A DNA stretch of 64,000 nt, from positions 15,083-79,082 of the IMG/VR virus record IMGVR_UViG_3300047369_000529; one strand, written 5' to 3'. The DNA comes from a virus. The notes beneath the pieces were generated by a model. The model worked only from the letters and a program-made list of their open reading frames with translations. It made no database searches and was not told the DNA's origin. The position numbers and the translations under genes were made by a program. This document shows, piece after piece, positions 1 to 64,000 of this stretch. Numbering within the stretch: position 1 is the stretch's first letter; every line of letters begins with the position of its first letter.

Positions 1-2
1 CA

Positions 3-1538
3 GTAGGTCTAGATGCACCTAGATTCTCACAAGACATATTTAAAATAAATGAAGAATATTCATACATACTATTTGATGCTCCAGGGTATGGAATGTATGC
101 ACTTGAAGTTGTTTCGGTAATAGACGATAACAATATAATAGTTACTGATCAGGCATATAAATGGACGGTAGAAGGAGTTGATAAAAATATATCACTGCAA
201 CAACCTAGTATAATTCCTAACAATACACCCCTAGAATATGCAGGAGGCGGTGAAAGAGGATGGAACAACATTTTACAAGATATTACTTCCTATGGGCTTT
301 CAAATAGAATAAACTCGAATAGAGAAATTGATTATGTTACTGTTTCCGAATTAGGTGAAATTTCAAACAACGATTATGTTATTCATATAGAAGACGGTGT
401 TGAATTTATAAAAACTTCAATATTGACTGTAGAAACTGATGATGATAAACCAAAGGCTTTTAAAATAAATAATAAGGAAATAGGATATGATTTAGTTGCG
501 AGAGAAGATGGAGGTTATTATACTACTTTAAAAAGAATGAATGGTTCATATGATCCATTGTTTAGAGATGTTATAACTTTTACATCTCCTTATGAAAAGT
601 ACAAATTCATAGACACCGATCTTGTAAGTACATGGGAGAATACTAGCAGAAATCAATGGGCTCGAAGTGAAGAAAATGCATATCATGATTATATAAGATA
701 TAATAGATTTTCAGGAATAAATTGCATGTTCTCTTCTAATTTAAAATTAAACGATAACTATGGTTTTATTAAAAATTTCTTTTTCCACAAGGTAAATGAA
801 GAAGGAGGAACAGTTGTTAAATTAAGCCAAGAAACCGATAAATTACCACTATACCCTCTGATTGGAGAAATAGCAATAGATAAAAAGGATTTAAATTTAT
901 TTAAAAGTAAATACTCTAATGATTATTACACTAGATCCTATGGAGGTTCTAGGTCGGTTCCAGTAAGTGGTACACTAAGTCCCATAGAAGAAAGATCATT
1001 CATGGCATCTACTATAATGAAAGTTAAGAATGAATATAATATTTCTTCATATGACACTATTTATGTTTCATCTTTAACTGAACTGGATATAATTAGATAT
1101 GATGAAAAAGAAAACGAAGGAGCATATTTCTTTGAAGATTCTCAAAAAATATACATAGATTTTTATGTAGCTGATTCTTTTATTAAAGAGCTAAAAGAGG
1201 ATAAAATTACTTCTTATTATAATAGATATGTAAAACCTAAATCTTCATTTGGAGATAAGACAACGCTAGAAGACGATGTAAATATTTACATTAGAGAAAA
1301 CATTATTCCAAGATTTTTAATAGATTCTATAAAAATATATGGAAAGCAGATTGCTGGTTCTTCATCCGAGTTAAATAGTATTTCTGATGTAGAAGACATT
1401 TTTTCAGGAGGATATCTTGAATTGACTAATTTTGAAATTAGAAGTTTTGCGGAAAAGCCCCTGGACTTTAGATTAATATATAATAAAAAACCCGGATATT
1501 CCTATAAATTAAGAGTCCATTCTAAAATAATTGCATAA
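3..1538 (+). CDS. C-terminal part of a large putative structural (baseplate/tail) protein, truncated by the window start
   Basis: Frame is open from base 3 (VGLDAPRF...) into the 93..1538 ORF; lies directly upstream of the tail-fibre genes; no recognisable motif. Confidence 0.45.
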   Translation, partial: VGLDAPRFSQDIFKINEEYSYILFDAPGYGMYALEVVSVIDDNNIIVTDQAYKWTVEGVDKNISLQQPSIIPNNTPLEYAGGGERGWNNILQDITSYGLSNRINSNREIDYVTVSELGEISNNDYVIHIEDGVEFIKTSILTVETDDDKPKAFKINNKEIGYDLVAREDGGYYTTLKRMNGSYDPLFRDVITFTSPYEKYKFIDTDLVSTWENTSRNQWARSEENAYHDYIRYNRFSGINCMFSSNLKLNDNYGFIKNFFFHKVNEEGGTVVKLSQETDKLPLYPLIGEIAIDKKDLNLFKSKYSNDYYTRSYGGSRSVPVSGTLSPIEERSFMASTIMKVKNEYNISSYDTIYVSSLTELDIIRYDEKENEGAYFFEDSQKIYIDFYVADSFIKELKEDKITSYYNRYVKPKSSFGDKTTLEDDVNIYIRENIIPRFLIDSIKIYGKQIAGSSSELNSISDVEDIFSGGYLELTNFEIRSFAEKPLDFRLIYNKKPGYSYKLRVHSKIIA

Positions 1539-1541
1539 CAC

Positions 1542-4500
1542 ATGAACATAAGAATCAAAGAACTTTTTAAGAGTGATCTAGATCCTAACAGCAATGAATG
1601 GTGGTCAAAGGATAAAATTGATAAAATAAATTTTAATTTTAACCTTCTTAGAAATGGAGGTCCATTGGGTCCATCTGGATTAGAAGGTCCTAATGGAGTT
1701 GAAGGGGATAAGGGTGAAACGGGAACTGAAGGAAATCAAGGTCCATTTGGTTTTCAAGGAATTGTAGGTCCTTCGGCTGTTGGAAGCTGGAAAAGCACAA
1801 TACTTAACGGCGTTGATGAAAATGGAAATAATTATTATCAAAAGGTAATTTGGCCATCTGTTCAAATCGGAGTTGCAGGTATGGCTATTCCCGTAATCGG
1901 TACCAATTCTAACTTAGACGCCAATGGAGATTATCTAAGTCCATGGTATGGAACAACTGCAACAACCCCTATAAACCTTGCTGGCAATGGAGCCTTTAAT
2001 GTTTTAACAAATGGAGCGGCTTCTATTCCATCACAGGGATGGTACTCTTCAGCATCATCTTTTTCATTAGATAGTGACGACAGTTCTCACTATTTTAATT
2101 TTGGAATAAATAATGTGTCTGATCCAATTCTTGGAACAGTGGCTAATTCTGTTTTCGAAATAAAGCCCAACGACGCCAGTTCCGGTTATAGATATGAAAT
2201 AGACTTTCAAAGGAATATTAATTTTAATTTTATTTCTAATTTTGGAAATATTAATACTTTAGGTGAAAACTCTGTAATAAATTATCCTTTATACGTAGAT
2301 GCAACTCAACCTGGTAAAAAAGTAGAATTTGTAGTAGGAGGCTTAAAATTTAATCACCAAGCTAATTTAAATAATGTATTAAAATCAAATGATAATATAG
2401 GAACTGTTACTTGGGAAAATGTTTCAAGTTTATTTTCAGTGTTACCTATAGGATCTATTGTTAAAATACCTTCTACTTCTTTTAATTCTTCTAATTTTTA
2501 TACCGATAATGCAACTGTTACAGATTTAAGTACAGGTGGAACGACTAACATTAGAACGAACTTTGGAGCAGGTAGGCCAGATGGAATGTTTGGCGCATGG
2601 TATTTATGTAATGGTAGAAAATGGGGAGATGGCGGAATTATATCATATGATACCCCTAATTTAAATGGATTTCATTATACATTGGGAGTGTCATCTACGT
2701 CTAATCCCGGAAAAAGCATATATGGAGGATCTGAAACTTCTCTTTCAACCGATACTAGCACAGGTGTTATTACACAGTCTCATCAATCAGGGTCTCAAAG
2801 CGGAAGATACCCGGGCAATATTCAAAATAATTCCGGAGATGAAAAGCATATCGTATTTGGAGAACATGTTAGTATTATTTTTTTAGGCAGTTATGGATAT
2901 GAATGGGGTAATTTAGATTCTACAGCTGAAACAACAGACTTTTCAGCAGGGTACCATGAATATGTCGATTCCCCTGATCAAGATGGTTTTGATATTTCAG
3001 CAAGATATGCAGCTTCTCTTAATCCTGTAACGCGACAGTGGACTGCTGATATAAGCGGAGGTACTTCAATAGATACCTTTTGGCTAAGTGACGCTTCTTT
3101 TACAACCGATGGAACTAGCAATCCTTCATCTTCGACAGGTATTAGAGTTTATGAAAATGGAATTGAAGTTGATGACGGATGGTTTTTTAGAGAACATTCG
3201 GCAGTACCTGGCGGAATAGCAAGATATTATGAAAATGGCACAGGATTCACAGGTTTAAAACATGTGTTCGAACCCCAACAGAGTTGGATGTGGTATGGAG
3301 AAGGTCTATGGGATGTTGACGGAAATTCAGTTGATATTTTTCAAACAACATATAATAATGAACCCGTTTCTCTAGCAACCATACAAAATAGTAATAATCC
3401 TGTTTTTGTTGAAATGCATGTGTCTAGTGATTTTCAAGGAAATCCTACCGCTAATAGTCAAAATTCAAACACTAACGATCCTGATTTTACAGATTATGAG
3501 TCAAATTCTCATATATGGTCAGTTAATTCTTCTAATCAGATTGTAATTCCTACAACTGGATGGTGGAGAAGCGTTACATATACAGATGCCTTTACAGGTA
3601 GTTATAATATATCCATACCTGCCGGTTATCAATTGACTTATAGAAAATATTGGAATAATTCAGACAACGAATTTAAAGGCGCTACGATTAAAGATAATTA
3701 TATTCCTTACAATAGGACATGGCACCTAGCTAGTGGTGCAAATTCAAGTAGTGCAGCATGTGATACATCAGGAACAAATTCATTAACATTCTATGCTAGA
3801 GACGCCCATGGTACACTTGCAGGAAATGCAGTTAGTTTACCTTTTTCTAATTTTTCTGCTATAAATTTTAACTTTATTACAGATCAAATATACGTAAGAG
3901 GAGATGCATCTCATTCGTCTGGTACAACCTCCCTAGCTGACACGGGAAAACACCCTCTAGTCCTAGTAAAAGACGGTCCTATAATAGGGGAGCAACCAAA
4001 CATAGTTATCGCTGATTCACTTTCTTCAGAATATAGAGAAATTAATTCTAATTCTATGGCTCCTACTTTATCAGATTGTAGTGGAGGCTCCGGATTCGGC
4101 TCCGGCTATGTGTTTAACTTCACAGATATTAATCCAGAATTTGGCGTCGGTAACGGTACCGTCGTTGCAGAATTTGAGTGGGATGGGCCTGGTTTGAGTA
4201 CATCTAATTTTAGTTTAACTAATCTACCTACAGGAGTTTCGGGTAGTATAGGCAGTGTAGATAATAGTAATGAAACGGTAAATGTTAATTTGACATCAAA
4301 TACAAATAACGGAATAAATCGCGATGTTACCCTTAGTCTTACAAATATTAACTATCAGATGTCACAGACCGGTACTACCTCTATTCAATTTAACTGGGGA
4401 CCATGTCACGTAGAAGGAACATTAATAACTATGTCAAACGGTAAATTTAAAAAAGTTGAAAACTTACAAATAGGAGACAGCTTATCTTCATATAAAATAG

Positions 4501-4874
4501 GTGGATTAAGAGAAAGTGGAGAATGGAGAAATTTTAAGGTAAATAAACTAATTAAAGAAGCCTCAACAGTTACAGTTGTAAACATAGTAAAAGGAACACA
4601 TATATCATATATGGATATTAATAAAGGTCTAACTAAAATAACGAGTGAACACCCTGTTTTGGTAAAACACAATAATATAATTCAATTTAAGCAGGCTGGT
4701 AAAATATCTTTAGGAGAATTTATATATGTAAATGAAAAATGGACTAAGGTTTTCAGTAATGAATATGTAAAAAAGACATCTAATACTTATAGTATAGATG
4801 TTGAAGCAGATGATGTTTATATAGCTGATGGTGTGCTTTGTCATAATCAGGAACAAGAACAGAAATATAACTAA
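1542..4874 (+). CDS. Tail fibre-like protein with collagen repeats, collar-like domain and C-terminal Hint domain
   Basis: DKINFNFNLL N-terminal motif, GXY repeats, PIGSIV...WYLCNG...TPNLNG collar-like signature, S/T/N/G-rich body, CHVEGT...TSEHP...LCHN Hint motifs. Confidence 0.75.
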   Translation: MNIRIKELFKSDLDPNSNEWWSKDKIDKINFNFNLLRNGGPLGPSGLEGPNGVEGDKGETGTEGNQGPFGFQGIVGPSAVGSWKSTILNGVDENGNNYYQKVIWPSVQIGVAGMAIPVIGTNSNLDANGDYLSPWYGTTATTPINLAGNGAFNVLTNGAASIPSQGWYSSASSFSLDSDDSSHYFNFGINNVSDPILGTVANSVFEIKPNDASSGYRYEIDFQRNINFNFISNFGNINTLGENSVINYPLYVDATQPGKKVEFVVGGLKFNHQANLNNVLKSNDNIGTVTWENVSSLFSVLPIGSIVKIPSTSFNSSNFYTDNATVTDLSTGGTTNIRTNFGAGRPDGMFGAWYLCNGRKWGDGGIISYDTPNLNGFHYTLGVSSTSNPGKSIYGGSETSLSTDTSTGVITQSHQSGSQSGRYPGNIQNNSGDEKHIVFGEHVSIIFLGSYGYEWGNLDSTAETTDFSAGYHEYVDSPDQDGFDISARYAASLNPVTRQWTADISGGTSIDTFWLSDASFTTDGTSNPSSSTGIRVYENGIEVDDGWFFREHSAVPGGIARYYENGTGFTGLKHVFEPQQSWMWYGEGLWDVDGNSVDIFQTTYNNEPVSLATIQNSNNPVFVEMHVSSDFQGNPTANSQNSNTNDPDFTDYESNSHIWSVNSSNQIVIPTTGWWRSVTYTDAFTGSYNISIPAGYQLTYRKYWNNSDNEFKGATIKDNYIPYNRTWHLASGANSSSAACDTSGTNSLTFYARDAHGTLAGNAVSLPFSNFSAINFNFITDQIYVRGDASHSSGTTSLADTGKHPLVLVKDGPIIGEQPNIVIADSLSSEYREINSNSMAPTLSDCSGGSGFGSGYVFNFTDINPEFGVGNGTVVAEFEWDGPGLSTSNFSLTNLPTGVSGSIGSVDNSNETVNVNLTSNTNNGINRDVTLSLTNINYQMSQTGTTSIQFNWGPCHVEGTLITMSNGKFKKVENLQIGDSLSSYKIGGLRESGEWRNFKVNKLIKEASTVTVVNIVKGTHISYMDINKGLTKITSEHPVLVKHNNIIQFKQAGKISLGEFIYVNEKWTKVFSNEYVKKTSNTYSIDVEADDVYIADGVLCHNQEQEQKYN
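4404..4847 (+). other. Hint (intein-like) autoprocessing domain
   Basis: Block A CHVEGTLITMSNG, block B TSEHP, blocks F/G TYSIDVE...GVLCHN; followed by Gln. Confidence 0.8.
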
Positions 4875-4933
4875 TAATTATTAAGATATAGTACTAATAC
4901 AGATATATAAACCATAAATAATAAAAAGAAGTA

Positions 4934-7900
4934 ATGCCAATACCTATTAATTTAAAGCAGATTTTACAGTCAGATACTCAGCAAGAGAAACTAGATAAAA
5001 TCAATTATAACTTTGATCAGCTTATTGCTAATGGAGGAGGACCTATGGGTGCTACTGGTTCAATTGGCGAAACCGGTGCACAGGGTGTTACTGGAGATCA
5101 AGGTGCACAAGGAACCCAAGGACCACAAGGAACCCAAGGACCTGCAGATACAAGTACTAATTCGCAATGGAAAGACGCTAGTACATGGGCAAATGGAAAT
5201 CTTAATATAAAAACCATTACGCCTATTAATAGCGAAGGTACACCCCAGGATAATCCCCCCACATCAGTACTTATAGGATTTGCTTCTAACGATCCAGAAT
5301 ATAACGAAAATATAAGCTTAAGTAATTTAGGAGGAGTTTTAAACATTAACAAAAACTCTAATTATTCATTTTCAAATATTAGGTTATTTTCTGAAAAAAA
5401 TTACGATCAATATTTAGATATTAATCTAGAAACTGATTCAGATACATCTACTAGTACTATAGAATTTAAGTTTAACTCTGCAGGAGGCACCGGAGAATTT
5501 AATTATTCAGCTGATAAATTTAAAGTTAGTGATTTATCTGGAAATGAAATGATGTCGATTGACTATGCTAATGGAGTTTTATTTACAGGCACTCTAGTGG
5601 CTTCTAGTTCAGCTGAATTCGTAGGAAGTATATTCAGAATCAATACGGCTGATCCTTCTAACCCTACTCCAAATGATCCTGTCGATGGTAAAATAGCAGT
5701 AGCTTTAGATTCAGATGGAACTATCGGTTTTAAAACTCCGGGAGAAATAGGAGCAGGTATACCAATAGGTACTATAGTCTCATTTTTAGATGAGGTGTAT
5801 GAAAGCTCTTCTAATTTTGAACAGTCTCAAACAATATCTGATATGTCAGTTGACCCTACATTAATTCAGATAACAGTAGGGAGAGGAATTGCAGGAACAG
5901 ACTACGAAGGATGGTATTTGTGTAATGGACAAACGTGGACAAATGGTACTGTATCATATACTGTACCTAATTTAAATTCATTTCAGTTTAATGTAGCGAC
6001 TAACGCTGACTATATAGTTTCTCCACAAAATAGCGAAATACCTAATATTTTAGGAGGTGGTGAATTATCTATGACAAGTTCTAATAATAATATAAGTACT
6101 ACGCTCGATACAGACACTACTGACATTTGGTTAGAAACTAGTAATGACGAAAATAACACGGAGTATAAACTTTATAAAAATCCTCAATTAATATATTTAG
6201 GGGTAGCAGATTTATATTATAATGTAACTGCTCCTCCACCTGTTAATATACAATTTATAACCAATGCTAAATTTATTACAGGCGAGTCAGCTCCTTCAGG
6301 AATTGCTGATTTAGGCACTCTAAGAACAGCTGTTGAATCCTTTAAAATATCTCCTAGCCCTACAGGTACGTTTATAAACCCTAATAGCATAGGCCTAGAA
6401 CCCAATAAACCTGCCTTAATGCGCATTGAAGTAGCGGCTAAACCATATACAGGAGAACCGGGAGGCGGAGGTTTAAACAATACTAATAGCAATACGGGTG
6501 CATATAGTTGGTTTGTTAATTGGAATGAAAGACTATATCCAGATAGTAGTAATTTAGCTAGTGGAGTTGGTATAGGTACATGGAATGATAAAGGAAATTA
6601 TAACACTGCAACAACATACAGCCAGGGAGATGTGTTCCATTACGGCGGACGTTGGTATACTTTAGCGAAGGGATTAAATTCATTTAATGAAGATCAAATG
6701 CAAGGGCTTCCCACAGATGGTAGTTTTAATCCATATAATGCACGAGTTCAATCTTCATGGTCTAAGTTTAATAATACCACACAGAAGTATTTTTATAGCT
6801 TACCAGACGCATCTGACGATTCTTCCTCTCTTTATAATCTAGCACCTTCTAATCATGGTGCATGGGTAAATGATCTTCCAGGTCAAGACGATATGTGCCC
6901 TACCGAAAAACAAGGCGCATATCATCGCAGTATAACTAGCGATGCTCAGGGTAATACAACTGGACATGCATTCTACAATGCAGAAACTAACAGTTATGTA
7001 TATCCTCCGCAAATGGTAGCCAGTTCCGGAGATAGTCTTACTAGTTCTAAAGGAGCATACACACAGCCCTTTCAAATACTGATAGATCCTGTGAGTAATG
7101 GTGGAACTTCTCAAGTAGCATTTCAAATATTACCCGTTGTAAATAGTTTTAATATTGCTGAAATACAATCGTTATACCCATCTTTAAATATAGATTCTAG
7201 CCACTTAGTACAGTATGTAGATCCTTACACTTATACTGAAACCTTAGACTGGTGGACAGAACAGGATGTTCAACATACTGTACCTGGCGCTAATGTTGTT
7301 TATACATGGGCCTTAAACGGAAATTATGATGTTTTAGGAACTAACAATGGGATGACGGCATGGAATTCAGTTCATTCATGGAGACCGTATCAACAGGATA
7401 CAGATTTTAGAAGATATGAAAAAGTAATAATGACGGTTTTATTAGAACCTGATGTTGTCAATGATATACTTAGCATAGATCCTTCTCAACAAATAAAAGT
7501 AAGGTTTGGACACTATGATGATGATTCAGGTACTGGCAGTGATACCATTCCTTCTAATTTTCAGCCACTAGGTAAATCAAACAGTAATGCGTTGGATGAA
7601 TTCGATCCGAATGACGGTTTCGAAGGTTCATATAATTATAATCTTACGACCACTAATTCTACTTTTAGCGTAAGTGATTTTAATGTTGGAGCAGGAAACG
7701 GAAGTGATACAGTATATTACACTATATCAGGTAATCCGGGAACTCCGATAGTGGAAACACCTCATACTAGTTTAATCATTACACCTAACGCACCAGATTC
7801 AAGTGGAAATGGATCTATAACAATAGAGTCAGATATGGCTTGTTCCCCAATTGCTCTGGGCCTGACCGGCCAGTCGTTTACTATCCGACATCCTAATAGC

Positions 7901-8155
7901 AGTAGTACTTCACTTACATATACAGGAAACATAACACCTGAACAGTGCCCAGTAGTACAAACTAGAACTCATACGTTCACTAACTTAAATCTCTATGTAG
8001 GCGGCGGAGGCAGCTACACTGATTCAGGTGGAAATCAACAATCATTCATTTTAGCAGGCGGCGCCCAAAGAAGCTTCTGTGCAGAGGTGGGTAGTACATC
8101 TACGTATCCCCCGGGTCAGATAACTACGTCAATCGGCAATACAATATGTTACTAA
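4934..8155 (+). CDS. Second tail fibre-like protein (paralogue of 1542..4874 at the N-terminus)
   Basis: DKINYNFDQL, GXY collagen repeats, PIGTIV...WYLCNG...VPNLN collar-like motif; divergent C-terminal region. Confidence 0.7.
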   Translation: MPIPINLKQILQSDTQQEKLDKINYNFDQLIANGGGPMGATGSIGETGAQGVTGDQGAQGTQGPQGTQGPADTSTNSQWKDASTWANGNLNIKTITPINSEGTPQDNPPTSVLIGFASNDPEYNENISLSNLGGVLNINKNSNYSFSNIRLFSEKNYDQYLDINLETDSDTSTSTIEFKFNSAGGTGEFNYSADKFKVSDLSGNEMMSIDYANGVLFTGTLVASSSAEFVGSIFRINTADPSNPTPNDPVDGKIAVALDSDGTIGFKTPGEIGAGIPIGTIVSFLDEVYESSSNFEQSQTISDMSVDPTLIQITVGRGIAGTDYEGWYLCNGQTWTNGTVSYTVPNLNSFQFNVATNADYIVSPQNSEIPNILGGGELSMTSSNNNISTTLDTDTTDIWLETSNDENNTEYKLYKNPQLIYLGVADLYYNVTAPPPVNIQFITNAKFITGESAPSGIADLGTLRTAVESFKISPSPTGTFINPNSIGLEPNKPALMRIEVAAKPYTGEPGGGGLNNTNSNTGAYSWFVNWNERLYPDSSNLASGVGIGTWNDKGNYNTATTYSQGDVFHYGGRWYTLAKGLNSFNEDQMQGLPTDGSFNPYNARVQSSWSKFNNTTQKYFYSLPDASDDSSSLYNLAPSNHGAWVNDLPGQDDMCPTEKQGAYHRSITSDAQGNTTGHAFYNAETNSYVYPPQMVASSGDSLTSSKGAYTQPFQILIDPVSNGGTSQVAFQILPVVNSFNIAEIQSLYPSLNIDSSHLVQYVDPYTYTETLDWWTEQDVQHTVPGANVVYTWALNGNYDVLGTNNGMTAWNSVHSWRPYQQDTDFRRYEKVIMTVLLEPDVVNDILSIDPSQQIKVRFGHYDDDSGTGSDTIPSNFQPLGKSNSNALDEFDPNDGFEGSYNYNLTTTNSTFSVSDFNVGAGNGSDTVYYTISGNPGTPIVETPHTSLIITPNAPDSSGNGSITIESDMACSPIALGLTGQSFTIRHPNSSSTSLTYTGNITPEQCPVVQTRTHTFTNLNLYVGGGGSYTDSGGNQQSFILAGGAQRSFCAEVGSTSTYPPGQITTSIGNTICY

Positions 8156-8159
8156 TGAT

Positions 8160-8966
8160 ATGAAAAGTATAACAAGTACATATAAACTATATAAAAATGC
8201 AATTCTTTTTGGAGGACTAGCAATTCTAATATTTTGTCTTTTACAACAGTGTAATTCTAATCAAAATTTGAAAAGAGAAATTCAGCAAATTCAAAAGGTA
8301 TCTGATAGAAATTTAAATAATTATAAGGCCTTGCAAGATACTATTGTATTAGAGAAAAACAAAAACAAAGATTTGGTTTCAAGCATAAGATCATTTGAGT
8401 ATGATGTTAATACTCTATCTGAAAAAAATAAAAACCTTATAAAAGAATATAATAGGCAATTAAATATTAATACAGAATTAGAAAACGTAAATAGTCTTTT
8501 GTCAACTACGATTAATGTAAAAGATTCTATTATAAATGCAAGCGGAGCAGTTACAGTCGTAGAAGACACTATTAAAATTAATGTAGCTGACGAAAATAAA
8601 TTTGATAAATATAACTGGAGAAGGTTTGATGGTCAAATATCACTTTTAAGAGATAGCGGACAATATAGTCTTTTTTCTTCCCGATTTAATATTGAACAGG
8701 GAATTGGATTGAGTGCAGCTATTATAACAGATAACGGGTATGATAGACTTAAAATAAGTACACCGTACGAAGGTATAACTTTTACTAATATTGAGAATAT
8801 TAATTTAGTAAACGATAGATTAAATAAAAAATATGAAAAAAGGGCAGGATGGTCAATAGGTGTTGGATTCCAATATGGACTTAACCTTAATAATAACCAG
8901 GTAATTAGTACTGGTCCTTCAATAGGATTAGGTATTTATTGGTCACCTAAATTCCTTAGATTCTAA
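8160..8966 (+). CDS. Membrane-anchored coiled-coil protein, possible spanin-like lysis protein
   Basis: N-terminal hydrophobic segment followed by Cys, long coiled coil, C-terminal amphipathic beta hairpin ending in Phe. Confidence 0.4.
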   Translation: MKSITSTYKLYKNAILFGGLAILIFCLLQQCNSNQNLKREIQQIQKVSDRNLNNYKALQDTIVLEKNKNKDLVSSIRSFEYDVNTLSEKNKNLIKEYNRQLNINTELENVNSLLSTTINVKDSIINASGAVTVVEDTIKINVADENKFDKYNWRRFDGQISLLRDSGQYSLFSSRFNIEQGIGLSAAIITDNGYDRLKISTPYEGITFTNIENINLVNDRLNKKYEKRAGWSIGVGFQYGLNLNNNQVISTGPSIGLGIYWSPKFLRF

Positions 8967-8980
8967 AAAAATAAATAAAC

Positions 8981-11038
8981 ATGGCACAATCATCAAAATT
9001 TTTAAGACTTGACGATGACATCCTAATGGAGTTCATGTATCACGATCAACATGTTGATTATGTTGATGATGCAAGAATAGAGAACGACGATAATGGAAGT
9101 CAGTTTAAGTTTTTAAACACTGAAGTAAATAATCCATCTGCTTCTAGGTTTTTAATTCATGAACTTGGATCTGACGTTGTAAATTTTAGCGTAAAGGTAA
9201 TAAATGGATATGTTTACATCAATGATTTTGCCTCTAGACAGCTAGTATTAAAAAACGGAAAAACATATAAATTTGATTTATCAGATGCTTCTATTGATAA
9301 CATTGCTGGATTTTCAATAAACGGTTCAACTACACAATTAATAGGAAGTACATATATTTATACCCCAGGGTTAAATGGTAAATTTGAATATACTTATCAA
9401 AACCTATCAGGAGAAATAATAAATGGAGGAGAAATAAATGTAGGTAATAGAGCTAATCCTTTATTTGCTGAACCAGAACAAGAAACTGGCAATAGTATCA
9501 AAACAGCAACAGGTGAAGTGGGAAGATATTATGCAGTACCTTCTTCCTTTGACGGAAAATGGGGATTATTAAAGAATGACTTAGCGTATTTAGATAGTTC
9601 TGAATGGAATGGAACAGATTCTAGCCTTTCAAATGTAAGCGACACAATAGTGGATGCAGTCTATTATGATACAATACGATTACACTTAAAAACTGGATTT
9701 TCATTCGGAGCTAGAGGAAAAGAAGGTTTCATGTTTCAAGTAAAAGTTAAGAGACAAAACGGAACAGAAAATTATTTTACCTCTATTGTATATTTAAATC
9801 ATTCTAACTTTGAAATTAGTAATCCTAATTCCTTTGTACTAGGAGATACTTCATACTCTAAATACATTCAGATTAAAATTCCTTCGTTAATTCACATGGA
9901 GGATAGTACGAAGAATGAAGATTTTAATGAAGCTTTTTTTGGAACAGGCGTAGATTCTATTTTAGATGGCACAAATTACGACATTAGTTTAAAACTAATA
10001 AATTCAATCACTGAAGAAGCTGGTATAGAATATATTAACGTAGAAGACACAATAGACGTAACTGTTGCTAGAGAAGATGAATACTTAGATTTAGCCGCGA
10101 ATATAGAAGAGGTAGAAGACATGGACTATTTTCAAGTCTATGGAACTAAGGATGGATCAAGACAAGGTTTTGAGAATTATATAAACACTAGATTACAAAC
10201 CACTAGTGATGATATAATTATTTTTCATGACATAGAAGTTAGCGAACAAATAGGTTTAGACTTTTTAGATACTTCATTTATGACATTTACTCAAACCGCA
10301 AATTATGAAGCTACTATCCCTTTCAGACCTATTATATTTAATGCAAATATCGCTAGTGCGTTTTTTATAAGACACACTATGAGAATTTATAACGAAACTG
10401 ATAATACACAAATTATTAAAGTTTCTACTATGACTTCTACAAATACCAAAAAGTACGGTACTAGGATGGAAAAAATAAACCTTAGAAACGTAGATCCCAC
10501 TATAATATACAATAAGCTTCCTAATACCACTGTGAATAGAGAGCTTAACCAATTTGTGAACTCTATAAGACCTACGGTAGGAGAGACTAAATATGTTCCT
10601 GTCGCTTTAGAAACATATAATATAAGTGCATCTACTTCTAATGTCAATACGGATTCAACTGAGTCGGAAGAATTAGATAAGATAAAATTCTATGGAAAAG
10701 GAAAAACTACTTTAAAATTATCTAAAGTTTCAGATAATTTTATAAAGTTTAATATGGTGCAAAGTTCTAAAGAAGGTAATAAAGCAGTATCTCTTGTAAG
10801 TGCTGAAAATATAATTTTAGTTATAAAAAGTGGGAAAACAGAACAAAGAATAGCTCATGACCCTTCATTTCCAAATATAGATTTAGGGCTAGGAGAAGTA
10901 TTTTTTAAAGTTCCAAGATCTACTGCAGTAAGATTTGATCAAGCAGACACTAATAAATTTTCAGATAAGTTTTATATTAACATAAAGAACGGAGAAACTG
11001 AATCCCTGCTTTATTACGGAAAAGTAAATATTATATAA
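8981..11038 (+). CDS. Hypothetical, probably structural protein
   Basis: 685 aa beta-rich ORF between tail fibres and the gp3-like gene. Confidence 0.4.
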   Translation: MAQSSKFLRLDDDILMEFMYHDQHVDYVDDARIENDDNGSQFKFLNTEVNNPSASRFLIHELGSDVVNFSVKVINGYVYINDFASRQLVLKNGKTYKFDLSDASIDNIAGFSINGSTTQLIGSTYIYTPGLNGKFEYTYQNLSGEIINGGEINVGNRANPLFAEPEQETGNSIKTATGEVGRYYAVPSSFDGKWGLLKNDLAYLDSSEWNGTDSSLSNVSDTIVDAVYYDTIRLHLKTGFSFGARGKEGFMFQVKVKRQNGTENYFTSIVYLNHSNFEISNPNSFVLGDTSYSKYIQIKIPSLIHMEDSTKNEDFNEAFFGTGVDSILDGTNYDISLKLINSITEEAGIEYINVEDTIDVTVAREDEYLDLAANIEEVEDMDYFQVYGTKDGSRQGFENYINTRLQTTSDDIIIFHDIEVSEQIGLDFLDTSFMTFTQTANYEATIPFRPIIFNANIASAFFIRHTMRIYNETDNTQIIKVSTMTSTNTKKYGTRMEKINLRNVDPTIIYNKLPNTTVNRELNQFVNSIRPTVGETKYVPVALETYNISASTSNVNTDSTESEELDKIKFYGKGKTTLKLSKVSDNFIKFNMVQSSKEGNKAVSLVSAENIILVIKSGKTEQRIAHDPSFPNIDLGLGEVFFKVPRSTAVRFDQADTNKFSDKFYINIKNGETESLLYYGKVNII

Positions 11039-11598
11039 TGATTTTAAACAGTAGAAATAATCTATTTAATTTTAAATTCCCTAGAACCTTCGTACCAAAG
11101 GAAGTTAGAGATAAGTATATACCATACTTAAATAAAATGCCAGGAAATTTAATAAGTGAACCTATTGATTTTGTAAACTATTCAATACAAGGTTTGTCAA
11201 TGCCAGGTATAAATTTTGATCCTATACAACAATCCCCTAACGATGGAACTATAACGTATCATAGGGGTTCTATTCCAATACAGAATACTGTTGAAAGACA
11301 ATTTTCAATAGAATTACAATTACTTGACGGTTATATTAACTATTGGATAATGCAAGACACTTTATTATATTACTACTCAAAGGAAAATAGAGATCCATTT
11401 ATCAACGATTTAAAACTACAAATATTAGATTCAGAAGGAATACATGTGATGAGTGCGGTATTTGAAAAACCAATTTTAAATTCTATTAGTGAATTGGAAC
11501 TAAGTATGTCAAGCAATGTTGCAGATTTTTCTACGTTTACTTTAAATTTTTATTACAATAAGTTTAACATTATCTTAGAAATAGACGAAGATATATAA
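11038..11598 (+). CDS. Tail tube terminator / tail completion protein (T4 gp3-like, tail-tube fold)
   Basis: N-terminal FNFKF, YSIQGLSMPGI and C-terminal F-T-L-N-F-Y-Y pattern typical of gp3/gp19-fold proteins. Confidence 0.55.
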   Translation: MILNSRNNLFNFKFPRTFVPKEVRDKYIPYLNKMPGNLISEPIDFVNYSIQGLSMPGINFDPIQQSPNDGTITYHRGSIPIQNTVERQFSIELQLLDGYINYWIMQDTLLYYYSKENRDPFINDLKLQILDSEGIHVMSAVFEKPILNSISELELSMSSNVADFSTFTLNFYYNKFNIILEIDEDI

Positions 11599-11620
11599 CC
11601 TAATAATTATAACAAGTAAC

Positions 11621-11989
11621 ATGAAAACATTTTTTGAATATTTAGACGATAAAAACGTAACACAAGATGAGATCCAAATATTACAGGAATCTTTACAATC
11701 TGAATGGACTGATGAGTTAGAAGAAAAGGTGGATGCGGCTTTAGAAGAGTTCACTAAACAATACGCCAATGAAGACGGAACATTTGATTTTGAAAGATTT
11801 AATGAAGAAATTACAAATGAAGGTTTCTTGGGTTCTATTTTTGGTGGACTTACTGGTTTTGCTTTAGGTAAAACAATAGGTAAGACGGTTGCTAAAGTGT
11901 TAGGAATTCAAAAAGGTATATTTTACGATTTATTAACTTCAAGATTAGTTGGTGCTGGATTAGGCGCTGCTATCGGAAAACAATTTTAA
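11621..11989 (+). CDS. Putative internal head protein with glycine-zipper membrane helices
   Basis: Starts MKTFFEYL (capsid-targeting-like); acidic N-half; GFLGSIFGGLTGFALG and GAGLGAAIG helices; late promoter at 11590. Confidence 0.55.
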   Translation: MKTFFEYLDDKNVTQDEIQILQESLQSEWTDELEEKVDAALEEFTKQYANEDGTFDFERFNEEITNEGFLGSIFGGLTGFALGKTIGKTVAKVLGIQKGIFYDLLTSRLVGAGLGAAIGKQF

Positions 11990-11990
11990 T

Positions 11991-12659
11991 TTGAATTACG
12001 TTTCAGTAGATTTTTCTTTAAACTCTCCAGGGATATGCATATATCAGGAAGACACCAATAAGTATCATTTTATTTCATATATAAAAGAAGGCCAAGGCAC
12101 TAAGAAAGAAAGAGCATGGCAAGAAGATATATCTCATTTAAAGGGAGTTACCCTTATTAATCAACCCGACTGGGGAAAACATGGTGCAGATTATTCAAGC
12201 GTTGAATTAGCAAAGATAAAAAGGTATGCTAAAACCGCAGATGACATTATTAATTTAATAACGGGTATTACAAAAACAAAGAAGCAGTATATTATTTCCT
12301 TCGAAGGAACTTCTTTTGGTTCAAAGATGGGAACTAATAATATTATAGATATGGCTGCAGGCGCAGCAATACTTAAAGAAAGAATGCTAAGTCAACTTGA
12401 AATATTAGACATTCAAACCATTGCTCCCACTACAATTAAGAAACACGCTGGAAAAGGAAACATGAATAAGTCTCAATTATGGGATGCCTTCTTAAGTAAT
12501 GTATTAAGAGATCAAGTTCTAGCAGAACACTCTCTTTTAGATTTTTGTGTGAAGGAAATTGGACCTTCTAAAAAAATACCAAAACCCTTTGACGATTTAG
12601 TTGATGCATACTTTTTAACTCATTTTGTTAGAGCAAAGATGTCGACCACTGAAGATTAG
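11991..12659 (+). CDS. RuvC-like (RNase H fold) resolvase/nuclease
   Basis: VSVDFSLNSPG, FEG, PTTIKK, DDLVDAYF catalytic pattern; TTG start. Confidence 0.7.
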   Translation: MNYVSVDFSLNSPGICIYQEDTNKYHFISYIKEGQGTKKERAWQEDISHLKGVTLINQPDWGKHGADYSSVELAKIKRYAKTADDIINLITGITKTKKQYIISFEGTSFGSKMGTNNIIDMAAGAAILKERMLSQLEILDIQTIAPTTIKKHAGKGNMNKSQLWDAFLSNVLRDQVLAEHSLLDFCVKEIGPSKKIPKPFDDLVDAYFLTHFVRAKMSTTED

Positions 12660-12738
12660 ATTTACCACTGAGGCTTAAAGGCTTAAGTTATACTTACTTT
12701 CTCCCATAAAGTTTCATAATTTAAAAGATATATAAAAC

Positions 12739-12930
12739 ATGAGTAAAGAAAATAACATTCCACCTGTTTATTTACTAAAGCTTAAAGAAATTTTAAGCGA
12801 TATGGTAAATCAAAATAGAATATCTGAAAATGAAATGGTAGATATTTTAAGAAAAGCTGGTTTGGCAAGGCTTCCAAATTCATCTTCTAAGTGGATTGAC
12901 GAAACAGGCGCTACGTATTCTGATTCATAA
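12739..12930 (+). CDS. Hypothetical protein
   Basis: 63 aa ORF just downstream of GATATATA at 12727. Confidence 0.55.
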   Translation: MSKENNIPPVYLLKLKEILSDMVNQNRISENEMVDILRKAGLARLPNSSSKWIDETGATYSDS

Positions 12931-13062
12931 CTCATCCCCCTACCCCCACAATACGAATATATAGATTAGTTATTTATGTGAAACCTTTTTGGAATCTCGT
13001 ATATAACTATTGAAAGTTTTTTAAGATTAAAGACATTAACGTAAATTAAAGTAATTAAAGAC

Positions 13063-14010
13063 ATGGCAGATTTTGACATTTTTAACCTCAGCGTCTCAGA
13101 CGTTGAAACTCATGAAACAAAGAGCTCAAGCTCTACAAATGAGATCTACAAACCATCCGCAGACGATGGTAAAGACGGAACTTACAAAGCACTTATTCGT
13201 TTTGTTCCAAACCCAACAAACCCTAGAAATTCATTAGTTAAAAAGTATGTACACTGGCTAACTGACGCTAACGGCGATGGAAGACTTATTGATTCACCTT
13301 CAACTGTAGGAGATAAGTGTCCAATTGCAGACGCATTCTTCAAACTTCGTAAGAGTGATTCAGCAGTAGACCGTAAAATGAGCGACAAGCTTAAGCGTAG
13401 AGAACAGTATTACTCTCTTATTAAAGTAGTGAAAGATCCTCAAAACCCCGAATTAGAAGGAACTTACAAAGTATTTAAATTCGGTTACAAAATTAAAGAA
13501 AAAATCGAGGAAGAAACTAAGCCTGCATTTGGAGAACCAACTCAGATTTATGACCTATTTGAAGGAAAGAACTTTGAACTTATTATTACTCGCCAGGGTG
13601 AATATAATAACTATGATAAGTCTAAATTCTCAGCAACTAGATCAGCGATTGCAGTAGATGGTAAACCTGCAGAAAGAAATCAAGAAGCTATGACAGCTAT
13701 TAAGTCTGAATTAGATTCTGCACCTTCATTAGATCCTTACGGATATAAAAAGTGGGATGCTGAAACTCTTGATTTTGTTAACGGTATTTTAAGACAATAC
13801 CTTAACCCAGGTTCTTCGATAGACTCAGTTATTTCTTCTCCAAAACCTACTGCTAAAAAAGCAGCGGTTAAAGAGGCAGTTACAGCAGGAAACGATGCAG
13901 ATTTTGAATTTCCAGAATCAATGACATCTAAGCCTACTAAAGCTGAAGCATCTACTTCTACATCGGATAGTGATGATCTTGATTCTTTCTTAGATGAAAT
14001 CGGAATCTAA
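13063..14010 (+). CDS. 32: Single-stranded DNA-binding protein (T4 gp32-like)
   Basis: ALIRFVP, CPI, VVKDPQNPELEG...FGYKIKEKI, NYDKSKF, acidic C-terminal tail DDLDSFLDEI. Confidence 0.9.
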   Translation: MADFDIFNLSVSDVETHETKSSSSTNEIYKPSADDGKDGTYKALIRFVPNPTNPRNSLVKKYVHWLTDANGDGRLIDSPSTVGDKCPIADAFFKLRKSDSAVDRKMSDKLKRREQYYSLIKVVKDPQNPELEGTYKVFKFGYKIKEKIEEETKPAFGEPTQIYDLFEGKNFELIITRQGEYNNYDKSKFSATRSAIAVDGKPAERNQEAMTAIKSELDSAPSLDPYGYKKWDAETLDFVNGILRQYLNPGSSIDSVISSPKPTAKKAAVKEAVTAGNDADFEFPESMTSKPTKAEASTSTSDSDDLDSFLDEIGI

Positions 14011-15073
14011 AATCACAGAAGATTTAAAGCAAAAGGTCAGAAGTTTAGTTAAACAAGTTTGTGTAAAAGAACATTCTGATCCTAACAAGCACATGATTAA
14101 GGAAATGCCAGGTCGTTTAAACCTGGCATGCCCTTATTGTGGAGATTCACATAGTGAGACGCATAAAAAAAGAGGTAATTTATATTGGGCGACATTACAA
14201 TTTCACTGTTTTAATTGCGGTCAGCACTCTGATCTTTATGGGTTTTTAAAAGATCACCATCTAAAATTTAAAGATACTCAAGATTCTATTACAATCATTG
14301 AGTATATTAAGGAACACAAGGTATCTGTGAACGAAGTTGACACCCTTCAGCACGGCGTGTTTAAAACCCTATATGATTTATCTCCTACTAGAAAAGAATT
14401 AAAGGAAGCTTTTAAGCTTGTAGAAATAGAACCAGGCGATCCTGCATTCTTTTATTTAAAGAATAGATTTCTACATAAAAAATTAAATAACTTCCTATAT
14501 TCACCTAGAGATAAAAGAATATTGGTTTTAAATCTTGCGCCTGAAGGAAAGATAATAGGATTCCAGAGCAGGTCTCTTAGAAAATCTAAGAATTCAAGGT
14601 ATTTAACCTATGATATAGAAAAAATATATCAAGAAATGAATAAGGAAATTCCACTAGAAGAAGAGCAGCTTATTTCAGCTAAGAAATTATCTACTCTCTT
14701 TGGAATTATGACAGTTAATTTTCAAATGCCTTGTACTGTGTTTGAAGGACCTTTAGATTCTCTATTTATGCCCAACTCTATTGCGTTGGCATCTGTTACT
14801 AGATCCACTGACGAATTAGATGAAATACCCACAATAAGATACATGTTTGATAATGACGAAGCAGGTAAAAATAAAATGATGCAAAAGCTTAAAAGAGGAA
14901 AACAAGTGTTTACATGGGATAAATTTATGTCAGAAACAAAGATGGATAAATATCCTAGCAGTATTAAGGATCTTAACGATCTTGTAATTGCTGCATGGAA
15001 AACAAAAAACAAATGCCTATCAAATATAGATAAGTATTTTAGTGATTCACGACTAGATGCTTATTATTTATGA
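13994..15073 (+). CDS. 61: DNA primase (T4 gp61-like)
   Basis: CPYCGDS...HCFNCG zinc finger; VFEGPLDSLF and FDNDEAG TOPRIM motifs; KDLND. Confidence 0.9.
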   Translation: MKSESKITEDLKQKVRSLVKQVCVKEHSDPNKHMIKEMPGRLNLACPYCGDSHSETHKKRGNLYWATLQFHCFNCGQHSDLYGFLKDHHLKFKDTQDSITIIEYIKEHKVSVNEVDTLQHGVFKTLYDLSPTRKELKEAFKLVEIEPGDPAFFYLKNRFLHKKLNNFLYSPRDKRILVLNLAPEGKIIGFQSRSLRKSKNSRYLTYDIEKIYQEMNKEIPLEEEQLISAKKLSTLFGIMTVNFQMPCTVFEGPLDSLFMPNSIALASVTRSTDELDEIPTIRYMFDNDEAGKNKMMQKLKRGKQVFTWDKFMSETKMDKYPSSIKDLNDLVIAAWKTKNKCLSNIDKYFSDSRLDAYYL

Positions 15074-15276
15074 TAGACTATATTAATATGGTAAACGACG
15101 AACTTGACAAATTCGAAGAAGATGGTAAAAGACATAAAAATCTTAAAATGATTTTAGGGTTTGATTCTACCGACGTTAACCATAAAGAAAAAGAAATTAA
15201 AATCACTCCTAAATTTAAAAAGAAATTTAAAAGTGAAGTATATGTGAAAAGAAATTCTAATAATTCATTATTTTAA
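15070..15276 (+). CDS. Hypothetical protein with C-terminal NSLF tail
   Basis: 68 aa ORF overlapping the primase stop. Confidence 0.55.
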   Translation: MIDYINMVNDELDKFEEDGKRHKNLKMILGFDSTDVNHKEKEIKITPKFKKKFKSEVYVKRNSNNSLF

Positions 15277-15287
15277 TATAATACAAT

Positions 15288-15722
15288 ATGACAGAACAAT
15301 CTAATAAATCTAAGATTGTCCAACTCGACGAATATCTAGCAAACCAAAGATCAGAATGGACTTCTAAAATTAAGGAATTAACCGAAAATTTAAAAGAAGG
15401 AATTAACCTGGAAGAAGTTAGCTCATATACATTGAGTTATAGGCAGATTTTAGTTGAAAACCTTGCAACTATAGGAGGTAAAATAAGAACACAAAAAGGA
15501 ACTGTCGATAAGATGTATAAACAAAAATGGATTGAATATTATAAGTTTGATTATAAGATTACGGATAAACAAAGAGAAAGGTTTATTGAAGCGGATCTTT
15601 CAGACGACAAGCAAATTTTGGATTTACTTGAAAGCCAAAAGGCCTTCATCGAAGGTTCAGTAAAAACTCTTGATAATATGGGCTTTGCAATAAAGAATCG
15701 CCTTGATATTTCAAGATTGTAA
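15288..15722 (+). CDS. uvsY: Recombination mediator UvsY-like
   Basis: Helical 144 aa protein, KWIEYY, IEADL, C-terminal KTLDNMGFAIKN; adjacent to UvsW. Confidence 0.7.
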   Translation: MTEQSNKSKIVQLDEYLANQRSEWTSKIKELTENLKEGINLEEVSSYTLSYRQILVENLATIGGKIRTQKGTVDKMYKQKWIEYYKFDYKITDKQRERFIEADLSDDKQILDLLESQKAFIEGSVKTLDNMGFAIKNRLDISRL

Positions 15723-15740
15723 AAAAAGGTTAAATGAAAA

Positions 15741-17249
15741 TTGATTTTAACTCTAACGGAAGACAATCAGTTTCTTAGAATAGACGAAGCTGAGGAATTA
15801 GAATTAGAGCAGATTAAAATATCTTTAACTAAAAGAATTGATAGTTGGAGATTTAATCCTCTAGTTAAAAAAGGAATATGGGACGGATATGTTTCATATA
15901 TTAAAGACGATAAGTGGATTCCTGCTGGTCTTTGGAGATATGTTATGCTCATATGTAAGGAGTATAAGTTTGACCTAAAACTCAATGGAATTCAAAGACT
16001 TTTTGATAGAAACATAAATGCAGAATCCTTTGAAGAATGGGCTTTAGAATTTTTTAAGGGTAGTAAATTTACGCCAAGAGACTATCAGGTAGAAACATCA
16101 TTTAACATTCTTAAATTTAGAAGGTGCTTAGCTGAATTAGCGACTTCAGCCGGAAAAACACTTATTAGTTTTTTAACAGTCGCATACATGTTAGAAAAAG
16201 AAAAAGCAGAAAAGATATTATTTATAGTTCCTAATGTTTCTTTAGTCGTACAGGCTCACGAAGATTTTCATGAATACAATAATAAGAATAGAATAAAACT
16301 AAAAATACAACAGATATACGCAGGTCAAAAAATAAAGTCAGATCGAAATGTAGTAATAGGTACATATCAATCTCTAGTTAAAAAATCCAAAGAATACTTT
16401 CAACAATTCGATGCAGTTATTGTAGATGAAACACACAAAGCAAAGTCCAATTCTATTAAGACGATATTACAAAAATGTACTAACGCAAAATATAAGTATG
16501 GTTTATCAGGTACAATTCCTAAAGATGGATCTTTGGACAAGTTAACGTTAATGAGTCAGACAGGTCCAGTAATCAGCGAAGTAAAAGCAAACTTTTTACA
16601 AAGAGAAGGACATATTGCAAAATGCAAAGTAAAGGTTATTGAAATGGATTATGCTCCTGAAGCAAGCAAAAAGGCATTCGAAGAATTAGCATTTAACAAG
16701 TATGATAGAAAAGATGTTTTTCAATTAGAACAAAACTATATAATTAATTCTTTTGGTAGATTAAACTTTATATGTAGCGTTATAGGAAGAGTTCCTAAGA
16801 ATTCATTGGTGTTATTTCATAGAATTGAACACGGTAAAAAAATATACGAACATCTAAGGCAAAACACTGACAAAAGAGTCTATTATGTAGACGGTGGAAC
16901 AGATAAAGATATTAGAGAAGAATATAAAAAGAAAATGGAAGCAGGTGACGAGGTAGTTATCGTCGCGAGTTATGGTACTTTCTCAACGGGTATATCAATT
17001 AAGAAAATACATAACATTTTCTTTACAGAATCTTTTAAGTCCGAGGTAATCATCAGACAGTCTATAGGTAGAGGTCTAAGACAGCATGAATCAAAAGAGG
17101 CAGTATTAATAGTTGATTTTGTAGATGACATTAGAACTGACGAATGGGACAATTATCTATATAAACATAGCAAGGCTAGACAGAAAATATATAAACAAGA
17201 GAAATTTGAGTATAGTATTAAGAAAGTCAAATTTGAAGGAGATATATAG
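15741..17249 (+). CDS. uvsW: SF2 helicase UvsW-like
   Basis: WDG, PRDYQ, ATSAGKT, VDETH, GLSGT, STGISI, QSIGRGLR. Confidence 0.92.
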   Translation: MILTLTEDNQFLRIDEAEELELEQIKISLTKRIDSWRFNPLVKKGIWDGYVSYIKDDKWIPAGLWRYVMLICKEYKFDLKLNGIQRLFDRNINAESFEEWALEFFKGSKFTPRDYQVETSFNILKFRRCLAELATSAGKTLISFLTVAYMLEKEKAEKILFIVPNVSLVVQAHEDFHEYNNKNRIKLKIQQIYAGQKIKSDRNVVIGTYQSLVKKSKEYFQQFDAVIVDETHKAKSNSIKTILQKCTNAKYKYGLSGTIPKDGSLDKLTLMSQTGPVISEVKANFLQREGHIAKCKVKVIEMDYAPEASKKAFEELAFNKYDRKDVFQLEQNYIINSFGRLNFICSVIGRVPKNSLVLFHRIEHGKKIYEHLRQNTDKRVYYVDGGTDKDIREEYKKKMEAGDEVVIVASYGTFSTGISIKKIHNIFFTESFKSEVIIRQSIGRGLRQHESKEAVLIVDFVDDIRTDEWDNYLYKHSKARQKIYKQEKFEYSIKKVKFEGDI

Positions 17250-17281
17250 AATAACGAAACAAAATTAAATTTTATAATAAA

Positions 17282-18859
17282 ATGGCAGAAATCAATAAAA
17301 TTTCTTCTTTTAAGTCTTTTACTGAGATCAGAAAACAAGAGAACGCTAATAAACTTAGAGAAGAAAATAATTTAAAAAGACAAGAGGCTGTTGGTAAAAT
17401 AGCCACTATATTAGATGAACTAGGACTAACTTCTTTTGAAGGTTTAGAAGAAGATCAAAAAGAAACAATCATCTCAAAAATATTTGGAGACGTTTCTGAA
17501 GAAGAACTTGCAGAAATTGAGGTTGAAGTTGAAAAAGAAGTTGAAGAAACGGAAGAGTCGGAAGAGCAAGTTTCAGAAGCCTTAGATATTAGATATAAGA
17601 GAGATGCTAAAAAGGTAGTAACTCAATTTAAAAAGATTTTTGCAGAGTTAGGAAGTCTAACAGCAGATAAAGTAACTTATTTAGGAGCTATTAAATATTT
17701 ATATAATGAAGCTCTAACTGATGCTAACTTTCATTCAGCGAGATCAGCTACTGAAAAAATTATTAAAGGTAGATTAAACAGTATTTCAGTTTCTCCTGAA
17801 TCTTTAGGAAAACATGCAATTATCGTTGGTGCAAAAAACATTATGAAAATTCTAGATGAATATTATTCTAGAATTTCAAATGCAGCGGGATGGTCAGGTC
17901 CTGGAATTGCTGAAGGAACAGCAATGTATTTAGAATCTATTGGTGAAGGTTCAACCGCTGAAAAATTATTAGTAGGTTTTAATGCAGCTAATGAGAGCGT
18001 TGAATACCAATTATCAGAAGAAGAAATATCATTAAAGGAGTCTAACCTTATTTTTGAAGCAACCGTTACAATGGACGCTATGAATCCTAAAGATAAAGAT
18101 TTCTTAAAATTCTTAAAGAAGAATAGCGTTAAAATTATCGATATGGTAAAATCAGGACCAACTGGTCACCCTGAAATTACTATGCAGGGTAAAAGAGAGG
18201 ATTTAGAAGCGGTATTAGCAGATGGAGAATTAGGATGGGATGATGCAGGTTTAGCAGACTATATTGAAGAGTCAGCTACAATCGTTCTTAATGAAGGAAC
18301 TAGAGGCCAATTTGGTAAAATAGACAGAAAGGGAAATATTACTTCAGTTTATACTCACTACGATTCTTACCCAGAAAATATGTTACCTATTATTAAATCA
18401 ACATTTAAAAGCGGTAAGAATGTAGATTTCGTTCTTAAGAATGGAGACAATTCAGGTCTAGATAAAGACATTAAGAAAATTAATTTCTACGGCGGAGATT
18501 CTAATTTAATGACAGGTAATATTAAGAGCATTAATGATTATATTAAAAACGCAAATTACGAAGCTGGTGCAGAATTCGTTTATTTATGGGATGAAAAATC
18601 TAAAAAATGGATGATGGCAGACATTTATGCAGAAACTGGATTAGTTCCAGCATTTGAATCTGTAGTTAACGAATCAGAAGCTGAAAATATCTTACAAGAT
18701 CTTTTAGACGAAAGAGGAGGAGACATGGGAGAATTACATGGCATGGAAATGGAAGATGCTTTAGATACAGTTGAATCTTATGGACATAAAGGTTCTAAAG
18801 CAAAAAAGATTGCACAAGAATTAGTTTCACTATGTAACGAATCCGTGGCTACTAACTAA
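17282..18859 (+). CDS. Putative internal-head polyprotein 1 (leader plus about 4 modules)
   Basis: KISSFKSFTE leader; modules bounded by VSE^A, IFE^A, LNE^G, ESVVNE^S; late promoter at 17241. Confidence 0.6.
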   Translation: MAEINKISSFKSFTEIRKQENANKLREENNLKRQEAVGKIATILDELGLTSFEGLEEDQKETIISKIFGDVSEEELAEIEVEVEKEVEETEESEEQVSEALDIRYKRDAKKVVTQFKKIFAELGSLTADKVTYLGAIKYLYNEALTDANFHSARSATEKIIKGRLNSISVSPESLGKHAIIVGAKNIMKILDEYYSRISNAAGWSGPGIAEGTAMYLESIGEGSTAEKLLVGFNAANESVEYQLSEEEISLKESNLIFEATVTMDAMNPKDKDFLKFLKKNSVKIIDMVKSGPTGHPEITMQGKREDLEAVLADGELGWDDAGLADYIEESATIVLNEGTRGQFGKIDRKGNITSVYTHYDSYPENMLPIIKSTFKSGKNVDFVLKNGDNSGLDKDIKKINFYGGDSNLMTGNIKSINDYIKNANYEAGAEFVYLWDEKSKKWMMADIYAETGLVPAFESVVNESEAENILQDLLDERGGDMGELHGMEMEDALDTVESYGHKGSKAKKIAQELVSLCNESVATN

Positions 18860-18871
18860 ACATACAATAAC

Positions 18872-19075
18872 ATGAAAAAATTAATTGAATTTATTAAAAA
18901 GGCATTTAATGCAGTTAAGACCTGGGTTGTTGCAAACGGAGTTGAAGGTGTTTTAGGCCTTATCGCTGGACTTGCCCTATGGGCGTTTGGCTATAAAATC
19001 TATGCTGGATTTGCATTTGGCGTATTTGCAACTCGTAACTGGGACCTATTTAAATCCTGGGTAAAAGGATTATAA
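18872..19075 (+). CDS. Small membrane protein
   Basis: 67 aa with hydrophobic Gly-rich segments. Confidence 0.6.
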   Translation: MKKLIEFIKKAFNAVKTWVVANGVEGVLGLIAGLALWAFGYKIYAGFAFGVFATRNWDLFKSWVKGL

Positions 19076-19139
19076 ATTAAAAAAAAAATTGGCTTATAAT
19101 TTTTCTAGGTCGATTTTTTTAATTATATTAGTAATATAA

Positions 19140-20513
19140 ATGAAACTAGATAACAACTTCGTAGACTTTATTCAGCATCATGCAGATATGCAAGGTATGA
19201 CTAGAGAAGAATATGTTGCTCATTTCTTATCAGAAAGATACGATAATAAAATTTTAACATTTGACGAATTTATCGTTGAGAAGTTTTCTAATCTACAAGA
19301 AGCTTTAATCTTAGAAGGCGGTGCTGCAGGGCATATGTCACATCCATTTGATGAGAAAGATTTAACGTTTGCAGATTTTAAAACAATAGTAAAATCAGGT
19401 CTTCAAGGAGAATTAAACTTTGAAGAAGTTGCAACAGAAAAAACAGACGGCCAAAATTTATTTGCCACCGTAAGAAACGGAGTTACTCTATTTTCTAGAA
19501 ATAAAGGCCAATTAATTAGCCCAGTCGATTTAGACGGGATTATAAAAATGTTTGAAGAGCATGAAGTTCCTTTAGTAAGAGAAACATATGTGTTTGCTGC
19601 TAAAGACCTAAATGAAGCTCTTCCAAAGATGAAGGATCAGTCTATATTTAATGAAGGTAAGAACTTTATTAATATGGAATTAATTTACTCTAAGAATCCT
19701 AATGTTATTTATTATGAAAGAGATGTTTTACAATTCCACGATATTAAGGAAACTGATGGAAATGGAAATATTATTGGAGAGCAAAAAATAGCAGGAGAGC
19801 TTGTTTCCGCATTAAAAGAAGTTGATGCTGATGTTCAAAAAACATTTACAATAATTCCCCCTCAAATATTAAAATTAGGAAAAGATATTGATTTTGAAAA
19901 AAATCATGCTAAATTTATAAAACAAATTGAAGCACTAAGAGATCGTTATAATCTAACAGATAGTGACGAGGTTTCTAGGTATCATGAAATGTGGTGGAGA
20001 GAAACTATCGATGAAAATTTCCCTAATCTACAACAAGACTATAAAGAAGGTTTATTATTAAGATGGGCCTATGGAGATAAGAAAACTCTTAACATGAGAA
20101 GTCTTGCAAAGGAAATAGGAAAAGATGAAGCAGCGGCGGTTAAGAAATTCGACAAAGAAGATGTTAAAAAGAAATATAAAGAAAACATTAGACCTTTCGA
20201 AGATTTATTTTTAGAATTAGGGTCTATAATTCTTAAAAATGCGTCCAATTTTGTAGCAGCTAATCCTGACAAAGAAATGCAAAGATTGCATAATCAGATT
20301 AGAACAGAGGCTGATAAAATTAAGAAAGGCGGAAGCGTTGCTCAGATCGAAAAGGTAATGAAAGAATTAGAGAGATTAGATAGAATTGGTGGAGTAGAAT
20401 CTATTATACCAACCGAAGGGATAGTTTTCGTATATAAAGGAAAAACTATGAAATTAACGGGTACATTTGCCGCTATTAATCAATTAATGGGCGTTATAAA
20501 GTACGGAAGATAA
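19140..20513 (+). CDS. ATP-dependent ligase-fold covalent nucleotidyltransferase (RNA-ligase-like)
   Basis: Motif I EKTDGQN, SRN, MELIY, LQFH, motif IV EGIVF, motif V KLTG; leader ILTFDEFIVE...LILE^GGAAGHM. Confidence 0.6.
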   Translation: MKLDNNFVDFIQHHADMQGMTREEYVAHFLSERYDNKILTFDEFIVEKFSNLQEALILEGGAAGHMSHPFDEKDLTFADFKTIVKSGLQGELNFEEVATEKTDGQNLFATVRNGVTLFSRNKGQLISPVDLDGIIKMFEEHEVPLVRETYVFAAKDLNEALPKMKDQSIFNEGKNFINMELIYSKNPNVIYYERDVLQFHDIKETDGNGNIIGEQKIAGELVSALKEVDADVQKTFTIIPPQILKLGKDIDFEKNHAKFIKQIEALRDRYNLTDSDEVSRYHEMWWRETIDENFPNLQQDYKEGLLLRWAYGDKKTLNMRSLAKEIGKDEAAAVKKFDKEDVKKKYKENIRPFEDLFLELGSIILKNASNFVAANPDKEMQRLHNQIRTEADKIKKGGSVAQIEKVMKELERLDRIGGVESIIPTEGIVFVYKGKTMKLTGTFAAINQLMGVIKYGR

Positions 20514-20523
20514 ATAATAAGAT

Positions 20524-22398
20524 ATGGCACTTAAAAAAATAAGACAAGTATTTCAAGAAACTAACATTAATGCATTTCAGGATCTTCTGAAAAATAGAAT
20601 TTTAGTTACTGAAAAAATACAAGGTTCATCTTTTCACGTAAGAAGAAACGTAGAAAGGTTTGAATATTTTAAATCTGGAGATATTCGTATGAATATGATA
20701 GATAGAACTATCGTAGGACTATACGAAACAGGGGTTAAACATATTCAAAGTTTAGATCCTTCAATTAAAGAAGAAATGCCAACGGATTGGAAATTTGGAT
20801 TTGAATATCTTCCTGAATTAGAAATATCACAATACAAATATACTAAACTTCCTAAGAATAATTTAATATTAACACATATACAAACGTTATCTGAGTCAGG
20901 TAAAGTTAAAAAAACTATTTATGACCCTTCTGTTTTAAACAAATGGGCAAAAAAATTAGAAGTTCAAGGACCTAGCATAGTATTTGATGGAACTTTAAAT
21001 CAAAATCAAAAAACAGAATTAATAAATCTTTTATCTATGTCAGATAAAGAATTTGTAGAGTCGTTTGACTATGATAGATCTACGGATTTTAAAACTTCAT
21101 TTACACAGAAAATAATAAAGATTTTTAATCCAAATCAAACTTCACCAATATTGAATGAAGATTTTGAGGTTGAGATTGATGGTCTAATAATTTCATTTAT
21201 AGACGGAAAGAAAGTAAAATCTTTTAAATTAGAAGACTTTACTAGAAACAACGAGAGCAACTCTAAGGAATCTAGTCACATGTATCAGATTACTATAGCT
21301 GATCTAATCGAATATCTTTCTTCATTTGACATGAACTCTGTTCAACTAAACGAAGAAACAGCAGATCTTAGGTACATTGAATTAATGTCCGTTATATTTA
21401 ATAAATATGTAAATGAAAATTCTACTAAATTTATAGGAGTTAACTTTGAATCAGCCGACTTTGCAAGCCATAGCGTATTTAAACTAAATAGTAAATACAT
21501 TAAAAACGAAACCACACTTTCTTTAGTGGAAAACGAAATACTTTCAGAATTATTTAAAATAACGCTCGGATCTTTTAGAAAAAAGAGAAATAAAGAAAGC
21601 GATATTCTAAATAAAGAAATGATAGAGCATTTAAATAATATAGTAGAAGAAATAGATAAAAAGATATTCGTTGAAAACACCGACGAAAATTCAATATATG
21701 ACTTTAACAATTTTATATTACATAACAAAGTAAAGACTAGTGTTAATTTAAATGAAGCGCTTAAGGTAGATCATCCTGAACAAGGAGGAGAATTAGTAAA
21801 TATGTTTGTTGGTAGATTCCAACCATTTACACTTGGACATGCTAAAGTATTAGAAACTATACACAAAGAAAATGGATATCCTGTTGTAGTATTATTAGTC
21901 AAAGCAAAGAATAAGAAAAAAGAAGACGCTTTTAAAAGACCTTATGATGAAAAAACGCAACTTAAGATGTTTAAGGCGGTTCAAAAACAATATCCATTCC
22001 TAAAAGAAATTTTTGTAATTCCAACAGGAGGTATTGATACTATGTTCAATGCAATGAGACCTAAATATGAACCTGTATTATGGGGAACAGGAAGTGATAG
22101 AATGAAAACTTACGGATTCCAAGTAAATAAAGATTCTTATAGAGAAGATCTTGGAGTTAGAAGCGACTTTAGATTATTTGAAATTCCAAGAACAGATGAT
22201 AATATTTCAGCGACTCAGGTTAGAAACGCAATGCTAGACGGAGATGAAGGATTATTTAAGTCAACAACACCCAAAGCATTACATAAAATGTATGGCGAAC
22301 TTAAGAAAAAATTAGAAGATTCAGTAGGTACTTCAGAATCAAATGAAGTTGCTGAATCATTATTAACATTTAAACAATTTTTAGAAAACAATGGATAG
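20524..22398 (+). CDS. Fusion of variant ligase-fold domain and HIGH-superfamily nucleotidyltransferase (cytidylyltransferase/NMNAT-like)
   Basis: N-terminal EKIQGSSF...DGLII...FKL; linker VNLNE^A; GRFQPFTLGH, GSDR, ISATQVR; C-terminal LLTFKQFLE. Confidence 0.7.
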   Translation: MALKKIRQVFQETNINAFQDLLKNRILVTEKIQGSSFHVRRNVERFEYFKSGDIRMNMIDRTIVGLYETGVKHIQSLDPSIKEEMPTDWKFGFEYLPELEISQYKYTKLPKNNLILTHIQTLSESGKVKKTIYDPSVLNKWAKKLEVQGPSIVFDGTLNQNQKTELINLLSMSDKEFVESFDYDRSTDFKTSFTQKIIKIFNPNQTSPILNEDFEVEIDGLIISFIDGKKVKSFKLEDFTRNNESNSKESSHMYQITIADLIEYLSSFDMNSVQLNEETADLRYIELMSVIFNKYVNENSTKFIGVNFESADFASHSVFKLNSKYIKNETTLSLVENEILSELFKITLGSFRKKRNKESDILNKEMIEHLNNIVEEIDKKIFVENTDENSIYDFNNFILHNKVKTSVNLNEALKVDHPEQGGELVNMFVGRFQPFTLGHAKVLETIHKENGYPVVVLLVKAKNKKKEDAFKRPYDEKTQLKMFKAVQKQYPFLKEIFVIPTGGIDTMFNAMRPKYEPVLWGTGSDRMKTYGFQVNKDSYREDLGVRSDFRLFEIPRTDDNISATQVRNAMLDGDEGLFKSTTPKALHKMYGELKKKLEDSVGTSESNEVAESLLTFKQFLENNG

Positions 22399-23470
22399 GT
22401 ACGATTTTGAAAGAGCACTACATAGTGCTGCAAAAACCAATGCTGAAAATGAAGCGTTAATTATAGAATCCTATATTGGAGTTGCAACGACCGGAAGTAA
22501 ATCTGCCCAACAGAATTTATTTAATTCAATTAATAGAACATTTAAAAAGAATAAGTGTCCATGGCAAGGTGTTAAGTTTACTTCAACACAGGATGTTAAA
22601 CAACAACCTGATGGTAGGTTATGGCTTTCTAAAATGGATGACGATACATTCGGAGTAGTTTTTCAATATTTAATGTTAAATAAAAGCGAAGCAAACGAAT
22701 TGTTTAATATTGGAAGAGACGATAATGGAATTGGTGCTGGAGAAATAATGCTAGCGTATATTGTAGAAAATATAAAAATAGGTGGAGGTGCGGCCGATAC
22801 TGACTTAGAATTATATAATGAAAGGTGGTCACCAATTAAACCACCCCTTGGTAAATGTGAGTTAAAAGAAGCTCAAATGTCAAAGGGCATGTTACAAAAT
22901 TGGAGAACAGGTGCAAAACACCAGGGAATTAATAGTACTTATGTACCGAAGTTAACGGCATTATATGACGCAGTAAAATATAATATTGAAGAAATCAACC
23001 CGGACGGAGATGGTAAAGATATGGCTGCCGGTGGAGGTTGGATAAATGAATGGGGAACTGTAGGTGGAAAAAGATTTAAGCATATTCAAAATTTAACTAA
23101 GACAGATATTCAGGCCCTTTCTTCTAGTGAAAGAGATTTTAAAATAGGTCCTGGAGATAAAGATAACGGCGCATTAGTAATTAAATTTAATGACGTAGAA
23201 TTAGGAAAGCTAAGTGACTCTAAAACTGCAGAAAAAATTAAAAGTATAATAGAGACTGAGCCTTCCGTTAGAACATTTACTGAAATACAAGACGATGTAA
23301 TTTCAGCAGTAGGAGATATACCTACTCCATTCCTTTTTATAGAGTCTAAAGATCATGAAATAGTAGCTTTTCACTATTACAAGAAATTACCTGGAAAAAC
23401 TAGCGAATTACAAATATATTCTATTACACAAGGTAAATTTAAATATAAAATAAAGCCTAACCGAGTTTAA
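22391..23470 (+). CDS. Putative PD-(D/E)xK nuclease-fold protein
   Basis: GAGEIML...GGGAADTDL...CELKEA pattern; leader ending LIIE^S. Confidence 0.4.
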   Translation: MDRYDFERALHSAAKTNAENEALIIESYIGVATTGSKSAQQNLFNSINRTFKKNKCPWQGVKFTSTQDVKQQPDGRLWLSKMDDDTFGVVFQYLMLNKSEANELFNIGRDDNGIGAGEIMLAYIVENIKIGGGAADTDLELYNERWSPIKPPLGKCELKEAQMSKGMLQNWRTGAKHQGINSTYVPKLTALYDAVKYNIEEINPDGDGKDMAAGGGWINEWGTVGGKRFKHIQNLTKTDIQALSSSERDFKIGPGDKDNGALVIKFNDVELGKLSDSKTAEKIKSIIETEPSVRTFTEIQDDVISAVGDIPTPFLFIESKDHEIVAFHYYKKLPGKTSELQIYSITQGKFKYKIKPNRV

Positions 23471-23490
23471 ATAAACAAATACAAATAAAA

Positions 23491-26118
23491 ATGAGCACTA
23501 AAAAAACATTTGAAAGCTTTGTAAATTCAATGAATGAAAACGTTGATTTATATAAAGTATATAAAAGAGTTTCTGGAAAATACTCTTTAAGAAAACCTTC
23601 TTATTGGGGAGATCTATTTAATCAAAGAGCTTCTATCCCGTTAAAAGAATTAAGTAAATATTCTTCTGAATTAGATTCATTAGAAGTCTATACTACTAAA
23701 GAATTAGGATGTCATCCAGATTATCCTATGCAATCAAATTTTAAGGTTCAAGTTCCTCAAGTATTCGTACTATATTGTAATACTGAAAGGGGCGAATTAG
23801 GAGAGTATTATGGAATGTCAATTCTTGTAAATACTGAAGGTGCAACATATCCAAGATATGCATGTGGTATGCCAGATTTCGAACCAGAACTTCATAACTT
23901 TGCAAATGGAATTCCTGAAAGCTATTTAAATATTGTAACAACAGGTGCTCAAATGTTACATGAAAAAATGATAGCTGAAGGTCAATTCTCATGGATGACA
24001 CAAGATACTGGAGATCAGATTGGTTCAGAACCTCAAAATAAAATAGACGTTTACATGTACGACAACCAGGGTAATTCTTGGAAAGAAAGAGACTATGAAG
24101 GCTATGGAGAATTTGGCGGTATGGATTACTATGACTTAGTTGCAACTATGAACGGATATACTGAAGAAGACGTTAAAACAATGAAAGGTTCATTTAAAGA
24201 ATTAAGACAACTTGGTATCGATTTAGCGTTTGGTAAAATAAAAACTAAAGATAAAAAGCGCAAAACTCTTTTTCCAGCTTTAGTCACAGATCCTAGGTAT
24301 AATTGGAAAAGACATGATTTTACTCAAGAAGCAGAATCAGATCCAAACCAATCATGGTATCAAGAGCCTGAGTATGACGATTATGAAGATGAATATGATG
24401 ATTTCTACAATGAAAAAGAAATCAAGGGTAAAGCTGCCGGCAACTCTATAAAGATGGCACCAGCAGGTAGAACTATTGAAATCAATGGTATCACTTACAC
24501 ATGCCTTGGTAAAGGTAAGTGGGAAGGACCTGATGGCGAAAAAGTAAATTGGATTGAAGTTTCTGCTATGGCATCAGCATTAGGAAACAAGAAAGTTGTA
24601 TATGAATATGATGGCTATGAGTCAGTAGTTACTGAAGCTAAAGGAGATTTAAAAGTAGGAGATAAGGGTATAGATTATAATGATAATGTTGTAAAAATAA
24701 TTGCTATTGGTAATTTTAAGAAAATTGCTAAAATGTTTAAGAAAGAAATGAAAGCAGACGCAGCTGATTGGGGCTACGAAGAAGGAGCTGGAGATTTCTA
24801 TCTTGCTAAAAACATAGAAGCGACTGAAGGTAATGTTGGAGATTTAGCAATTTATCCAGTAAAATACGACATGGCTAACTACTGGGGTTTAGATAAACTA
24901 GATGAATCATCAGTTACTGAAAACTATGAAGTTATTTATAGCGACGGCGTAAGTGCTATGAAAAAGTTTAGAAGCGAGAAACAAGCACTAGACTTTATGA
25001 AGAAAACTATCTCTTCTAATAAAAAACTAAGAGATATTGCAGTTTACAAACCAGGAATGTATTCAACTACTCAAACTGAACTAGTTGTTAAATTCTGGGG
25101 AGATGGTTCTTATTTAGATAACGTTTCTAAAAAAGATAAAGATTTAGCTTCTAAAAAACTAGAAGAATCTACCTTAAATGAAGCTCGTTCTATTAACAAG
25201 ATTTCAAAGGAGTTTGGAGAAACGGTTAATAAAATGAAAGATATAGTTAAAGTATATGTTGCTGCTGAAGAAGGAAGTGATGAAAAATCAAAATTAAGAC
25301 AACAATTAATTGATTTAACAGCAAAGAAAAAGTCTTTAACTAAAGAATTAGACGACGCCGTAGCTGGAAAAAACAAAGATGTAAAATTAGTTATAACAGA
25401 AGGTGTAATGTCAAATATTCATTTGATGGCATCCGATTCTAAAAACTGGGATGATTTCTTAAAAAAGTTTAAGAAAGATTATAAGAAAGTATTTCAAAAT
25501 ACACCTGACTTTATGGATTGGTTATATGGCATGTATAAGGATATGGCTCCTTTAAAAGCAGGCGAAAAAGTAGAAGAAAAATATAACAAGAAAAAGTTAT
25601 TAAAAGCAATTAAGAATAAAGACGACATGTTTATTCAGTTAGGAGATGGTACTGAACTAATAGTTTATAACCCGGATTCTAATAATGACGACAATGCAGA
25701 AATGTGGCACGATGATGTGGTATTTGCGATCGATCAAGACGGAGAAGAACATGAGGTTAAATACTCAGATATTGCAGGTATTGGTGAATCTGTAGTTTCT
25801 GAATCTAAAATTCAAATAAAAAGAAAGTATACAGACAAGCATCCAGCAAAAACAGCTGGAAGATCTGCAAGGGTTAGAAACGCAATGATAGAAGCTCTTT
25901 CGGATGGAATATTAACAGAAGAAGAATTCAATAATATTTTAAAAGAAAAATCTATTGACAGTAAAAGATGGATGAGAAGAAATTCTAGATTTTTTATGGT
26001 AAGTGAAGAAGGAATCAAGCTTTCTAAATATGGAAAAAGAATTTTTAAAGAAATTACGAATAAGCAAGTAGTTAACTTAACTCTAGAATCTTTTATAAAG
26101 GATATATACAATAAATAA
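23491..26118 (+). CDS. Putative internal-head polyprotein 2 (about 9 modules)
   Basis: MSTKKTFESFVNSMNE leader; linkers IAE^G, FYNE^K, ESVVTE^A, ESSVTE^N, ESTLNE^A, ITE^G, VEE^K, ESVVSE^S; C-terminal LTLESFI. Confidence 0.65.
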   Translation: MSTKKTFESFVNSMNENVDLYKVYKRVSGKYSLRKPSYWGDLFNQRASIPLKELSKYSSELDSLEVYTTKELGCHPDYPMQSNFKVQVPQVFVLYCNTERGELGEYYGMSILVNTEGATYPRYACGMPDFEPELHNFANGIPESYLNIVTTGAQMLHEKMIAEGQFSWMTQDTGDQIGSEPQNKIDVYMYDNQGNSWKERDYEGYGEFGGMDYYDLVATMNGYTEEDVKTMKGSFKELRQLGIDLAFGKIKTKDKKRKTLFPALVTDPRYNWKRHDFTQEAESDPNQSWYQEPEYDDYEDEYDDFYNEKEIKGKAAGNSIKMAPAGRTIEINGITYTCLGKGKWEGPDGEKVNWIEVSAMASALGNKKVVYEYDGYESVVTEAKGDLKVGDKGIDYNDNVVKIIAIGNFKKIAKMFKKEMKADAADWGYEEGAGDFYLAKNIEATEGNVGDLAIYPVKYDMANYWGLDKLDESSVTENYEVIYSDGVSAMKKFRSEKQALDFMKKTISSNKKLRDIAVYKPGMYSTTQTELVVKFWGDGSYLDNVSKKDKDLASKKLEESTLNEARSINKISKEFGETVNKMKDIVKVYVAAEEGSDEKSKLRQQLIDLTAKKKSLTKELDDAVAGKNKDVKLVITEGVMSNIHLMASDSKNWDDFLKKFKKDYKKVFQNTPDFMDWLYGMYKDMAPLKAGEKVEEKYNKKKLLKAIKNKDDMFIQLGDGTELIVYNPDSNNDDNAEMWHDDVVFAIDQDGEEHEVKYSDIAGIGESVVSESKIQIKRKYTDKHPAKTAGRSARVRNAMIEALSDGILTEEEFNNILKEKSIDSKRWMRRNSRFFMVSEEGIKLSKYGKRIFKEITNKQVVNLTLESFIKDIYNK

Positions 26119-26130
26119 AAACTATAGAAA

Positions 26131-27960
26131 ATGAAACTATATACTAACTTCGATAATTTTATCAATGAAGCAAAGGTTATGAAGCAGAAAGATACTGCTA
26201 AAATAGCACAAAAATTAGCATCGGCTCTTTCAAAGGCAGATGGCAAAGAATTTACAATTTCTAAAGATTCATTAGATGCTGGAGGATGGGATCTAGATAT
26301 GGATGGAGAAGAATTCGCAGGTGGAACTTATTTTATTGGAGATGCTGGAGAAATAGTAAACGCAGCAACAAGTAATGACGTATATGGTCACATGGACGAC
26401 AGTGAAGCTGAATTAGTTAAAAAGATTAAAAAGGGTAAATTTGCAAAATACAGAGCAACTGAATCAGTAGTTAACGAAGCATCTCTTTCGGGTGTAGAAT
26501 TTGGAAACGATGACGACATTCACCCAACTAAATTTAAACCTTTAACTACATCTTTAAAGAAGAATAAAGTTAAAATGGAAGTTGAAAAAGAAGAAGGTTA
26601 CCATGGCTACCCAGAAGTTAAATTAACGGGTAAAAGAAAGGACATCGAAAAGGTTTTAGCTGATGTATGGGGACCAGACTCAATCTCTGACTATGAAGAT
26701 TATTTTGAATCCAAAGTTAATGAAGCTAGATTTAAAAAAGGACAATACATTAAAGCCACTGCCGATAGCGATGATTTTGATGGAGATGTTTACGATGTAA
26801 CTAACGACGTAGATGGTAGTACGATTTACAAAGATTCATCATTCGAAATTTATGGAATTAATAGAAATGAAGTTATTCTTTGGAGTGACGAGGATGAAGT
26901 AGAATACTCAATAGATCCGGATGATCTTAAACATTTTGTTAAAGAATCATTAGATATTGAACTTAATGAAGCTCTTAAGTCTTCTAAACTAAGAAACTTA
27001 ATAGACATAAGACAGGGTGGTAAGCAACTAATGCAGGGTATATATGGTCTTGCTAAAGTAGCATTAGATAAAGTAACCGACGACATGGTTATCACTAATT
27101 CAAATCCAGTTGAAGTTTATAAGAAAGCAAAAACATACGGAAATGTATTAGTATTTTGGATTTCTAGAAACGAAAAGGAAAATCCTTACACACCTAGAAA
27201 TAGTTATGGTGGAAAAGATATTATTCCAGGAAATACCTTATTAGCAGTCTCAAATGGTAAAAACGAAATGTTTGACAATCATGCTGCATATACTAGAGAG
27301 TATGTGGATGGAAAACAAAGAAGTAAAACTACAAGATCTTTAAAGAATAGAGGAAGATACCCTGGTTCTAAAGACACTGTTGGGGTAGATAAATCTCATA
27401 GTACATGGAGTGGAACAGGCTTAGGAAATATTAAAAGAATCGCAGAGGTTTCAGACGAATGTTACATTATTAATTTAGACGCTGTTAGAGATAGACTTTC
27501 TACAAGTAATAAAGTATCGCAAAGATTTTCTCAAAAAGCCGATGCTACCGCTTTTGATAATCCAAAAGATATTAAACAAGCAAACATCACTAAATATCAA
27601 TCAATTTTAGCACAAAGAGCAGATAATCCAGATAAAATAGACAAACAAGTTAAAGAAATTATTGAAGATGCTCATCAATTCTTAATGGCCGGTTTAGCTA
27701 AAAAAGAAATGGGAGACTATAATGAATTATCAATAGGAAAAGATCCTAAAGGAAGAGATATTAAACCTAGAGATTTAACCAATTATATTTCAAATATATT
27801 GTCAGATTATCAAGGATATGTTTCGGCATACGTTAATGCAAAAACTGAAGAAGAAAAATATGGAACTTCAAGCGATTGGTATAAAAGAGATGCTAAACGT
27901 AAAGCTCTAGAGCTTAAGCAGCGAATGGCTAAATGGGATAACAAGAACATAGTTTGGTAA
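26131..27960 (+). CDS. Putative internal-head polyprotein 3 (4 modules)
   Basis: MKLYTNFDNFINE^A leader; ESVVNE^A, ESKVNE^A, ELNE^A linkers; late promoter at 26101. Confidence 0.65.
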   Translation: MKLYTNFDNFINEAKVMKQKDTAKIAQKLASALSKADGKEFTISKDSLDAGGWDLDMDGEEFAGGTYFIGDAGEIVNAATSNDVYGHMDDSEAELVKKIKKGKFAKYRATESVVNEASLSGVEFGNDDDIHPTKFKPLTTSLKKNKVKMEVEKEEGYHGYPEVKLTGKRKDIEKVLADVWGPDSISDYEDYFESKVNEARFKKGQYIKATADSDDFDGDVYDVTNDVDGSTIYKDSSFEIYGINRNEVILWSDEDEVEYSIDPDDLKHFVKESLDIELNEALKSSKLRNLIDIRQGGKQLMQGIYGLAKVALDKVTDDMVITNSNPVEVYKKAKTYGNVLVFWISRNEKENPYTPRNSYGGKDIIPGNTLLAVSNGKNEMFDNHAAYTREYVDGKQRSKTTRSLKNRGRYPGSKDTVGVDKSHSTWSGTGLGNIKRIAEVSDECYIINLDAVRDRLSTSNKVSQRFSQKADATAFDNPKDIKQANITKYQSILAQRADNPDKIDKQVKEIIEDAHQFLMAGLAKKEMGDYNELSIGKDPKGRDIKPRDLTNYISNILSDYQGYVSAYVNAKTEEEKYGTSSDWYKRDAKRKALELKQRMAKWDNKNIVW

Positions 27961-27977
27961 AATAAGACTTAAAAATT

Positions 27978-28700
27978 ATGAATAATAAAATAGAAGAAAA
28001 ATTTAAGTGGGAAACTACTGGCGACAAGGATGATAGAGAGTTCTTAACAGGTTTAGTTCAAAGAACTAAATTAATTTACGGAGATATTAAACCTGCTAAA
28101 TACGATCTTAACGACTTTGATAAAGACTTAGATAAATTATTAAAGAAATTTGTAAAAGATTCTGATTCTTTTTTTAAGGCAAAGGACGATAGAGACTATG
28201 GAGCTAGTAATAAAATACATGCAGATTGGATGAAAGCTGCTCAAAAAGCATTTAAACATGTTACTACAAATACTGCATGGAGAGGTCAATTAAATACATT
28301 CACTAGAAATTTATCAACTATTTGGCAAGTTCACATGGAAGCAGAGGCTGGAAGAACAGGAAACAGAGGCTATAAAGTTCATAAGAGACAAGCCTTTCAA
28401 AAACAGTTTGAACAAGTAAAATTGTATGAACAGTTTATTAACGAAAGATTTAACGCTAGAAAAGTAAAGAAAGAACTAGAAGGTTTTGGCTTTAAGAACG
28501 TTGATGCTAGTGGAAACGAAATTTCAGTTGAAACGGGCTCTTATGAAAATCCATTTGGTTCAGAACAGAGTTACACTTTCTTTTGGAATGGTGAAACAGT
28601 CTGGTGTGAATCAGAAGAAGCTGAAACAGAATGGATGGGAGAAGTAACTACTGCAGAACAATTTGCAGAAACTATGGAAACAGCAGAAGGCTGGTCATAA
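27978..28700 (+). CDS. Two-module putative internal protein
   Basis: Internal QVKLYEQFINE, matching the N-terminus of the next ORF. Confidence 0.55.
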   Translation: MNNKIEEKFKWETTGDKDDREFLTGLVQRTKLIYGDIKPAKYDLNDFDKDLDKLLKKFVKDSDSFFKAKDDRDYGASNKIHADWMKAAQKAFKHVTTNTAWRGQLNTFTRNLSTIWQVHMEAEAGRTGNRGYKVHKRQAFQKQFEQVKLYEQFINERFNARKVKKELEGFGFKNVDASGNEISVETGSYENPFGSEQSYTFFWNGETVWCESEEAETEWMGEVTTAEQFAETMETAEGWS

Positions 28701-28716
28701 TTAAAAAACAAGAACT

Positions 28717-29034
28717 ATGAAACAAGTAAAACTATATGAGCAATTTATAAATGAATCAGCAATTGATACTTTAGCTACTGAAATTGATGATGCTAAAGTT
28801 TATGATGCTGTTTCGGATGGAGGTTCTGTTGACGCAAGATCTACTAAAAAAACATGGGACGATGGTGTTCCAGTTTTAAAGTATATTGCTAGAGCTCCAA
28901 AAAAATCTGTTAAATTACCTAAGAAATTTAAAGTAGTAGACGACACTAAATATGGATGGTGGTATTTACAAGTATCAGGAGTATGGTATGGAATCGAACA
29001 AGATGATTATGGAACTCCACCATTTGAATATTAA
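28717..29034 (+). CDS. Putative internal head protein (single module)
   Basis: MKQVKLYEQFINE^S resembles the T4 capsid-targeting sequence MKTYQEFIAE. Confidence 0.65.
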   Translation: MKQVKLYEQFINESAIDTLATEIDDAKVYDAVSDGGSVDARSTKKTWDDGVPVLKYIARAPKKSVKLPKKFKVVDDTKYGWWYLQVSGVWYGIEQDDYGTPPFEY

Positions 29035-29037
29035 GAT

Positions 29038-31044
29038 ATGGAATTAAACGAAAACGAAAACTTATCACTTGGCGATATGGCCGGAATGGGAGAAGTCTCT
29101 TTACCATCTGAAACATCAGTTGGATCAGGGGATATTCCAGCCGGAAAAGGAGATGCCGAAGAAGAGTATAAGAAGAAGAGAAATAAAAAGAAACAACGCG
29201 AAATGAAAAACATTATATCATTTGAATCTTTCGGATCACTTGATGAAGGTAAAACAATATCTTCTTCTAAAATATCTATGATGGGTGCAAGAGTTCTTAA
29301 TAAAATTAGCATCGGTACCATATTTGATACAGAAGATGGAAACTATGAAATTACGGATTATGGCCGACAGGCAAATGCATTTAAAGAATTTGAAGCAGAA
29401 CATAATGGTAAAAAAGTAAAGGTAAAATTAACTGCAATGTATGGTGTTAAGTTAGAAGTAACTGACGATGTACGCAGCGCTAGATTTAATAAAGAAGTAA
29501 AGCTAAATTCTATTATTTTAGAATCGGTTAATGAAGGTAAGTTTGACGGTATTGCAGATTTAGTAAAATCTTTACATTTCGAAATGGATCCTAAAACCGC
29601 AGAAGAAAAGAAAATCGAACTAGGTAAAAGACAAGGTGAAGTTTCAAGAAGAAAGCAAATTGAAGGTGGTGAATATTCACTAAGAAGATTTAGAAAAGAG
29701 ATTAAATACGATGAGACCGGAGAAGATCTTGGTGTATTTAAACCCGGTAGCTATATGGCTGCTACTTCTATATTAGGCGATGGTCCACATAAGAAAGCCG
29801 TTAAGAAAGTAAGATGGAATAGAAAGAAATACGATCAATGGATTGAAGATATGGCAGCTAACGATGGTTGGAAGAATGCATTCGATATGGCACAAAATGC
29901 TAAACACGAACCAGGTCTATTACAATGGGCTAAGAAAGAATTTAGAGGTGAAGACGTAATGCAAAGAATTCAATGGGATATTGAAGGTTACGCAGAATCA
30001 GTAGTTACTGAATCTATTAGTAAATCTACTAAAATACATTGTATCGCAACACCAGCTCCTAAGTCAATGCTTAAGGATGAGTTAGAAGAATTATTCGGAG
30101 ATGATTATAGAAATATAGTTACAGAAGTTCAAGACGATGAAGGTTATGAATCAGTGTTAGTATTTAATCTTACTAAAAGAGACATTAAATTAATAGAAGA
30201 TAATATTGGAGATGTATTAATCTGGGAATATTCAATTAAACCAGGTAAATTAATTAATGAATCAGTAGTTAACGAAGCTGAAAAGTATATCACTGATAAA
30301 TTTAAAGTAGGTGATAAAATTAAAACTAATTTTGGTGAATGGGAAGTAATTGAAACTGATTATGCACCTAAAAAGAGTTTTATAGCACCTTTTATATTTA
30401 AAGGAAAGAATATAGAAAGAGTAAACATACCTAATCCACCTAAAACTAACAAGAATGCGGTAGGTTACAAAGTAACAGACGGTGCTAAATATCCAACTAT
30501 TGGTTTCTTATATCAATATAAAGATATTACTAAACTTGCAACAGTTGGCGTTGATGAATCAATAGTTACTGAAGCTGAAAGTGTAAAGGTAGGAGAATAT
30601 ATTAAAACTCAATACGGTTATTTCTATAAAAGAGTCGACGGTAAAGTTGGAGGACAAGAAGCTTTCGTTGAAATAAAGAAAGGAAAAGAAGGAAAGAGAA
30701 AAACAAGTATTCATGATACAGTTAGCTTTGAAATAGTTGATAAAGATGCTGCATTCGAATCATTGGTTACCGAAAAGAAACACGATAGAGAAGATACTAT
30801 AAAATTCATAAAGAAATACATGAGATTCGTAAAAACCACTGAAGAATTTAATGGTTCTCAGGGTGGTATATGGGTTTCAGGTGAAGATGGAGATGAATAT
30901 AAAGGAGTAACAATCTATGATTACTATACGTCTGGTAAATCATATGAATTAGGTGTAAATATAAAGTGGGAAAAAGAGTTAAATGAAAGAGGATGGTACA
31001 GCGAATGGTATGATGCAGGAACTGTAATGATCTGGGAAATATAA
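29038..31044 (+). CDS. Putative internal-head polyprotein 4 (leader plus about 6 modules)
   Basis: Internal MKNIISFESFGSLDE^G; linkers ESVNE^G, ESVVTE^S, ESVVNE^A, ESIVTE^A, ESLVTE^K. Confidence 0.65.
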   Translation: MELNENENLSLGDMAGMGEVSLPSETSVGSGDIPAGKGDAEEEYKKKRNKKKQREMKNIISFESFGSLDEGKTISSSKISMMGARVLNKISIGTIFDTEDGNYEITDYGRQANAFKEFEAEHNGKKVKVKLTAMYGVKLEVTDDVRSARFNKEVKLNSIILESVNEGKFDGIADLVKSLHFEMDPKTAEEKKIELGKRQGEVSRRKQIEGGEYSLRRFRKEIKYDETGEDLGVFKPGSYMAATSILGDGPHKKAVKKVRWNRKKYDQWIEDMAANDGWKNAFDMAQNAKHEPGLLQWAKKEFRGEDVMQRIQWDIEGYAESVVTESISKSTKIHCIATPAPKSMLKDELEELFGDDYRNIVTEVQDDEGYESVLVFNLTKRDIKLIEDNIGDVLIWEYSIKPGKLINESVVNEAEKYITDKFKVGDKIKTNFGEWEVIETDYAPKKSFIAPFIFKGKNIERVNIPNPPKTNKNAVGYKVTDGAKYPTIGFLYQYKDITKLATVGVDESIVTEAESVKVGEYIKTQYGYFYKRVDGKVGGQEAFVEIKKGKEGKRKTSIHDTVSFEIVDKDAAFESLVTEKKHDREDTIKFIKKYMRFVKTTEEFNGSQGGIWVSGEDGDEYKGVTIYDYYTSGKSYELGVNIKWEKELNERGWYSEWYDAGTVMIWEI

Positions 31045-31073
31045 CTCTACTCATTAGTTTTAAACAATTTTAG

Positions 31074-31103
31074 AATGCTTTGTATAACTACAAAGCATTT
31101 TTT
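31074..31103 (+). terminator. Hairpin/terminator closing the polyprotein block, overlapping the -10 box of the mgsA promoter
   Basis: AATGCTTTGTA-TAAC-TACAAAGCATT followed by a T run. Confidence 0.7.
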
Positions 31104-31114
31104 ATTTATATAGT

Positions 31115-31507
31115 ATGGACAAGATGAGATTCGCATTAATTGCGCATGATAACAAAAAAGCAGACATGGTAGCTTTTGTTTCTAAAAGACTTGATTTTTT
31201 TAATAATGAAGCTGTTGATATTATTACCACAGGAACTACGGGTAAGAAGGTAAAGCACGCCGGAATCAATAGAGTTACCACTGTTCAAAGTGGGCCTTTA
31301 GGAGGAGATGCCGAAATAGCTGCCATGGTGGTGAGAGGTGAGGTTACTGGCGTGATATTCATGAGAGATCCCCTGGATAAACATCCACATGATGTAGATA
31401 TTTCAATGTTAATGAGGTTATGTGACGTCCACGATGTCCCCTTGGCTACTAATTATAAAACGGCTAGCATCTTAATTAAATGGTATCGTTCTAAATATAA
31501 AATATAA
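31115..31507 (+). CDS. mgsA: Methylglyoxal synthase
   Basis: ALIAHDNKK, TTGTTG, SGPLGGD, DPL..HPHDVD, RLCDV..VPLATN. Confidence 0.93.
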   Translation: MDKMRFALIAHDNKKADMVAFVSKRLDFFNNEAVDIITTGTTGKKVKHAGINRVTTVQSGPLGGDAEIAAMVVRGEVTGVIFMRDPLDKHPHDVDISMLMRLCDVHDVPLATNYKTASILIKWYRSKYKI

Positions 31508-31539
31508 ACAATTTTTAATTTAGCAGTATAATAAACAAT

Positions 31540-31785
31540 ATGGATAACATTATCTTCAGGCCCGGAAATTATAAAACATGGTCAATTAAAGCGATAGAGA
31601 AAATCGAAGCTGTCATTGATTCGTGTGTCACCTTCGATCATCTAGATTCTGCTAAAAAATTAGTTGATCAGTTTTCTATTATTACAGCACTTGAGCAAGA
31701 TGATGAAAAATCTATTGAAATAATTATTCACCAATTGTGGCTTAGAATTAAGTTACAAGAAAATAAAATAAATGGATCAAAATAA
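31540..31785 (+). CDS. Hypothetical protein
   Basis: 81 aa ORF with its own AAAC-N16-GTATAA promoter. Confidence 0.6.
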   Translation: MDNIIFRPGNYKTWSIKAIEKIEAVIDSCVTFDHLDSAKKLVDQFSIITALEQDDEKSIEIIIHQLWLRIKLQENKINGSK

Positions 31786-32266
31786 AGGTAAAATAGGATT
31801 TACAGCAGGGAACTTCGATCTTCTCCATCCTGGGTATATTTACACATTTGAAACAGCAAAAGAACACTGTGATTACTTTATGGTATTTCTACAAAGAGAT
31901 CCATCTGAAACTAGATATACTAAATATAAACCAGTAATTCCTCTTTATGAAAGATATAAAACTTTAATGGCGATTAAATACGTAGACGAGGTGGTTACGT
32001 ATCAAACAGAAGAAGACCTTTTAAACTTAATCGAGTTTTATAAACCAGACGTAAGAATTTTAGGAGACGATTATATTGGTAAAAGATTCACTGGAGATCA
32101 TATGCCAATCGAGGTTATTTATACAACTAGGTCTCATAATTGGTCAACAACCAGAATTAAAGATTTAATAACTAAGCAAACCATCTTACAGAATCCTTCT
32201 ATTATAGAAGAAAACGTAAAGTCATTAACAGCTGACGAAGCGGCTAAAATAATTAATAACAAATGA
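31772..32266 (+). CDS. TagD-like cytidylyltransferase
   Basis: GNFDLLHPGY (HxGH variant), ER...YVDEV, GDDY, RSHNWSTTRIK. Confidence 0.8.
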   Translation: MDQNKGKIGFTAGNFDLLHPGYIYTFETAKEHCDYFMVFLQRDPSETRYTKYKPVIPLYERYKTLMAIKYVDEVVTYQTEEDLLNLIEFYKPDVRILGDDYIGKRFTGDHMPIEVIYTTRSHNWSTTRIKDLITKQTILQNPSIIEENVKSLTADEAAKIINNK

Positions 32267-33192
32267 GAATAATAGTAACTGGTGGATTTGGATTTATAGG
32301 ATCTGAATTTGTAAACACGATTAGTAGAAAAAACCCAACAGCAGAAATTGTAGTAGTTGATAAAATGACTTATGCTGCAAACCCAAAGAATGTTAAAACC
32401 GGAATAGCTTTAATTAAAAAAGATATATGTGATGTGACACCCCGTGACTTAGGAGAATATGATTACATGGTACATTTTGCAGCTGAGAGCCACGTAGATA
32501 ATTCTATAAAAGACGGAAGACCTTTTGTTAGAACAAACGTAGAGGGAACCTTTAATCTATTAGAATGTGCAAGACAAAATAAAAACCTTAAAAAATTTAT
32601 TCATATCTCTACGGATGAAGTTTACGGAGATATGGACGATATTAGTAAGGACGTATTAGCGGATGAAGAATTTCCACTAGTAGCATCTTCTTATTATTCG
32701 GCGACAAAGGCATCATCTGATATGCTAGTCCTTTCAGCAAACAGAACATTTGATCTTCCATATATTATTACGAGAACATGTAATAATTACGGTGCTCATC
32801 AACATAAAGAAAAATTTATCCCAACCATTATGAGATCCATTAAAGAAGGAAAGAAAATTCCAGTATATGGAGATGGAAAGCAAGTTAGAGAATGGATGGA
32901 CGTAACAGACAATACGTTAGTTATTTATAACTTAATGATGTCAGATAGAATTAACGAAGTATTTAATATCGGTTCTGAAGAAAGATACACTAATTTAGAG
33001 GTTATTGAAATGATCGGAAAAATTATGGGTAGAACTCCAGAATATGAATTTGTTCCGGATAGACTTGGGCACGATAGAAGATACGCGCTTAATAGCTCAA
33101 AGGTAAATGCTATTTTAGGAGAAATGATTCCTCTTTCCTTTGAAGAATTTTTAAAAGAAGAAACTATTAAATTATTAGAAACTCAATTATGA
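32263..33192 (+). CDS. rmlB: dTDP-glucose 4,6-dehydratase
   Basis: TGGFGFIGS, DKMTYA, HFAAESHVD, ISTDEVYG, YSATK, DRLGHDRRY. Confidence 0.92.
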   Translation: MRIIVTGGFGFIGSEFVNTISRKNPTAEIVVVDKMTYAANPKNVKTGIALIKKDICDVTPRDLGEYDYMVHFAAESHVDNSIKDGRPFVRTNVEGTFNLLECARQNKNLKKFIHISTDEVYGDMDDISKDVLADEEFPLVASSYYSATKASSDMLVLSANRTFDLPYIITRTCNNYGAHQHKEKFIPTIMRSIKEGKKIPVYGDGKQVREWMDVTDNTLVIYNLMMSDRINEVFNIGSEERYTNLEVIEMIGKIMGRTPEYEFVPDRLGHDRRYALNSSKVNAILGEMIPLSFEEFLKEETIKLLETQL

Positions 33193-33404
33193 ATGCAAAA
33201 TTAATCGAAATGCTAAGAGCAGACGCTCTAGCACAAAAAGCAAAAGCACTTTTAACTTTAGACCTTTTAGGTAATAAAGGATCGGGTATTGGAGACCACT
33301 CTACTAAAGACTTTTATGAAAATGCAGATGAGGCGTTAACTATGCTAGTCGATGCAGATGATAAATTAGAAGCTTTAGATAAGTATTTTCCACAGGACTT
33401 ATAA
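33189..33404 (+). CDS. Hypothetical phage protein (GIGDH motif)
   Basis: 71 aa helical hairpin with GIGDHS turn. Confidence 0.6.
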   Translation: MNAKLIEMLRADALAQKAKALLTLDLLGNKGSGIGDHSTKDFYENADEALTMLVDADDKLEALDKYFPQDL

Positions 33405-33437
33405 AAATGCACTTTTTTTGAAAAAAAACAGCCCGGG

Positions 33438-33471
33438 ATTTTTTTATCTCGGGTTTTTTTGTTATATTTAT
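33438..33471 (+). promoter_or_regulatory. Hairpin-embedded putative early/host-type promoter (second copy at 19099-19132)
   Basis: Both sites align ungapped as ATTTTT.TA..TCG..TTTTTT..TTATATT and overlap inverted repeats; TATATTT resembles the Bacteroidota -7 box TAnnTTTG. Confidence 0.45.
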
Positions 33472-33493
33472 AGAGTAATAATTAATTAAAGAT

Positions 33494-33871
33494 ATGCCTT
33501 ACATAACAAAAGAACAAGTTTCAGAAAAAAGAAAGCAACTTAAAAAAGCCCTGCCACAGTATAAATTATCTATTACCACTGAACATTACAGTGGAATCAA
33601 GGTCGCAATTATGAATGGACCAACTGACTTTGGCACTGAATATACACAACTAAGTCCTTATAGAAATTATAGAGAAGAAAGATACAACTCAGATACGGGA
33701 GAATGGGAAAGCCAGCCCGTAATTGCAGATGTAATGGAGGTTATTATGCCTATTCTAAACGAAGGAATGGGAGAAGGATTTGAAGACAGTGATTATGGTC
33801 ACGTTCCTGACTATTACACATGGGTTCAAATAGGTAAGTGGGATAAAAATTACGAAGTAAAAATAAAATAA
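33494..33871 (+). CDS. Hypothetical protein, LPD29-like
   Basis: LKKALPQYKLSI...SGIKVAIMNGP N-terminal pattern. Confidence 0.45.
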   Translation: MPYITKEQVSEKRKQLKKALPQYKLSITTEHYSGIKVAIMNGPTDFGTEYTQLSPYRNYREERYNSDTGEWESQPVIADVMEVIMPILNEGMGEGFEDSDYGHVPDYYTWVQIGKWDKNYEVKIK

Positions 33872-33873
33872 GA

Positions 33874-34341
33874 ATGAAAGATATTCTAGAAGTTGTAAAA
33901 TTAAAATTAGAATTAGAAGAAAAAGCAAAGAAAGTTTTTGAGCAAACTAATGCTAACATCATGGGAGCGGCCACTGAAGAAATCATAGCAAGGTGGTTGA
34001 CAAAAATAAAAGGAACACAATATCTTTGTATAGGAGGAAATCAAAAAGGATACGATGTCACCTGTGAAAAATTTAAAGATACGTACGAAGTTAAACATAC
34101 TAATACAACCGTTTCTGCGTATCACTATGGAAACTTAGAAAGTAAAGATGCCAAACATATCGTGTTTGTTAAATGGGAATATGGTTCTCTTTTAAATGCA
34201 GAATACGCATATATATTTCCAAATAAGGTTGTTAAAGAAAATTTAAATAAGAGAGGTAAATTCACAATGTCTAATTTACATAAAACATCTCATCTCGCAG
34301 AAGACATTACAACTAGCCTAAATAATTTTATATCTAATTAA
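33874..34341 (+). CDS. PD-(D/E)xK endonuclease-like protein
   Basis: GAATEE...NQKGYDV...YEVKH. Confidence 0.6.
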   Translation: MKDILEVVKLKLELEEKAKKVFEQTNANIMGAATEEIIARWLTKIKGTQYLCIGGNQKGYDVTCEKFKDTYEVKHTNTTVSAYHYGNLESKDAKHIVFVKWEYGSLLNAEYAYIFPNKVVKENLNKRGKFTMSNLHKTSHLAEDITTSLNNFISN

Positions 34342-34342
34342 A

Positions 34343-34510
34343 ATGAATAAAGAAATAATTTTAAAAATCATAGAAAGTTCGTTAGAAGAAATTAAGTTTT
34401 CTGATCCTGATCATGAAACACAGTTTGCATATAATGAAGGAGCAGAAGACGTTGCCATAAAGATAGAAGAAAAATTAGAAGAACTATCCGTAAACAAAAC
34501 ACATATATAG
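34343..34510 (+). CDS. Small hypothetical protein not in the ORF track (55 aa, MNKEIILKIIE...)
   Basis: ATG at 34343 to TAG at 34508-34510 fills the intergenic gap. Confidence 0.55.
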   Translation: MNKEIILKIIESSLEEIKFSDPDHETQFAYNEGAEDVAIKIEEKLEELSVNKTHI

Positions 34511-34534
34511 AGTATAATAACTAAACACATTCTT

Positions 34535-34801
34535 ATGAAAAGTATTCTCGAAGAAGCAAATGAAATTGTAAATAACAGAAGTGAAGAAGCGGACCGTAAT
34601 TATGGTCCTTTTTCAGAAGGCATGGACAGAGCAGCTTTAATCTTTAAGGGCATGACAGGTCATGATGTAACAGGTGCAGATATGTTTAAGGCACTAGTTG
34701 CACTTAAATTTTCAAGAGAAAGTTACAATCATAAGAGAGACAATCTCTTAGATGCGGTTGCATATATTCAAGGTTTAGATAACTATGTAAATAATAAATA
34801 A
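34535..34801 (+). CDS. DUF6378-like / nucleotide-modification-associated helical protein
   Basis: SILEEA...R...YG...LKFSR...DNLLDAVAY. Confidence 0.65.
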   Translation: MKSILEEANEIVNNRSEEADRNYGPFSEGMDRAALIFKGMTGHDVTGADMFKALVALKFSRESYNHKRDNLLDAVAYIQGLDNYVNNK

Positions 34802-34802
34802 T

Positions 34803-35156
34803 ATGAAAGTTCAGGTAAGAAGAACAGAGTATCGTTACATTGCAGAGGCAACTCCAATTGTAACTTTAGAAACTGAAAAATTTCCAAATTTTAAAGGAAC
34901 GACTGAAGAAGAGTTTGTAGAATATCTCGCAGAGAATTATTGGGATTTAGAAGGAATGGATGAACTTGTAGGTTCAGATATTGGAGTAACTGACGAAGAA
35001 ACGCACGAAGCCCTGGCAGATTTGGTATATTCAGAAATGGACATATATTCTGACTCTTCTGAAAAAGGATATGAAGGAGAAATACAGATAGGAGAAGAAG
35101 ATGAATCTTGGAGAAAGCATGGAGGATTTAATATAAAACACGGATCACAAATATGA
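34803..35156 (+). CDS. Hypothetical acidic protein
   Basis: 117 aa ORF abutting both neighbours. Confidence 0.6.
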   Translation: MKVQVRRTEYRYIAEATPIVTLETEKFPNFKGTTEEEFVEYLAENYWDLEGMDELVGSDIGVTDEETHEALADLVYSEMDIYSDSSEKGYEGEIQIGEEDESWRKHGGFNIKHGSQI

Positions 35157-36376
35157 AAATAGCACTAGTATTAGCAAAAGGAGTCGAAGGCTGTGGACTC
35201 ACAAGACACACAATCGAATTTTATAATTGGCTTATTAAAGAAGGTCATGATGCAACCATTTATGCAGCTATCGAAAAAAGATGGCCTCGTCATAAAATGA
35301 CAGACATCGTAGCAACTGAATTCAAAAGAAAAGATATCCCTAATATCGCAAAAGAACTTGAAAAAAATGATGTAGTTTATTACACATCATATCCACACAA
35401 ATCAGTTGGAGATGAGTTTAACGAAGACTTTATCGAACACTGTATTTATGGTCTTGAAAATCCTATTAAAATAGGAAATTGCCTTGACCACAATACTGCA
35501 AATCTTGCAAAGAATTATAAATATTGGGAGATTATGAAATCCATGGATGCAATGTTTAATTATTCAGCAAGATCTAATTTTGCAAATAAATTAAGAGAAC
35601 ATGCACCTGACACGCCTCTCATCGAAATGAATCTTAATCCCTATGACTATGATGCTTGGAATCATGTTGTAGTTCCAGTTGAAGAGCAAGAAAGAAGAAC
35701 TACTTATTTTGGTAGATTTGCAGGATTTAAAGATCCTTTTAGAATGTTCGATATTATGGAATTAATGAAAGATCATAATTTTGTAACAGAATGTAGAGGA
35801 GTTGAAAGATCAATGGGAGCTCTTCCTATGTTTCTTCAAGAAGATAGAAAAACTTTAAGACCAGACATCTTTGAAGTAAACGAAAAAAAGAATCCAATTA
35901 CATATCCACAGGAGACTAATAAACTATACATTCACGGACCTTATAATCTAGCTGAAGGAATGGGAGAACTAGGAAAATCAATGTTTGGTGCAGAGTTCTT
36001 TAATCTTCCTGAAAGACTTTACGGTTCTATGATAGAATATGCAATGTGCGAGGTAATCGCAGCAGGAACTATTCCTCTTTTCGATAAACACTGGGGAGAA
36101 CATGTAATTCACAGAACAGAAGGAGTTCCGTTTATTCAATTAGAAGATTTTGCAATCTTTGTAGATAGAGATAACATCGAAGCCTCTATTCCGTTGATGT
36201 TAGAATTAGCAAACGATCATGAAAGAAGAGATAAGTTCAGAAAAAACTCACTAAGATTGGCTAAATTACATAACGCCCCAGAAGTTGTTAACACTGATCT
36301 CTTCGAAGCTATTAACAATGTTAATAAAAGATCTGTAGAAAAACCAGTAGAATTAAAAACAAATTCATTGTTTTAA
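35153..36376 (+). CDS. agt: DNA alpha-glucosyltransferase homologue (T4 a-gt-like, GT-B)
   Basis: AKGVEGCGLTR (T4 ARGLEGCGVTK), DH, GR...K...MFD, GVERS, IEY..CE..AAGTIPLF, all collinear with T4 AGT as recalled. Confidence 0.85.
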   Translation: MKIALVLAKGVEGCGLTRHTIEFYNWLIKEGHDATIYAAIEKRWPRHKMTDIVATEFKRKDIPNIAKELEKNDVVYYTSYPHKSVGDEFNEDFIEHCIYGLENPIKIGNCLDHNTANLAKNYKYWEIMKSMDAMFNYSARSNFANKLREHAPDTPLIEMNLNPYDYDAWNHVVVPVEEQERRTTYFGRFAGFKDPFRMFDIMELMKDHNFVTECRGVERSMGALPMFLQEDRKTLRPDIFEVNEKKNPITYPQETNKLYIHGPYNLAEGMGELGKSMFGAEFFNLPERLYGSMIEYAMCEVIAAGTIPLFDKHWGEHVIHRTEGVPFIQLEDFAIFVDRDNIEASIPLMLELANDHERRDKFRKNSLRLAKLHNAPEVVNTDLFEAINNVNKRSVEKPVELKTNSLF

Positions 36377-36400
36377 GTATTATAATAAAGTAGCGAAAAA

Positions 36401-36868
36401 ATGGCAAACATAGACAACGAATGCAAAGACTTAGAAGTTAAAGACTTCTATGCAGAATCTACCACCCACCTGGCAGATATTATGGAAAACCAAAAGAAAA
36501 TGCAAGAGCAGACTTACGGTTTTAATTTTGAAAACATGACACTTAGGGAAGTTATGAATTTTTGGCACTGTAACACGCATGCAGTTATTGATGAAATTCA
36601 TGAAATGACAGATGCCTTAGGAGGTATTAAAGACGGCAGCGGAAATGCTATCTGGAAATATTGGAAAAAAGATTTTACAAAATTTGATAATCTTAAAGTT
36701 TCAGATCTTTCTGAAAATGATAAGAAAGAACTATATATGGAATGGGTAGATATTCTACACTTCTTTATTAATTATGCGGCATCAATTGGCCTCGATGCTA
36801 AAACAGCATACAACTATTATTTCGCAAAAGCAGAAGAAAATGTTCAACGTCAAAAAAGAGGCTATTAA
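36401..36868 (+). CDS. 56: dCTPase/dUTPase (T4 gp56-like)
   Basis: NEC, IDEIHE, AIWKYWK, EWVDILHF, ENVQRQKRGY. Confidence 0.88.
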   Translation: MANIDNECKDLEVKDFYAESTTHLADIMENQKKMQEQTYGFNFENMTLREVMNFWHCNTHAVIDEIHEMTDALGGIKDGSGNAIWKYWKKDFTKFDNLKVSDLSENDKKELYMEWVDILHFFINYAASIGLDAKTAYNYYFAKAEENVQRQKRGY

Positions 36869-38265
36869 TGATATTAGACATTGAACAAAGAGACAAGGAT
36901 GTAATTATATCATATTACGACACCGAGGGTAAAGTAGCTTTTAAACAATATCCAGTTCAGCAATATCAAAATTGGTATGTATGTGACGGTAAAGATAGAG
37001 GTAGAAGTTTAGACCATAAAAACTGGGACGGAAGATCAGTGAAGCTTGGTAACGCAAGAAGATACAATAAATTTTCTTTAACTTATTTCCTAGACTCTTT
37101 ACCTGAAAAAGATAAAGAAGAAATTTTTGCATATAATATGCCTAAAACATATTTTGTCGATATTGAGACAGAAATTGTTGATGGTTTTCCAAAAGCAGAA
37201 GAAGCAAAAAGTAGAATTCTATCTTTTTCTATTATCACACCTGATCATAAAGCAATTGTTCTTGGATTAGAAGATATGTCTTCTTCTAATATTCAAAAGA
37301 TTGAAGAAGATACTAATAACTATTTTAAGAACTTTGATCAAGATTGGGAATTTAGGTATCATAAGTTTGAAACTGAATATGATATGGTCTACACCTTCTT
37401 AATGAAATTTCTACCTAAGTTTCCAATGATGACAGGCTGGAACTTTATTAACTATGACTGGCAATATATTGTAAACAGATGTAAAAGACTTCAAATAGAT
37501 GTTGCAGAAGTTTCTATGACTCAATCTTTAGATAGAAATGATAGTAGGCCTTTACATATTGGAATCTTAGATTACATGCAACTTTATGATAAGTATGATA
37601 GATCTGTAAAGGTAAAGGAATCTAATGCACTTGATTATGTAGCAGGACAAGTTCTAAATGTAAATAAGATTAAGTTTACAGGTTCACTCCAAGACCTTTA
37701 CAGAGATGATTTTACTAAATACATTTATTATAATGTAGTTGACTCGGTTCTTGTATATTATATCGATCAACAATTAAAGTCAATGGAAGTTCTATTAACT
37801 CTTGCAAACATTACAAAAATGCCTCTCTATAAAGCTGCATCTCCGGTTGCTGTAACAGAATCATTGATTGCAAGAAAACTTTCAGAAGAAGGTAAAAGAA
37901 TTGGCTCAGAATCTAAAGAAGATGGAGAAAAGAATGGACAATACGCTGGGGCTTTTGTAAAAGAACCCATCACAGGGTATTATGAAGGTGTAAGTGCATT
38001 TGACTTTGCTTCTCTATATCCTTCTATTATGAGACAATTTAATATTTCACCAGATTCCTTTATAGAAAAAATAGATTCTAGTGAGATAAAAGAAAGAAGA
38101 AATGACAAAGAAGTTATTGTATGTGAGAACGGAGTTGTATACAAGCAAGAAACTTCAATGTTAAAAAAAATATTAGCAGATCTATATGATCAGCGTAAAG
38201 CATATAAGAATACCTCTTATGAGTATTTTACAAAAGCTGATAAACTTAGAAAAAGATTAAGTTAA
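36868..38265 (+). CDS. 43A: Family B DNA polymerase, N-terminal subunit (exonuclease to first fingers helix)
   Basis: DIET, GWNFINYD, YNVVD, YAGAFVKEP, DFASLYPSIM; lacks KxxxNSxYG and DTDS. Confidence 0.9.
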   Translation: MILDIEQRDKDVIISYYDTEGKVAFKQYPVQQYQNWYVCDGKDRGRSLDHKNWDGRSVKLGNARRYNKFSLTYFLDSLPEKDKEEIFAYNMPKTYFVDIETEIVDGFPKAEEAKSRILSFSIITPDHKAIVLGLEDMSSSNIQKIEEDTNNYFKNFDQDWEFRYHKFETEYDMVYTFLMKFLPKFPMMTGWNFINYDWQYIVNRCKRLQIDVAEVSMTQSLDRNDSRPLHIGILDYMQLYDKYDRSVKVKESNALDYVAGQVLNVNKIKFTGSLQDLYRDDFTKYIYYNVVDSVLVYYIDQQLKSMEVLLTLANITKMPLYKAASPVAVTESLIARKLSEEGKRIGSESKEDGEKNGQYAGAFVKEPITGYYEGVSAFDFASLYPSIMRQFNISPDSFIEKIDSSEIKERRNDKEVIVCENGVVYKQETSMLKKILADLYDQRKAYKNTSYEYFTKADKLRKRLS

Positions 38266-38326
38266 TCTTTTTCTCTCAGGATGGTAGTTAACATATGTAC
38301 TCGAATATATAACACCTATCAACCCG

Positions 38327-38369
38327 AGACCAACTGTCAACAGTGTGGTCTTTTTTAGACTTAGGTCTA
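38327..38369 (+). terminator. Terminator-like hairpin plus second hairpin upstream of nrdB
   Basis: AGACCAACTG-TCAA-CAGT(G)TGGTCT followed by a T run; then TAGAC-TTAG-GTCTA. Confidence 0.55.
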
Positions 38370-38398
38370 TTGTGTAAAAAATTAAGAAAACGTAAATT

Positions 38399-39403
38399 AT
38401 GAATCCATCAATTTTTAAAGAAAGAGTAGAATTTAAGCCTTTTGAATATCCAATATACTATACAGAAGGATGGTTAAAACAGGCACAGGCATTTTGGTTA
38501 CATACCGAAATTTCAATGCAAGGAGATGTAAAGGATTGGAATGAGAATCTTTCTCCTTCTGAAAAAAACTTAGTTGGTAATATTCTTTTGGGGTTTGCAC
38601 AAACTGAATGTGCAGTTTCTGATTATTGGACCAATATGGTCACAGACTGGTTTCCTAAACATGAAATTAGACAAATGGCTATGATGTTCGGTTCACAAGA
38701 AACTATACATGCAACTGCATATTCTTATTTAAACGAAACTTTAGGATTAGATGACTTTTCAGGATTTTTACATGAACCTTCTACTGCCGAAAGATTTGAG
38801 TTCTTAATGAATACCACTTCTGAATATAAGCACAATGATCTTGAACATAACTCAGAGGCAAGGAAAGAAGTTGCTAGATCTTTAGCTATTTTTTCAGCAT
38901 TTGCAGAAGGAGTAGCTCTTTACTCTTCTTTCGCAGTCCTTTATTCCTTTCAAATGAGAAACCTTCTTAAAGGTATTGGCCAACAAATGAAGTGGTCAGT
39001 AAGAGACGAATCTTTACACTCAAAGATGGGATGCCAATTATTTAATCACATGTGCGAAGAATATCCTACACTAAGAGATGAGATAGAAATGGAAGTTAAA
39101 GAGGCAGCAAGGCTTATGATAGATATGGAAATGCAATTTATTAATAAGATGTTTGAAATGGGAGATCTTGAAAACCTAAAAGCTTCCGACTTAAAGGAAT
39201 TTATTAAGAAAAGAGGTAACGAAAAGCTTGCAGAATTAGGTTATTCTTCCGTGTTTGAATATAATAAAGAAGCCGCTTCTGAATTAGATTGGTTTTATCA
39301 CCTCACTGGAGGACACACGCATACTGACTTTTTTGCAATTAGGCCAACTGATTATTCTAAAGCAGGAGAAGATGAAAATTGGGATGAAGATGATTTATTT
39401 TAA
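38399..39403 (+). CDS. nrdB: Ribonucleotide reductase class Ia beta subunit
   Basis: KPFEYP, ETIHATAY, EGVALYSSF, RDESLH, DFFAIRPTDY. Confidence 0.95.
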   Translation: MNPSIFKERVEFKPFEYPIYYTEGWLKQAQAFWLHTEISMQGDVKDWNENLSPSEKNLVGNILLGFAQTECAVSDYWTNMVTDWFPKHEIRQMAMMFGSQETIHATAYSYLNETLGLDDFSGFLHEPSTAERFEFLMNTTSEYKHNDLEHNSEARKEVARSLAIFSAFAEGVALYSSFAVLYSFQMRNLLKGIGQQMKWSVRDESLHSKMGCQLFNHMCEEYPTLRDEIEMEVKEAARLMIDMEMQFINKMFEMGDLENLKASDLKEFIKKRGNEKLAELGYSSVFEYNKEAASELDWFYHLTGGHTHTDFFAIRPTDYSKAGEDENWDEDDLF

Positions 39404-39421
39404 AAGATAATATAAATAAAG

Positions 39422-41269
39422 ATGATTAGAAATTATAATGATGCTCCAAGTCCGGAGTATAACGAAAAGGGAAAAGAAAGAAATTGCGGAGAATCAGAAG
39501 GATGGAAGCTAGGAATAGATTTTCCAGTATGGGCAAACACAGAAGTATATGTTAAAACTGTATCTAAAGGTTATCTTTTAGAAGGAGAAACTCCAAAGGA
39601 CGCATATTGGAGAGTTTCAACAACAGTGGCACATAGGTTAGGAAAACCAGAATTAGCAAGTAAATTTTTCGACTATATGTGGAAAGGATGGTTAAATCTT
39701 GCAACTCCAGTTTTTTCAAACACAGGTTCAGAAAGAGGTCTTCCAATTTCATGTTTCGGGATAGACGTTGCTGATTCAATTCACGATATAGGTTCAAAGA
39801 ATTTAGAATTAATGTTACTTGCTAAACATGGAGGTGGTGTTGGCATCGGAGTAAATCAAATAAGACCGGCAGGGGCAACTATTACAGGAAACGGAACCTC
39901 AGACGGAGTAGTTCCATTTATAAAAATTTACGATTCTACTATTTTAGCAACTAATCAAGGTTCAGTAAGAAGAGGTGCAGCATCAGTTAATATAGATATA
40001 GAACATGATGATTTTTGGGAATGGTTAGAGGTTAGAGAACCTAAGGGTGACGTAAACAGACAATGTTTAAACGTACATCAGTGTATTGTAGTATCTGATG
40101 GGTTTATGCAAAAGATCGAGGCTGGAGATAAAGAAGCTCGTAAAAGATGGGCCGCTGTGATTAGAAAAAGAAGAGCAACGGGAGAACCTTATATAATGTT
40201 TAAGGGTAATATCAATAGAATGAATCCCGATGCATATAAACAAAATGGTTTAAAGGTTTATATGACTAACATCTGTTCTGAGATTACTTTACACACTGAT
40301 GAAAATCATTCATTCGTATGTTGCCTATCTTCTGTGAATCTTAAGAAATACGATGAGTGGAAAGATACTGATTTAATTTATACAGCAACATACTTTTTAG
40401 ATGGAGTACTTCAAGAATTTATTCACAGGGCAAAATACATGAGAGGGTTTGAAAATGCAGTTAGATCCGCAGAAAAGGGAAGAGCATTAGGCCTTGGAGT
40501 CTTAGGATGGCATACATATTTACAAGATAGAAATATTCCATTTGACTCATTATCTGCACAATTTGAAACTAGAAAAATATTTTCACAAATTAAAGTAGAA
40601 AGTGAAAGAGCAAGTAGAGATTTAGCTACAGAATTTGGAGAACCGCTATGGTGTGTAGGAACTGGAATGAGAAACACTCACCTAAGAGCAATCGCCCCTA
40701 CAGTTTCTAATTCTAAATTAGCAGGCAACGTTTCTCCAGGTATAGAGCCATGGGCCGCAAATGTATTTACTGAACAAACAGCAAAGGGAACTTTTATTAG
40801 AAAGAATCCTGCACTTGAAGACATGCTAACTAAGATTAAACAAAATAAGAAAAGTGTATGGGATAAAATATTAGAAGATGGAGGTTCTGTTCAAGGAGTT
40901 GATATATTAGATGAATATTGGGTAAAAGAAGGAAGTAACGATGCTCCAATCAGACAGACTGCCTATGACAAATTAACTGATCATGAAAAAGATCTTTATA
41001 TTTCAGTTAAAGATGTGTTTAGAACATTTAAGGAAATTAATCAGATGGAATTAGTAAAACAGGCGGGAGTTAGACAGCAATATGTAGATCAAGCAGTTTC
41101 TTTAAACTTGGCATTTCCTACTCAAGCAGAACCTAAGTATATTAACCAGGTTCATTTAGAAGCTTACAAACAGGGAATAAAAACACTCTATTATATGAGA
41201 ACTGAATCAGTATTAAGAGGAGATATTGCGCAGCGAGCGATGGATGATTGTTTAGCATGTGACGGATAA
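39422..41269 (+). CDS. nrdA: Ribonucleotide reductase class Ia alpha subunit (no evident ATP cone)
   Basis: LPISCF, GGGVG, RRGA, TNICSEI, VCCLSS, APTVS, TLYYMR, C-terminal CLAC. Confidence 0.95.
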   Translation: MIRNYNDAPSPEYNEKGKERNCGESEGWKLGIDFPVWANTEVYVKTVSKGYLLEGETPKDAYWRVSTTVAHRLGKPELASKFFDYMWKGWLNLATPVFSNTGSERGLPISCFGIDVADSIHDIGSKNLELMLLAKHGGGVGIGVNQIRPAGATITGNGTSDGVVPFIKIYDSTILATNQGSVRRGAASVNIDIEHDDFWEWLEVREPKGDVNRQCLNVHQCIVVSDGFMQKIEAGDKEARKRWAAVIRKRRATGEPYIMFKGNINRMNPDAYKQNGLKVYMTNICSEITLHTDENHSFVCCLSSVNLKKYDEWKDTDLIYTATYFLDGVLQEFIHRAKYMRGFENAVRSAEKGRALGLGVLGWHTYLQDRNIPFDSLSAQFETRKIFSQIKVESERASRDLATEFGEPLWCVGTGMRNTHLRAIAPTVSNSKLAGNVSPGIEPWAANVFTEQTAKGTFIRKNPALEDMLTKIKQNKKSVWDKILEDGGSVQGVDILDEYWVKEGSNDAPIRQTAYDKLTDHEKDLYISVKDVFRTFKEINQMELVKQAGVRQQYVDQAVSLNLAFPTQAEPKYINQVHLEAYKQGIKTLYYMRTESVLRGDIAQRAMDDCLACDG

Positions 41270-41273
41270 AGGT

Positions 41274-41357
41274 GTGGTTTGAAGACCACGTCTTAGGGCC
41301 GAGATAGTTCTCGGATTTTAGAAGCCAGGAGTTCGCTACTTCCTGGCTTCGTTTTTT
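41274..41357 (+). terminator. Three-hairpin 3' element ending in an intrinsic terminator
   Basis: GTGGT..ACCAC; CCGAGA-TAGT-TCTCGG; GAAGCCAGGA-GTTCGCTACT-TCCTGGCTTC followed by GTTTTTT. Confidence 0.8.
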
Positions 41358-41414
41358 ACTGAAACAATTTATGATTTTTGTGTAGAATAATAAACAAATA
41401 AAAATTATACATTC

Positions 41415-42170
41415 ATGAAAATTTCAATCAGTAAGGTCGATTCAAACAACTTCATCGGCTTCGTAAATAGACTTAAAGTAATTGATTCTTTTGTCTATTT
41501 TAAATTAAAGGATGGCGTAGTACAAGCATCAGCTTACTTGCCACAAAGAGATGCAGTTAAGCATCACAGAATGCCAATTGCCCAAGTATTTCAATTAGAA
41601 GACGATGCTATTAAAACAGAAAAAGAATTAAAGATAGCATTCTTTGACGCTTCCAAAATTACAGATGCATTTAAGCAGTTTGACTATGACGCAATTTCTG
41701 CAGAAATAGAATTTGTAGAAAACGAAGAAGATTGTGTAGCAACTACATTTAAAATCTTTAATGACGAATTAGAAATCACATTAGCATGTTCTGAGCCATC
41801 ATTAGGATATAAAGACCTTACGGATTCTCAAATTCAAGGCATTTTTAACACTGAAGCGTCTACTTTCAAGTTTGACTTAGACTATACTTCACTTGCCAAA
41901 GTGAGAAACTTATTCTCATTAGATAAAGAAGAAACATTCTCAATCAATGCAAATGGAAATGGAGTTAAATTATTAGGTAAAACTTATAATATGCTAGTAA
42001 CACCTGATTATGATGGTGATTCAGGAACTAATGTAACTCTTTTCAAAAAATACCTAAATCTTTTAGATAAAGAAGATTATACGGCGCATGTCTTAGACAA
42101 TAGAGTTGTTCTAAGATCTAATGACTCTGAAACCCTATTAACTATTGCAACTTGTCAAACTGCGGAGTAA
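41415..42170 (+). CDS. Putative sliding clamp (gp45-like)
   Basis: 251 aa two-lobed alpha/beta pattern, directly upstream of the polymerase C-subunit; no diagnostic motif confirmed. Confidence 0.55.
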   Translation: MKISISKVDSNNFIGFVNRLKVIDSFVYFKLKDGVVQASAYLPQRDAVKHHRMPIAQVFQLEDDAIKTEKELKIAFFDASKITDAFKQFDYDAISAEIEFVENEEDCVATTFKIFNDELEITLACSEPSLGYKDLTDSQIQGIFNTEASTFKFDLDYTSLAKVRNLFSLDKEETFSINANGNGVKLLGKTYNMLVTPDYDGDSGTNVTLFKKYLNLLDKEDYTAHVLDNRVVLRSNDSETLLTIATCQTAE

Positions 42171-42173
42171 TAG

Positions 42174-43370
42174 ATGGATATAAACACACTGATTAACAAG
42201 CCCGAAGATGACCTTACTAGGGATGAAATGCAAATCTTGGCGGACCATTATCAAACAATGTCCGCCAAGTATACTGCATACGAGCAAGCTGTAAAAGTAA
42301 CGCTTAACTCTATCTATGGCGCATTTGGTAATAAGTGGTTCCACTTCTTCAATATTGATATTGCTGAATCAATTACACTTCAAGGTCAAAATGCAATCTT
42401 ATATTCTGAAAAGATTTTAAATAAGTATTTTCAAGAGTTTTGGCCGAAAGATAGTAAGGTTCATGAACACTTTAGCATTTCTATTAAAAATAAACTTGTA
42501 AGACCTTCTGTAGTTTATATCGATACAGATTCATGTTACGTGCAGTTTGAAGAAATGTACGAATCTATTGAATGGTACGGTGAACAGATGCCTATTGATA
42601 AATTCATCATGGAACTATATAATTTTAGACTTAAAGATTATATTACAGGTGCCATGAAAAAATACGCAGAAGCCACGAACACAGATAACTTCTTGTTTTT
42701 CGAATTAGAAACTATAGCGTATTCTGGAATTTGGTTAGCTAAGAAAAAGTATTTACAGGATATTGCATGGGAAGATAAATTAGAAATAGATGACAGATAC
42801 CCTTCTCTTAAGAAAATTAAGACAATCGGATTTGATACTATTCAGTCTTCCACTCCTACACTTGCGAGAAAGCATTTAACCGAAGCTCTCAAATTAATTC
42901 TTTCTGAGAAACCAACCGCTGACATGTTAAGTAGATTAGTTTCTTTTTTGAAAACTGCAAAGAAAGAGTTTAAAATGGCTAACGTTGACGAAATATCTTT
43001 TAATAAAAGAACAAATAACATTGAAAAATATATCGTAGACGACACCATAGAATTTCAATATGGATTAAAATGTCCTCCAAATGTTAAAGCAGCAGGATTT
43101 TATAATTTCTTAATGAATCAGAATCCTAAGTATAAGAACAAGTATAAAATGATAGGTAATGGTGAAAAACTAAAACTATATCATTGTAACCATAATGTAT
43201 GTGAAATGTATGCATATCAGCCGGGTGCTCATCCGTATGAGATTGCTCCACAAGTAGATTATGAAACTCAATTTGAAAAATCTGTAATAGATCCGATTAA
43301 TAGAGTTTTAACTTCAGTGGGTCTTCAAAGACTAAATAGAAACTTAATTTACTCTACGTCATTATTCTAA
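42174..43370 (+). CDS. 43B: Family B DNA polymerase, C-terminal subunit
   Basis: KVTLNSIYGAFG, AESITLQGQ, YIDTDS, KKKY, SSTP; C-terminal STSLF. Confidence 0.9.
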   Translation: MDINTLINKPEDDLTRDEMQILADHYQTMSAKYTAYEQAVKVTLNSIYGAFGNKWFHFFNIDIAESITLQGQNAILYSEKILNKYFQEFWPKDSKVHEHFSISIKNKLVRPSVVYIDTDSCYVQFEEMYESIEWYGEQMPIDKFIMELYNFRLKDYITGAMKKYAEATNTDNFLFFELETIAYSGIWLAKKKYLQDIAWEDKLEIDDRYPSLKKIKTIGFDTIQSSTPTLARKHLTEALKLILSEKPTADMLSRLVSFLKTAKKEFKMANVDEISFNKRTNNIEKYIVDDTIEFQYGLKCPPNVKAAGFYNFLMNQNPKYKNKYKMIGNGEKLKLYHCNHNVCEMYAYQPGAHPYEIAPQVDYETQFEKSVIDPINRVLTSVGLQRLNRNLIYSTSLF

Positions 43371-43381
43371 AAATAAACAAA

Positions 43382-43567
43382 ATGAATTTTAAAAGTAAAA
43401 TAATAGAATTAGTAAAAACAAACCCCAATAATTACGAACTAGGGGATAAGATTAGAAAACTAATTTGGCCGGAAGTTATCAAAGAACTTGAAGCAGATAA
43501 AAAAGATAAAAATCAAATTAGTATATTTGACGAAATAAAAGAAAGAGAAAATGCTAGATCCAACTAA
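43382..43567 (+). CDS. Hypothetical protein
   Basis: 61 aa; PNNYELG..IR motif and QISIF. Confidence 0.55.
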   Translation: MNFKSKIIELVKTNPNNYELGDKIRKLIWPEVIKELEADKKDKNQISIFDEIKERENARSN

Positions 43568-43739
43568 ACTTAATGAAGAACAACAAGCCTTTGTTGTAAA
43601 ATATAAAGTTATTTACGATAAGTTAATTTCTCTACAAGATAAAATGGATTCTTTAAAGAAAGAATCCGATGTTCTAATAAAAGAACTCGAAACATTAAGA
43701 AAACAAGAAAAAAAATTATTCAAAGATGGCAAAAAATAA
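43551..43739 (+). CDS. Hypothetical coiled-coil protein
   Basis: 62 aa ORF overlapping both neighbours. Confidence 0.55.
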   Translation: MLDPTKLNEEQQAFVVKYKVIYDKLISLQDKMDSLKKESDVLIKELETLRKQEKKLFKDGKK

Positions 43740-44835
43740 AGATTTTACATTTGACGATTTAAATAGCGAATTAGCTAATATAAATCCTTTAGGTTCTATT
43801 ATGGAAAGTTCCAACTTTTCAGAAGTAACAGATTGGATTCACACAGGAAACTACCACTTAAACGCATGCGTATCAGGTTCATTGTTTAAGGGATGGCCCA
43901 ATAATAGATCATCTTCTATTGCAGGTCCTTCAGGAACTGGTAAAACCTTTTTAATGCTAAACACTGTAAGAGAAGCTATTGATAAAGGTTATAGCGTAAT
44001 TTACTATGACTCAGAAGCAGCAGTTGATAAAGAGCAAATGGAAAAGTTCGGAATTGATACTTCTAAGGTAAATTATCAACCAACTAACACTGTTCAAGAT
44101 TTTAGAACTTCTGTAACTACGATTACTAAGAAAATGCAAGAAGCTAAAAGAGCCGGTGGAGAAGTTCCTAAGGTAATGATTATTTTAGATTCAGCCGGTA
44201 ACCTAGCAACTGCGAAAGAAATAGCAGATGCAGCGAGCGGTTCTGATAAATCAGATATGACTAGATCTAAGGTTTTAAAATCTATCTTTAGAATTATAAT
44301 GACCCCATTAGCAGATCTTAAAATACCTTTCTTATTTACAAACCACACATACCAATCTCAATCCTTTATTCCAATGCAAATCGCAGGAGGTGGAACAGGA
44401 CCACAGTATGCAGCATCAATTGTATTGATGTTAAATAAGGCGCAATTAAAAGACGGAGCAGAAAAGGTAGGTATCATAGTTACTGCTAAGCCAGATAAAA
44501 ATAGATTTGCAAAACCACATCCTATTAAGTTTCACTTAAACTTTACAGAAGGTATGAATCCTTATGTTGGATTAGAACAATACGCAACATGGGATATATG
44601 TGGAATCACAAGAGGAAATATCGTAAAAGGAGAAAAGATTCCAAAGGCAACGGCAAGAACATGGATATGTAAACACCTAGACCATACAGTTGCAAACAAA
44701 GATTTCTTTTCAGATCTAGTATTTACGCAAGAAGTCTTAGAGCAAATTGAAGCTCACATTCAACCAATATTTAACTACAATACTGAGATTTCTCAAATCG
44801 ATGTTGAAGAAATGTTAGAAGACAGTGAAGCATAA
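43726..44835 (+). CDS. uvsX: RecA-like recombinase UvsX
   Basis: AGPSGTGKT, YDSE, LDSAGNL, TNHTY, GGGTGPQY. Confidence 0.92.
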   Translation: MAKNKDFTFDDLNSELANINPLGSIMESSNFSEVTDWIHTGNYHLNACVSGSLFKGWPNNRSSSIAGPSGTGKTFLMLNTVREAIDKGYSVIYYDSEAAVDKEQMEKFGIDTSKVNYQPTNTVQDFRTSVTTITKKMQEAKRAGGEVPKVMIILDSAGNLATAKEIADAASGSDKSDMTRSKVLKSIFRIIMTPLADLKIPFLFTNHTYQSQSFIPMQIAGGGTGPQYAASIVLMLNKAQLKDGAEKVGIIVTAKPDKNRFAKPHPIKFHLNFTEGMNPYVGLEQYATWDICGITRGNIVKGEKIPKATARTWICKHLDHTVANKDFFSDLVFTQEVLEQIEAHIQPIFNYNTEISQIDVEEMLEDSEA

Positions 44836-45146
44836 TGGAGTTAAATATAAACAAGATAGATGAGGATAAGTTGCCTATAAAATATGTATTAGGTATTCAA
44901 GAAGAGCTCGAATCTTTTCCAGATGCATTTGACATATTACATATATTTATTACAAGGGCGGTAAGGCAACCTGATAGACAAAAGGCAAGTTTTACTAAAC
45001 ATGCTCTTAAAAAATATTTTGCAAAAGGAAAAGACGAGAATATAGAAAAAGGATTAGAAGAAGCAATAGGAATGGGTCTTATAGAACAGACCAATGAAAA
45101 CGAAGGAAAGGAAGCATATAAAATAAAAATAAATCCTTTCCTATAA
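44835..45146 (+). CDS. Hypothetical protein (possible winged helix)
   Basis: 103 aa ORF between uvsX and the helicase. Confidence 0.5.
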   Translation: MELNINKIDEDKLPIKYVLGIQEELESFPDAFDILHIFITRAVRQPDRQKASFTKHALKKYFAKGKDENIEKGLEEAIGMGLIEQTNENEGKEAYKIKINPFL

Positions 45147-45209
45147 TGATTATCCAAATCAAAAAAACAAAAAAAGAATTAACAGTAGAATAACTATAAA
45201 AAAACAAAT

Positions 45210-46523
45210 ATGAAGTTTGGACCCGATTTTGAAAAAATATTCTTTAAGTTATCTCTACAAAAACCTAAATATTTAGGCAATATTAAGAGAGGATTTTATA
45301 CCTCTGAAGATATAGACTTAATTCATTTTTTAACCACTAAATTCTACGATAAGTTTCACGAAACTCCAACTAATGAGCAAATGAAACTACTTATCAAAAA
45401 TGATAAGATAGCTGGAAAAGTAGAAGAATCAATAGTAGATATAGTATATGACGTAGACCTAGATCAATATGATGAAGAATGGTTAACTTCTACTGCAGAA
45501 GCATGGATAAAATGGCGTAATTTTGATAACACTCTTATCGATACAATAGAGTATATCAAAACTACCGAAGTAACACCGGATAATGCAGACTCGATCATCT
45601 CTAAGGTTAAAACTTTAATTAATGATAGAAACTCAATCGTATTTAATTCTGATCTTGGATTAGACTTCTTTAAACCCGAAGACCACTCTTTTGAAGATGC
45701 TGAAAAGGTTTCCACAGGATATAATTTTTTAGATAGAGCCCTTAACGGAGGATACGATAAAGATGGATCTTTAGTAGTTTATGTAGGTGAACAGAACATC
45801 GGTAAATCGATTTATCTTGCAAATGATGCAGCAAACTTTGTTAAGATGGGAACTAACACTGCAGTTATAACAGCGGAAATGTCAGCTCCTAAATTTATGA
45901 AAAGAATAGGTTCTAATTTATTAGGAATTGATATATCTGATTACGAAGAAAAATCTAAGAACGCAGATTTAATTAAAAGAAAGTTAGAAACAGTAGGAGA
46001 CGGATTTACCCCACCTGGTCAATTATTTGTTAAACAATTTCCAACTTCACAGGCGACGGTCCCAGATATTGAAGCCTATTTAAAACAAATTGAAGAAGAA
46101 AGAAAAATAAAATTAGGAGCAGTTGTTATTGACTACATCAACATTCTTTCTAATTTTAGAAATCCTAATTCTGAAAATACCTATTTAAAGATCAAGCAGA
46201 TAGCAGAAGATCTTAGAGCAATGGGCGTAAGAAACGGTTGGTTAATCGTAACGGCTACTCAAATTACAAGAAACGGATATAACTCTAGTGATATCACAAT
46301 GACAGACGTTGCAGAATCAGCTGGTCTTTCACATACAGCAGATATCATGTTAGGTATTATTCAAGATGATATCATGAGAGCTAGCTACGAGTATTGGCTC
46401 AAAATACTCAAAATAAGAGACGGTGAAGGTAGAGGTTCTAAATGTAAATTAGGCATTAACTATAATTACATGAGGCTTACTGAAACTGACGAAGTTACTA
46501 ATTCTAATATACACAGTTTATAA
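45210..46523 (+). CDS. 41: Replicative helicase (T4 gp41-like)
   Basis: GEQNIGKS, TAEMS, KQFPT, IDYIN, AEDLR, TATQ..R, AESAGL..TAD. Confidence 0.92.
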   Translation: MKFGPDFEKIFFKLSLQKPKYLGNIKRGFYTSEDIDLIHFLTTKFYDKFHETPTNEQMKLLIKNDKIAGKVEESIVDIVYDVDLDQYDEEWLTSTAEAWIKWRNFDNTLIDTIEYIKTTEVTPDNADSIISKVKTLINDRNSIVFNSDLGLDFFKPEDHSFEDAEKVSTGYNFLDRALNGGYDKDGSLVVYVGEQNIGKSIYLANDAANFVKMGTNTAVITAEMSAPKFMKRIGSNLLGIDISDYEEKSKNADLIKRKLETVGDGFTPPGQLFVKQFPTSQATVPDIEAYLKQIEEERKIKLGAVVIDYINILSNFRNPNSENTYLKIKQIAEDLRAMGVRNGWLIVTATQITRNGYNSSDITMTDVAESAGLSHTADIMLGIIQDDIMRASYEYWLKILKIRDGEGRGSKCKLGINYNYMRLTETDEVTNSNIHSL

Positions 46524-46524
46524 T

Positions 46525-46971
46525 ATGAGAACAAAAAGAGATAAAATATTTGACAATACTTTCGAAGATGGTGGTGACTTTGAGTTAAACGGATCGATTT
46601 CATTTAATCTTAATCCACAGTACACTGATAATAGGGATGAAGAAGAAAAAATAGAAAGCGAGCAAATTAGAAATAAAATTCACGAACTAATTACTAATTC
46701 TAGATTTAAAAAATTTAATGAAATAGATGAATTTCAACAAATAACTAAATTAAGAAAATTAGATATTAATGAAGTTTACGGGTTTATGTATGATGAGCTA
46801 CACGACAGATATTCTATAATTGATCTTTTTTCAGAATTATGTGACTACTTTAACATTAATCCAACCAAATTCTATTCTTCATTAAGTAACAAATATAAAG
46901 AAGACCTCATTCAAGAACTTGATAAAAAGACTAACGTCCTACAAAGAAAGAATATAAATAAACTTTTTTAA
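46525..46971 (+). CDS. Hypothetical protein, possibly gp33-like late-transcription coactivator
   Basis: C-terminal IIDLF.ELCDY.NI...LS.KYKEDL..EL pattern and NKLF tail. Confidence 0.35.
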   Translation: MRTKRDKIFDNTFEDGGDFELNGSISFNLNPQYTDNRDEEEKIESEQIRNKIHELITNSRFKKFNEIDEFQQITKLRKLDINEVYGFMYDELHDRYSIIDLFSELCDYFNINPTKFYSSLSNKYKEDLIQELDKKTNVLQRKNINKLF

Positions 46972-46973
46972 TT

Positions 46974-48089
46974 ATGATTGAGCCTAAGGTATTAGAGAAA
47001 CCAGTAAATAGAATCTGGATTCTCGGAGACATGCACCTTGGAGTTCGTTCTAATTCTCTTGAATGGTTAGAAATTCAAAAGGATTTTTACGAAAACCAAT
47101 TTATTCCAACTTTAAAAAGAGATGTTAAACCCGGGGATATTTTAGTTCAGGTTGGAGATGCATTCGATAATAGACAAAGTATAAATCTAAGAGTTCTTCA
47201 CTATGCAGTAGATCTTTTCGAAAGATTAGGTGAAATTTTACCCGTTCATGTTATATGCGGTAATCATGATATATGGGCTAAAAAATCAAATGAAGTAAGT
47301 TCTATTGATTCTTTAAAATGGATTCCAAACGTAGCAGTATATAAAGAACCCAAGGAATTTAATTGGGGTGGAAAGAAAGTTTTATTAATGCCGTGGAGAA
47401 GAGATTCTGCACATGAGGCAGAAACCCTAGCGCAGTTCCCTAATTCTCAAATTGTATTTTGCCATTCAGAGGTTTCGGGAGTTTCTTTAAATTCTAAAGT
47501 AAAAAATCACCACGGAACAGATACAGTTTCATATAAGAATTATGATGCCGTTTATTCTGGACATATTCATTATAGACAAACTAAAGGAAAATTAAGATTA
47601 GTAGGAACACCGTATGAATTAACACGCTCTGATTCTGGCAATACAAAGGGATTTGATATGGTTGATCTAGGAACAATGGAAGAGACTTTCTATGAGAATA
47701 CTATATCACCAAAGTTTGTAAAATACTATCTCACAGGTCTTTACAATGTTCCTCTAGGTGAATTTAAAGATAAGATTAGAAATAACTTCGTAGATTTATA
47801 CGTTCCTTCTAACATTGCAACTACAAGTGCACTTTCTAGATTAATAAACAAAATACAAAAAATAGGTAGAAAAATAGAACCTAACATATATGAGCAAGAT
47901 TCTTTCTTAGATAAAGATTTGTATGATATGGATGAAATAGAAGATCTCTATAAAAATTACAATATCTTGCACCTATGTAACACATACGTTGATGGTTTAC
48001 CACATGATGACGAAACAAGAGAAAGAGTCAAAGAAAGTTTAAAGAACCTACACGATAAGTGTGCATATAATTATGACAACGAAGTATGA
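46974..48089 (+). CDS. 47: Mre11/SbcD-like nuclease (gp47)
   Basis: GDMHLG, GDAFDNR, GNHD, SGHIH. Confidence 0.92.
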   Translation: MIEPKVLEKPVNRIWILGDMHLGVRSNSLEWLEIQKDFYENQFIPTLKRDVKPGDILVQVGDAFDNRQSINLRVLHYAVDLFERLGEILPVHVICGNHDIWAKKSNEVSSIDSLKWIPNVAVYKEPKEFNWGGKKVLLMPWRRDSAHEAETLAQFPNSQIVFCHSEVSGVSLNSKVKNHHGTDTVSYKNYDAVYSGHIHYRQTKGKLRLVGTPYELTRSDSGNTKGFDMVDLGTMEETFYENTISPKFVKYYLTGLYNVPLGEFKDKIRNNFVDLYVPSNIATTSALSRLINKIQKIGRKIEPNIYEQDSFLDKDLYDMDEIEDLYKNYNILHLCNTYVDGLPHDDETRERVKESLKNLHDKCAYNYDNEV

Positions 48090-49759
48090 AGATTAAGTCT
48101 ATAGAATTTAAAAATTTTGCATCTTATGGAAACTCTATTCAAAAAATAGAGTTTGAAGATAATAAGGCAGAATTACTTTTAACACTTGGAAAGAATGGCG
48201 AAGGTAAAACTACAATCGCGAATGCGATAGTATATGCCCTGTATGGAAAAGTAGAAGGTGTTAAAATGGCAGATCTTCCCAATAGAATCAATAAAGAATT
48301 ATGGGTAAGAATAGAACTTTATTGCAAAGGGACTAAGGTAGAGATTGAAAGAGGTTTAATGCCAAATAGATTTAAGGTTCTTTTAAATGGTGTAGAATTT
48401 GATAAAGCGGGTAAAAAGTCAGTTCAAGATTATTTAGAAGAAGAAATATTTGGAATTCCATACCATGTATTTAAAAATATAATTATTCTATCTGTAAATG
48501 ATTTTAAGTCTTTTTTAACCATGACAAATCATGACAAAAGACAGATCATAGATAAAATGTTCGGTTTCTCTATTCTTAACGATATGCAAAAGCAAATTAA
48601 AGAAGAAAGAAGAGACCTTAAAATAGAATTAGATTCTTATGAAAAAGAACTAAATCAGCTTAGTGAAAATATCGTCTCAGTTAATATGAAGTTAAATCAG
48701 TTATTAGCAGAGGCAGATACTAAGAATAAAGAAGAAATAGAAGCTTTAAAAGAAAGCTTAAAAAGATATGACGCTAATAGGATTAAATTAGAAGAAGCAA
48801 GTTCTAAAGTTTCTGAAAAAATATCAAGCAATCAAGAAACTCTTCAAGAAAAACAATCTAATTATTCAAAGCTAAAATATGAATTAGACGAATTGAAGAA
48901 AAAACTAGCGTTATATGAAAGCGATAAATGCCCAACATGCGAAGGTGAATTGACATCTTCTTTTCACCAAGAAAGAAAAAAGGAAATTGAAAATAAAGCC
49001 AATACTCTTCCTTCTGAAATTGAAAAAGCAGAAAAATCTGTAACTTCCATCAAAGACGATATTGCAGATTTAAGAATTAAAGATAGGGCTATTAACGATA
49101 AAGTTTCTACAATTAATACTAATATTAGAAATCTTAAAGGAGAACTTATTAAAATTAAGGATTCTTTAGGATCTAACAAAGACTTTTCTCATCTAAGACA
49201 AATCATTGAAGATTTTGAAACTCAAGAAAAAGAAAAAGCTAATAAAAAGGATGAAACATCTGGAAGTTATAATTTCTTAGAAATCTTAGAAGAAGTTTTA
49301 GGAGAAGATGGTGTTAAGAATTTAGCTGTAAAAACTATTCTTCCAGGCCTTAACGCTAATATTGCAGCGATGGGACAAACGATGCACCTTCCATTTCATA
49401 TTAGATTTGACGAAAAATTCAATTGTTTAATAAATCACTTAGGTGAAGAAATTAATCCACTTACACTTTCAACTGGTGAAAGAAAAAAAGCAGACTTTAT
49501 AATTATAATAGCTATTATAAAAATACTTAAGTTAAGGTTTCCACAATTAAATCTATTATTTTTAGACGAGCTATTATCTTCAGTAGACGCGGATGGAGTT
49601 CATAATATTCTTAAAATTTTATCACAAGTTATCAAAGATAGCAAGATTAATACGTTTGTAATTAATCACACAGTTCTTCCTCATGAACTATTCGATAAAA
49701 AAATACAAATCTATAGAGAGAACGGATTTTCCAAACTAGATATAGAAGTTATAGAATAA
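48086..49759 (+). CDS. 46: Rad50/SbcC-like ATPase (gp46)
   Basis: FKNFASYG, GKNGEGKTT, CPTC hook, LSTGE, LDE. Confidence 0.93.
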   Translation: MKIKSIEFKNFASYGNSIQKIEFEDNKAELLLTLGKNGEGKTTIANAIVYALYGKVEGVKMADLPNRINKELWVRIELYCKGTKVEIERGLMPNRFKVLLNGVEFDKAGKKSVQDYLEEEIFGIPYHVFKNIIILSVNDFKSFLTMTNHDKRQIIDKMFGFSILNDMQKQIKEERRDLKIELDSYEKELNQLSENIVSVNMKLNQLLAEADTKNKEEIEALKESLKRYDANRIKLEEASSKVSEKISSNQETLQEKQSNYSKLKYELDELKKKLALYESDKCPTCEGELTSSFHQERKKEIENKANTLPSEIEKAEKSVTSIKDDIADLRIKDRAINDKVSTINTNIRNLKGELIKIKDSLGSNKDFSHLRQIIEDFETQEKEKANKKDETSGSYNFLEILEEVLGEDGVKNLAVKTILPGLNANIAAMGQTMHLPFHIRFDEKFNCLINHLGEEINPLTLSTGERKKADFIIIIAIIKILKLRFPQLNLLFLDELLSSVDADGVHNILKILSQVIKDSKINTFVINHTVLPHELFDKKIQIYRENGFSKLDIEVIE

Positions 49760-49801
49760 AGATATATAGTCTAAATATTATAAAAAAACAGAAGTCCCGA
49801 T

Positions 49802-51157
49802 ATGAGACATAAGATATTAAAATATGATGACTATTTAGTAGAAGCTACAAAAGCCGATTCAGTAGATCCATCTATTACTAATCCTTCATTAAATAGAGCA
49901 GCTCTTTTAATTGCAAAATTTGTAAATAAAAAGACAAAGAAAGACTTTAAGAAATTTCCATACACTATGTTTAGCGAGGTTGGTGGAGAAGAAAAACAAG
50001 GAATTATGTTTTATTCTAGTAAAGGAACAGAGTCCTTTATGGTAACATCAGCAACTGCTAAGAATCCAGGTATTGTAGGTTCTATAGTTTATTTTTCAGA
50101 TGCTGCAAATATTCAATCTGACTTTTCTATTTCATCTGAAACATTCCCAATTGTCAAATTAGTTGGAGAATTTGTTAGATTAATGGATAAAAAATACGCT
50201 GCATCTATACAAGAGTCAATGTTATTGGAAAGAAGAAAAAATAGAGCTTTTTCTAAAGAAGAGATTAAAATGATTGAAGCTAAATTATCATCTGGTATCG
50301 CAGTAAATAAAATAGCAGATGAATTAGAAGTTCCTTACTCTTCTATCATGAACATTAAGAAAGGACAGCAGGTTAAAGTTAAGCCTTCTCCAATGGAGAC
50401 AAAAAATGAAGCGACACTTGACGATAAAGTAAAATATCTAGAAGAGACTATGGAAGATATTTACGAAATATCAAGAAGAGTTGCGGCTGGTGCATTTAAC
50501 TCTCTATTTATTTCAGGTAGAGCGGGTACGGGTAAAACGTATAATGTAGAAAGAGCAATGAAAGATGAAGGTCTTGTCGATGAAGAAGACTATGTGCTAG
50601 TATCAGGTGCTGCATCTGTAATTATGATGTACAAGAAATTCTACCAATATAGAAATAAAACATTAATCTTTGATGACTGTGACGCAGTATTTAGAGATGA
50701 AAACGGTAGAAACCTAATGAAAGCAGCTTTAGATACAAAGAAAATAAGAAAGATTTCTTATTTAAAAAAGACTAAAGCAGTATACGATCCTAAAGACGTA
50801 AGCCCTGAAGAAGCATTTAATTTAGAAGAAAATGGAATTGTTCCTAATTCATTTGAATTCTCAGGAAGAGTGATATTTATTTCAAACTTAGCAAAGGATA
50901 AAGCAGATCCAGATGGAGCAATCAGATCAAGGTCAATTTTAGTTGACGTTAATCCAGATGATGCAACCTTGATGGAAAGAATGGAAAGATTATTACCTCA
51001 CTTAGAACCTACGGAAATGCCGCTTGAAGAGAAAAGAGAAATATATGAATTTATGAAAAATGCAAACGATGTTTCTATGAGAACGTTCGTTAAAGCAGCT
51101 GGTTTAAAAATGTCAGGTTTACCAAACTGGAAAAGAGCAGCAACAAGATACCTATAA
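49802..51157 (+). CDS. Multi-domain protein: unknown module, HTH and AAA+ ATPase, with capsid-targeting-like leader
   Basis: KILKYDDYLVE^A; LLE^R; NKIADELEVPYSSIMNI HTH; GRAGTGKT, IFDDCD, ISN, AIRSRS; late promoter at 49761. Confidence 0.7.
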   Translation: MRHKILKYDDYLVEATKADSVDPSITNPSLNRAALLIAKFVNKKTKKDFKKFPYTMFSEVGGEEKQGIMFYSSKGTESFMVTSATAKNPGIVGSIVYFSDAANIQSDFSISSETFPIVKLVGEFVRLMDKKYAASIQESMLLERRKNRAFSKEEIKMIEAKLSSGIAVNKIADELEVPYSSIMNIKKGQQVKVKPSPMETKNEATLDDKVKYLEETMEDIYEISRRVAAGAFNSLFISGRAGTGKTYNVERAMKDEGLVDEEDYVLVSGAASVIMMYKKFYQYRNKTLIFDDCDAVFRDENGRNLMKAALDTKKIRKISYLKKTKAVYDPKDVSPEEAFNLEENGIVPNSFEFSGRVIFISNLAKDKADPDGAIRSRSILVDVNPDDATLMERMERLLPHLEPTEMPLEEKREIYEFMKNANDVSMRTFVKAAGLKMSGLPNWKRAATRYL

Positions 51158-51160
51158 TAA

Positions 51161-52057
51161 ATGGCAACATACAATCTTAAATATAATTCTGACGACGCGA
51201 TAATTAGACACATTATAATAGGTCTTTTAGCCGATTTGAATAATAAAGTTTGGTTTCAGCGACAAGTAGATAAAAATACTAGAAAAGACATAGACGTTCC
51301 CTTCTATTATTCAATCACTGGAGACGATCAATTTCTAAGAGATAATTTTTTATTTACGACTCCAACCGGAGAAGACTGTTATCCAGATCCTGGGTTTGCA
51401 GATGGAAATTACGATGTAGTTCCAAGAGGAGTTGCAAGAATATCTTCTATTTCTATAGATTCTTCTAAGCTTGTAAATAGAAGAATTATGGGAGAATATA
51501 CGAGACTAGATCAAGAAGGATCTCTTCAGTCATATTCTTCTGAATTTGAAATGATACCTATAACACTAAACTTTGACATTGAAATCTTAGTGTCTTCGAC
51601 ATTAGACGCACTAAAGATTACGGAAATGATAATCAAAAGATTATACAAATCTAATTACTTTAATGTTGAAGTTGGACACTTAGATGAAGGAACATATAGA
51701 CTAGCGTCTTATTACGCTCTCCCAGACGACTATACTGTTGAAAGTCCTATTGATTTTGGATTTGACGATAAAGATAAATATAACATTACGTTTCCAATTG
51801 AAGTTAACTCATTTATTCCTTCATTCTCAAACACACCTGACGGAGGAGCTGGAACTGGAGGCGAAGGAGGAAGTGTATCTTATGGGCCAAATGGAGCTAG
51901 ACACTATGGTGGAGGTGGAAACTCTGAATTTCATTCAGGTAATAGAATGTTTGAAATTAAACAAAAGTCTATTACTTCCAACCGGGGAGAATCTCAGAAC
52001 AAGCAAATTCAAGCAAAAGAAGACGATCCTAACATAATTGATGAAAACGACATATAA
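51161..52057 (+). CDS. Tail sheath stabiliser/completion protein (gp15-like)
   Basis: IIRHIIIG..ADLNN, VPFYY, VPR, PITLNFDIEI...DAL.I.E.I. Confidence 0.6.
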   Translation: MATYNLKYNSDDAIIRHIIIGLLADLNNKVWFQRQVDKNTRKDIDVPFYYSITGDDQFLRDNFLFTTPTGEDCYPDPGFADGNYDVVPRGVARISSISIDSSKLVNRRIMGEYTRLDQEGSLQSYSSEFEMIPITLNFDIEILVSSTLDALKITEMIIKRLYKSNYFNVEVGHLDEGTYRLASYYALPDDYTVESPIDFGFDDKDKYNITFPIEVNSFIPSFSNTPDGGAGTGGEGGSVSYGPNGARHYGGGGNSEFHSGNRMFEIKQKSITSNRGESQNKQIQAKEDDPNIIDENDI

Positions 52058-52101
52058 TACAGATATATACATAAATAATAAAAAATTAAATAAATAATAA
52101 A

Positions 52102-52854
52102 ATGGCAAACATATTAGCTCCTTTCGTAAAAAATGAAGAATCTCTTCAATTCTATTTAAACGGTAGAACTTACGAAATAAAAGAAAATAACGTTGAAATT
52201 ATTGAAAATCCTAAGAATTCAAATTTACTATCTGCTATTTCTGCATTTGAAAGTTTCGAGTTTTTAAATGAAACTATAAGATGGTATCACGGATCTACTA
52301 AATTTATTTACAATATCGAAGAAGGTAAATTTTACAACAACAACACTGAGATCTTAGAATCTTTTTCTAACTTTGCATTAAATAGCGGTTTAGTTAGATA
52401 CGAAAATAAAAATAAAGCTGAGTTATTTGAAAGTCTTTCTTCTATTATAGAAAACTTTATGGTAGTAGATTTTGCTACTACATACAAGAGAGGAGGTGTC
52501 ACTGTTGATTTATTTAAATTAGATGAAAATCTATTTATTTCAAGATACAACGAAGACACCAAATTATCTAAATTTTTCTCAGCATCTGCGAATGAAGCAG
52601 TAGAATACATTAAAGCTGAAACATCTGAAGATGCATCTCCAGTCGTAATCGAAATGCTAGAAGGAGAATTAGCAGAAGAGGCAAAAAAATCTAAAGAGAT
52701 TTCTAAATATGAAGATATGATTTCTTTCTTAAAAGACCAAAGAGGTTTATTAGCTGAGGCTGATAAATCAATTGAAGAAATTAAAGAAGCTGATTCTTTA
52801 ATTAATTCTGAAATTAAATCTTGGGAAGAAAAGATTGAAGCATTAAAAGCATAA
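52102..52854 (+). CDS. Hypothetical late protein
   Basis: 250 aa with C-terminal coiled coil; late promoter at 52062. Confidence 0.55.
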   Translation: MANILAPFVKNEESLQFYLNGRTYEIKENNVEIIENPKNSNLLSAISAFESFEFLNETIRWYHGSTKFIYNIEEGKFYNNNTEILESFSNFALNSGLVRYENKNKAELFESLSSIIENFMVVDFATTYKRGGVTVDLFKLDENLFISRYNEDTKLSKFFSASANEAVEYIKAETSEDASPVVIEMLEGELAEEAKKSKEISKYEDMISFLKDQRGLLAEADKSIEEIKEADSLINSEIKSWEEKIEALKA

Positions 52855-52876
52855 GACGTATCATCGAATTATAAAG

Positions 52877-52899
52877 AAGGGACCATCGGTCCCTTTTTT
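52877..52899 (+). terminator. Intrinsic terminator
   Basis: AAGGGACC-ATC-GGTCCCTT followed by a T run. Confidence 0.8.
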
Positions 52900-52957
52900 A
52901 GGTAATAAACTTTTTAACATTTGAGAGTATAATCTGTATAAATAAACAATATACATT

Positions 52958-53341
52958 GTGGCTAAAAGAAGAAAATCAAAAAACTATCTAAATAATAGAG
53001 ATCTTTACGATCAAATGGTTCTTTCTAAAGAGCAGGATAAATTAACCAGAGACGCAGAAAAAATGTTAATTCTTCTCGCAGAAAAGGCAATTAACCGTAT
53101 GAAATATGTAAGCGAAGACGACAGAAACGATTGTCTACAGTTTGCTATTTTAGATCTTTTAAAATATTGGAGAAATTTTAATCCAAAATATCCAAACGCA
53201 TTTGCCTATTTTACGGAAATAGCAAAAAGGGGTTATGCAAAGGGATGGAATAAGATTCACCCTCAAAAATATAAAGGAACTTTATCCATAGACAAGGGAT
53301 CAGGCAACTCTGAAAATCAAACAGGAATTTACAGCATCTAA
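52958..53341 (+). CDS. 55: Late sigma factor (T4 gp55-like, short)
   Basis: NYLNN, KYWRNFNP..PNAFAYFTEI; GTG start. Confidence 0.8.
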   Translation: MAKRRKSKNYLNNRDLYDQMVLSKEQDKLTRDAEKMLILLAEKAINRMKYVSEDDRNDCLQFAILDLLKYWRNFNPKYPNAFAYFTEIAKRGYAKGWNKIHPQKYKGTLSIDKGSGNSENQTGIYSI

Positions 53342-53829
53342 TGTCAATAAAGAATGTTAAACCAACTAAAAATTCAGGATTTAATCAAGGTTATTTTAAA
53401 CCTAATAATCCTTCTAAATATGCAGGACCTACTCCTATCATATATAGAAGTTCCTGGGAACGTAAGTTTATGATGTGGTGTGACAAAAATGAAAAAGTAA
53501 GTATGTGGTCAAGTGAACCAGTTGAAATACCCTATTGGTCAAGGCAAGATTCTACTAAAAGAAAATATTATCCTGATTTTTATTTTAAAGCAATTCAACC
53601 CGATGACAGTGTTAAAGAATATTTAGTAGAAATTAAACCAAAACAACAAATTCAGAAGCCTGAACCACCTAAGGTAAATTCTAAAAAAGCACTAAAATCT
53701 TATAAGTTTTTGGCTGAGCAATACGTTAAAAATATGGATAAATATAATGCAGCTAAAGAATTCTGTTCTCAGCGAAATTGGAATTTTATAGTATTAACAG
53801 AAGAAACGATAATCAATGGATTACATTAA
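53341..53829 (+). CDS. 4: Head completion nuclease (T4 gp4-like)
   Basis: FKPNNPSKY, YRSSWERKFM..CD, WSSE, YYPDF, VEIKP, LTE. Confidence 0.9.
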   Translation: MSIKNVKPTKNSGFNQGYFKPNNPSKYAGPTPIIYRSSWERKFMMWCDKNEKVSMWSSEPVEIPYWSRQDSTKRKYYPDFYFKAIQPDDSVKEYLVEIKPKQQIQKPEPPKVNSKKALKSYKFLAEQYVKNMDKYNAAKEFCSQRNWNFIVLTEETIINGLH

Positions 53830-53847
53830 ACATATAAATTTTAAAAC

Positions 53848-54420
53848 ATGATAGCAGTATTTGATGATTTTATACAAGACGAACAATTATTAAAAGACAT
53901 TTTAAAAGAAGGAGATAACTTTTATGTTCCAACAGGGGATTATAAATATTGGAAAGGATGGTGGAATAAACCTGCCGCAAATATTAAGCAAAGATTGGCA
54001 GAATATATCTGGAAAGATAATCTTCCAGTTAAATTAAACATGGAAGTTAATGGATTTGAATATTGGACGGGTTTACAAACCGCAGCAGAAGATGGTAGAA
54101 GAAATTATTTAGAACTACACTTTGACGATGACGTACAGTATAGACAAAAAACAGGAAATAGAATGTTTCCAGTTTTAGGATGTGTTTACTATCCACCTGG
54201 TTTTGATTTTAAAGGAGGAGATTTACACATTTATACAGACGGAGAAGAAAACACACCAGAGGTTATTAAAACTAGACCAAATAGATTAGTTATTTTTAAC
54301 CCAGGTGAAGTTGTTCACGGAGTTGACACTGTAACTGAAGGAAAAAGAGGAGCAATTGCAATAAACGTATGGGCTGAAGAGCCATGGTCAGTTGGCCAAG
54401 GTTTTATTAAAGTTGAATAA
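53848..54420 (+). CDS. 2OG-Fe(II) oxygenase
   Basis: HFD, GGDL, PNRLVIF, VHGV, R..IAIN. Confidence 0.8.
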   Translation: MIAVFDDFIQDEQLLKDILKEGDNFYVPTGDYKYWKGWWNKPAANIKQRLAEYIWKDNLPVKLNMEVNGFEYWTGLQTAAEDGRRNYLELHFDDDVQYRQKTGNRMFPVLGCVYYPPGFDFKGGDLHIYTDGEENTPEVIKTRPNRLVIFNPGEVVHGVDTVTEGKRGAIAINVWAEEPWSVGQGFIKVE

Positions 54421-54429
54421 ACAGGATTA

Positions 54430-55026
54430 ATGGGCTACATTAAGGAAGAAATTAAAAAATTAGTAAAGGGTAAGGGTAAGGCTAAAGCGTCTAAGGAATC
54501 TTTATCTTGGTTCGAAGATAGTCTTAATGATAGAAAGAATAAATCCGTTATGCCAATAAGGTCTAGGTTTATTCCAGGTAAAATGTATATTTTTGAATAT
54601 AACCCAATTACTGAAGGTATTCCATGGTATGATGATAATCCTATTGTTTTGGCATTAGACCCGTATGACGGAGATGATATAGGAATAAATGTTTCCATGT
54701 TACCTCCTAAGTTTAGAGAACAATTTTTAGATGAAATATATGACAGATATCAATCTACAATAAAAAGAGCTTCAAAGACAGATAATGCTAAAAATCAACG
54801 AGGATTATTAACATTTTCATATCAAGGAGCTAAGGCATATTTAGAGCAACGTGGATATGATTTTGCAATTAGAAGATATAAACCTTCTAGAAAATCAAAT
54901 CAGGCAGTGATTGCATATAAAGATTGGTGTAAAATAGCTATTTGTGATTTTAATTCTTTAAATGGAATAACAAAAAATGAGCTAAATAGATTATTTGAAG
55001 ATCATCGTAGAAAGAAGAATATATAA
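54430..55026 (+). CDS. 2: DNA end protector (T4 gp2-like)
   Basis: SLSWF, PGKMYIFEYNP, PWYD..P, GIN...LPP..R, IRRY. Confidence 0.8.
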   Translation: MGYIKEEIKKLVKGKGKAKASKESLSWFEDSLNDRKNKSVMPIRSRFIPGKMYIFEYNPITEGIPWYDDNPIVLALDPYDGDDIGINVSMLPPKFREQFLDEIYDRYQSTIKRASKTDNAKNQRGLLTFSYQGAKAYLEQRGYDFAIRRYKPSRKSNQAVIAYKDWCKIAICDFNSLNGITKNELNRLFEDHRRKKNI

Positions 55027-55059
55027 AGAGAAAGTATAATACAATTGTAAATTTAACAC

Positions 55060-56655
55060 ATGGCAGGTTTTATAGAAAGAAATGGACCATTAAGTACCGG
55101 TAAAAGACCGTTCACACTAAGTGATACACTAAAAAGACTCTCGTCTTTTGGAATGTATTACGATGATTTAGTCTTAAGGCAGTCTCAGGCAATAGGTCCA
55201 GTAGAAGATGAATTTGGATATGGCCAAATGAATCAAATGGGTCTAGACGACGATAATATGTATGGCGCATTCGCCGCATTATCGATGGCAGACACCAACA
55301 TGAGAAAAAATATTCCTTTCTTTGATCAAGGCTATGAAGGTAAAAGAGACGAATTAAGAAGATTTTCAACCCATGACGAAATAGAAGATATATTAGATAT
55401 TTTATGTGATGAGTCTATCGTATATGATAACAAAAACTTTATTGGAAATCCAGAACTTATTGGAATGGATGTTTCTGAAGAAGTTACTAAATATTTAAAT
55501 AAATCTTTTAGGGATATTTACCAATACTTTGGTTTTAATCAAGATCAATCAGCATGGTACTTCTTTAGAAAATTCTTAATTGATGGTTATCTTTCTTTTG
55601 AAATTATTTATAGCCCTGAGCAAGATCAGATTATAGGATTTAAAGAAATAGATCCTATTACATTAATGCCAGGTTATAATAAAGATGACGGTAAAAAGGT
55701 ATGGATTCAATTTAAAGACGATCCGGTTAAGGAGAGGGTCCTATATGATTCACAGATCATCTATCTTTCTTATTCTTCAATAACCACTGCATCTAGGGTA
55801 AGTTACTTAGAAAGACTCGTAAGAGCCTTTAACTTGATGAGAATTATGGAACATACTAGAGTTATCTGGGCAGTTACTAATTCTTCGTATAGAATGAAGT
55901 TTATTATTCCTGTTGGTGGTAAATCTAAAACAAGAGCAAAACAATCTCTTGCACAATTAATGGGTAATTATAAAGAAGTTGTAGACTTTGATTGGGATTC
56001 AGCTACATTAGCGACTAATGGAAAACCAATGCTTCAATTTAACAAAGAATACTGGTTACCATCTAAAGAAGGAGAATCTCCAGAGATTGAAACTTTAGGA
56101 GGAGACGGTCCTGAATTATCAGATACAGAAGCACTTAAATATTTCAATGATAAATTAAAAATGGTTTCTAAAATACCATTCAATAGATTTATGTATGAAG
56201 ACGGTGGAGGTGACTTTAATTTAGCAGCCGATGGTATGATTAGAGATGAAATTAAGTTTTCTAAATTTATCAAAAGATTACGTTCTTCTTTCCAAGAAAT
56301 TTTAGTAAAACCACTATGGTTACAAATGTGTCTTAAGTTTCCTGAATTTAAAGATGATGCAGGGTTTAGAACTCAAATAGCTATTCAATTTAATGAAGAG
56401 AATATGTTTGCTGAATTAAAGCAGATGGAAATCATGGAGAAACGATTAGACTTTATATCTACAATGCAAGATTCTCTAATGAAAACAGATCCAGTTACTA
56501 TGGAAGAAATGCCATACTTTGATATGGAATTCTTAGTTGATAGATACTTGAAATTATCACCTGACGATAAAGCAGCTAATTTATCATATAGACAAAGACA
56601 GGCTAAAGAAGATGCAGAAGAACCAGAGGTAGATCCAATGGACATGGGCTTCTAG
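55060..56655 (+). CDS. 20: Portal protein (gp20)
   Basis: FLIDG, IDP, SYLE...FN.MRIME, YWLP..EG...IETL.G, IRDEIKFSKFI.RLR. Confidence 0.93.
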   Translation: MAGFIERNGPLSTGKRPFTLSDTLKRLSSFGMYYDDLVLRQSQAIGPVEDEFGYGQMNQMGLDDDNMYGAFAALSMADTNMRKNIPFFDQGYEGKRDELRRFSTHDEIEDILDILCDESIVYDNKNFIGNPELIGMDVSEEVTKYLNKSFRDIYQYFGFNQDQSAWYFFRKFLIDGYLSFEIIYSPEQDQIIGFKEIDPITLMPGYNKDDGKKVWIQFKDDPVKERVLYDSQIIYLSYSSITTASRVSYLERLVRAFNLMRIMEHTRVIWAVTNSSYRMKFIIPVGGKSKTRAKQSLAQLMGNYKEVVDFDWDSATLATNGKPMLQFNKEYWLPSKEGESPEIETLGGDGPELSDTEALKYFNDKLKMVSKIPFNRFMYEDGGGDFNLAADGMIRDEIKFSKFIKRLRSSFQEILVKPLWLQMCLKFPEFKDDAGFRTQIAIQFNEENMFAELKQMEIMEKRLDFISTMQDSLMKTDPVTMEEMPYFDMEFLVDRYLKLSPDDKAANLSYRQRQAKEDAEEPEVDPMDMGF

Positions 56656-56694
56656 AAAAAGAATATATAATCAATAGTGAAAATATAAAATAAG

Positions 56695-57492
56695 ATGGCA
56701 ATAATATTTTACGTAAGCGAAAAGAATAGCGAATATACTCAAATCAATTTTTTCAAGACAGAAAAAGAAGCATTGAAATATGGTATATCTAAATGGTCAG
56801 ATTTTGACATGTTTGGTGACCCAGACAGCAAAGAAGATTCATACGACGAGGATAACGATACATGGTGGGAAGGTGAATCTATTAACCCAAGGGGAGATGG
56901 ACTTTTAATGTCATGGGAAGAAGATCGAGTATATCTACAGAGTGCTGATGACGAAGAGGCAAGAAAATTCATACGAGGTTCAAAGCACTGGAGTCGAGGT
57001 TCCGCCATTTTCTTTGATAGTTTCAAAAAAGGTATGTACGGGATTTTAGGTAATGGAACAATAGAAGGTAAAGGTTACACATGGACATTTGAAAAAGGTA
57101 AGGTTAATGAATCATATACTGAAATGAAACACTTACAAACATTTAAAAATTATTCTTCAATAAAGGAAGATGCCAGAGAAGTAGGTGAAGAATCTGACGT
57201 TATCGTTGATGACATTCTCCTAGATTCAGGTGAAAAGATTAAATCAGCTGAAATCATAGGAGTTATTAAAACTAGCAAGACTGAAAAGGAATTTAAAGAA
57301 TATTTCTATGATGAATATGGAAATAACGCATTCACGGAAGAGGATATGCAGACTCTTGTAAAGTATTATTTAGAAGTAGAAACAGAAGAAACTGCTAAAG
57401 AAACTGAAGAAGAGGAAGAAGAAAAGAAGAAAGAAGACGGTGAAGAATCAGGTGGTGATTTATCTGGCGATTTAGCAGATTTAGAAATATAG
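56695..57492 (+). CDS. Putative prohead core/internal protein with an added N-terminal module
   Basis: Sits between portal and protease (gp67/68 position); internal VNES..MKHLQTFKNY; acidic C-terminus. Confidence 0.5.
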   Translation: MAIIFYVSEKNSEYTQINFFKTEKEALKYGISKWSDFDMFGDPDSKEDSYDEDNDTWWEGESINPRGDGLLMSWEEDRVYLQSADDEEARKFIRGSKHWSRGSAIFFDSFKKGMYGILGNGTIEGKGYTWTFEKGKVNESYTEMKHLQTFKNYSSIKEDAREVGEESDVIVDDILLDSGEKIKSAEIIGVIKTSKTEKEFKEYFYDEYGNNAFTEEDMQTLVKYYLEVETEETAKETEEEEEEKKKEDGEESGGDLSGDLADLEI

Positions 57493-57551
57493 AAAAAATG
57501 AAAAATCATTATTCTTCAAAAGATATATAAACAAACATAGTATCAAAATAT

Positions 57552-59591
57552 ATGAATACGAAAAACAATCTATTAATCCTAGAAAGATCTTCTAGTGAAC
57601 TGGAATTTAAACAAAAGGATGGTATATACGTCCTTGAAGGAGTTTTTGGTGAAATTGACAAAAAGAATAGAAACAATAGAATCTATACTGAGTCAGAATA
57701 CGTTCCTCAAATTGAAGCTCTTCAAGCGAAGATAGGTTCTTCTAAACTATTAGGAGAATTAGACCACCCTCAAACATTTGATGTATCTTTAAAGAATGTA
57801 TCTCACATTATTGAAGAATTATCATATGATAAAGAAACAAAACAAGTAAAGGGTAAGATCAGATTATTAGATACAGAAGCAGGCCGCCAGGCTAAAGCTT
57901 TAGTTGATGCTGGTGTTCCTCTTCAAATTTCATCTAGAGCAGCTGGTCAAGTTGAATCTAATGGAACTGTTAAAATTAAACAATTATTTACGTATGATTT
58001 AGTTGCAGATCCAGGTTTTGAAAATGCAGAATTAAAAAGAGTAAATGAATCATTTGGATTCGAAAACGATTCTGACATTCAAATCTATGAAATTAGCGAT
58101 ACAAAAGAACTTTTAACAACCGAAAATAAAACTGAAACAAAAATGGCTGAATCAAAATTCGTAAGTACAGAAGATTTTAACAAATATTCACAGTACTTAT
58201 CAAGCGAAATCAAGTCTCTTAAAGAAGAAGTAACTTCTTTAACTGGAGACGAATCTGTTAAGTCTGAAGTTGAAAGCGTTAAAGAATATTCAAACTATCT
58301 TGCTGAAAAATTAGAAAAAACAATTGAATACTCTGCATATTTAGCCGAAAACTTAGATAACACGATTACAACAAATAACGAAATATCTGAGAAATTAGAT
58401 AATAGCATTTCATACTCTGAGCATATTGCTGAAGGTGTTGAATCAATTAAAGATTACACTAACTATTTAGCAGAATCTTACAACGAAGGTGCTACAACAC
58501 ATGAAAACTTATTAAAATACATTGACTATTTAAAAGAAAACTTAGAAAAAGTTACTGAATATGCAGAATACGTTGCAGAAACAGTTAATTCTAACTTATT
58601 ACTAGAAGATGAAGCTGGTAAAGAAGTTGAAGAAATTGAAGATGAAGACGATTCTACAGATGTTACTGAACCTACAGTTGATGCTGAAGGAAATGAACTA
58701 GATCATGGTGCCGAAGTTGAAGATAAATCTGACGAATTAGAAGATGAGTTAGAAGATACAGTTGACGATGCAGGTGATGAAGAAATTTCTGAAGAAGAAG
58801 ACGTTGAAGCAGTTGAAGAAACTGAAGAAGACGTTGAAGAAGGTAATGCATTTGGTGCTGCAAGAGCAAAAGCTATCGCAGACGGAGAAGAAGAATTTAC
58901 AGTAGATGGAGAAACTTTCAAAGTTAAAGATGTTGACGCTGAAGATAAAGAAAATGCTGAAGAGTTTGTAGAAGAAGAAGTTGAAGCTACAGAAGAATCA
59001 GAAGAAGTTGAAGCTACTGAAGAATCAGAAGAATCAGAAGACGTTGAAGAAGCAGTAGATGCATTAGATTCATACAAATCTGAAATTACTTCTAAATTAT
59101 CTGCTTTAATTGAAAAAGCAACTGCTAAAGAAAATTCTAATCCTCATTTCTTTAGATTTATTTCTGAAGCTAAGAAATCAGAATACAATGAATTATCTAC
59201 TGAAGATCAATCTACAGTATTAAAGGCAGTAGAAGGTAAAGGATTCTTAACAGAAGGACAAATTATTACTCTATGGAATTCTTCATTAATCAAAGCTGAT
59301 AACACTAGCGAACCTAATGTTATTGCAATGATGCCAGAAGAATATAAAGAAACATGGTCTAAATTATCTGAAGCTAAGAAAACAGCTCTTTTAGCACAAT
59401 CTAAATATCATAAGTTAGAAACTTCTTATCAAGTAAGAAACTTCTGGCAAACTAGAGATCTTAGAGACGTTGCAGTAGTTATGGAAAAAGTAGAAACGGT
59501 AAATGAAGCTGCAGTTGAAGCTCCAGCTAAAAAACCTTTATACGATTTAACTAACGTAAAAGAAGAACTAGCTAAGAAATTTAAGAAGTAA
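57552..59591 (+). CDS. Prohead protease (gp21-like) fused to scaffold/core (gp22-like)
   Basis: NRNNRIY, GELDHP, ISSRAAG, YDLVADPGF; then EYxxYLAE helical repeats and a long acidic region. Confidence 0.88.
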   Translation: MNTKNNLLILERSSSELEFKQKDGIYVLEGVFGEIDKKNRNNRIYTESEYVPQIEALQAKIGSSKLLGELDHPQTFDVSLKNVSHIIEELSYDKETKQVKGKIRLLDTEAGRQAKALVDAGVPLQISSRAAGQVESNGTVKIKQLFTYDLVADPGFENAELKRVNESFGFENDSDIQIYEISDTKELLTTENKTETKMAESKFVSTEDFNKYSQYLSSEIKSLKEEVTSLTGDESVKSEVESVKEYSNYLAEKLEKTIEYSAYLAENLDNTITTNNEISEKLDNSISYSEHIAEGVESIKDYTNYLAESYNEGATTHENLLKYIDYLKENLEKVTEYAEYVAETVNSNLLLEDEAGKEVEEIEDEDDSTDVTEPTVDAEGNELDHGAEVEDKSDELEDELEDTVDDAGDEEISEEEDVEAVEETEEDVEEGNAFGAARAKAIADGEEEFTVDGETFKVKDVDAEDKENAEEFVEEEVEATEESEEVEATEESEESEDVEEAVDALDSYKSEITSKLSALIEKATAKENSNPHFFRFISEAKKSEYNELSTEDQSTVLKAVEGKGFLTEGQIITLWNSSLIKADNTSEPNVIAMMPEEYKETWSKLSEAKKTALLAQSKYHKLETSYQVRNFWQTRDLRDVAVVMEKVETVNEAAVEAPAKKPLYDLTNVKEELAKKFKK

Positions 59592-59652
59592 TATCTTAAT
59601 ATTTTAAGAAAAACGTAAAAAACGTAAATATAATAACAATATATAGTATATC

Positions 59653-59712
59653 GATAATCAGATAAGAAGAAAAAATCTGACATACATCGAGAAGATCTGA
59701 AAAGATCGATTT
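59653..59712 (+). promoter_or_regulatory. Structured 5' leader of the major capsid mRNA
   Basis: TCAGAT...ATCTGA nested in TCGAT...ATCGA, and GATCT-GAAA-AGATC, between the late promoter and the ATG. Confidence 0.4.
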
Positions 59713-59743
59713 AAACAACCATTAAAAAAAACAAAATAATAAA

Positions 59744-61114
59744 ATGGCAAATTTAATTAACTCTGCAGAAGTTAGAGAAACTTGGGCTCCGATCATCGAA
59801 TCAGCTACAGGTATCAACGAAGCAGAAAAACTAGCGTGGATGTCAGAATACTGTCATAACCACAAACTTTACGAAGATGCTCACATCATGTCTTTAGGGA
59901 CTGCTGGTAACATCTACGGTATGGGCCCTGCTACATTACCTTCAGTTGACGCTAACGGTAATGCAGTAAACGGTTCAGGTGATAAAGCTCCAACTTTATT
60001 ACCATTAGCAATGCAAGTTGCTGCACAAACTATCGGTTTAGACTTAGTACCAGTTGTACCAATGGCTGGACCAATGGGTCTTTTATCTTACTTAGACTTC
60101 GTTTACGAAGGTGGTAAAATAGCTGGTACTACTGCTCCAACTTACGTAAAAGCTTCTGCTGCTCCAAATGACGGTAGAGATGCAATAGGTGAGTCAAGAT
60201 TAGATGGTATGTCAATCTATGACGTTTCTGACGTTTCAGGTACTATCTCTGCTGCTTTCCCAGACGACACTAATATCGAATTAGTAAAAGCTTTAGAAGA
60301 CCACATTAAAGGTTTTGCTGCTGCTGATAAGGATGGTAATCCATTCTCAAGAGAAGCTGGTGAACAGACTCCTGACAACATCATGGGTCTTTCTTTATTC
60401 TCAAAAAGTGTTGCTGCTGAAACTTTCCAAGTTGCTGCTGCAGTTACTAGAGAGCAAGTACAAGATTTAAAACAATTCGGTGTTGACGCTGTTGCTCAAG
60501 TTGAGTCAGTATTAACTAACGAATTAACTCAGTCAATCAACAACTTAATCTTAGCTAAACTTAATTCTTTAGGTAAAACTAACGTTACTCAATCAGGTGC
60601 TTCTTTAGACTTAAACTTAGGTCAAGGTGCATTAGGTGGTGAGACTATCGCTTCTAACCATAGAAGAATCTTAACTTCAATCCTTGCTGCTGCGAACTTT
60701 ATCGCAAACAGAGGTAGAAGAGGTGCAGGTAACTTCTGTGTTGTAGGTCCTAAAGTGGCTACAGCTTTACAATCAGTTGCTGGTTTCGTTGCTAACCCAA
60801 TGGCTAACACATTATCACAAGCAGCAGGTGCAATCTACCCAGTAGGTTCTGTAGCTGGTGTAAATATCTACACTGACCCAAGACAAGAATGGGACAATGC
60901 TAACGGTTACGAAGTAGTAGTTGGTAGAAAAGGTGACGGTAATGGTCCTGGATTAGTATTCATGCCTTACTTAATGGCTGAATCAGTACAAACAATCGCT
61001 GAAGGAACTATGGCTCCTAAAGTTGCTGTTAAATCTAGATTCGCATTAGTTGAAGCAGGTTTCCACCCAGAAACTCAATATGTTACATACTTAATCGAAG
61101 GTTTATCTCTTTAA
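59744..61114 (+). CDS. 23: Major capsid protein (gp23-like)
   Basis: WAPIIE, LVPVVPMAGPMG, EQVQDLK, ELTQSIN, RRGAGNF, FMPY, SRFAL. Confidence 0.93.
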   Translation: MANLINSAEVRETWAPIIESATGINEAEKLAWMSEYCHNHKLYEDAHIMSLGTAGNIYGMGPATLPSVDANGNAVNGSGDKAPTLLPLAMQVAAQTIGLDLVPVVPMAGPMGLLSYLDFVYEGGKIAGTTAPTYVKASAAPNDGRDAIGESRLDGMSIYDVSDVSGTISAAFPDDTNIELVKALEDHIKGFAAADKDGNPFSREAGEQTPDNIMGLSLFSKSVAAETFQVAAAVTREQVQDLKQFGVDAVAQVESVLTNELTQSINNLILAKLNSLGKTNVTQSGASLDLNLGQGALGGETIASNHRRILTSILAAANFIANRGRRGAGNFCVVGPKVATALQSVAGFVANPMANTLSQAAGAIYPVGSVAGVNIYTDPRQEWDNANGYEVVVGRKGDGNGPGLVFMPYLMAESVQTIAEGTMAPKVAVKSRFALVEAGFHPETQYVTYLIEGLSL

Positions 61115-61142
61115 TTAGAACTAACTTTTAGATTTTAATATT

Positions 61143-61174
61143 AAAGGTCCTCTATTTTAGAGGACCTTTTTTTT
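61143..61174 (+). terminator. Intrinsic terminator after the capsid gene
   Basis: AAAGGTCCTCTA-TTT-TAGAGGACCTTT followed by a T run. Confidence 0.85.
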
Positions 61175-61236
61175 GTTTCGTTGAAACTTAAATGGATATA
61201 TAGTCTATAACAATTATTAAATTATAATATACTAAG

Positions 61237-62613
61237 ATGAAAACATTCGAACAATGGTATAAAGCATTTACAGAATCCAACGAAGATAACATTCCAGTTG
61301 CTAAAGATTCTGCGTCTATTGAAGCAGGAACTGCAACAGCAACTATTTCTTCTTCAAATCCAACTGATATTTCATCAGATGATTCTCATTCTAAATTAAT
61401 GAAAGATTGTGACGATATTATTAATTCTCTTAAAACTCTTTCAGATAAATTAACAGAATCAGAAGAACAAGATGAGGCTATCAACGAATCAAATCCAATG
61501 ACAGCCGTAATTATGCAAGATCCTATTATTATGGGAGCTATTATCGGTTTAACAGCAATTACTGGTGCAGTTATTGGAACTACCAAAGCGGCGGTTGACG
61601 CAAAGAGAAATAAGAAAATAGCTAAAGAGGTAGATAAAGATTACGACAAGCTTAAGAAGATCACAATGCAAGAACTTAAAGTAGAGACTTCTGTTAAAGA
61701 GCTTGAAAAAAGAAAAAAAGAATTAACTTCAGGAGGGTCAATGGAAGAGGCTGAGGCGGCAAATAAACCAAGTAAGGCTGATGTTGATTCTAAGAAAAAG
61801 GAAGCTCTTAAGAAGATGAAAGCCAAATTAGATATTCAAATTGAAAATTTAAGAGGTAAGCAAGAAAATCTTAAAGAAGCTACGGACGAATTTAAATTGG
61901 GCCTAGACTCTAAATACGGAAAAGAAAAAGTATATGGATTTTTTTCAGGAAAAGTTACATCTCTTATCGCACAAAAGAAAGATGAGATTTTACAAGCCGA
62001 AACTGAGTATAAATTGAAATACTTAGCAGACGATATGGATCCTGAAATTAAAAAAGATCTGAACGAAAGATTACAAAAGGTTAGAGCTGCTCAAAAGAAA
62101 AGATTAACTAGTTTAAAAAATGAGCAAGAAAAGGAAGCTGAAAAATTAGCAAAGGCAAAAAAAGAAGATCCTGCAGTTGCTAAAGAGTGGGAAGAAAATA
62201 AAGATAAATTACAGCCTAAAGAGGAAGAAGATGAGAAGGAAGAAACTCCTTCTGCTGAAGAAACTCCTTCCGCTGAAGAAACGCCAGACGATAAAGAAGA
62301 TGATTTCGACGCATTTGGTGTTGATGATGAGGAAGAAACTCCCGAAGAAGAAACTCCCGATAAGACAGATAACTCTAAAGAAGGAATGACTAAAAGAATT
62401 GACTCAGTCATTAAAAAAGCTGAAGAGTCTGGTGATGAAGAAAAACTTAAAAAGGCAAAAGAATTAAAAGATAAGATTCTAGCAAAAGAATCTTGGCAAA
62501 TTGAAAATACAAAATTAGGAATTTTAATAGAATCAGAACTTAGAAAGATTGAGCATTCAGAAATAATTAAAGAATCTTTTTCAATTAAAGATCGTTTCTC
62601 AAAACTAATCTAA
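61237..62613 (+). CDS. Putative internal/ejection protein with a transmembrane segment and long coiled coil
   Basis: MKTFEQW leader, INE^S, IIMGAIIGLTAITGAVIG, EETP(SA) repeats; late promoter at 61195. Confidence 0.55.
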   Translation: MKTFEQWYKAFTESNEDNIPVAKDSASIEAGTATATISSSNPTDISSDDSHSKLMKDCDDIINSLKTLSDKLTESEEQDEAINESNPMTAVIMQDPIIMGAIIGLTAITGAVIGTTKAAVDAKRNKKIAKEVDKDYDKLKKITMQELKVETSVKELEKRKKELTSGGSMEEAEAANKPSKADVDSKKKEALKKMKAKLDIQIENLRGKQENLKEATDEFKLGLDSKYGKEKVYGFFSGKVTSLIAQKKDEILQAETEYKLKYLADDMDPEIKKDLNERLQKVRAAQKKRLTSLKNEQEKEAEKLAKAKKEDPAVAKEWEENKDKLQPKEEEDEKEETPSAEETPSAEETPDDKEDDFDAFGVDDEEETPEEETPDKTDNSKEGMTKRIDSVIKKAEESGDEEKLKKAKELKDKILAKESWQIENTKLGILIESELRKIEHSEIIKESFSIKDRFSKLI

Positions 62614-63132
62614 TTTCTTTTTAGAATTTTTACGAGCTAATTTTAAGAACTCCTGTTGTTGATTCAGCAGGAGTTTTTTTACATGTTTTCTAAACTCAAC
62701 CGAAGACTTTAATATACGGCTATCCACCATAGGAGCCAGCAGGGCATCATGATAATCCGGATGAACAAAGTTTTCTAAGCTAAAGTCATCTGTTTTAGAT
62801 CTAATAGGTTTACCAGATAGTGCGCAAACCCAATCTATAGTGTTGTAACTTTCTTTTAAATCTTCCATTTTTACAAAAGAATCAGTAGACCAATCATAAT
62901 AGAATTTTTCTTTAGGAGCAGTGTATTTATGTTGACATACTCCAAAGATAATATGAACAAACTGATCACTTTGACATCTTTCTCTTAAAATTGGATTTTC
63001 TATCAATAATCTTTTTTGTTGTCTTGCAAGATTAGACAGCTTAATTCCAAACCTATTAGAATAAGGAGAATGAGTAGGAACTCGTTCTATTTTAGGATAT
63101 TTCTTATTATATGCCATATAGTATTTATTCAT
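62605..63132 (-). CDS. Hypothetical protein, the only credible minus-strand gene (start possibly at 63117)
   Basis: Fills the gap between + strand genes; AATAAATA on the minus strand at 63129-63122 just before ATG 63117. Confidence 0.65.
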   Translation of the reverse strand: MNKYYMAYNKKYPKIERVPTHSPYSNRFGIKLSNLARQQKRLLIENPILRERCQSDQFVHIIFGVCQHKYTAPKEKFYYDWSTDSFVKMEDLKESYNTIDWVCALSGKPIRSKTDDFSLENFVHPDYHDALLAPMVDSRILKSSVEFRKHVKKLLLNQQQEFLKLARKNSKKKLD

Positions 63133-63176
63133 GAAACAAAGGCTATCCCATGAGTATAACTACTAAACAATTTTAC

Positions 63177-64000
63177 ATGGTTCATACACTGTTCACAGAA
63201 AAATATCGTCCAAGTAACTTAGACGAGTTGATTTTACCAGAAAGAGTAATGTCAAAATTTAAAGATGGTCTAACTCAAAATGTACTTTTAGCCGGAAGCC
63301 CTGGTACTGGTAAGACATCTACTGCGAAGGCAATTGTTAAACAATTCGGACTTCCGTACATTTATATTAATGCATCCACAGATACTTCAGTCGATGTTAT
63401 TAGAACCAGAATTATGGATTTCTGTTCCACTATGTCAATCTTAGACGATCAGGGTAAAATGAAAGTGGTTATATTAGATGAGGTAGATGGTGTATCTGAT
63501 CAATTCTTTAAAGCGCTTCGTGCTACTATGGAACAATTTGCATCTAATTCAAGATTTATTGCAACATGTAATTATGTAAATAAAATTCCAGATCCAATTC
63601 TTTCAAGGTTCGAAGTAATTAACTTTGACTTTGACAAAGAAGAAGAAAGTGAATTGACAAAGAAATATATTAGACGAGTATATGATATATGCGGAAAAGA
63701 AGAAATGACAATAGAAAAACCAGCATTGGTTGAATTTGTTCGCAGAAACTTCCCAGATCTTCGCTCGACTCTTAATAAATTACAAGGATATAAGTCTGAA
63801 GGAACAAGTAATATTACACTAGATGATGTTAAAAAGTTTAACTCAGTGTATAAAGATGTTTTTGAATTAATCTTTAATGAAACTGATCCAGTTAAAAATT
63901 ATAAATATCTGGTTGGGGAATATTCAAATAGAGTTGATGAAATTCTTCAAACCCTAGGAGAAGAGTTTATAGAATATATTCAGTCTGAAAAAGGAAACAG
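63177..64000 (+). CDS. 44: Clamp loader large subunit (gp44/RFC-like), truncated by the window end and absent from the ORF track
   Basis: MVHTLFTEKYRP, GSPGTGKTS, INAS, ILDEVD, ALRATME, LSRF. Confidence 0.92.
   Translation, partial: MVHTLFTEKYRPSNLDELILPERVMSKFKDGLTQNVLLAGSPGTGKTSTAKAIVKQFGLPYIYINASTDTSVDVIRTRIMDFCSTMSILDDQGKMKVVILDEVDGVSDQFFKALRATMEQFASNSRFIATCNYVNKIPDPILSRFEVINFDFDKEEESELTKKYIRRVYDICGKEEMTIEKPALVEFVRRNFPDLRSTLNKLQGYKSEGTSNITLDDVKKFNSVYKDVFELIFNETDPVKNYKYLVGEYSNRVDEILQTLGEEFIEYIQSEKGN

What the first reader, a model, noticed from the sequence alone, without database searches (positions are those of the whole stretch)
17282..31044. Candidate new system: virion-packaged, protease-processed polyprotein effector arrays
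Seen: four long ORFs (525, 875, 609, 668 aa) and two short ones consist of small, mostly unrelated modules (typically 55-160 aa) separated by recurring ES(V/I/K/L)V(N/T/S)E^(A/S/G) linkers, about 25 modules in total. Each ORF has a capsid-targeting-like motif, and late promoters lie at 17241 and 26101. Known: T4 gp21 cleaves after Glu in (L/I)-x-E contexts during head maturation, and T4 injects processed internal proteins such as IPI*, which inhibits GmrSD restriction of glucosylated DNA. A gp21 homologue is in this window. Inference: the phage concatenates many small early-acting or anti-defence proteins into polyproteins, packages them with one tag and releases them by head maturation, giving a pre-made injected arsenal.
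Basis: partly seen in the sequence, partly recalled or inferred. Interest (0 to 1): 0.92.

Follow-up and report, generated by a model that had tools for sequence, protein, structure and literature searches.

The report
Phage head-cargo polyproteins with protease linkers
An uncultured marine relative of phage T4 strings about two dozen small, mostly unrelated protein modules into four long proteins, joined at sites that fit its own head-maturation protease, so the chains are probably loaded into the capsid and cut into separate small proteins, though no cutting, packaging or injection has been measured.

Summary
Four long ORFs (525, 875, 609 and 668 aa) and two short ones are chains of about 24 pieces. 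They are joined by ES-V-V-(N/T)-E|(A/S/G/K) linkers, which occur nowhere else in the window.

Relatives show that the pieces are real units. Hundreds of mosaic homologues reshuffle them, always at the linkers. A syntenic 176-kb relative differs by whole modules and has swapped modules between arrays. One module also exists as many free-standing ~95-aa genes carrying a T4-like N-terminal tag (MKKVNLFEQFLNE|A) in place of the linker.

Across divergent contexts only P3 (I/L/V) and P1 (Glu) stay fixed, which is the rule seen at T4's own gp21 sites. The window encodes a gp21-like protease with the His and Ser motifs conserved. The same site is enriched in its head proteins. Two arrays share an upstream GATATATA motif with tail-fibre and protease genes.

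Cleavage and packaging are inferred, not shown. The "anti-defence arsenal" idea has no support: no module has a recognisable function, and most are acidic, unlike T4's basic internal proteins.

I found no published description. This scan has reached similar conclusions before on other uncultured T4-like phage genomes.

The parts
17282..18859 (+). Array A (525 aa): acidic leader plus four pieces. Predicted cuts after aa 99 (QVSE|A), 259 (LIFE|A), 338 (VLNE|G) and 464 (ESVVNE|S). The C-terminus NESVATN* looks like a decayed linker.
   Evidence: 426 representative clusters match it; 74% of alignment starts and 52% of ends fall within 8 aa of these cuts, against about 15% by chance. The orthologue in the relative is 708 aa with different inserted modules.
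23491..26118 (+). Array B (875 aa): conserved 382-aa N-terminal part, then five pieces. Cuts after aa 382 (ESVVTE|A), 477 (SSVTE|N), 564 (ESTLNE|A), 637 (VITE|G) and 771 (ESVVSE|S). The C-terminus LESFIKDIYNK* is a decayed linker.
   Evidence: The orthologue in L027 is 1072 aa. It keeps B1, B4, B5 and B6, carries different cargo between the linkers, and reads LESFINE|ANY... where the window ends.
26131..27960 (+). Array C (609 aa): 13-aa T4-like tag MKLYTNFDNFINE|A, then pieces C1-C4. Cuts after aa 13, 116 (ESVVNE|A), 198 (ESKVNE|A) and 280 (IELNE|A).
   Evidence: The L027 orthologue (444 aa) lacks C2 and C3 exactly between linkers. Its joint is a hybrid of the two window linkers, crossing in the shared GAA-TC codons.
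27978..28700 (+). ORF E (240 aa): two pieces joined by an internal copy of the tag, QVKLYEQFINE|R (aa 145-156). The gene is absent from the syntenic relative.
   Evidence: The internal tag differs from the N-terminal tag of ORF F only at synonymous sites over the shared residues.
28717..29034 (+). ORF F (105 aa): free-standing 'tag + one module' gene, MKQVKLYEQFINE|S plus a 92-aa module.
   Evidence: The module is 48% identical (E = 3e-23) to the last module of the 1139-aa array P0042, where an internal linker precedes it.
29038..31044 (+). Array D (668 aa): 166-aa leader, conserved module D2 (aa 167-325), variable D3 (326-408), D4 (414-512), D5 (513-579), and D6 (580-668), whose family is always C-terminal. 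Cuts: ESVNE|G, ESVVTE|S, LINE|SVVNE|A, ESIVTE|A, ESLVTE|K.
   Evidence: More than 650 mosaic homologues. D3 exists as many free-standing ~95-aa tagged genes.
17241..17248 (+). GATATATA promoter-like motif 41 nt upstream of array A
   Evidence: One of 9 copies, all on the coding strand, 8 of them 30-42 nt before a start codon.
26101..26108 (+). GATATATA promoter-like motif 30 nt upstream of array C
   Evidence: Conserved 32 nt upstream of the orthologue in L027.
57552..59591 (+). Prohead protease (gp21-like domain, about aa 1-165) fused to a coiled-coil, acidic, scaffold-like region. Candidate sites: RVNE|S (aa 167), FISE|A, FLTE|G, KLSE|A, TVNE|A. GATATATA lies 30 nt upstream.
   Evidence: phrog_207, E = 3.9e-40. 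5JBL, E = 0.002. 25% identity to T4 gp21, E = 6e-11, with LGELDHP and ISSRAAG aligned to T4 LGELNHP and VSSRGLG. Sites.
59813..59821 (+). Candidate propeptide cleavage site in the gp23-like major capsid protein (gene 59744-61114): ...ESATGINE|AE, cut after Glu26.
   Evidence: Retained as GINE|S and GITE|K in relatives of 71% and about 55-64% identity, but lost in LR756500.1, which keeps another site, LINE|AE. T4 gp23 reads FLTE|AE at its known site.
61237..62613 (+). Head-region ORF (458 aa) with a T4-like start MKTFEQWYKAFTE|S and further sites; GATATATA lies 42 nt upstream.
52102..52854 (+). Head-region ORF (250 aa) with an internal tag-like AFESFEFLNE and the highest density of [VIL]xE[ASG] sites in the window (20 per 1000 aa); GATATATA lies 40 nt upstream.

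Best explanation
The four long ORFs and two short ones are precursors of capsid-internal proteins. They are built as concatenated cassettes.

Proposed mechanism:
1. They are made together with virion proteins.
2. They enter the prohead core through T4-type targeting leaders. The key hydrophobic positions of those leaders are repeated in every internal linker.
3. The phage's gp21-like prohead protease cuts them after the Glu of each hydrophobic-x-Glu linker.
4. This releases some two dozen small folded proteins (mostly 7-18 kDa), which stay in the head and leave with the DNA.

The linkers also act as the joints at which cassettes are gained, lost and moved between arrays.

Shown here: the modular anatomy, its mobility, the identity of tag and linker, the match to the site rule seen at T4's own sites, the presence of the protease, and the shared upstream motif.

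Inferred: packaging, cleavage and ejection. What the released proteins do is unknown.
For: (1) Linker specificity. All 10 strict hits are in the arrays. There are 255 hits in 120 homologues against 3.7 in shuffled sequences.

(2) Pieces are units. Families cut at the linkers have narrow length ranges (87-88, 99-103, 43-45 aa) and many different neighbours. Alignment ends coincide with the cuts: 74% of starts and 52% of ends, against about 15% by chance.

(3) Syntenic relative L027/G001. Whole modules are present or absent between linkers, and one joint is a hybrid linker. A3 and B2 sit in the other array in the relative.

(4) Tag equals linker. The same module follows IILESVNE|G in the window and MDIKKTFNDFVNE|G in P0008 and P0017. 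D3 occurs as many free-standing genes starting MKKVNLFEQFLNE|A, with the residue after Glu aligned to the first residue after the array linker. ORF F matches the last module of P0042.

(5) Site rule. Upstream of modules A3 and A4 in divergent proteins, P1 is Glu in 37/38 and 47/47 contexts and P3 is I/L/V in 35/38 and 47/47, while P2 varies freely. T4's own substrates, read from AF158101, are FIAE|A, TITE|A, FLTE|A and LLRE|S. Reviews state that cleavage is C-terminal to Glu and that residues 4 and 7 of the targeting sequence serve targeting while 8 and 10 serve processing (PMC9026906, PMC5694885).

(6) The protease has the His and Ser motifs conserved.

(7) The core site is enriched in head proteins as well: 4.93 against 1.03 per 1000 aa, p = 2.5e-4. 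The capsid protein has a site near its N-terminus that varies N/T and A/S/K as the linkers do.

(8) The GATATATA motif is shared with tail-fibre and protease genes.

(9) In the fold of the free-standing module, the tag (residues 1-16) is the only stretch with pLDDT under 50 and the module is a compact domain.

(10) Piece sizes match T4's internal proteins, whose genes encode 95, 100 and 193 aa. T4's ip genes also lie away from its head genes.
Against: - No proteomic or biochemical evidence of packaging or cleavage exists for this phage or any relative. No deposited phage genome carries these modules, so there is no cultured model.
- The arrays lie among replication and nucleotide-metabolism genes, not in the head cluster.
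- Arrays B and D have no GATATATA motif of their own.
- The 668-aa fold was poor (mean pLDDT 50.5) and drew low-confidence helices through two linkers.
- The capsid-protein site is not the same in all relatives.
- Hydrophobic-x-Glu is short and also occurs 15 times in the window's other proteins.
- Most pieces are acidic, unlike T4's basic internal proteins.
- A canonical N-terminal tag is missing from arrays A, B and D.
Confidence: 0.65

Rival explanations
1. The arrays are packaged and cut by the prohead protease, but the pieces are core or scaffold filler. They help build or size the large head and are then degraded or expelled, like T4 gp22, gp67 and gp68. They are not proteins delivered to the host.
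For: T4 core proteins are cut at many sites and mostly leave the head (PMC9026906). SPN3US propeptides are cut into several fragments (PMC10052503). Many pieces are strongly acidic, as scaffold regions are. No effector-like domain was found.
Against: The pieces are conserved folded-domain-sized units under purifying selection. They turn over and shuffle rapidly between close relatives and also exist as free-standing tagged genes. That pattern matches the variable T-even internal proteins and not scaffolds. Fragments of 7-18 kDa are the size of T4 proteins that stay in the head.
Confidence: 0.15
2. The proteins are not cleaved. They are beads-on-a-string multidomain proteins, and the conserved linker serves another purpose, such as a recombination joint for domain shuffling or a structural or binding spacer.
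For: The hybrid joint in L027 shows recombination inside linkers. Several linkers share 16-17 of 18 nucleotides. AF2 drew helices through two linkers, at low confidence.
Against: Codons vary at synonymous sites, so selection acts on the peptide. In divergent contexts only P3 and P1 are fixed, which is the protease rule and not a DNA or spacer signature. The linker is interchangeable with an N-terminal leader of the T4 targeting type, which in T4 is removed by cleavage. The same site is enriched in head proteins.
Confidence: 0.12
3. The arrays are true polyproteins, but they are cut in the cytoplasm by another protease (host or phage). This would be an economical way to express many small proteins, unrelated to the capsid.
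For: The arrays sit outside the head-gene cluster, next to replication genes. No packaging evidence exists.
Against: No other protease was found in the 79-kb contig (the genome is incomplete). The site matches the gp21 rule, and the leaders match the T4 capsid-targeting sequence. Arrays A and C share an upstream motif with virion genes.
Confidence: 0.08

Closest known systems
Phage T4 internal proteins IPI, IPII, IPIII and Alt: capsid-targeting sequence plus gp21 processing (Mullaney and Black 1996; reviewed in PMC9026906 and PMC3012670)
   Same: Short N-terminal leader with hydrophobic residues at matching positions, ending in hydrophobic-x-Glu followed by a small residue. T4 has MKTYQEFIAE|A; here MKQVKLYEQFINE|S. 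Both have a gp21-family protease, small cargo proteins that vary strongly between related phages, and genes that lie away from the head cluster.
   Different: In T4 each protein is a separate gene with one leader. Here up to six or more unrelated modules are concatenated in one ORF, with the leader motif repeated as an internal linker, and modules move between arrays. There is no sequence homology to the T4 proteins. Most pieces are acidic, not basic. Nothing has been shown experimentally.
Processed ejection and inner-body proteins of giant phages phiKZ, 201phi2-1 and SPN3US (PMC10052503, PMC5694885)
   Same: A gp21-related protease cuts many head-internal proteins after Glu at a short motif, and some precursors are cut at several sites.
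   Different: There the motif is S/A-x-E or A-x-E. [quoted passage not shown] Here P3 is aliphatic, and every piece between sites is a conserved, independently mobile module.
Polyvalent proteins of phages and conjugative elements (Iyer et al. 2017, PMC5512222)
   Same: Many unrelated domains fused in one polypeptide, predicted to be delivered with the DNA. Processing into separate products has been proposed.
   Different: Polyvalent proteins are defined by recognisable conflict domains and often have an embedded peptidase (MPTase) for self-processing. Here no such domain was found, and the cuts would be made in trans by the head protease at a conserved linker.
Polyproteins of positive-strand RNA viruses, cut by 3C-like or related proteases at conserved inter-domain sites
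   Same: One ORF and many mature products, separated by a short conserved protease site (some cut after Glu).
   Different: Analogy only: unrelated proteases, replication proteins instead of capsid cargo, and no cassette shuffling at the sites.
Mobile promoter/stem-loop cassettes (PeSLs) that mediate gene shuffling in T4-type phages (PMC2839356, PMC4122927)
   Same: Short conserved sequences flank variable units and act as recombination joints in hyperplastic regions.
   Different: PeSLs are non-coding regulatory DNA between genes. Here the joint is a coding peptide motif inside an ORF, conserved at the protein level.

Membership tests
T4-type internal head proteins (capsid-targeting sequence, gp21-processed) | N-terminal leader of 10-19 residues with hydrophobic residues at positions about 4 and 7, ending in (L/I/V)-x-E before a small residue | tested here: met
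   Canonical on ORFs C and F, and internally in E. Compared with T4 ipI, ipII and ipIII read from AF158101. Weaker or displaced in A, B and D.
T4-type internal head proteins (capsid-targeting sequence, gp21-processed) | Phage encodes a gp21-family prohead protease with catalytic His and Ser | tested here: met
   phrog_207, E = 3.9e-40. 5JBL match. The alignment to T4 gp21 keeps the HP and SSR motifs.
T4-type internal head proteins (capsid-targeting sequence, gp21-processed) | Incorporated into the prohead core and found in mature heads | not testable with these tools
   No virion proteome and no cultured relative.
T4-type internal head proteins (capsid-targeting sequence, gp21-processed) | Cleaved after Glu by the prohead protease in vivo | not testable with these tools
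   Only the sequence rule could be tested. P1 is Glu in 84 of 85 contexts and P3 is I/L/V in 82 of 85.
T4-type internal head proteins (capsid-targeting sequence, gp21-processed) | Homology of the mature part to IPI, IPII, IPIII or Alt | tested here: not met
   No Pfam or PHROG assignment. No tblastn match to any of 50,697 phage records, T4 included.
T4-type internal head proteins (capsid-targeting sequence, gp21-processed) | Small basic proteins | tested here: not met
   The size fits (most are 60-160 aa), but 16 of 24 pieces are acidic.
Polyvalent proteins (Iyer et al. 2017) | Contains recognisable conflict or effector domains (ART, ParB-like, MPTase, anti-restriction and so on) | tested here: not met
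   Pfam on the window's arrays and on 60 family members: only 4 isolated, uninformative hits.
Polyvalent proteins (Iyer et al. 2017) | Embedded peptidase domain for self-processing | tested here: not met
   No peptidase family in any array.
phiKZ/SPN3US-type processed ejection proteins | Cleavage motif S/A-x-E or A-x-E | tested here: not met
   P3 is I/L/V, not Ala or Ser.
phiKZ/SPN3US-type processed ejection proteins | Long N-terminal propeptide removed, leaving one mature C-terminal product | tested here: not met
   Every piece between sites is a conserved module that also occurs elsewhere or alone.

The most novel reading that the evidence does not exclude
This is a plug-in cargo system for a dsDNA phage. 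Any small protein flanked by the hydrophobic-x-Glu linker is loaded into the capsid as part of a polyprotein, freed by the head protease and delivered with the DNA. The same linker serves three roles: targeting element, cleavage site and recombination joint. Cargo cassettes can therefore be swapped between arrays and between phages without new promoters or tags. The result would be a fast-evolving injected repertoire in an abundant, uncultured lineage of marine T4-like jumbo phages.
Probability: 0.45. Interest if true: 0.85.

Novelty: new variant of a known kind. Interest (0 to 1): 0.75.

Why it matters
Tailed phages are not known to use polyproteins, and T4's internal proteins are single genes with one tag each. 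If the arrays are cut as predicted, this lineage loads dozens of different small proteins per head from a few genes and exchanges them as cassettes.

That would show how phages diversify what they inject, open a large pool of small proteins of unknown function to study, and offer a natural design for loading several proteins into a T4-type capsid.

The family is abundant in marine metagenomes: more than 650 homologues for one array and 426 representative clusters for another. It has no cultured representative.

Tried and rejected
- **T4 late promoter.** TATAAATA is absent at 17241 and 26101, and its count in the window is at chance. It was replaced by the GATATATA finding.
- **DNA-repeat origin of the linkers.** Rejected as the main cause because codons vary at synonymous sites. 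Recombination within linkers does occur.
- **First breakpoint test.** Raw BLAST ends against a narrow regex were noisy (34% and 15% against 8.6%). Piece clustering and anchored tests replaced it.
- **Function of modules.** All of these were uninformative: Pfam and PHROGs on the window's ORFs and on 60 relatives; ESM Atlas; Foldseek against PDB and BFVD for two models. D3 has a generic ferredoxin-like fold.
- **AF2 of the whole 668-aa array.** Too poor to judge the linkers.
- **Deposited phages.** No homologue of arrays A, B or D. The nearest deposited relative, LR756500.1, has 1 linker-pattern hit in 462 kb.
- **Tools.** Sequencing-run tools were not used, because environmental reads cannot show cleavage or timing.

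Full report
**What is there.** The window is part of a 79-kb contig of an uncultured T4-like myovirus. It encodes a portal, a gp21-like protease, a gp23-like capsid protein, gp2, gp4, UvsX, gp41, gp46/47, a split DNA polymerase and an alpha-glucosyltransferase. The nearest deposited relatives are huge metagenomic phages: the LR756500.1 capsid protein is 51% identical and the Lak phages 38%. Related viral contigs of 176-182 kb are rated only 58-65% complete, so the lineage probably has genomes near 300 kb.

**The linker is real and specific.** [ED]S[VIKLT][VL][NTS]E occurs 10 times in all six-frame ORFs of the window, and every hit is in the four long ORFs. The shorter core [VIL][NTS]E[ASGK] occurs 5.96 times per 1000 aa in the arrays, 4.93 in the head-region proteins and 1.03 elsewhere (p = 1.2e-6 and 2.5e-4). 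Linker codons differ at synonymous positions and the flanks are unrelated, so the peptide is what is conserved. Cutting at the linkers gives about 24 pieces. Only A3~C2 and weakly B3~D2 are paralogous.

**The pieces are independent, mobile units.**
- The 668-aa array has more than 650 homologues of 380-1139 aa, each sharing only parts of it.
- In the 120 best homologues the linker occurs 255 times, against 3.7 in shuffled sequences. The next residue is A, K, S or G in 96% of cases.
- Pieces cut at the linkers form families with very narrow length ranges and many different neighbours. One family is always C-terminal (78/78) and one always N-terminal (74/74).
- Array A has 426 representative clusters. 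74% of alignment starts and 52% of ends fall within 8 residues of the predicted cuts, against about 15% by chance.
- The syntenic relative L027/G001 is the clearest case. Its array C lacks C2 and C3 exactly between linkers, and the joint is a hybrid of the two window linkers crossing in the shared GAA-TC codons.
- Its array B keeps the end modules but carries different cargo, and continues past a linker where the window's gene ends in a decayed linker.
- Window module A3 sits in the relative's array B, and window B2 sits in its array A.
- Shared modules show 76 synonymous-only against 74 amino-acid-changing codon differences in 323 codons, so these are real coding sequences under purifying selection.

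**N-terminal tags and internal linkers are the same element.**
- Module D2 follows IILESVNE|G in the window but MDIKKTFNDFVNE|G at the N-terminus of P0008 and P0017.
- ORF F (tag plus one module) is homologous to the last module of the array P0042 (48% identity, E = 3e-23).
- Module D3 exists as many free-standing ~95-aa proteins beginning MKKVNLFEQFLNE|ASYGG. In the alignment, the first residue after the tag's Glu falls in the same column as the first residue after the array linker.
- From 187 unique contexts the linker reads: hydrophobic (P8), E (P6), S (P5), V (P4), V (P3), T/N (P2), E (P1), then A/K/S/G. The tags are the same with Phe at P4.

**The link to the head protease.**
- T4's own leaders, read from AF158101, are MKTYQEFIAE|A (IPII, IPIII) and MKTFKEFTSTTTPVSTITE|A (IPI). 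T4 gp23 reads FLTE|AE at Glu65 and gp24 reads LLRE|S.
- Reviews state that T4-type proteases cut C-terminal to Glu. They also state that in the 10-residue targeting sequence residues 4 and 7 serve targeting while 8 and 10 serve processing (PMC9026906, PMC5694885).
- Upstream of modules A3 and A4 in divergent proteins, the sequence varies freely except for P1 (Glu in 37/38 and 47/47) and P3 (I/L/V in 35/38 and 47/47).
- ORF 57552-59591 has a gp21-like N-terminal domain (phrog_207; 5JBL; 25% identity to T4 gp21, E = 6e-11). LGELDHP and ISSRAAG align with T4 LGELNHP and VSSRGLG, and RVNE|SF aligns with T4 IVNE|GF. The domain is fused to a scaffold-like region carrying four more sites.
- The capsid protein carries GINE|AE after residue 26, retained as GINE|S and GITE|K in relatives. 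LR756500.1 has lost that site and keeps LINE|AE at residue 7 instead, so this point is suggestive only.

**Regulation.** TATAAATA is not upstream of the arrays and is not enriched. GATATATA occurs 9 times, always on the coding strand. Eight copies lie 30-42 nt before a start codon, a zone covering 1.8% of the window. The ninth lies 11 nt before a small ORF. The genes served include a tail-fibre gene, the protease, two head-region ORFs and arrays A and C. The copy before array C is conserved in L027. That these genes are 'late' is inferred from this company. Arrays B and D have no copy of their own.

**Structure.** The whole 668-aa array folded poorly (mean pLDDT 50.5). The linkers lie in or beside low-confidence stretches, and two were drawn as low-confidence helices, so the result is inconclusive. 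The free-standing D3 protein gave pLDDT 71 and pTM 0.61: a compact alpha/beta domain, with the 16-residue tag region the only stretch under pLDDT 50.

**Function.** Nothing informative came from Pfam or PHROGs on the window's ORFs or on 60 relatives, from the Atlas or from fold searches. Sixteen of 24 pieces are acidic. The anti-defence reading therefore rests only on analogy with T4 IPI and on the fast cassette turnover.

**Distribution and novelty.** No deposited phage genome has these modules, and LR756500.1 lacks the linker system. Five literature searches found no description of prohead-protease-linked cassette polyproteins. The nearest concepts are the T4 internal proteins, the giant-phage ejection proteins, polyvalent proteins and PeSL-mediated shuffling. 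The scan's notebook shows that follow-up agents reached similar conclusions on several other uncultured T4-like phage genomes. I did not test those.

**Verdict.** The anatomy and its evolutionary behaviour are solid. Cleavage by the head protease and capsid loading are the best explanation (about 0.65) but remain unmeasured. The role of the released proteins is unknown.

Noticed in passing
window 19140-20513 and 20524-22398: Two ligase-like ORFs (KxDG-type motifs EKTDGQN and EKIQGSS) lie between arrays A and B. The second is fused to a cytidylyltransferase/NMNAT-like domain. The first has a leader (MKLDNNFVDFIQHH...REEYVAHFLSE...FDEFIVE|K) that resembles the leader on P0164, a free-standing D3-family protein. 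The second ends in a tag-like LTFKQFLENNG. They may also be capsid cargo.
   Followed up: partly
window 4902, 11590, 12727, 17241, 26101, 49761, 52062, 57522, 61195: GATATATA followed by an A-rich stretch, always on the coding strand and 30-42 nt upstream of start codons of virion-type genes. It is a candidate late promoter that differs from the T4 TATAAATA consensus.
   Followed up: yes
window 57552-59591: The prohead protease is fused to a long coiled-coil, acidic, scaffold-like region (679 aa in all). The candidate release site RVNE|SF aligns with IVNE|GF of T4 gp21.
   Followed up: partly
window 36868-38265 and 42174-43370: The T4-type DNA polymerase is split into two ORFs separated by ribonucleotide reductase genes and one unknown ORF.
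   Followed up: no
window 35153-36376: An alpha-glucosyltransferase homologue (phrog_2888, E = 8e-66) suggests glucosylated modified DNA. In T4, that is the setting in which internal protein IPI acts.
   Followed up: no
window 29038-29535 and homologues P0051, P0081, P0095: The array D family has a conserved leader with a GMG..V.LPS...VGSGD.P motif, an acidic and then a basic run, and in many relatives an added N-terminal DUF3008 domain. Its last module is always C-terminal. These look like fixed carrier ends around variable cargo.
   Followed up: partly
window 18851-18859 and 26080-26118: Arrays A and B end in decayed linkers (NESVATN*, LESFIKDIYNK*). These look like traces of modules lost from the C-terminus. 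The relative L027 still has an intact linker and a further module at the second position.
   Followed up: yes
window 11621-11989, 52102-52854, 61237-62613: Further ORFs have T4-like tag starts or internal tags (MKTFFEYL..., AFESFEFLNE, MKTFEQWYKAFTE|S), each preceded by GATATATA. They are likely additional head-internal proteins.
   Followed up: partly
L059/L060 (G002:C1, about 20000-21900): The capsid protein of a more distant relative is 642 aa against 456 aa here, with a large insertion. The next gene starts MAKLKTYSEFLNE|G, very close to the T4 tag.
   Followed up: no
window 18872-19075: A small 67-aa predicted membrane protein sits directly after array A.
   Followed up: no

What the first reader, a model, noticed from the sequence alone, without database searches (positions are those of the whole stretch)
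18296..24414. Modules begin where free-standing homologues would have Met: Glu replaces the start codon
Seen: LNE^GTRGQFG...SVYTHYDSYPE (18296) and IAE^GQFSWMTQDT...YEGYGEFGGMDYY (23980). From recall, these resemble stand-alone phage proteins starting M(S/G)TR...Y.H.DGYP and MGFFSW...YEGYG.FGG.DYY. Inference: whole genes were captured into the polyproteins, and cleavage regenerates the native N-terminal Gly, which may be functionally required. If the family matches hold, this is the strongest internal support for the cleavage model.
Basis: partly seen in the sequence, partly recalled or inferred. Interest (0 to 1): 0.75.

Follow-up and report, generated by a model that had tools for sequence, protein, structure and literature searches.

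The report
Phage cargo modules start at Met
In an uncultured T4-like phage, two modules inside long multi-module proteins begin exactly where their many stand-alone relatives have the start Met, which here is replaced by the Glu of a T4-type prohead-protease site, so whole small genes seem to have been built into cleavable, capsid-targeted polyproteins.

Summary
Module 1 starts at G339 of ORF 17282-18859 (nt 18296). Module 2 starts at G164 of ORF 23491-26118 (nt 23980). Each follows a [L/I]-x-Glu junction.

- **Module 1:** among 135 informative family representatives, the residue before the first module residue is Glu in 101 (embedded in proteins of 98-1036 aa, with I/L/V/M at P3). It is the initiator Met in 34 short proteins (105-194 aa). 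No other residue occurs.
- **Module 2:** 106 of 109 close relatives carry [L/I/V/M]-x-E before GQFSW. A separate stand-alone family gave 2349 hits, and 114 of the 118 inspected start MG[Q/L/F]FSW.
- **Genome context:** the genome encodes a T4 gp21-type protease fused to a scaffold. Its capsid protein carries INE^AE (T4 gp23: LTE^AE). Leaders such as MKQVKLYEQFINE^ resemble the T4 capsid-targeting sequence MKTYQEFIAE^.

Best reading: capsid-targeted polyproteins are cut by the prohead protease, releasing modules with their native N-termini. Cleavage itself is inferred, not shown.

Trees suggest about one capture per family, not many. The native N-terminus is Gly only for module 2; stand-alone module 1 relatives mostly start Ser or Ala. 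The function of both modules is unknown. The scan's first readers noted this polyprotein stretch before, on this same genome. This is a new variant of a known kind.

The parts
17282..18859 (+). Modular ORF (525 aa) that holds module 1. Its N-terminus MAEINKISSFKSFTE is loosely CTS-like. Predicted junctions lie at E338 (LNE^G) and E464 (ESVVNE^S).
   Evidence: relatives carry the same leader type MxKLKSFDQF...
18287..18295 (+). P3-P1 codons CTT AAT GAA (Leu-Asn-Glu338). The Glu takes the place of the start Met of stand-alone homologues.
18296..18673 (+). Module 1 (G339-E464), a member of phrog_1987, function unknown. Its last six residues ESVVNE are the next linker.
   Evidence: AF2 model pLDDT 90.2, with residues 124-129 below 50, i.e. 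a disordered linker.
23491..26118 (+). Modular ORF (875 aa) that holds module 2. Predicted junctions lie at E163, E308 (FYNE), E382, E477, E564, E637 and E771.
   Evidence: Homology blocks shared with other phages' polyproteins break at or near E163, E564, E637 and E771.
23971..23979 (+). P3-P1 codons ATA GCT GAA (Ile-Ala-Glu163). This is the same I-A-E triplet as the T4 IPII/IPIII cleavage site.
23980..24414 (+). Module 2 (G164-E308): a GQFSW...YEGYGEFGGMDYY core plus an acidic tail ending FYNE. No Pfam or PHROG family and no PDB fold match.
   Evidence: AF2 model pLDDT 85, tail residues 131-147 about 50.
26131..27960 (+). Modular ORF (609 aa) with the leader MKLYTNFDNFINE^A, close to the T4 capsid-targeting sequence, and linkers ESVVNE^A, ESKVNE^A and ELNE^A.
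28717..29034 (+). Small ORF (105 aa) with the leader MKQVKLYEQFINE^S, the closest match in the window to the T4 leader MKTYQEFIAE^A.
29038..31044 (+). Modular ORF (668 aa) with seven listed junctions (NE^N, VNE^G, ESVVTE^S, INE^S, ESVVNE^A, ESIVTE^A, ESLVTE^K).
57552..59591 (+). Prohead protease (Peptidase_S77, T4 gp21-like) fused to a scaffold-like region. The His and Ser align with T4 gp21 H85 and S140. Motif sites follow the protease domain (RVNE166^S), recur as xxAE^ repeats every 14 residues, and occur near the C-terminus (TVNE652^A).
59744..61114 (+). Major capsid protein (gp23-like) with an N-terminal ...ATGINE26^AEKLAW. T4 gp23 has ...SFLTE65^AEIGG.
17240..17248 (+). AGATATATA motif 42 nt upstream of the ORF 17282 start. 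The same motif lies upstream of the protease gene (57521) and a fibre-like gene (4901). It is a candidate late promoter.
   Evidence: 7 matches, all on the + strand, 2.3 expected

Best explanation
The window comes from an uncultured T4-superfamily phage. ORFs 17282, 23491, 26131 and 29038 are read here as polyproteins of capsid-delivered cargo.

Proposed mechanism:
1. An N-terminal leader of the T4 capsid-targeting type takes the precursor into the prohead core.
2. The gp21-like prohead protease, encoded at 57552, then cuts after Glu in [L/I/V]-x-E sites that lie in disordered linkers between folded modules.
3. Each module is released separately inside the head, presumably for ejection into the host together with the DNA.

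Modules 1 and 2 are whole small phage genes that elsewhere stand alone. In this lineage the ATG was replaced by the P1 Glu of a protease site. Cleavage would therefore yield the same N-terminus that Met removal gives the stand-alone protein: Gly/Ala/Ser-Thr-Arg for module 1 and Gly-Gln-Phe-Ser-Trp for module 2.

Shown here: the exact register, the conservation of the junction, the protease gene and the matching motifs in head proteins. Inferred: the cleavage itself, packaging, ejection and the direction of evolution. What the two modules do is unknown.
For: (1) Register. P1 is Glu (101) or the initiator Met (34), and nothing else, for module 1. For module 2 it is Glu in 106 and Met in 3 close relatives, plus 114 of 118 inspected members of a stand-alone family of 2349 hits. 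Annotated or forced start codons confirm it.

(2) Junction conservation. P3 is I/L/V/M in 101 of 101 (module 1) and 106 of 106 (module 2) embedded copies, while P2 varies. The leaders upstream are unrelated and range from 3 to 656 residues.

(3) Selection acts on the peptide. Seven codons are used at P3 and eight at P2, and P1 is GAA or GAG, in 35 distinct junction DNAs.

(4) Protease. PF03420 scores 42.6 bits, over its cut-off, and phrog_207 gives E 3.9e-40. The protein aligns to T4 gp21 across H85 and S140.

(5) The same motif occurs in expected substrates of that protease: capsid protein INE^AE against T4 gp23 LTE^AE, 14-residue AE repeats in the scaffold part, and RVNE^S after the protease domain.

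(6) Leaders MKQVKLYEQFINE^S and MKLYTNFDNFINE^A resemble T4 IPII/IPIII MKTYQEFIAE^A, read from NC_000866. In T4, CTS residues 4 and 7 target and residues 8 and 10 direct processing (PMC9026906).

(7) Motif enrichment is confined to the modular ORFs: 22 sites against 5.6 +/- 2.3 expected, while other ORFs show 29 against 29.5.

(8) The linkers are predicted to be disordered.

(9) Homology blocks between polyproteins of different phages break at the predicted sites.

(10) ORF 17282 shares an upstream motif with the protease and fibre genes.
Against: - There are no protein data, so cleavage, packaging and ejection are not shown.
- Trees indicate only about one switch of state per family. The exact register therefore rests on two independent events, plus its later conservation.
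- The leaders of ORF 17282 (SSFKSFTE) and ORF 23491 (KKTFESFVNSMNE) fit the T4 CTS less well than those of 26131 and 28717. ORF 29038 and some relatives (the 8-residue leader MRINKINE) have no CTS-like leader.
- The polyprotein genes sit among replication genes, not in the head-gene cluster, and ORF 23491 has no copy of the upstream motif.
- Several linkers in the window are also near-identical as DNA (GAA TCA GTA GTT AMY GAA). A role as recombination joints is therefore possible as well.
Confidence: 0.7

Rival explanations
1. The ORFs are ordinary uncleaved multidomain proteins. The ES-V-V-N/T-E stretches are flexible linkers kept similar because they serve as DNA joints for domain shuffling. 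The Met/Glu register is then only a by-product of fusing a whole gene behind such a linker.
For: Several linkers inside the window share 15-18 nt of near-identical DNA. Homology blocks break at the linkers, as shuffling by recombination would also predict. There are only about two switches of state per family.
Against: Across phages the junction is conserved as a peptide property, not as DNA: seven codons at P3, eight at P2, Glu invariant. Very short leaders such as MNE|G, MKNINE|S and MRINKINE|G are not domains and make sense only as propeptides. The same motif sits at the capsid protein N-terminus and in the scaffold, and matches the T4 gp21 site type. Leaders copy the T4 CTS, which is itself a cleaved propeptide.
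Confidence: 0.15
2. The polyproteins are cleaved at these sites in the cytoplasm, by a protease other than the prohead protease or by the gp21-like enzyme outside the capsid. The modules then act as ordinary intracellular early or middle proteins and are never packaged.
For: The genes lie among replication genes (primase 13994, helicase 15741, ligase-like 19140). Stand-alone relatives sit in early-gene-like regions of other phages. Some polyproteins lack a clear CTS.
Against: No second protease was seen near the cluster, although not every ORF of the window was scanned. The site type and the leaders are those of the T4 prohead system. In T4, ip genes are also scattered among early genes.
Confidence: 0.1
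3. The long ORFs are assembly or gene-calling artefacts (chimeric contigs, or read-through of separate small genes).
For: The source is a metagenomic viral contig with an estimated completeness of 28%.
Against: The same architectures recur in dozens of independent IMG/VR contigs of up to 294 kb and in many protein clusters from several sources. The frames are open for 525-875 codons with no stops.
Confidence: 0.02

Closest known systems
T4 internal proteins IPI/IPII/IPIII and Alt: capsid-targeting sequence (CTS) cargo processed by prohead protease gp21 (Mullaney & Black 1996, as reviewed in PMC9026906; PMC12373910)
   Same: N-terminal leader of the form aromatic-x-x-Phe-Ile-x-Glu, cut after Glu. 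A gp21-family S77 protease is in the genome. The L/I-x-E site type is also present in the capsid protein and the scaffold. The cargo is unrelated, fast-evolving small proteins. Laboratory CTS fusions show that any whole protein can be packaged and released this way.
   Different: In T4 each internal protein is a single cargo behind a 10-19 residue leader. Here up to about seven unrelated modules are strung together in one ORF with internal sites, and the cargo modules have large stand-alone families in other phages. No processing data exist for this phage.
Polyvalent proteins of phages and conjugative elements (Iyer et al. 2017, PMC5512222)
   Same: Many unrelated domains in one polypeptide, predicted to be delivered with the DNA. 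Solo versions of the same domains exist. Release of the domains by proteolysis is proposed.
   Different: Those proteins carry their own embedded peptidase (a zincin-like MPTase) and known enzymatic domains. None was detected here. Release here would depend on the prohead protease acting in trans at a short linear motif.
Inner-body and ejection proteins of giant phages phiKZ, 201phi2-1 and SPN3US, processed by gp21-like proteases (PMC5694885, PMC9026906)
   Same: Head-internal proteins are cut after Glu at a three-residue motif, often at several sites per protein. Propeptides are thought to target the protein to the prohead.
   Different: The motif there is (S/A/G)-x-E, or A-x-E in SPN3US. Long propeptides are discarded, rather than several folded modules being released. 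No array of captured stand-alone genes has been reported there.
phrog_1987 (uncharacterised phage protein family)
   Same: Module 1 matches over nearly the whole profile (E 1.3e-11, profile positions 2-118 of 128). Members include proteins of T4-like cyanophages and Streptococcus prophages that start M-[A/S/G]-T-R.
   Different: The members checked here (three phage records; 34 short representatives) are stand-alone proteins of about 105-194 aa. Here the module is internal to a 525-aa ORF and preceded by LNE.

Membership tests
T4-type CTS cargo (internal proteins) processed by gp21 | A gp21-family (Peptidase_S77) prohead protease is encoded by the phage | tested here: met
   PF03420 at 42.6 bits, over its cut-off. 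phrog_207 at E 3.9e-40. BLASTP to T4 gp21 at E 3e-10, covering H85 and S140.
T4-type CTS cargo (internal proteins) processed by gp21 | N-terminal leader of about 10-19 residues with the targeting and processing pattern of MKTYQEFIAE (residues 4 and 7 target; residues 8 and 10 direct processing) | tested here: inconclusive
   The pattern is clear in ORF 26131 (MKLYTNFDNFINE) and ORF 28717 (MKQVKLYEQFINE) when compared with the T4 sequences. The two ORFs that hold modules 1 and 2 have looser versions (SSFKSFTE; KKTFESFVNSMNE). ORF 29038 has none.
T4-type CTS cargo (internal proteins) processed by gp21 | Cleavage after Glu in an L/I-x-E site | not testable with these tools
   The sequence motif is present and conserved (P3 is I/L/V/M and P1 is Glu in 207 of 207 embedded copies). 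No protein data are available.
T4-type CTS cargo (internal proteins) processed by gp21 | The protein is present inside the mature head and is ejected into the host | not testable with these tools
   The phage is uncultured and no virion proteome exists.
phrog_1987 | Significant full-length match to the family profile | tested here: met
   E 1.3e-11, module residues 1-111 to profile positions 2-118 of 128. tblastn hits to 36 phage records.
Polyvalent proteins (Iyer et al. 2017) | Embedded processing peptidase (MPTase or similar) and characteristic conflict domains in the same polypeptide | tested here: not met
   No Pfam or PHROG peptidase or enzyme domain was found in ORFs 17282, 23491, 26131 or 29038, at E up to 1 for the modules of 17282 and 23491 and up to 0.05 for those of 26131 and 29038.
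phiKZ-type inner-body proteins | Cleavage motif (S/A/G)-x-E, and homology to inner-body protein families | tested here: not met
   P3 is I/L/V/M, never S/A/G, at the two junctions across 207 copies. No family match was found.

The most novel reading that the evidence does not exclude
A lineage of uncultured T4-like phages (genomes up to about 294 kb) has a general cassette mechanism. It converts ordinary stand-alone accessory genes into pre-made, virion-delivered proteins by swapping the start codon for the Glu of a prohead-protease site and stringing the genes into CTS-led polyproteins. Modules are then shuffled between polyproteins at the linkers. This would be a natural counterpart of the laboratory T4 expression-packaging-processing system.
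Probability: 0.55. Interest if true: 0.8.

Novelty: new variant of a known kind. Interest (0 to 1): 0.66.

Why it matters
If the junctions are cut, this phage group delivers a whole set of unrelated proteins into the host at the moment of injection, from only a few genes. It would also show a simple evolutionary route (ATG replaced by L/I-x-Glu) by which any small gene can be recruited to that set.

This gives a sequence rule for finding injected phage proteins in metagenomes, and injected proteins are prime candidates for counter-defence functions. It defines the specificity of a distant gp21-type protease without an experiment. It also points to two large uncharacterised phage protein families, one without any recognisable fold, as proteins that are useful very early in infection.

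The exact register with stand-alone homologues makes the model directly testable: the predicted N-termini are GTRGQFGK... and GQFSWMTQ....

Tried and rejected
- **Cultured relatives:** megablast of 17000-26200 against GenBank phages gave no match. tblastn of module 2 and of two stand-alone members against GenBank phages also gave no match. The stand-alone module 2 family was therefore seen only in metagenomes and MAGs.
- **Families for module 2:** Pfam and PHROG scans found nothing for module 2 or its stand-alone relatives.
- **Other modules:** the remaining modules of ORFs 23491, 26131 and 29038 gave only weak PHROG or Pfam hits, so the Met/Glu test could not be extended beyond two families.
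- **Fold searches:**
  - Module 2 had no PDB match by Foldseek (best E 1.7) or by the wide VIA search (best Z 2.2).
  - Module 1 had no PDB match either (best E 0.23; best Z 4.0, rmsd 4.7, 82 residues aligned).
  - In BFVD, module 1 matched only uncharacterised phage proteins.
- **ESM Atlas:** it gave no functional lead.
- **T4 late promoter:** the consensus TATAAATA is not enriched (15 matches against 14.4 expected).
- The genomic context of P0068, P0122 and P0129 could not be read. Loci from the search for related loci were used instead.
- **2A-like 'stop-go' peptides and inteins** were considered and dropped. The linkers have no NPGP-type or intein motif. This is by inspection of the output only.

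Full report
**What is there.** All genes in the window but one lie on the + strand, and G+C is about 32%. The window belongs to a 79-kb IMG/VR virus record with an estimated completeness of 28%. PHROG and Pfam scans show a T4-superfamily phage, with these genes:
- primase and a UvsW-like helicase;
- DNA polymerase, ribonucleotide reductase, an SbcC-like gp46 and a clamp loader;
- gp4-like head closure protein, gp2-like end protector and portal;
- a head maturation protease and the major head protein.

Between the helicase and the sugar-nucleotide genes lie four long ORFs without known domains: 17282-18859, 23491-26118, 26131-27960 and 29038-31044. In these, a linker of the form E-S-[V/I/L]-V-[N/T]-E recurs. 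There are 11 copies of E[ST].[VIL][NTS]E in the modular ORFs, against one in the other 52 ORFs. The shorter [ILV][NT]E occurs 22 times against 5.6 +/- 2.3 expected. The other ORFs show 29 against 29.5, so there is no enrichment elsewhere.

**The observation.** They read LNE338|G339TRGQFG..., with the G codon at 18296, and IAE163|G164QFSW..., with the G codon at 23980.

**Module 1.**
- It matches phrog_1987 at E 1.3e-11. Its first residue falls on profile position 2.
- tblastn finds it in 36 GenBank phages, namely T4-like cyanophages and Streptococcus prophages. All 30 matches listed start at query residue 1.
- In the three records inspected, the annotated CDS begins exactly one codon upstream, giving MATRARLG, MATKARIG and MGTRSRIG.
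- The exhaustive HMMER search of 1.84 billion representatives gave 278 hits. I re-aligned the best 150 locally.
- Of 135 informative rows, 101 have Glu before the module. These are proteins of 98-1036 aa, with the module 3 to 635 residues from the start. P3 is I (63), L (27), V (10) or M (1).
- The other 34 rows are short proteins of 105-194 aa in which that position is the initiator Met. No other residue occurs there.

**Module 2.**
- It has no Pfam or PHROG family.
- Among close relatives of similar length, 106 of 109 read [L/I/V/M]-x-E|GQFSW and three start MGQFSW.
- The 106 leaders have 61 different N-termini and are 15-120 residues long.
- In 80 IMG/VR loci the module always follows Glu. 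It sits behind leaders of 8 to 656 residues, inside ORFs that continue for up to 948 residues from the module start.
- A profile of two stand-alone members then found 2349 short proteins. Of the 118 listed, 114 start MG[Q/L/F]FSW, and their median length is 124 aa.
- In four loci from genome assemblies, the ATG is the first Met after an in-frame stop 3-29 codons upstream. Neighbours in the two loci scanned include HNH endonucleases, an exonuclease and a repair protein, so these look like phage DNA.

**Why a protease site.**
- ORF 57552-59591 carries Peptidase_S77 and aligns with T4 gp21 across its His85 and Ser140. That these two are the catalytic residues is from my memory of the literature.
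- It is fused to a long acidic scaffold-like part. In that part, x-x-A-E recurs every 14 residues (YLAE^K, YLAE^N, HIAE^G, YLAE^S). An RVNE^S site follows the protease domain and a TVNE^A site lies near the end.
- The capsid protein starts MANLINSAEVRETWAPIIESATGINE^AEKLAW. T4 gp23, read from NC_000866, has ...SFLTE^AEIGG at its known maturation site.
- T4 IPII and IPIII start MKTYQEFIAE^A. The window has MKQVKLYEQFINE^S (28717) and MKLYTNFDNFINE^A (26131). Many relatives of both modules start MKxIKxF[E/D]xF[I/L/V]NE.
- In T4, CTS residues 4 and 7 direct targeting and residues 8 and 10 direct processing. The leader suffices to package foreign proteins (PMC9026906).
- The junction of module 2 in this window, I-A-E, is the same triplet as in the T4 leader.

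**Peptide, not only DNA.**
- In 35 distinct junction DNAs of module 2, P3 uses seven codons, P2 uses eight, and P1 is GAA (30) or GAG (5). What is conserved is therefore the hydrophobic P3 and the Glu.
- AlphaFold models are confident for both modules (pLDDT 90 and 85). Confidence drops below about 50 in the linker residues, as expected for accessible sites.
- tblastn of the window's polyproteins against the other phages' loci gives homology blocks that start or end at or near E163, E564, E637 and E771 of ORF 23491. The same holds for E338 and E464 of ORF 17282, E116 and E198 of ORF 26131, and E166, E325, E512 and E579 of ORF 29038.
- Very short leaders (MNE|G, MKNINE|S, MRINKINE|G) are hard to explain other than as propeptides.

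**Limits and corrections.**
- On maximum-likelihood trees of each family, the label 'embedded' or 'stand-alone' needs only two changes, against 26-30 for shuffled labels. One origin is not excluded. The 207 embedded copies are therefore not independent captures.
- The independent evidence is two events with an offset of exactly zero, plus strict later conservation of the site.
- The direction of change is inferred from three points, and the trees are unrooted:
  1. Stand-alone forms are more numerous.
  2. Stand-alone forms occur in unrelated phages: Streptococcus siphophages, cyanophages, and structural relatives in Campylobacter, Cronobacter and Yersinia phages.
  3. The embedded state is confined to one side of a split.
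- One stand-alone module 2 protein (P0068) has a sequence like the embedded copies, so it may be a reversal.
- 'Native Gly' is correct for module 2, where Gly is invariant in both forms. For module 1, stand-alone proteins have Ser, Ala or Gly in the ratio 21:11:2, and embedded copies have Gly, Ser or Ala in the ratio 82:10:9.
- All these residues allow removal of the initiator Met (established knowledge of methionine aminopeptidase specificity). Both routes should therefore give a small residue followed by Thr-Arg. The shift to Gly looks like a P1' preference of the protease.
- Whether a free N-terminus is needed was not tested.

**Expression.** AGATATATA occurs seven times, all on the + strand, against 2.3 expected. 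It lies 13-42 nt upstream of ORF starts. These include ORF 17282, the protease gene, a fibre-like gene and a small CTS-like ORF. Looser copies precede ORF 26131, the portal gene and ORF 61237. This fits co-expression with head genes but is only a consensus match. ORF 23491 has none.

**Function of the modules.** Function is unknown for both. No PDB fold was found for either. Module 1 resembles only uncharacterised phage proteins, and the ESM Atlas gave no lead.

**Comparison with what is known.**
- The system works like the T4 CTS/gp21 system. It meets the sequence-level tests for it: protease family, site type and leader type in two ORFs.
- It differs in stringing several unrelated modules into one precursor.
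- It resembles the 'polyvalent proteins' of Iyer et al. (PMC5512222) in logic but lacks their embedded peptidase.
- It differs from phiKZ-type inner-body proteins in the motif: I/L/V at P3 here, S/A/G there.
- Full-text searches found no report of CTS-led polyproteins.
- First-stage notes of this scan had already flagged the polyprotein cluster, the CTS-like motifs and the linker DNA on this same genome. I tested parts of these here.

**Verdict.** Cleavage remains an inference, at about 0.7. This is a new variant of a known kind.

Noticed in passing
window 28717-31044: ORF 28717-29034, which has the best CTS-like leader, and the CTS-less modular ORF 29038-31044 are in the same reading frame. 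They are separated only by TAA and one codon (...FEY * D M...). This could be chance (one in three), or a read-through or recent split of one polyprotein.
   Followed up: no
window 4901, 11589, 12726, 17240, 49760, 52061, 57521: AGATATATA occurs 7 times, all on the + strand (2.3 expected), 13-42 nt upstream of ORF starts. These include the prohead protease, a fibre-like gene and polyprotein ORF 17282. Looser copies precede the portal gene, ORF 56695, ORF 26131 and ORF 61237. It is a candidate late promoter, different from T4's TATAAATA, which is not enriched.
   Followed up: partly
window 57552-59591: The prohead protease is fused to a scaffold-like region of about 500 residues. That region has 14-residue repeats, each ending in x-A-E, and long acidic runs. 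In T4 the protease (gp21) and the scaffold (gp22) are separate genes.
   Followed up: partly
window 19140-22398: ORF 19140 has a KxDG-like motif (EKTDGQN) and a leader-like N-terminus (ILTFDEFIVE, then ALILE|GGAAGH). ORF 20524 ends in a cytidylyltransferase-like domain (PF01467) and in ...LLTFKQFLENNG. These enzymes between the two polyproteins may also carry targeting or cleavage motifs.
   Followed up: no
window 18017-18295 and 26560-26724: A small paralogous module precedes the linker in two different polyproteins: HPEITMQGKREDLEAVLADGELGWDD... in ORF 17282 and YPEVKLTGKRKDIEKVLADVWGPDS... in ORF 26131. The second matches phrog_5922 weakly (E 5.9e-05).
   Followed up: partly
proteins P0268, P0212; locus L035 around 4001: Some relatives have minimal leaders before the module (MNE|GTK..., MKNINE|STH..., MRINKINE|GQFSW). 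These are too short for a T4-like targeting sequence, so targeting may sometimes rest on other modules, or such genes may be intermediates between the stand-alone and embedded states.
   Followed up: no
window 61237-62613: This 458-aa ORF after the capsid gene starts MKTFEQWYKAFTE^S. It has LTE^S and INE^S sites, a hydrophobic stretch (NPMTAVIMQDPIIMGAIIGLTAITGAVIG) and a long charged coiled region, with no PHROG match. It may be another processed head-internal protein.
   Followed up: no

Follow-up and report, generated by a model that had tools for sequence, protein, structure and literature searches.

Within the 64,000-nucleotide stretch of DNA analysed here (the window), which comes from a marine T4-like jumbo phage, a six-codon linker, E-S-[VIL]-V-[NT]-E, recurs inside long ORFs, and our analysis supports it as the base-exact site at which protein modules are inserted, deleted and swapped between phages. 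We consider it reasonably probable that the linker has a dual role, serving as a predicted head-protease site at the peptide level and as an in-frame joint for module exchange at the DNA level. The original prediction described the linkers as possible recombination joints for cassette shuffling; judging by the sequence pattern, it left out what is likely their primary role, that of a head-protease cleavage and targeting site.

Table 1. Features of the window; a slash marks a module boundary or predicted cleavage position.
Feature	Position	Strand	Remarks
gp32-like SSB gene	13063-14010		
Predicted polyprotein ORF, 525 aa	17282..18859	+	boundaries ..EQVSE/A, ..IVLNE/G, ..ESVVNE/S
Six-codon linker ESVVNE (GAA TCT GTA GTT AAC GAA)	18656..18673	+	
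Predicted polyprotein ORF, 875 aa	23491..26118	+	leader-like N-terminus MSTKKTFESFVNSMNE, then about 7 modules
Six-codon linker ESVVTE	24619..24636	+	relatives' matches begin at this linker
Six-codon linker ESSVTE	24904..24921	+	
Degenerate linker EESTLNE	25162..25182	+	variant contigs break at 25167
Degenerate linker KLVITE	25384..25401	+	contig loose end at 25399
Degenerate linker GEKVEE	25561..25578	+	
Six-codon linker ESVVSE	25786..25803	+	
Predicted polyprotein ORF, 609 aa	26131..27960	+	leader MKLYTNFDNFINE/A, then 4 modules
Six-codon linker ESVVNE	26461..26478	+	one of two 20-nt exact copies; left end of indel 1
Two-module 483-nt segment	26461..26943	+	missing from L007-type genomes; junction in shared GAATCA
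Six-codon linker ESKVNE	26707..26724	+	
Long linker ESLDIELNE	26944..26970	+	right end of indel 1
Two-module ORF, 240 aa	27978..28700	+	internal leader-type linker QVKLYEQFINE/R (28413-28445)
Stand-alone module, 105 aa	28717..29034	+	N-terminal leader MKQVKLYEQFINE/S (28717-28755)
Predicted polyprotein ORF, 668 aa, 7 modules	29038..31044	+	relatives are mosaics covering only 23-53%
Leader-like linker FESFGSLDE	29221..29247	+	left boundary of inserted module
Single module with 3' linker	29245..29535	+	missing from L007; DNA ~96% identical to G001 (L053) module
Five-codon linker ESVNE (GAA TCG GTT AAT GAA)	29521..29535	+	
Six-codon linker ESVVTE	29995..30012	+	left end of indel 3
Two-module 561-nt segment	30002..30562	+	missing from L007-type genomes; 11-nt overlap at joint
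Six-codon linker ESVVNE	30259..30276	+	other 20-nt exact copy; second site KLINE precedes
Module shared with distant phages	30277..30555	+	~90% DNA identity in L050, L051, L052, L054, L056
Six-codon linker ESIVTE	30556..30573	+	right end of indel 3
Six-codon linker ESLVTE	30757..30774	+	
UvsX-like recombinase gene	43726..44835	+	
gp47/gp46-like nuclease genes	46974-49759		
Prohead protease (Peptidase_S77, T4 gp21 family) fused to long acidic scaffold-like tail	57552..59591	+	
Major capsid protein (Gp23 family)	59744..61114	+	..ATGINE/AEK in N-terminal propeptide region
Head-cluster ORF	61237..62613	+	starts MKTFEQWYKAFTE/S, T4-like leader

Linker copies and their codons

We identified 13 matches to the peptide motif in a six-frame translation of the window, all on the + strand and within positions 18659-30760; the rest of the 64 kb contained weak look-alikes only. 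Six-codon linkers number ten, likewise all on the + strand, and extend from 18656 to 30774 (Table 1). The claim of about ten copies conserved at the DNA level between 18656 and 30777 is borne out with a stronger signal than had been proposed, and the predicted 20-bp exact match between 26461 and 30259 is real (GAATCAGTAGTTAACGAAGC at both positions). The linker peptide is tightly constrained, with Glu at P6 in 147 of 147 cases, Ser at P5 in 147 of 152, and Glu, never Asp, at P1 in 147 of 148.

Synonymous sites in the linkers are conserved beyond what codon usage predicts. When codons were resampled from the window's own usage with the peptides held fixed, the expected same-codon fraction among the ten linkers was 0.543 ± 0.059, compared with an observed 0.815 that none of 20,000 simulations reached (p<5e-5). 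The valine pair is spelled GTA-GTT in just 23% of VV dipeptides elsewhere, although these two codons are equally common in background usage; GTT encodes 43% of valines preceding N or T, and AGY codons, which make up 25% of serines generally, never occur in the ten linkers. In the distinct linkers compared across relatives, the P3 valine codon is always GTT (51 of 51; background 45%) and the P4 valine codon is either GTA or GTG but never GTT, whereas V[NT]E outside linkers uses GTT in 64 of 122 cases. Codon sharing above usage extends to 51-76 distinct linkers from relatives, and identical codons are also in excess in orthologous comparisons (84% versus 74%, p=0.0045).

The leader-type peptide QVKLYEQFINE behaves differently from these DNA-conserved copies. 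Its two occurrences, at about 28411-28445 and 28721-28755, had been put forward as a near-duplicate; the pair exists and 29 of its 35 bases are identical. All six differences are synonymous, and 5 of the 11 codons differ, which is the level that codon bias alone predicts, so the pair is conserved as a peptide and not at the DNA level.

Linker spelling also carries a genome-specific dialect. When two linkers encode one and the same peptide, every base agrees in 65% of pairs taken within a genome but in 25% of pairs between genomes (permutation p=0.0005); for example, ESVNE uses GTA AAC in the lineage of G001, a complete 276-kb relative, and GTT AAT in others. The uniformity is not absolute, because two linkers of L050 spell the peptide with other codons (AGT, GTG/GTA). 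A homing-type nuclease or nickase that recognises the DNA word (GTAGTTAAC / GTAGTTACT) and starts exchanges would explain fixed synonymous positions as its recognition site, and T4-type phages carry many homing nucleases (T4 segD was seen). Variation of the word between genomes is unexpected of a fixed recognition site, however, and no nuclease gene was found adjoining the locus; we regard this explanation as very unlikely.

Breakpoints and module exchange

Comparison of the window with the 98%-identical L007 and L009 contigs revealed three indels (483, 285 and 561 nt), all in frame and all with both ends in linkers. The junctions overlap by 6 nt and about 11 nt in two of the three, and the remaining indel is a replacement without clear overlap. 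Metagenome contigs carry the corresponding joints 26460>26944 (6-nt overlap) and 30001>30563 (11-nt overlap), the former coexisting with the full form (contig 26437-26973) in seawater runs X11 and X13. Contig loose ends fall at 25167, 25399, 26706, 30012, 30269, 30278 and 30776.

Rearrangement is also evident among relatives, where a single upstream module is followed by five different downstream modules, each joined exactly after the Glu. The module 5' of ESSVTE (24904) is joined to three different downstream modules in relatives, and the module downstream of the degenerate GEKVEE (25561) follows a canonical ESVVTE in L018. Module 18055-18273 of ORF 17282..18859 is placed differently in L011; this ORF terminates in a decayed linker, ESVATN-stop, and in L014 its C-terminal module runs via an intact ESVVNE into another module. 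The stand-alone module at 28717..29034 recurs elsewhere at the C-terminal end of a polyprotein of 1139 aa (P0046). In total, 719 related proteins were found in the database search, and most of the stretch is present in at least 14 seawater DNA runs.

As all these sequences are metagenomic and the repeats are exact up to 20 nt, the mosaics might be chimeras produced by assemblers jumping at repeated 18-20-mers. This is extremely improbable. Independent samples and assemblies yield matching architectures, and the 668-aa protein is present on 9 contigs. At least 4 IMG/VR contigs have the L007 form, as do Logan contigs from other runs, in which the joint's shorter side extends over up to 216 bases. 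Assemblers usually finish at a k above 20 nt, and all variants are in frame.

Single modules have also moved between distant phages, at 90-96% DNA identity between genomes whose capsid and portal proteins are 26-29% identical. The counterpart of the module at 29245..29535 sits in the head-gene cluster of G001 (L053), a phage whose capsid protein is just 29% and whose portal protein is 26% identical; the tract of high identity ends within the linkers, each of which retains its own genome's dialect. Similarly, the five phages sharing the module at 30277..30555 barely align elsewhere in the region, and the tract boundaries lie inside the flanking linkers. Breakpoints coincide with linkers for all three indels, and the tracts of moved modules begin and stop inside the 18-nt linker. 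The two checks proposed with the prediction, on synonymous sites and on breakpoints, both favour it. The proposal that in-frame microhomology lets modules insert, delete or swap is thus supported by linker-ended in-frame indels, the 6- and 11-nt overlaps and the laterally moved modules.

Alternatively, the linker could matter as a peptide only, with recombination being random and the synonymous conservation stemming from a different constraint on the nucleic acid, for instance translation kinetics or the processing of RNA; breakpoints would then appear to cluster at linkers because only frame- and site-preserving products survive. The extreme peptide constraint, the leader-type pair at 28413/28721 conserved as peptide only, the indel without clear overlap and the shortness of the other overlaps (6-11 nt) are in line with this explanation. 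We nevertheless consider it unlikely, since junctions lie within shared linker bases and the high identity of transferred modules breaks off inside the 18-mer. Exchange or conversion, unlike a universal RNA constraint, predicts genome dialects and excess within-genome identity. The codons GTA and GTT are used equally often, and an Rfam search gave no match.

The 18-nt coding word GAA TCW GTA GTT AMY GAA is kept nearly uniform. Under the exchange reading, short-homology recombination or template switching at this word would insert, delete and exchange complete modules without loss of frame, at scales that range from a single genome through a population to very distant T4-like jumbo phages. UvsX-, gp46/47- and gp32-like functions, whose genes are present (Table 1), may perform these exchanges, and the uniformity of the word may be selected or may be a by-product of repeated exchange. 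The linkers had been called an integron-like system without an integrase. The tyrosine-recombinase integrase family PF00589 had no match in the 79-kb record (about 28% of the genome), whereas all control genomes matched; "integron-like" holds as an analogy only.

The linker as a predicted head-protease site

The linker most likely encodes, on the evidence of motif comparison, a cleavage and capsid-targeting site for a T4-type prohead protease (gp21, Peptidase_S77), and the ORFs that bear it would therefore be polyproteins of internal head proteins. In T4, gp21 cleaves after L/I-x-E, with leader residues 4 and 7 targeting and residues 8 and 10 directing processing (PMC9026906); the N-termini of IpII and IpIII are MKTYQEFIAE/A, and gp23 is cut at FLTE/A. 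The E-S-[VIL]-V-[NT]-E linker would be the internal form of the N-terminal leader M-K-x-x-[FY]-x-x-F-[IV]-N-E, both acting as capsid-targeting and cleavage sites for the phage's own prohead protease, cut after Glu (aliphatic P3, Glu P1). Leaders and linkers are found in equivalent positions: one module is preceded by an N-terminal leader in P0021, P0012 and P0025 and by an internal linker in the window, and relatives have the N-terminal leaders MDIKKTFNDFVNE/G and MKHYTSFEDFINE/A.

The protease gene at 57552-59591 matches PF03420 at 40-43 bits (cut-off 27), and the family was also present in the four relatives searched. Its product has candidate sites itself, KRVNE/S behind the protease domain and VETVNE/A near the C-terminus. 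Relative to all other genes, both the head genes (odds ratio 7.7, p=4.5e-4) and the polyproteins (odds ratio 10, p=2e-7) have an excess of [VIL][NT]E[ASG]. In G001, linker-bearing ORFs lie between the portal, protease, scaffold and capsid genes. In the window, replication genes surround the polyprotein genes, which lie some 26 kb upstream of the head cluster, with intergenic gaps of 3-20 nt within 23470-31044; a search for a T4-type late promoter found none.

The modules had no Pfam or PHROG function, and fold and atlas searches were empty. No peptidase family matched the polyprotein ORFs, the only peptidase found being the separate head protease. An AlphaFold model was poor (mean pLDDT 53), with a dip at only some linkers and a helix spanning one. 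This uninformative model, together with the adjoining helicase, primase and ligase-like genes, would suit linkers that are plain inter-domain connectors of early cytoplasmic multidomain proteins, neither cut nor packaged, with a coincidental resemblance to T4 leaders. Such an explanation appears quite improbable: E-S-V-V-[NT]-E, being hydrophobic and invariant, does not resemble a flexible connector, its P1 Glu and aliphatic P3 fit gp21 specificity, the equivalent N-terminal leaders resemble MKTYQEFIAE, enrichment of this short site extends to the protease, the capsid protein and the head proteins beside them, and two of the modules are located inside the G001 head-gene cluster.

If the linker is a head-protease site, ORFs 17282-18859 and 23491-31044 would be polyproteins of about 28 pieces, mostly 60-160 aa. 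Once inside the prohead, the pieces would be separated by cleavage and, as with T4 internal proteins, probably injected along with the DNA. Because modules are swapped exactly at the linker, this probably injected protein set could be reshuffled in frame. Injected internal proteins are the earliest response that a phage makes to host defences; all three of those in T4 inhibit specific GmrSD-type restriction enzymes (PMC12373910). Abundant seawater phages may thus carry dozens of injected units as polyproteins, renewed by whole-module swaps at a standard joint, which would provide a concrete, testable mechanism by which anti-defence cargo diversifies rapidly and in frame. One gene would, by a natural design, supply a capsid with several proteins, the synonymous sites would be a clear case of constraint by genome dynamics and not by translation, and a leader or linker ending in V-[NT]-E would give a simple rule for finding packaged effectors in uncultured phages.

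More tentatively, this may be a cassette "grammar" common to marine T4-like jumbo phages, in which the 18-nt word is both head-protease site and universal in-frame joint, injected-effector modules of ~90 aa are traded freely within populations and across lineages with core proteins <30% identical, and the DNA of the word is actively held uniform, either by conversion or because exchangeability is selected for. Such a grammar would be a recombinase-free counterpart of the integron acting on protein modules.

Comparison with known systems

In the literature searched we found no description of strings of exchangeable cargo modules with a DNA-conserved joint. Integrons rely on attI/attC sites and on a tyrosine-recombinase integrase, for which the 79-kb record gave no PF00589 match. 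The promoter-early stem-loop (PeSL) cassettes of T4-type genomes, which their authors likewise compare to integrons (PMC2839356), are similar in that short conserved DNA words flank variable units and are proposed to guide recombination to "acceptable" places. PeSLs, however, are intergenic regulatory elements with an early promoter and stem-loop that move whole genes, whereas the joint described here is an 18-nt in-frame coding word that lies inside ORFs and moves protein modules.

Polyvalent proteins (Iyer et al, 2017; PMC5512222) are also multi-module, thought to be codelivered with DNA and released as units by proteolysis. They are defined by known conflict domains, usually with an embedded metallopeptidase; here Pfam and PHROG searches recognised no conflict domain and the polyprotein ORFs contain no detectable MPTase-type peptidase. 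The units would instead be freed by the head protease, acting in trans at a uniform site that is repeated along the chain. In phiKZ-like giant phages (SPN3US, 201phi2-1), a gp21 homologue that has diverged cuts the ejection and inner-body proteins at several S/A-x-E sites. Shared with the arrangement proposed here are giant size, a large number of packaged proteins, a prohead protease specific for Glu and substrates with more than one cut site, but the extra sites of these phages lie in long discarded propeptides and not between exchangeable cargo modules.

The likeness to T4 IpI, IpII, IpIII and Alt, which gp21 processes, lies in the short leader, where aromatic residues are spaced at an interval of three and a cut site of the aliphatic-x-Glu type comes after them (MKTYQEFIAE/A in T4, M-K-x-x-[FY]-x-x-F-[IV]-N-E/ here), and a gp21-family protease is encoded in both genomes. 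By sequence pattern, the leaders at 28717 and 26131 conform to the T4-type rule (10-19 residues; targeting positions 4 and 7; processing positions 8, aliphatic, and 10, Glu). As with T4 internal proteins, the predicted cargo is small, unrelated and fast-turning-over, and loci differ between close relatives, T-even Ip loci being hypervariable. T-even shuffling has been ascribed to intergenic promoter-containing repeats and not to leader coding sequence (PMC2839356). Repoila, in 1994, reportedly made this attribution to such repeats as well. The T4 layout of one leader per separate small gene is seen here only in ORF 28717-29034, most modules lying in ORFs of 240-875 aa. T4 Ip genes are separate, whereas here many cargo modules are strung into one predicted polyprotein because the site repeats inside long ORFs.

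Codon-level conservation of the linkers

Six-frame translation identified 13 matches to the peptide E-S-[VILSK]-V-[NTS]-E, all on the plus strand between positions 18659 and 30760 and all within ORFs 17282–18859, 23491–26118, 26131–27960 and 29038–31044. The original prediction was that these linkers share codon choice and that a 20-nt exact repeat occurs at 26461 and 30259; the repeat is present, and the observed same-codon fraction of 0.815 compares with an expected 0.543 ± 0.059 in simulated linkers of unchanged peptide, their codons drawn according to window usage. None of the 20,000 simulations reached the observed value. In orthologous alignments, same-residue codons were identical at 84% of linker positions versus 74% elsewhere (p = 0.0045). 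By both measures linker codon choice exceeds codon bias, and the presence of DNA-conserved linkers is confirmed. The same could not be said of a second proposed pair (QVKLYEQFINE, near 28413 and at 28721), which differs at 5 of 11 synonymous positions, as codon bias would predict, and is therefore conserved as peptide only.

The window and 60 related loci yielded 51 distinct linkers of the form E-S-[VILSK]-V-[NTS]-E. Counting upstream from P1, the glutamate before the putative cut, all 51 use GTT for the P3 valine; for the P4 valine they use GTA, rarely GTG and never GTT, and none has AGY for serine. Elsewhere in the same DNA, GTT accounts for 45% of valine codons, GTA-GTT for 23% of Val-Val pairs and AGY for 25% of serine codons, and of 122 V-[NT]-E sites beyond the linkers, 64 carry GTT. 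An explanation by off-frame stops (linker codons create TAG, TAA or TGA in other frames) was dropped because it left GTT in the VVTE form unexplained. Linkers with the same peptide were base-identical in 65% of within-genome pairs versus 25% of pairs between genomes (permutation p = 0.0005), and between-genome differences in codon usage are too small to account for this. Such within-genome identity is the mark of linkers that have exchanged or converted one another repeatedly.

Two linkers in the related locus L050 (ESFVNE and ESKVNE, at 7207 and 11369) are spelled otherwise, with AGT for serine and GTG/GTA for valine. They may be old or independently evolved, and their codons indicate that the usual DNA word is not forced by the peptide. 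ORF 17282–18859 ends in a linker whose downstream module has been lost, and this linker has degenerated at both levels, peptide and codon (ESVATN-stop); in the orthologue at locus L014, ESVVNE is intact and leads into another module.

Breakpoints and exchange of modules

Matches between relatives and the window's proteins fall into separate pieces with linkers as their boundaries. Match ends were noisy when mapped by protein BLAST, and we used DNA-level comparisons in place of that map. Against two 98%-identical contigs (L007 and L009) there are exactly three indels in the region, all in frame and each with both ends in linkers (see table). Contigs from public seawater runs contain the same joints, with overlaps of 6 and 11 bases, and runs X11 and X13 hold the first joint side by side with the full-length form. 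Many loose contig ends also coincide with linkers. Downstream of the module ..ITKLATVGVD, five different modules occur, each attached right after the glutamate, and several further modules likewise have differing partners. That these mosaics are assembly chimeras is unlikely, since the same architectures repeat across independent assemblies.

Single modules were also identified at 90–96% DNA identity in phages otherwise barely alignable in this region, including G001, the complete 276-kb phage to which locus L053 belongs and whose capsid and portal proteins share only 29% and 26% identity with those of the window. Base-by-base alignment showed that the identity tracts start and stop inside the 18-nt linkers, whose cores retain the synonymous spelling of their own genome. 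Seven further joints were excluded from the evidence: five of low support with short sides, which may stem from other phages sharing a linker or module, and two located away from linkers.

Joints, transferred modules and other features of the window
Feature	Window position	Extent or boundaries	Detail
Indel 1		483 nt, ESVVNE to ESLDIELNE	crossover within shared GAATCA
Indel 2		310-nt module between FESF..DE and ESVNE	25 nt in its place
Indel 3		561 nt, ESVVTE to ESIVTE	crossover within GTTACTGAA
Transferred module	29245–29526		found in L053
Transferred module	30277–30555		found in L050/51/52/54/56
Transferred module	25576–25808		found in L018
Excluded joints, short sides	24010>24304, 24643>25776, 26432>26553, 26740>30254, 29237>29527	22–30-base sides	low support
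Excluded joints, off linker	27183>27409, 27480>27618	72-base sides	
Small ORF	18872–19072	67 aa	hydrophobic membrane-like core; in 280-nt gap behind first polyprotein gene
Tail-fibre-like ORFs	1542–8155	1110 and 1073 aa	very large; N-terminal matches collagen-like
Sugar-nucleotide cluster	31772–36376		upstream of polymerase
DNA polymerase ORFs	36868–38265 and 42174–43370		T4-type
Protease	57552–59591	679 aa	fused to long, very acidic scaffold-like tail

With both the codon and the breakpoint comparisons in its favour, the interpretation of linkers as in-frame recombination joints for module shuffling is supported. A pure selection filter leaves synonymous conservation, genome-specific dialects and junction overlaps unexplained; a site-specific nuclease found no support. 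For recombination at the joints, we propose that each module would be a self-contained unit with a standard site ahead. As the 18 bases spelling this site are almost uniform throughout, a break or stalled replication in one linker could be resolved on another, either by recombination functions that the phage itself encodes (UvsX, gp46/47 and gp32-type) or by template switching. Deletions, duplications and insertions would follow, all in frame, and a mixed infection would allow exchange with other phages using the same word. Selection would only need to retain products with a cut site between modules, which joint exchange would guarantee. At 6–11 nt, the junction overlaps are more readily explained by short-homology events than by classical long-homology recombination. 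The DNA uniformity may be under selection or may simply be renewed at each exchange.

The linker peptide as a putative head-protease site

Several ORFs in the window and its relatives start with the leader M-K-x-x-[F/Y]-x-x-F-[I/V]-N-E. For comparison, the T4 internal proteins IpII and IpIII start MKTYQEFIAE/A, and gp23 is cut at ..FLTE/A (slash, cut position). The T4 prohead protease gp21 cleaves after L/I-x-E, and residues 4 and 7 of the T4 leader serve targeting to the prohead core, residues 8 and 10 processing (PMC9026906). Internal linkers follow the same logic: of 148 contexts, 147 have glutamate at P1 and none has aspartate, and P3 is Val, Ile or Leu. An N-terminal leader precedes the module GKFDGIADL.. 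in the related proteins P0012, P0021 and P0025; in the window and in L045 the preceding site is an internal ESVNE or ESVVTE. Similarly, the stand-alone module at 28717–29034 is the last unit of P0046 (1139 aa, 11 sites). The same modules occur behind leader or linker, and the two are therefore interchangeable.

A gp21-family protease is encoded in the window. The motif [VIL][NT]E[ASG] occurs 15 times in 3022 aa of polyproteins (p = 2e-7) and 7 times in 1858 aa of the protease-scaffold protein, capsid propeptide and neighbouring head ORFs (p = 4.5e-4), against 7 in 14,188 aa of all other genes. In G001, linker-bearing ORFs, including homologues of two window modules, are placed between the genes for portal, protease, scaffold and capsid, a position matched in T4 by the prohead-core genes 67 and 68. 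On the basis of this placement, the leader/linker equivalence, the protease and the site enrichment, we read the linker-bearing ORFs as polyproteins of capsid-internal cargo, comprising ~28 pieces mostly of 60–160 aa. We infer that the head protease would separate the modules, which would probably be injected. Plain connectors would not account for the invariant glutamate, the leader equivalence or the links to head genes. The protease-site role of the linker is well argued but unproven.

In the 276-kb relative, the protease (L053, 6192–6785; 197 aa) is separate and the acidic scaffold-like protein has its own gene. P0013, P0065, P0099 and ~70 other related polyproteins begin with DUF3008 (PF11450) and an acidic spacer in place of the short leader; ORF 29038 of the window has kept the spacer alone. 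DUF3008 might serve as an alternative head for capsid targeting.

Apart from a cytidylyltransferase-like domain, Pfam and PHROGs searches of nine ORFs returned only two functionally uncharacterised families. No credible match for the modules came from Foldseek (PDB and BFVD) or from a protein atlas; the AlphaFold model of ORF 29038–31044 had a mean pLDDT of 53 (40-row mosaic alignment). Two ORFs inside the polyprotein block (19140–22398) show 84–88% DNA conservation in relatives and lack family matches apart from the C-terminal domain of ORF 20524–22398 (PF01467, NMNAT-like). ORF 19140 carries a leader-like ..LTFDEFIVE/K at aa 39–47, and ORF 20524 has ..RILVTE/K close to its start and ..LTFKQFLENNG-stop at its end; both could be packaged enzymes. 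The T4 late-promoter word TATAAATA shows no enrichment (15 occurrences against 14.4 expected) and is absent upstream of the polyprotein genes, and inspection of intergenic regions identified no convincing common promoter.

Genomic setting and related systems

The window covers bases 15083–79082 of a 79-kb IMG/VR virus record; CheckV rated this record 28% complete, which implies a jumbo genome. G+C content is 29–37% and nearly all genes lie on the plus strand. The gene set is T4-like, with a gp32-type SSB, primase, helicase, UvsX-like recombinase, gp47/gp46-like nuclease, alpha-glucosyltransferase-like gene, T4-type portal, Peptidase_S77 prohead protease and Gp23-family capsid protein. In the phage collection, the closest capsid proteins are those of an uncultured 462-kb phage (51%) and of Lak phages (38%). 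Neither megablast nor tblastn matched the region to any of 50,697 phage records, indicating a phage without a close isolate; the stretch is contained in many seawater metagenomes. RNA-library contigs (X15) span parts of it, although contigs as such cannot show transcription. We found no tRNA genes, and no Rfam family in 17000–31200.

The DNA polymerase is seemingly split in two ORFs, one matching positions 90–494 of the PHROG 262 profile and the other 498–840, with ribonucleotide reductase genes and another ORF between them. The sugar-nucleotide cluster encodes heptose-phosphate adenylyltransferase-like, nucleotide-sugar epimerase-like and T4 alpha-glucosyltransferase-like proteins and may be a DNA hypermodification island, which would suit internal proteins targeting modification-dependent restriction, as in T4.

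Four known systems come nearest. T4 internal proteins carry a capsid targeting sequence and are encoded at hypervariable loci, and the PeSL cassettes of T4-type phages are conserved intergenic words proposed to steer gene shuffling and likened by their authors to integrons. Polyvalent proteins are released by embedded peptidases, and head proteins of phiKZ-like phages are cut at multiple sites. The searchable literature yielded no description of the present combination, which does not prove its absence. It is this combination that sets the present case apart, the kinds themselves being known: many cargo modules share one ORF, release is predicted to occur in trans at a uniform repeated site, and the DNA-conserved coding sequence of that site acts as the joint, even across very distant lineages.
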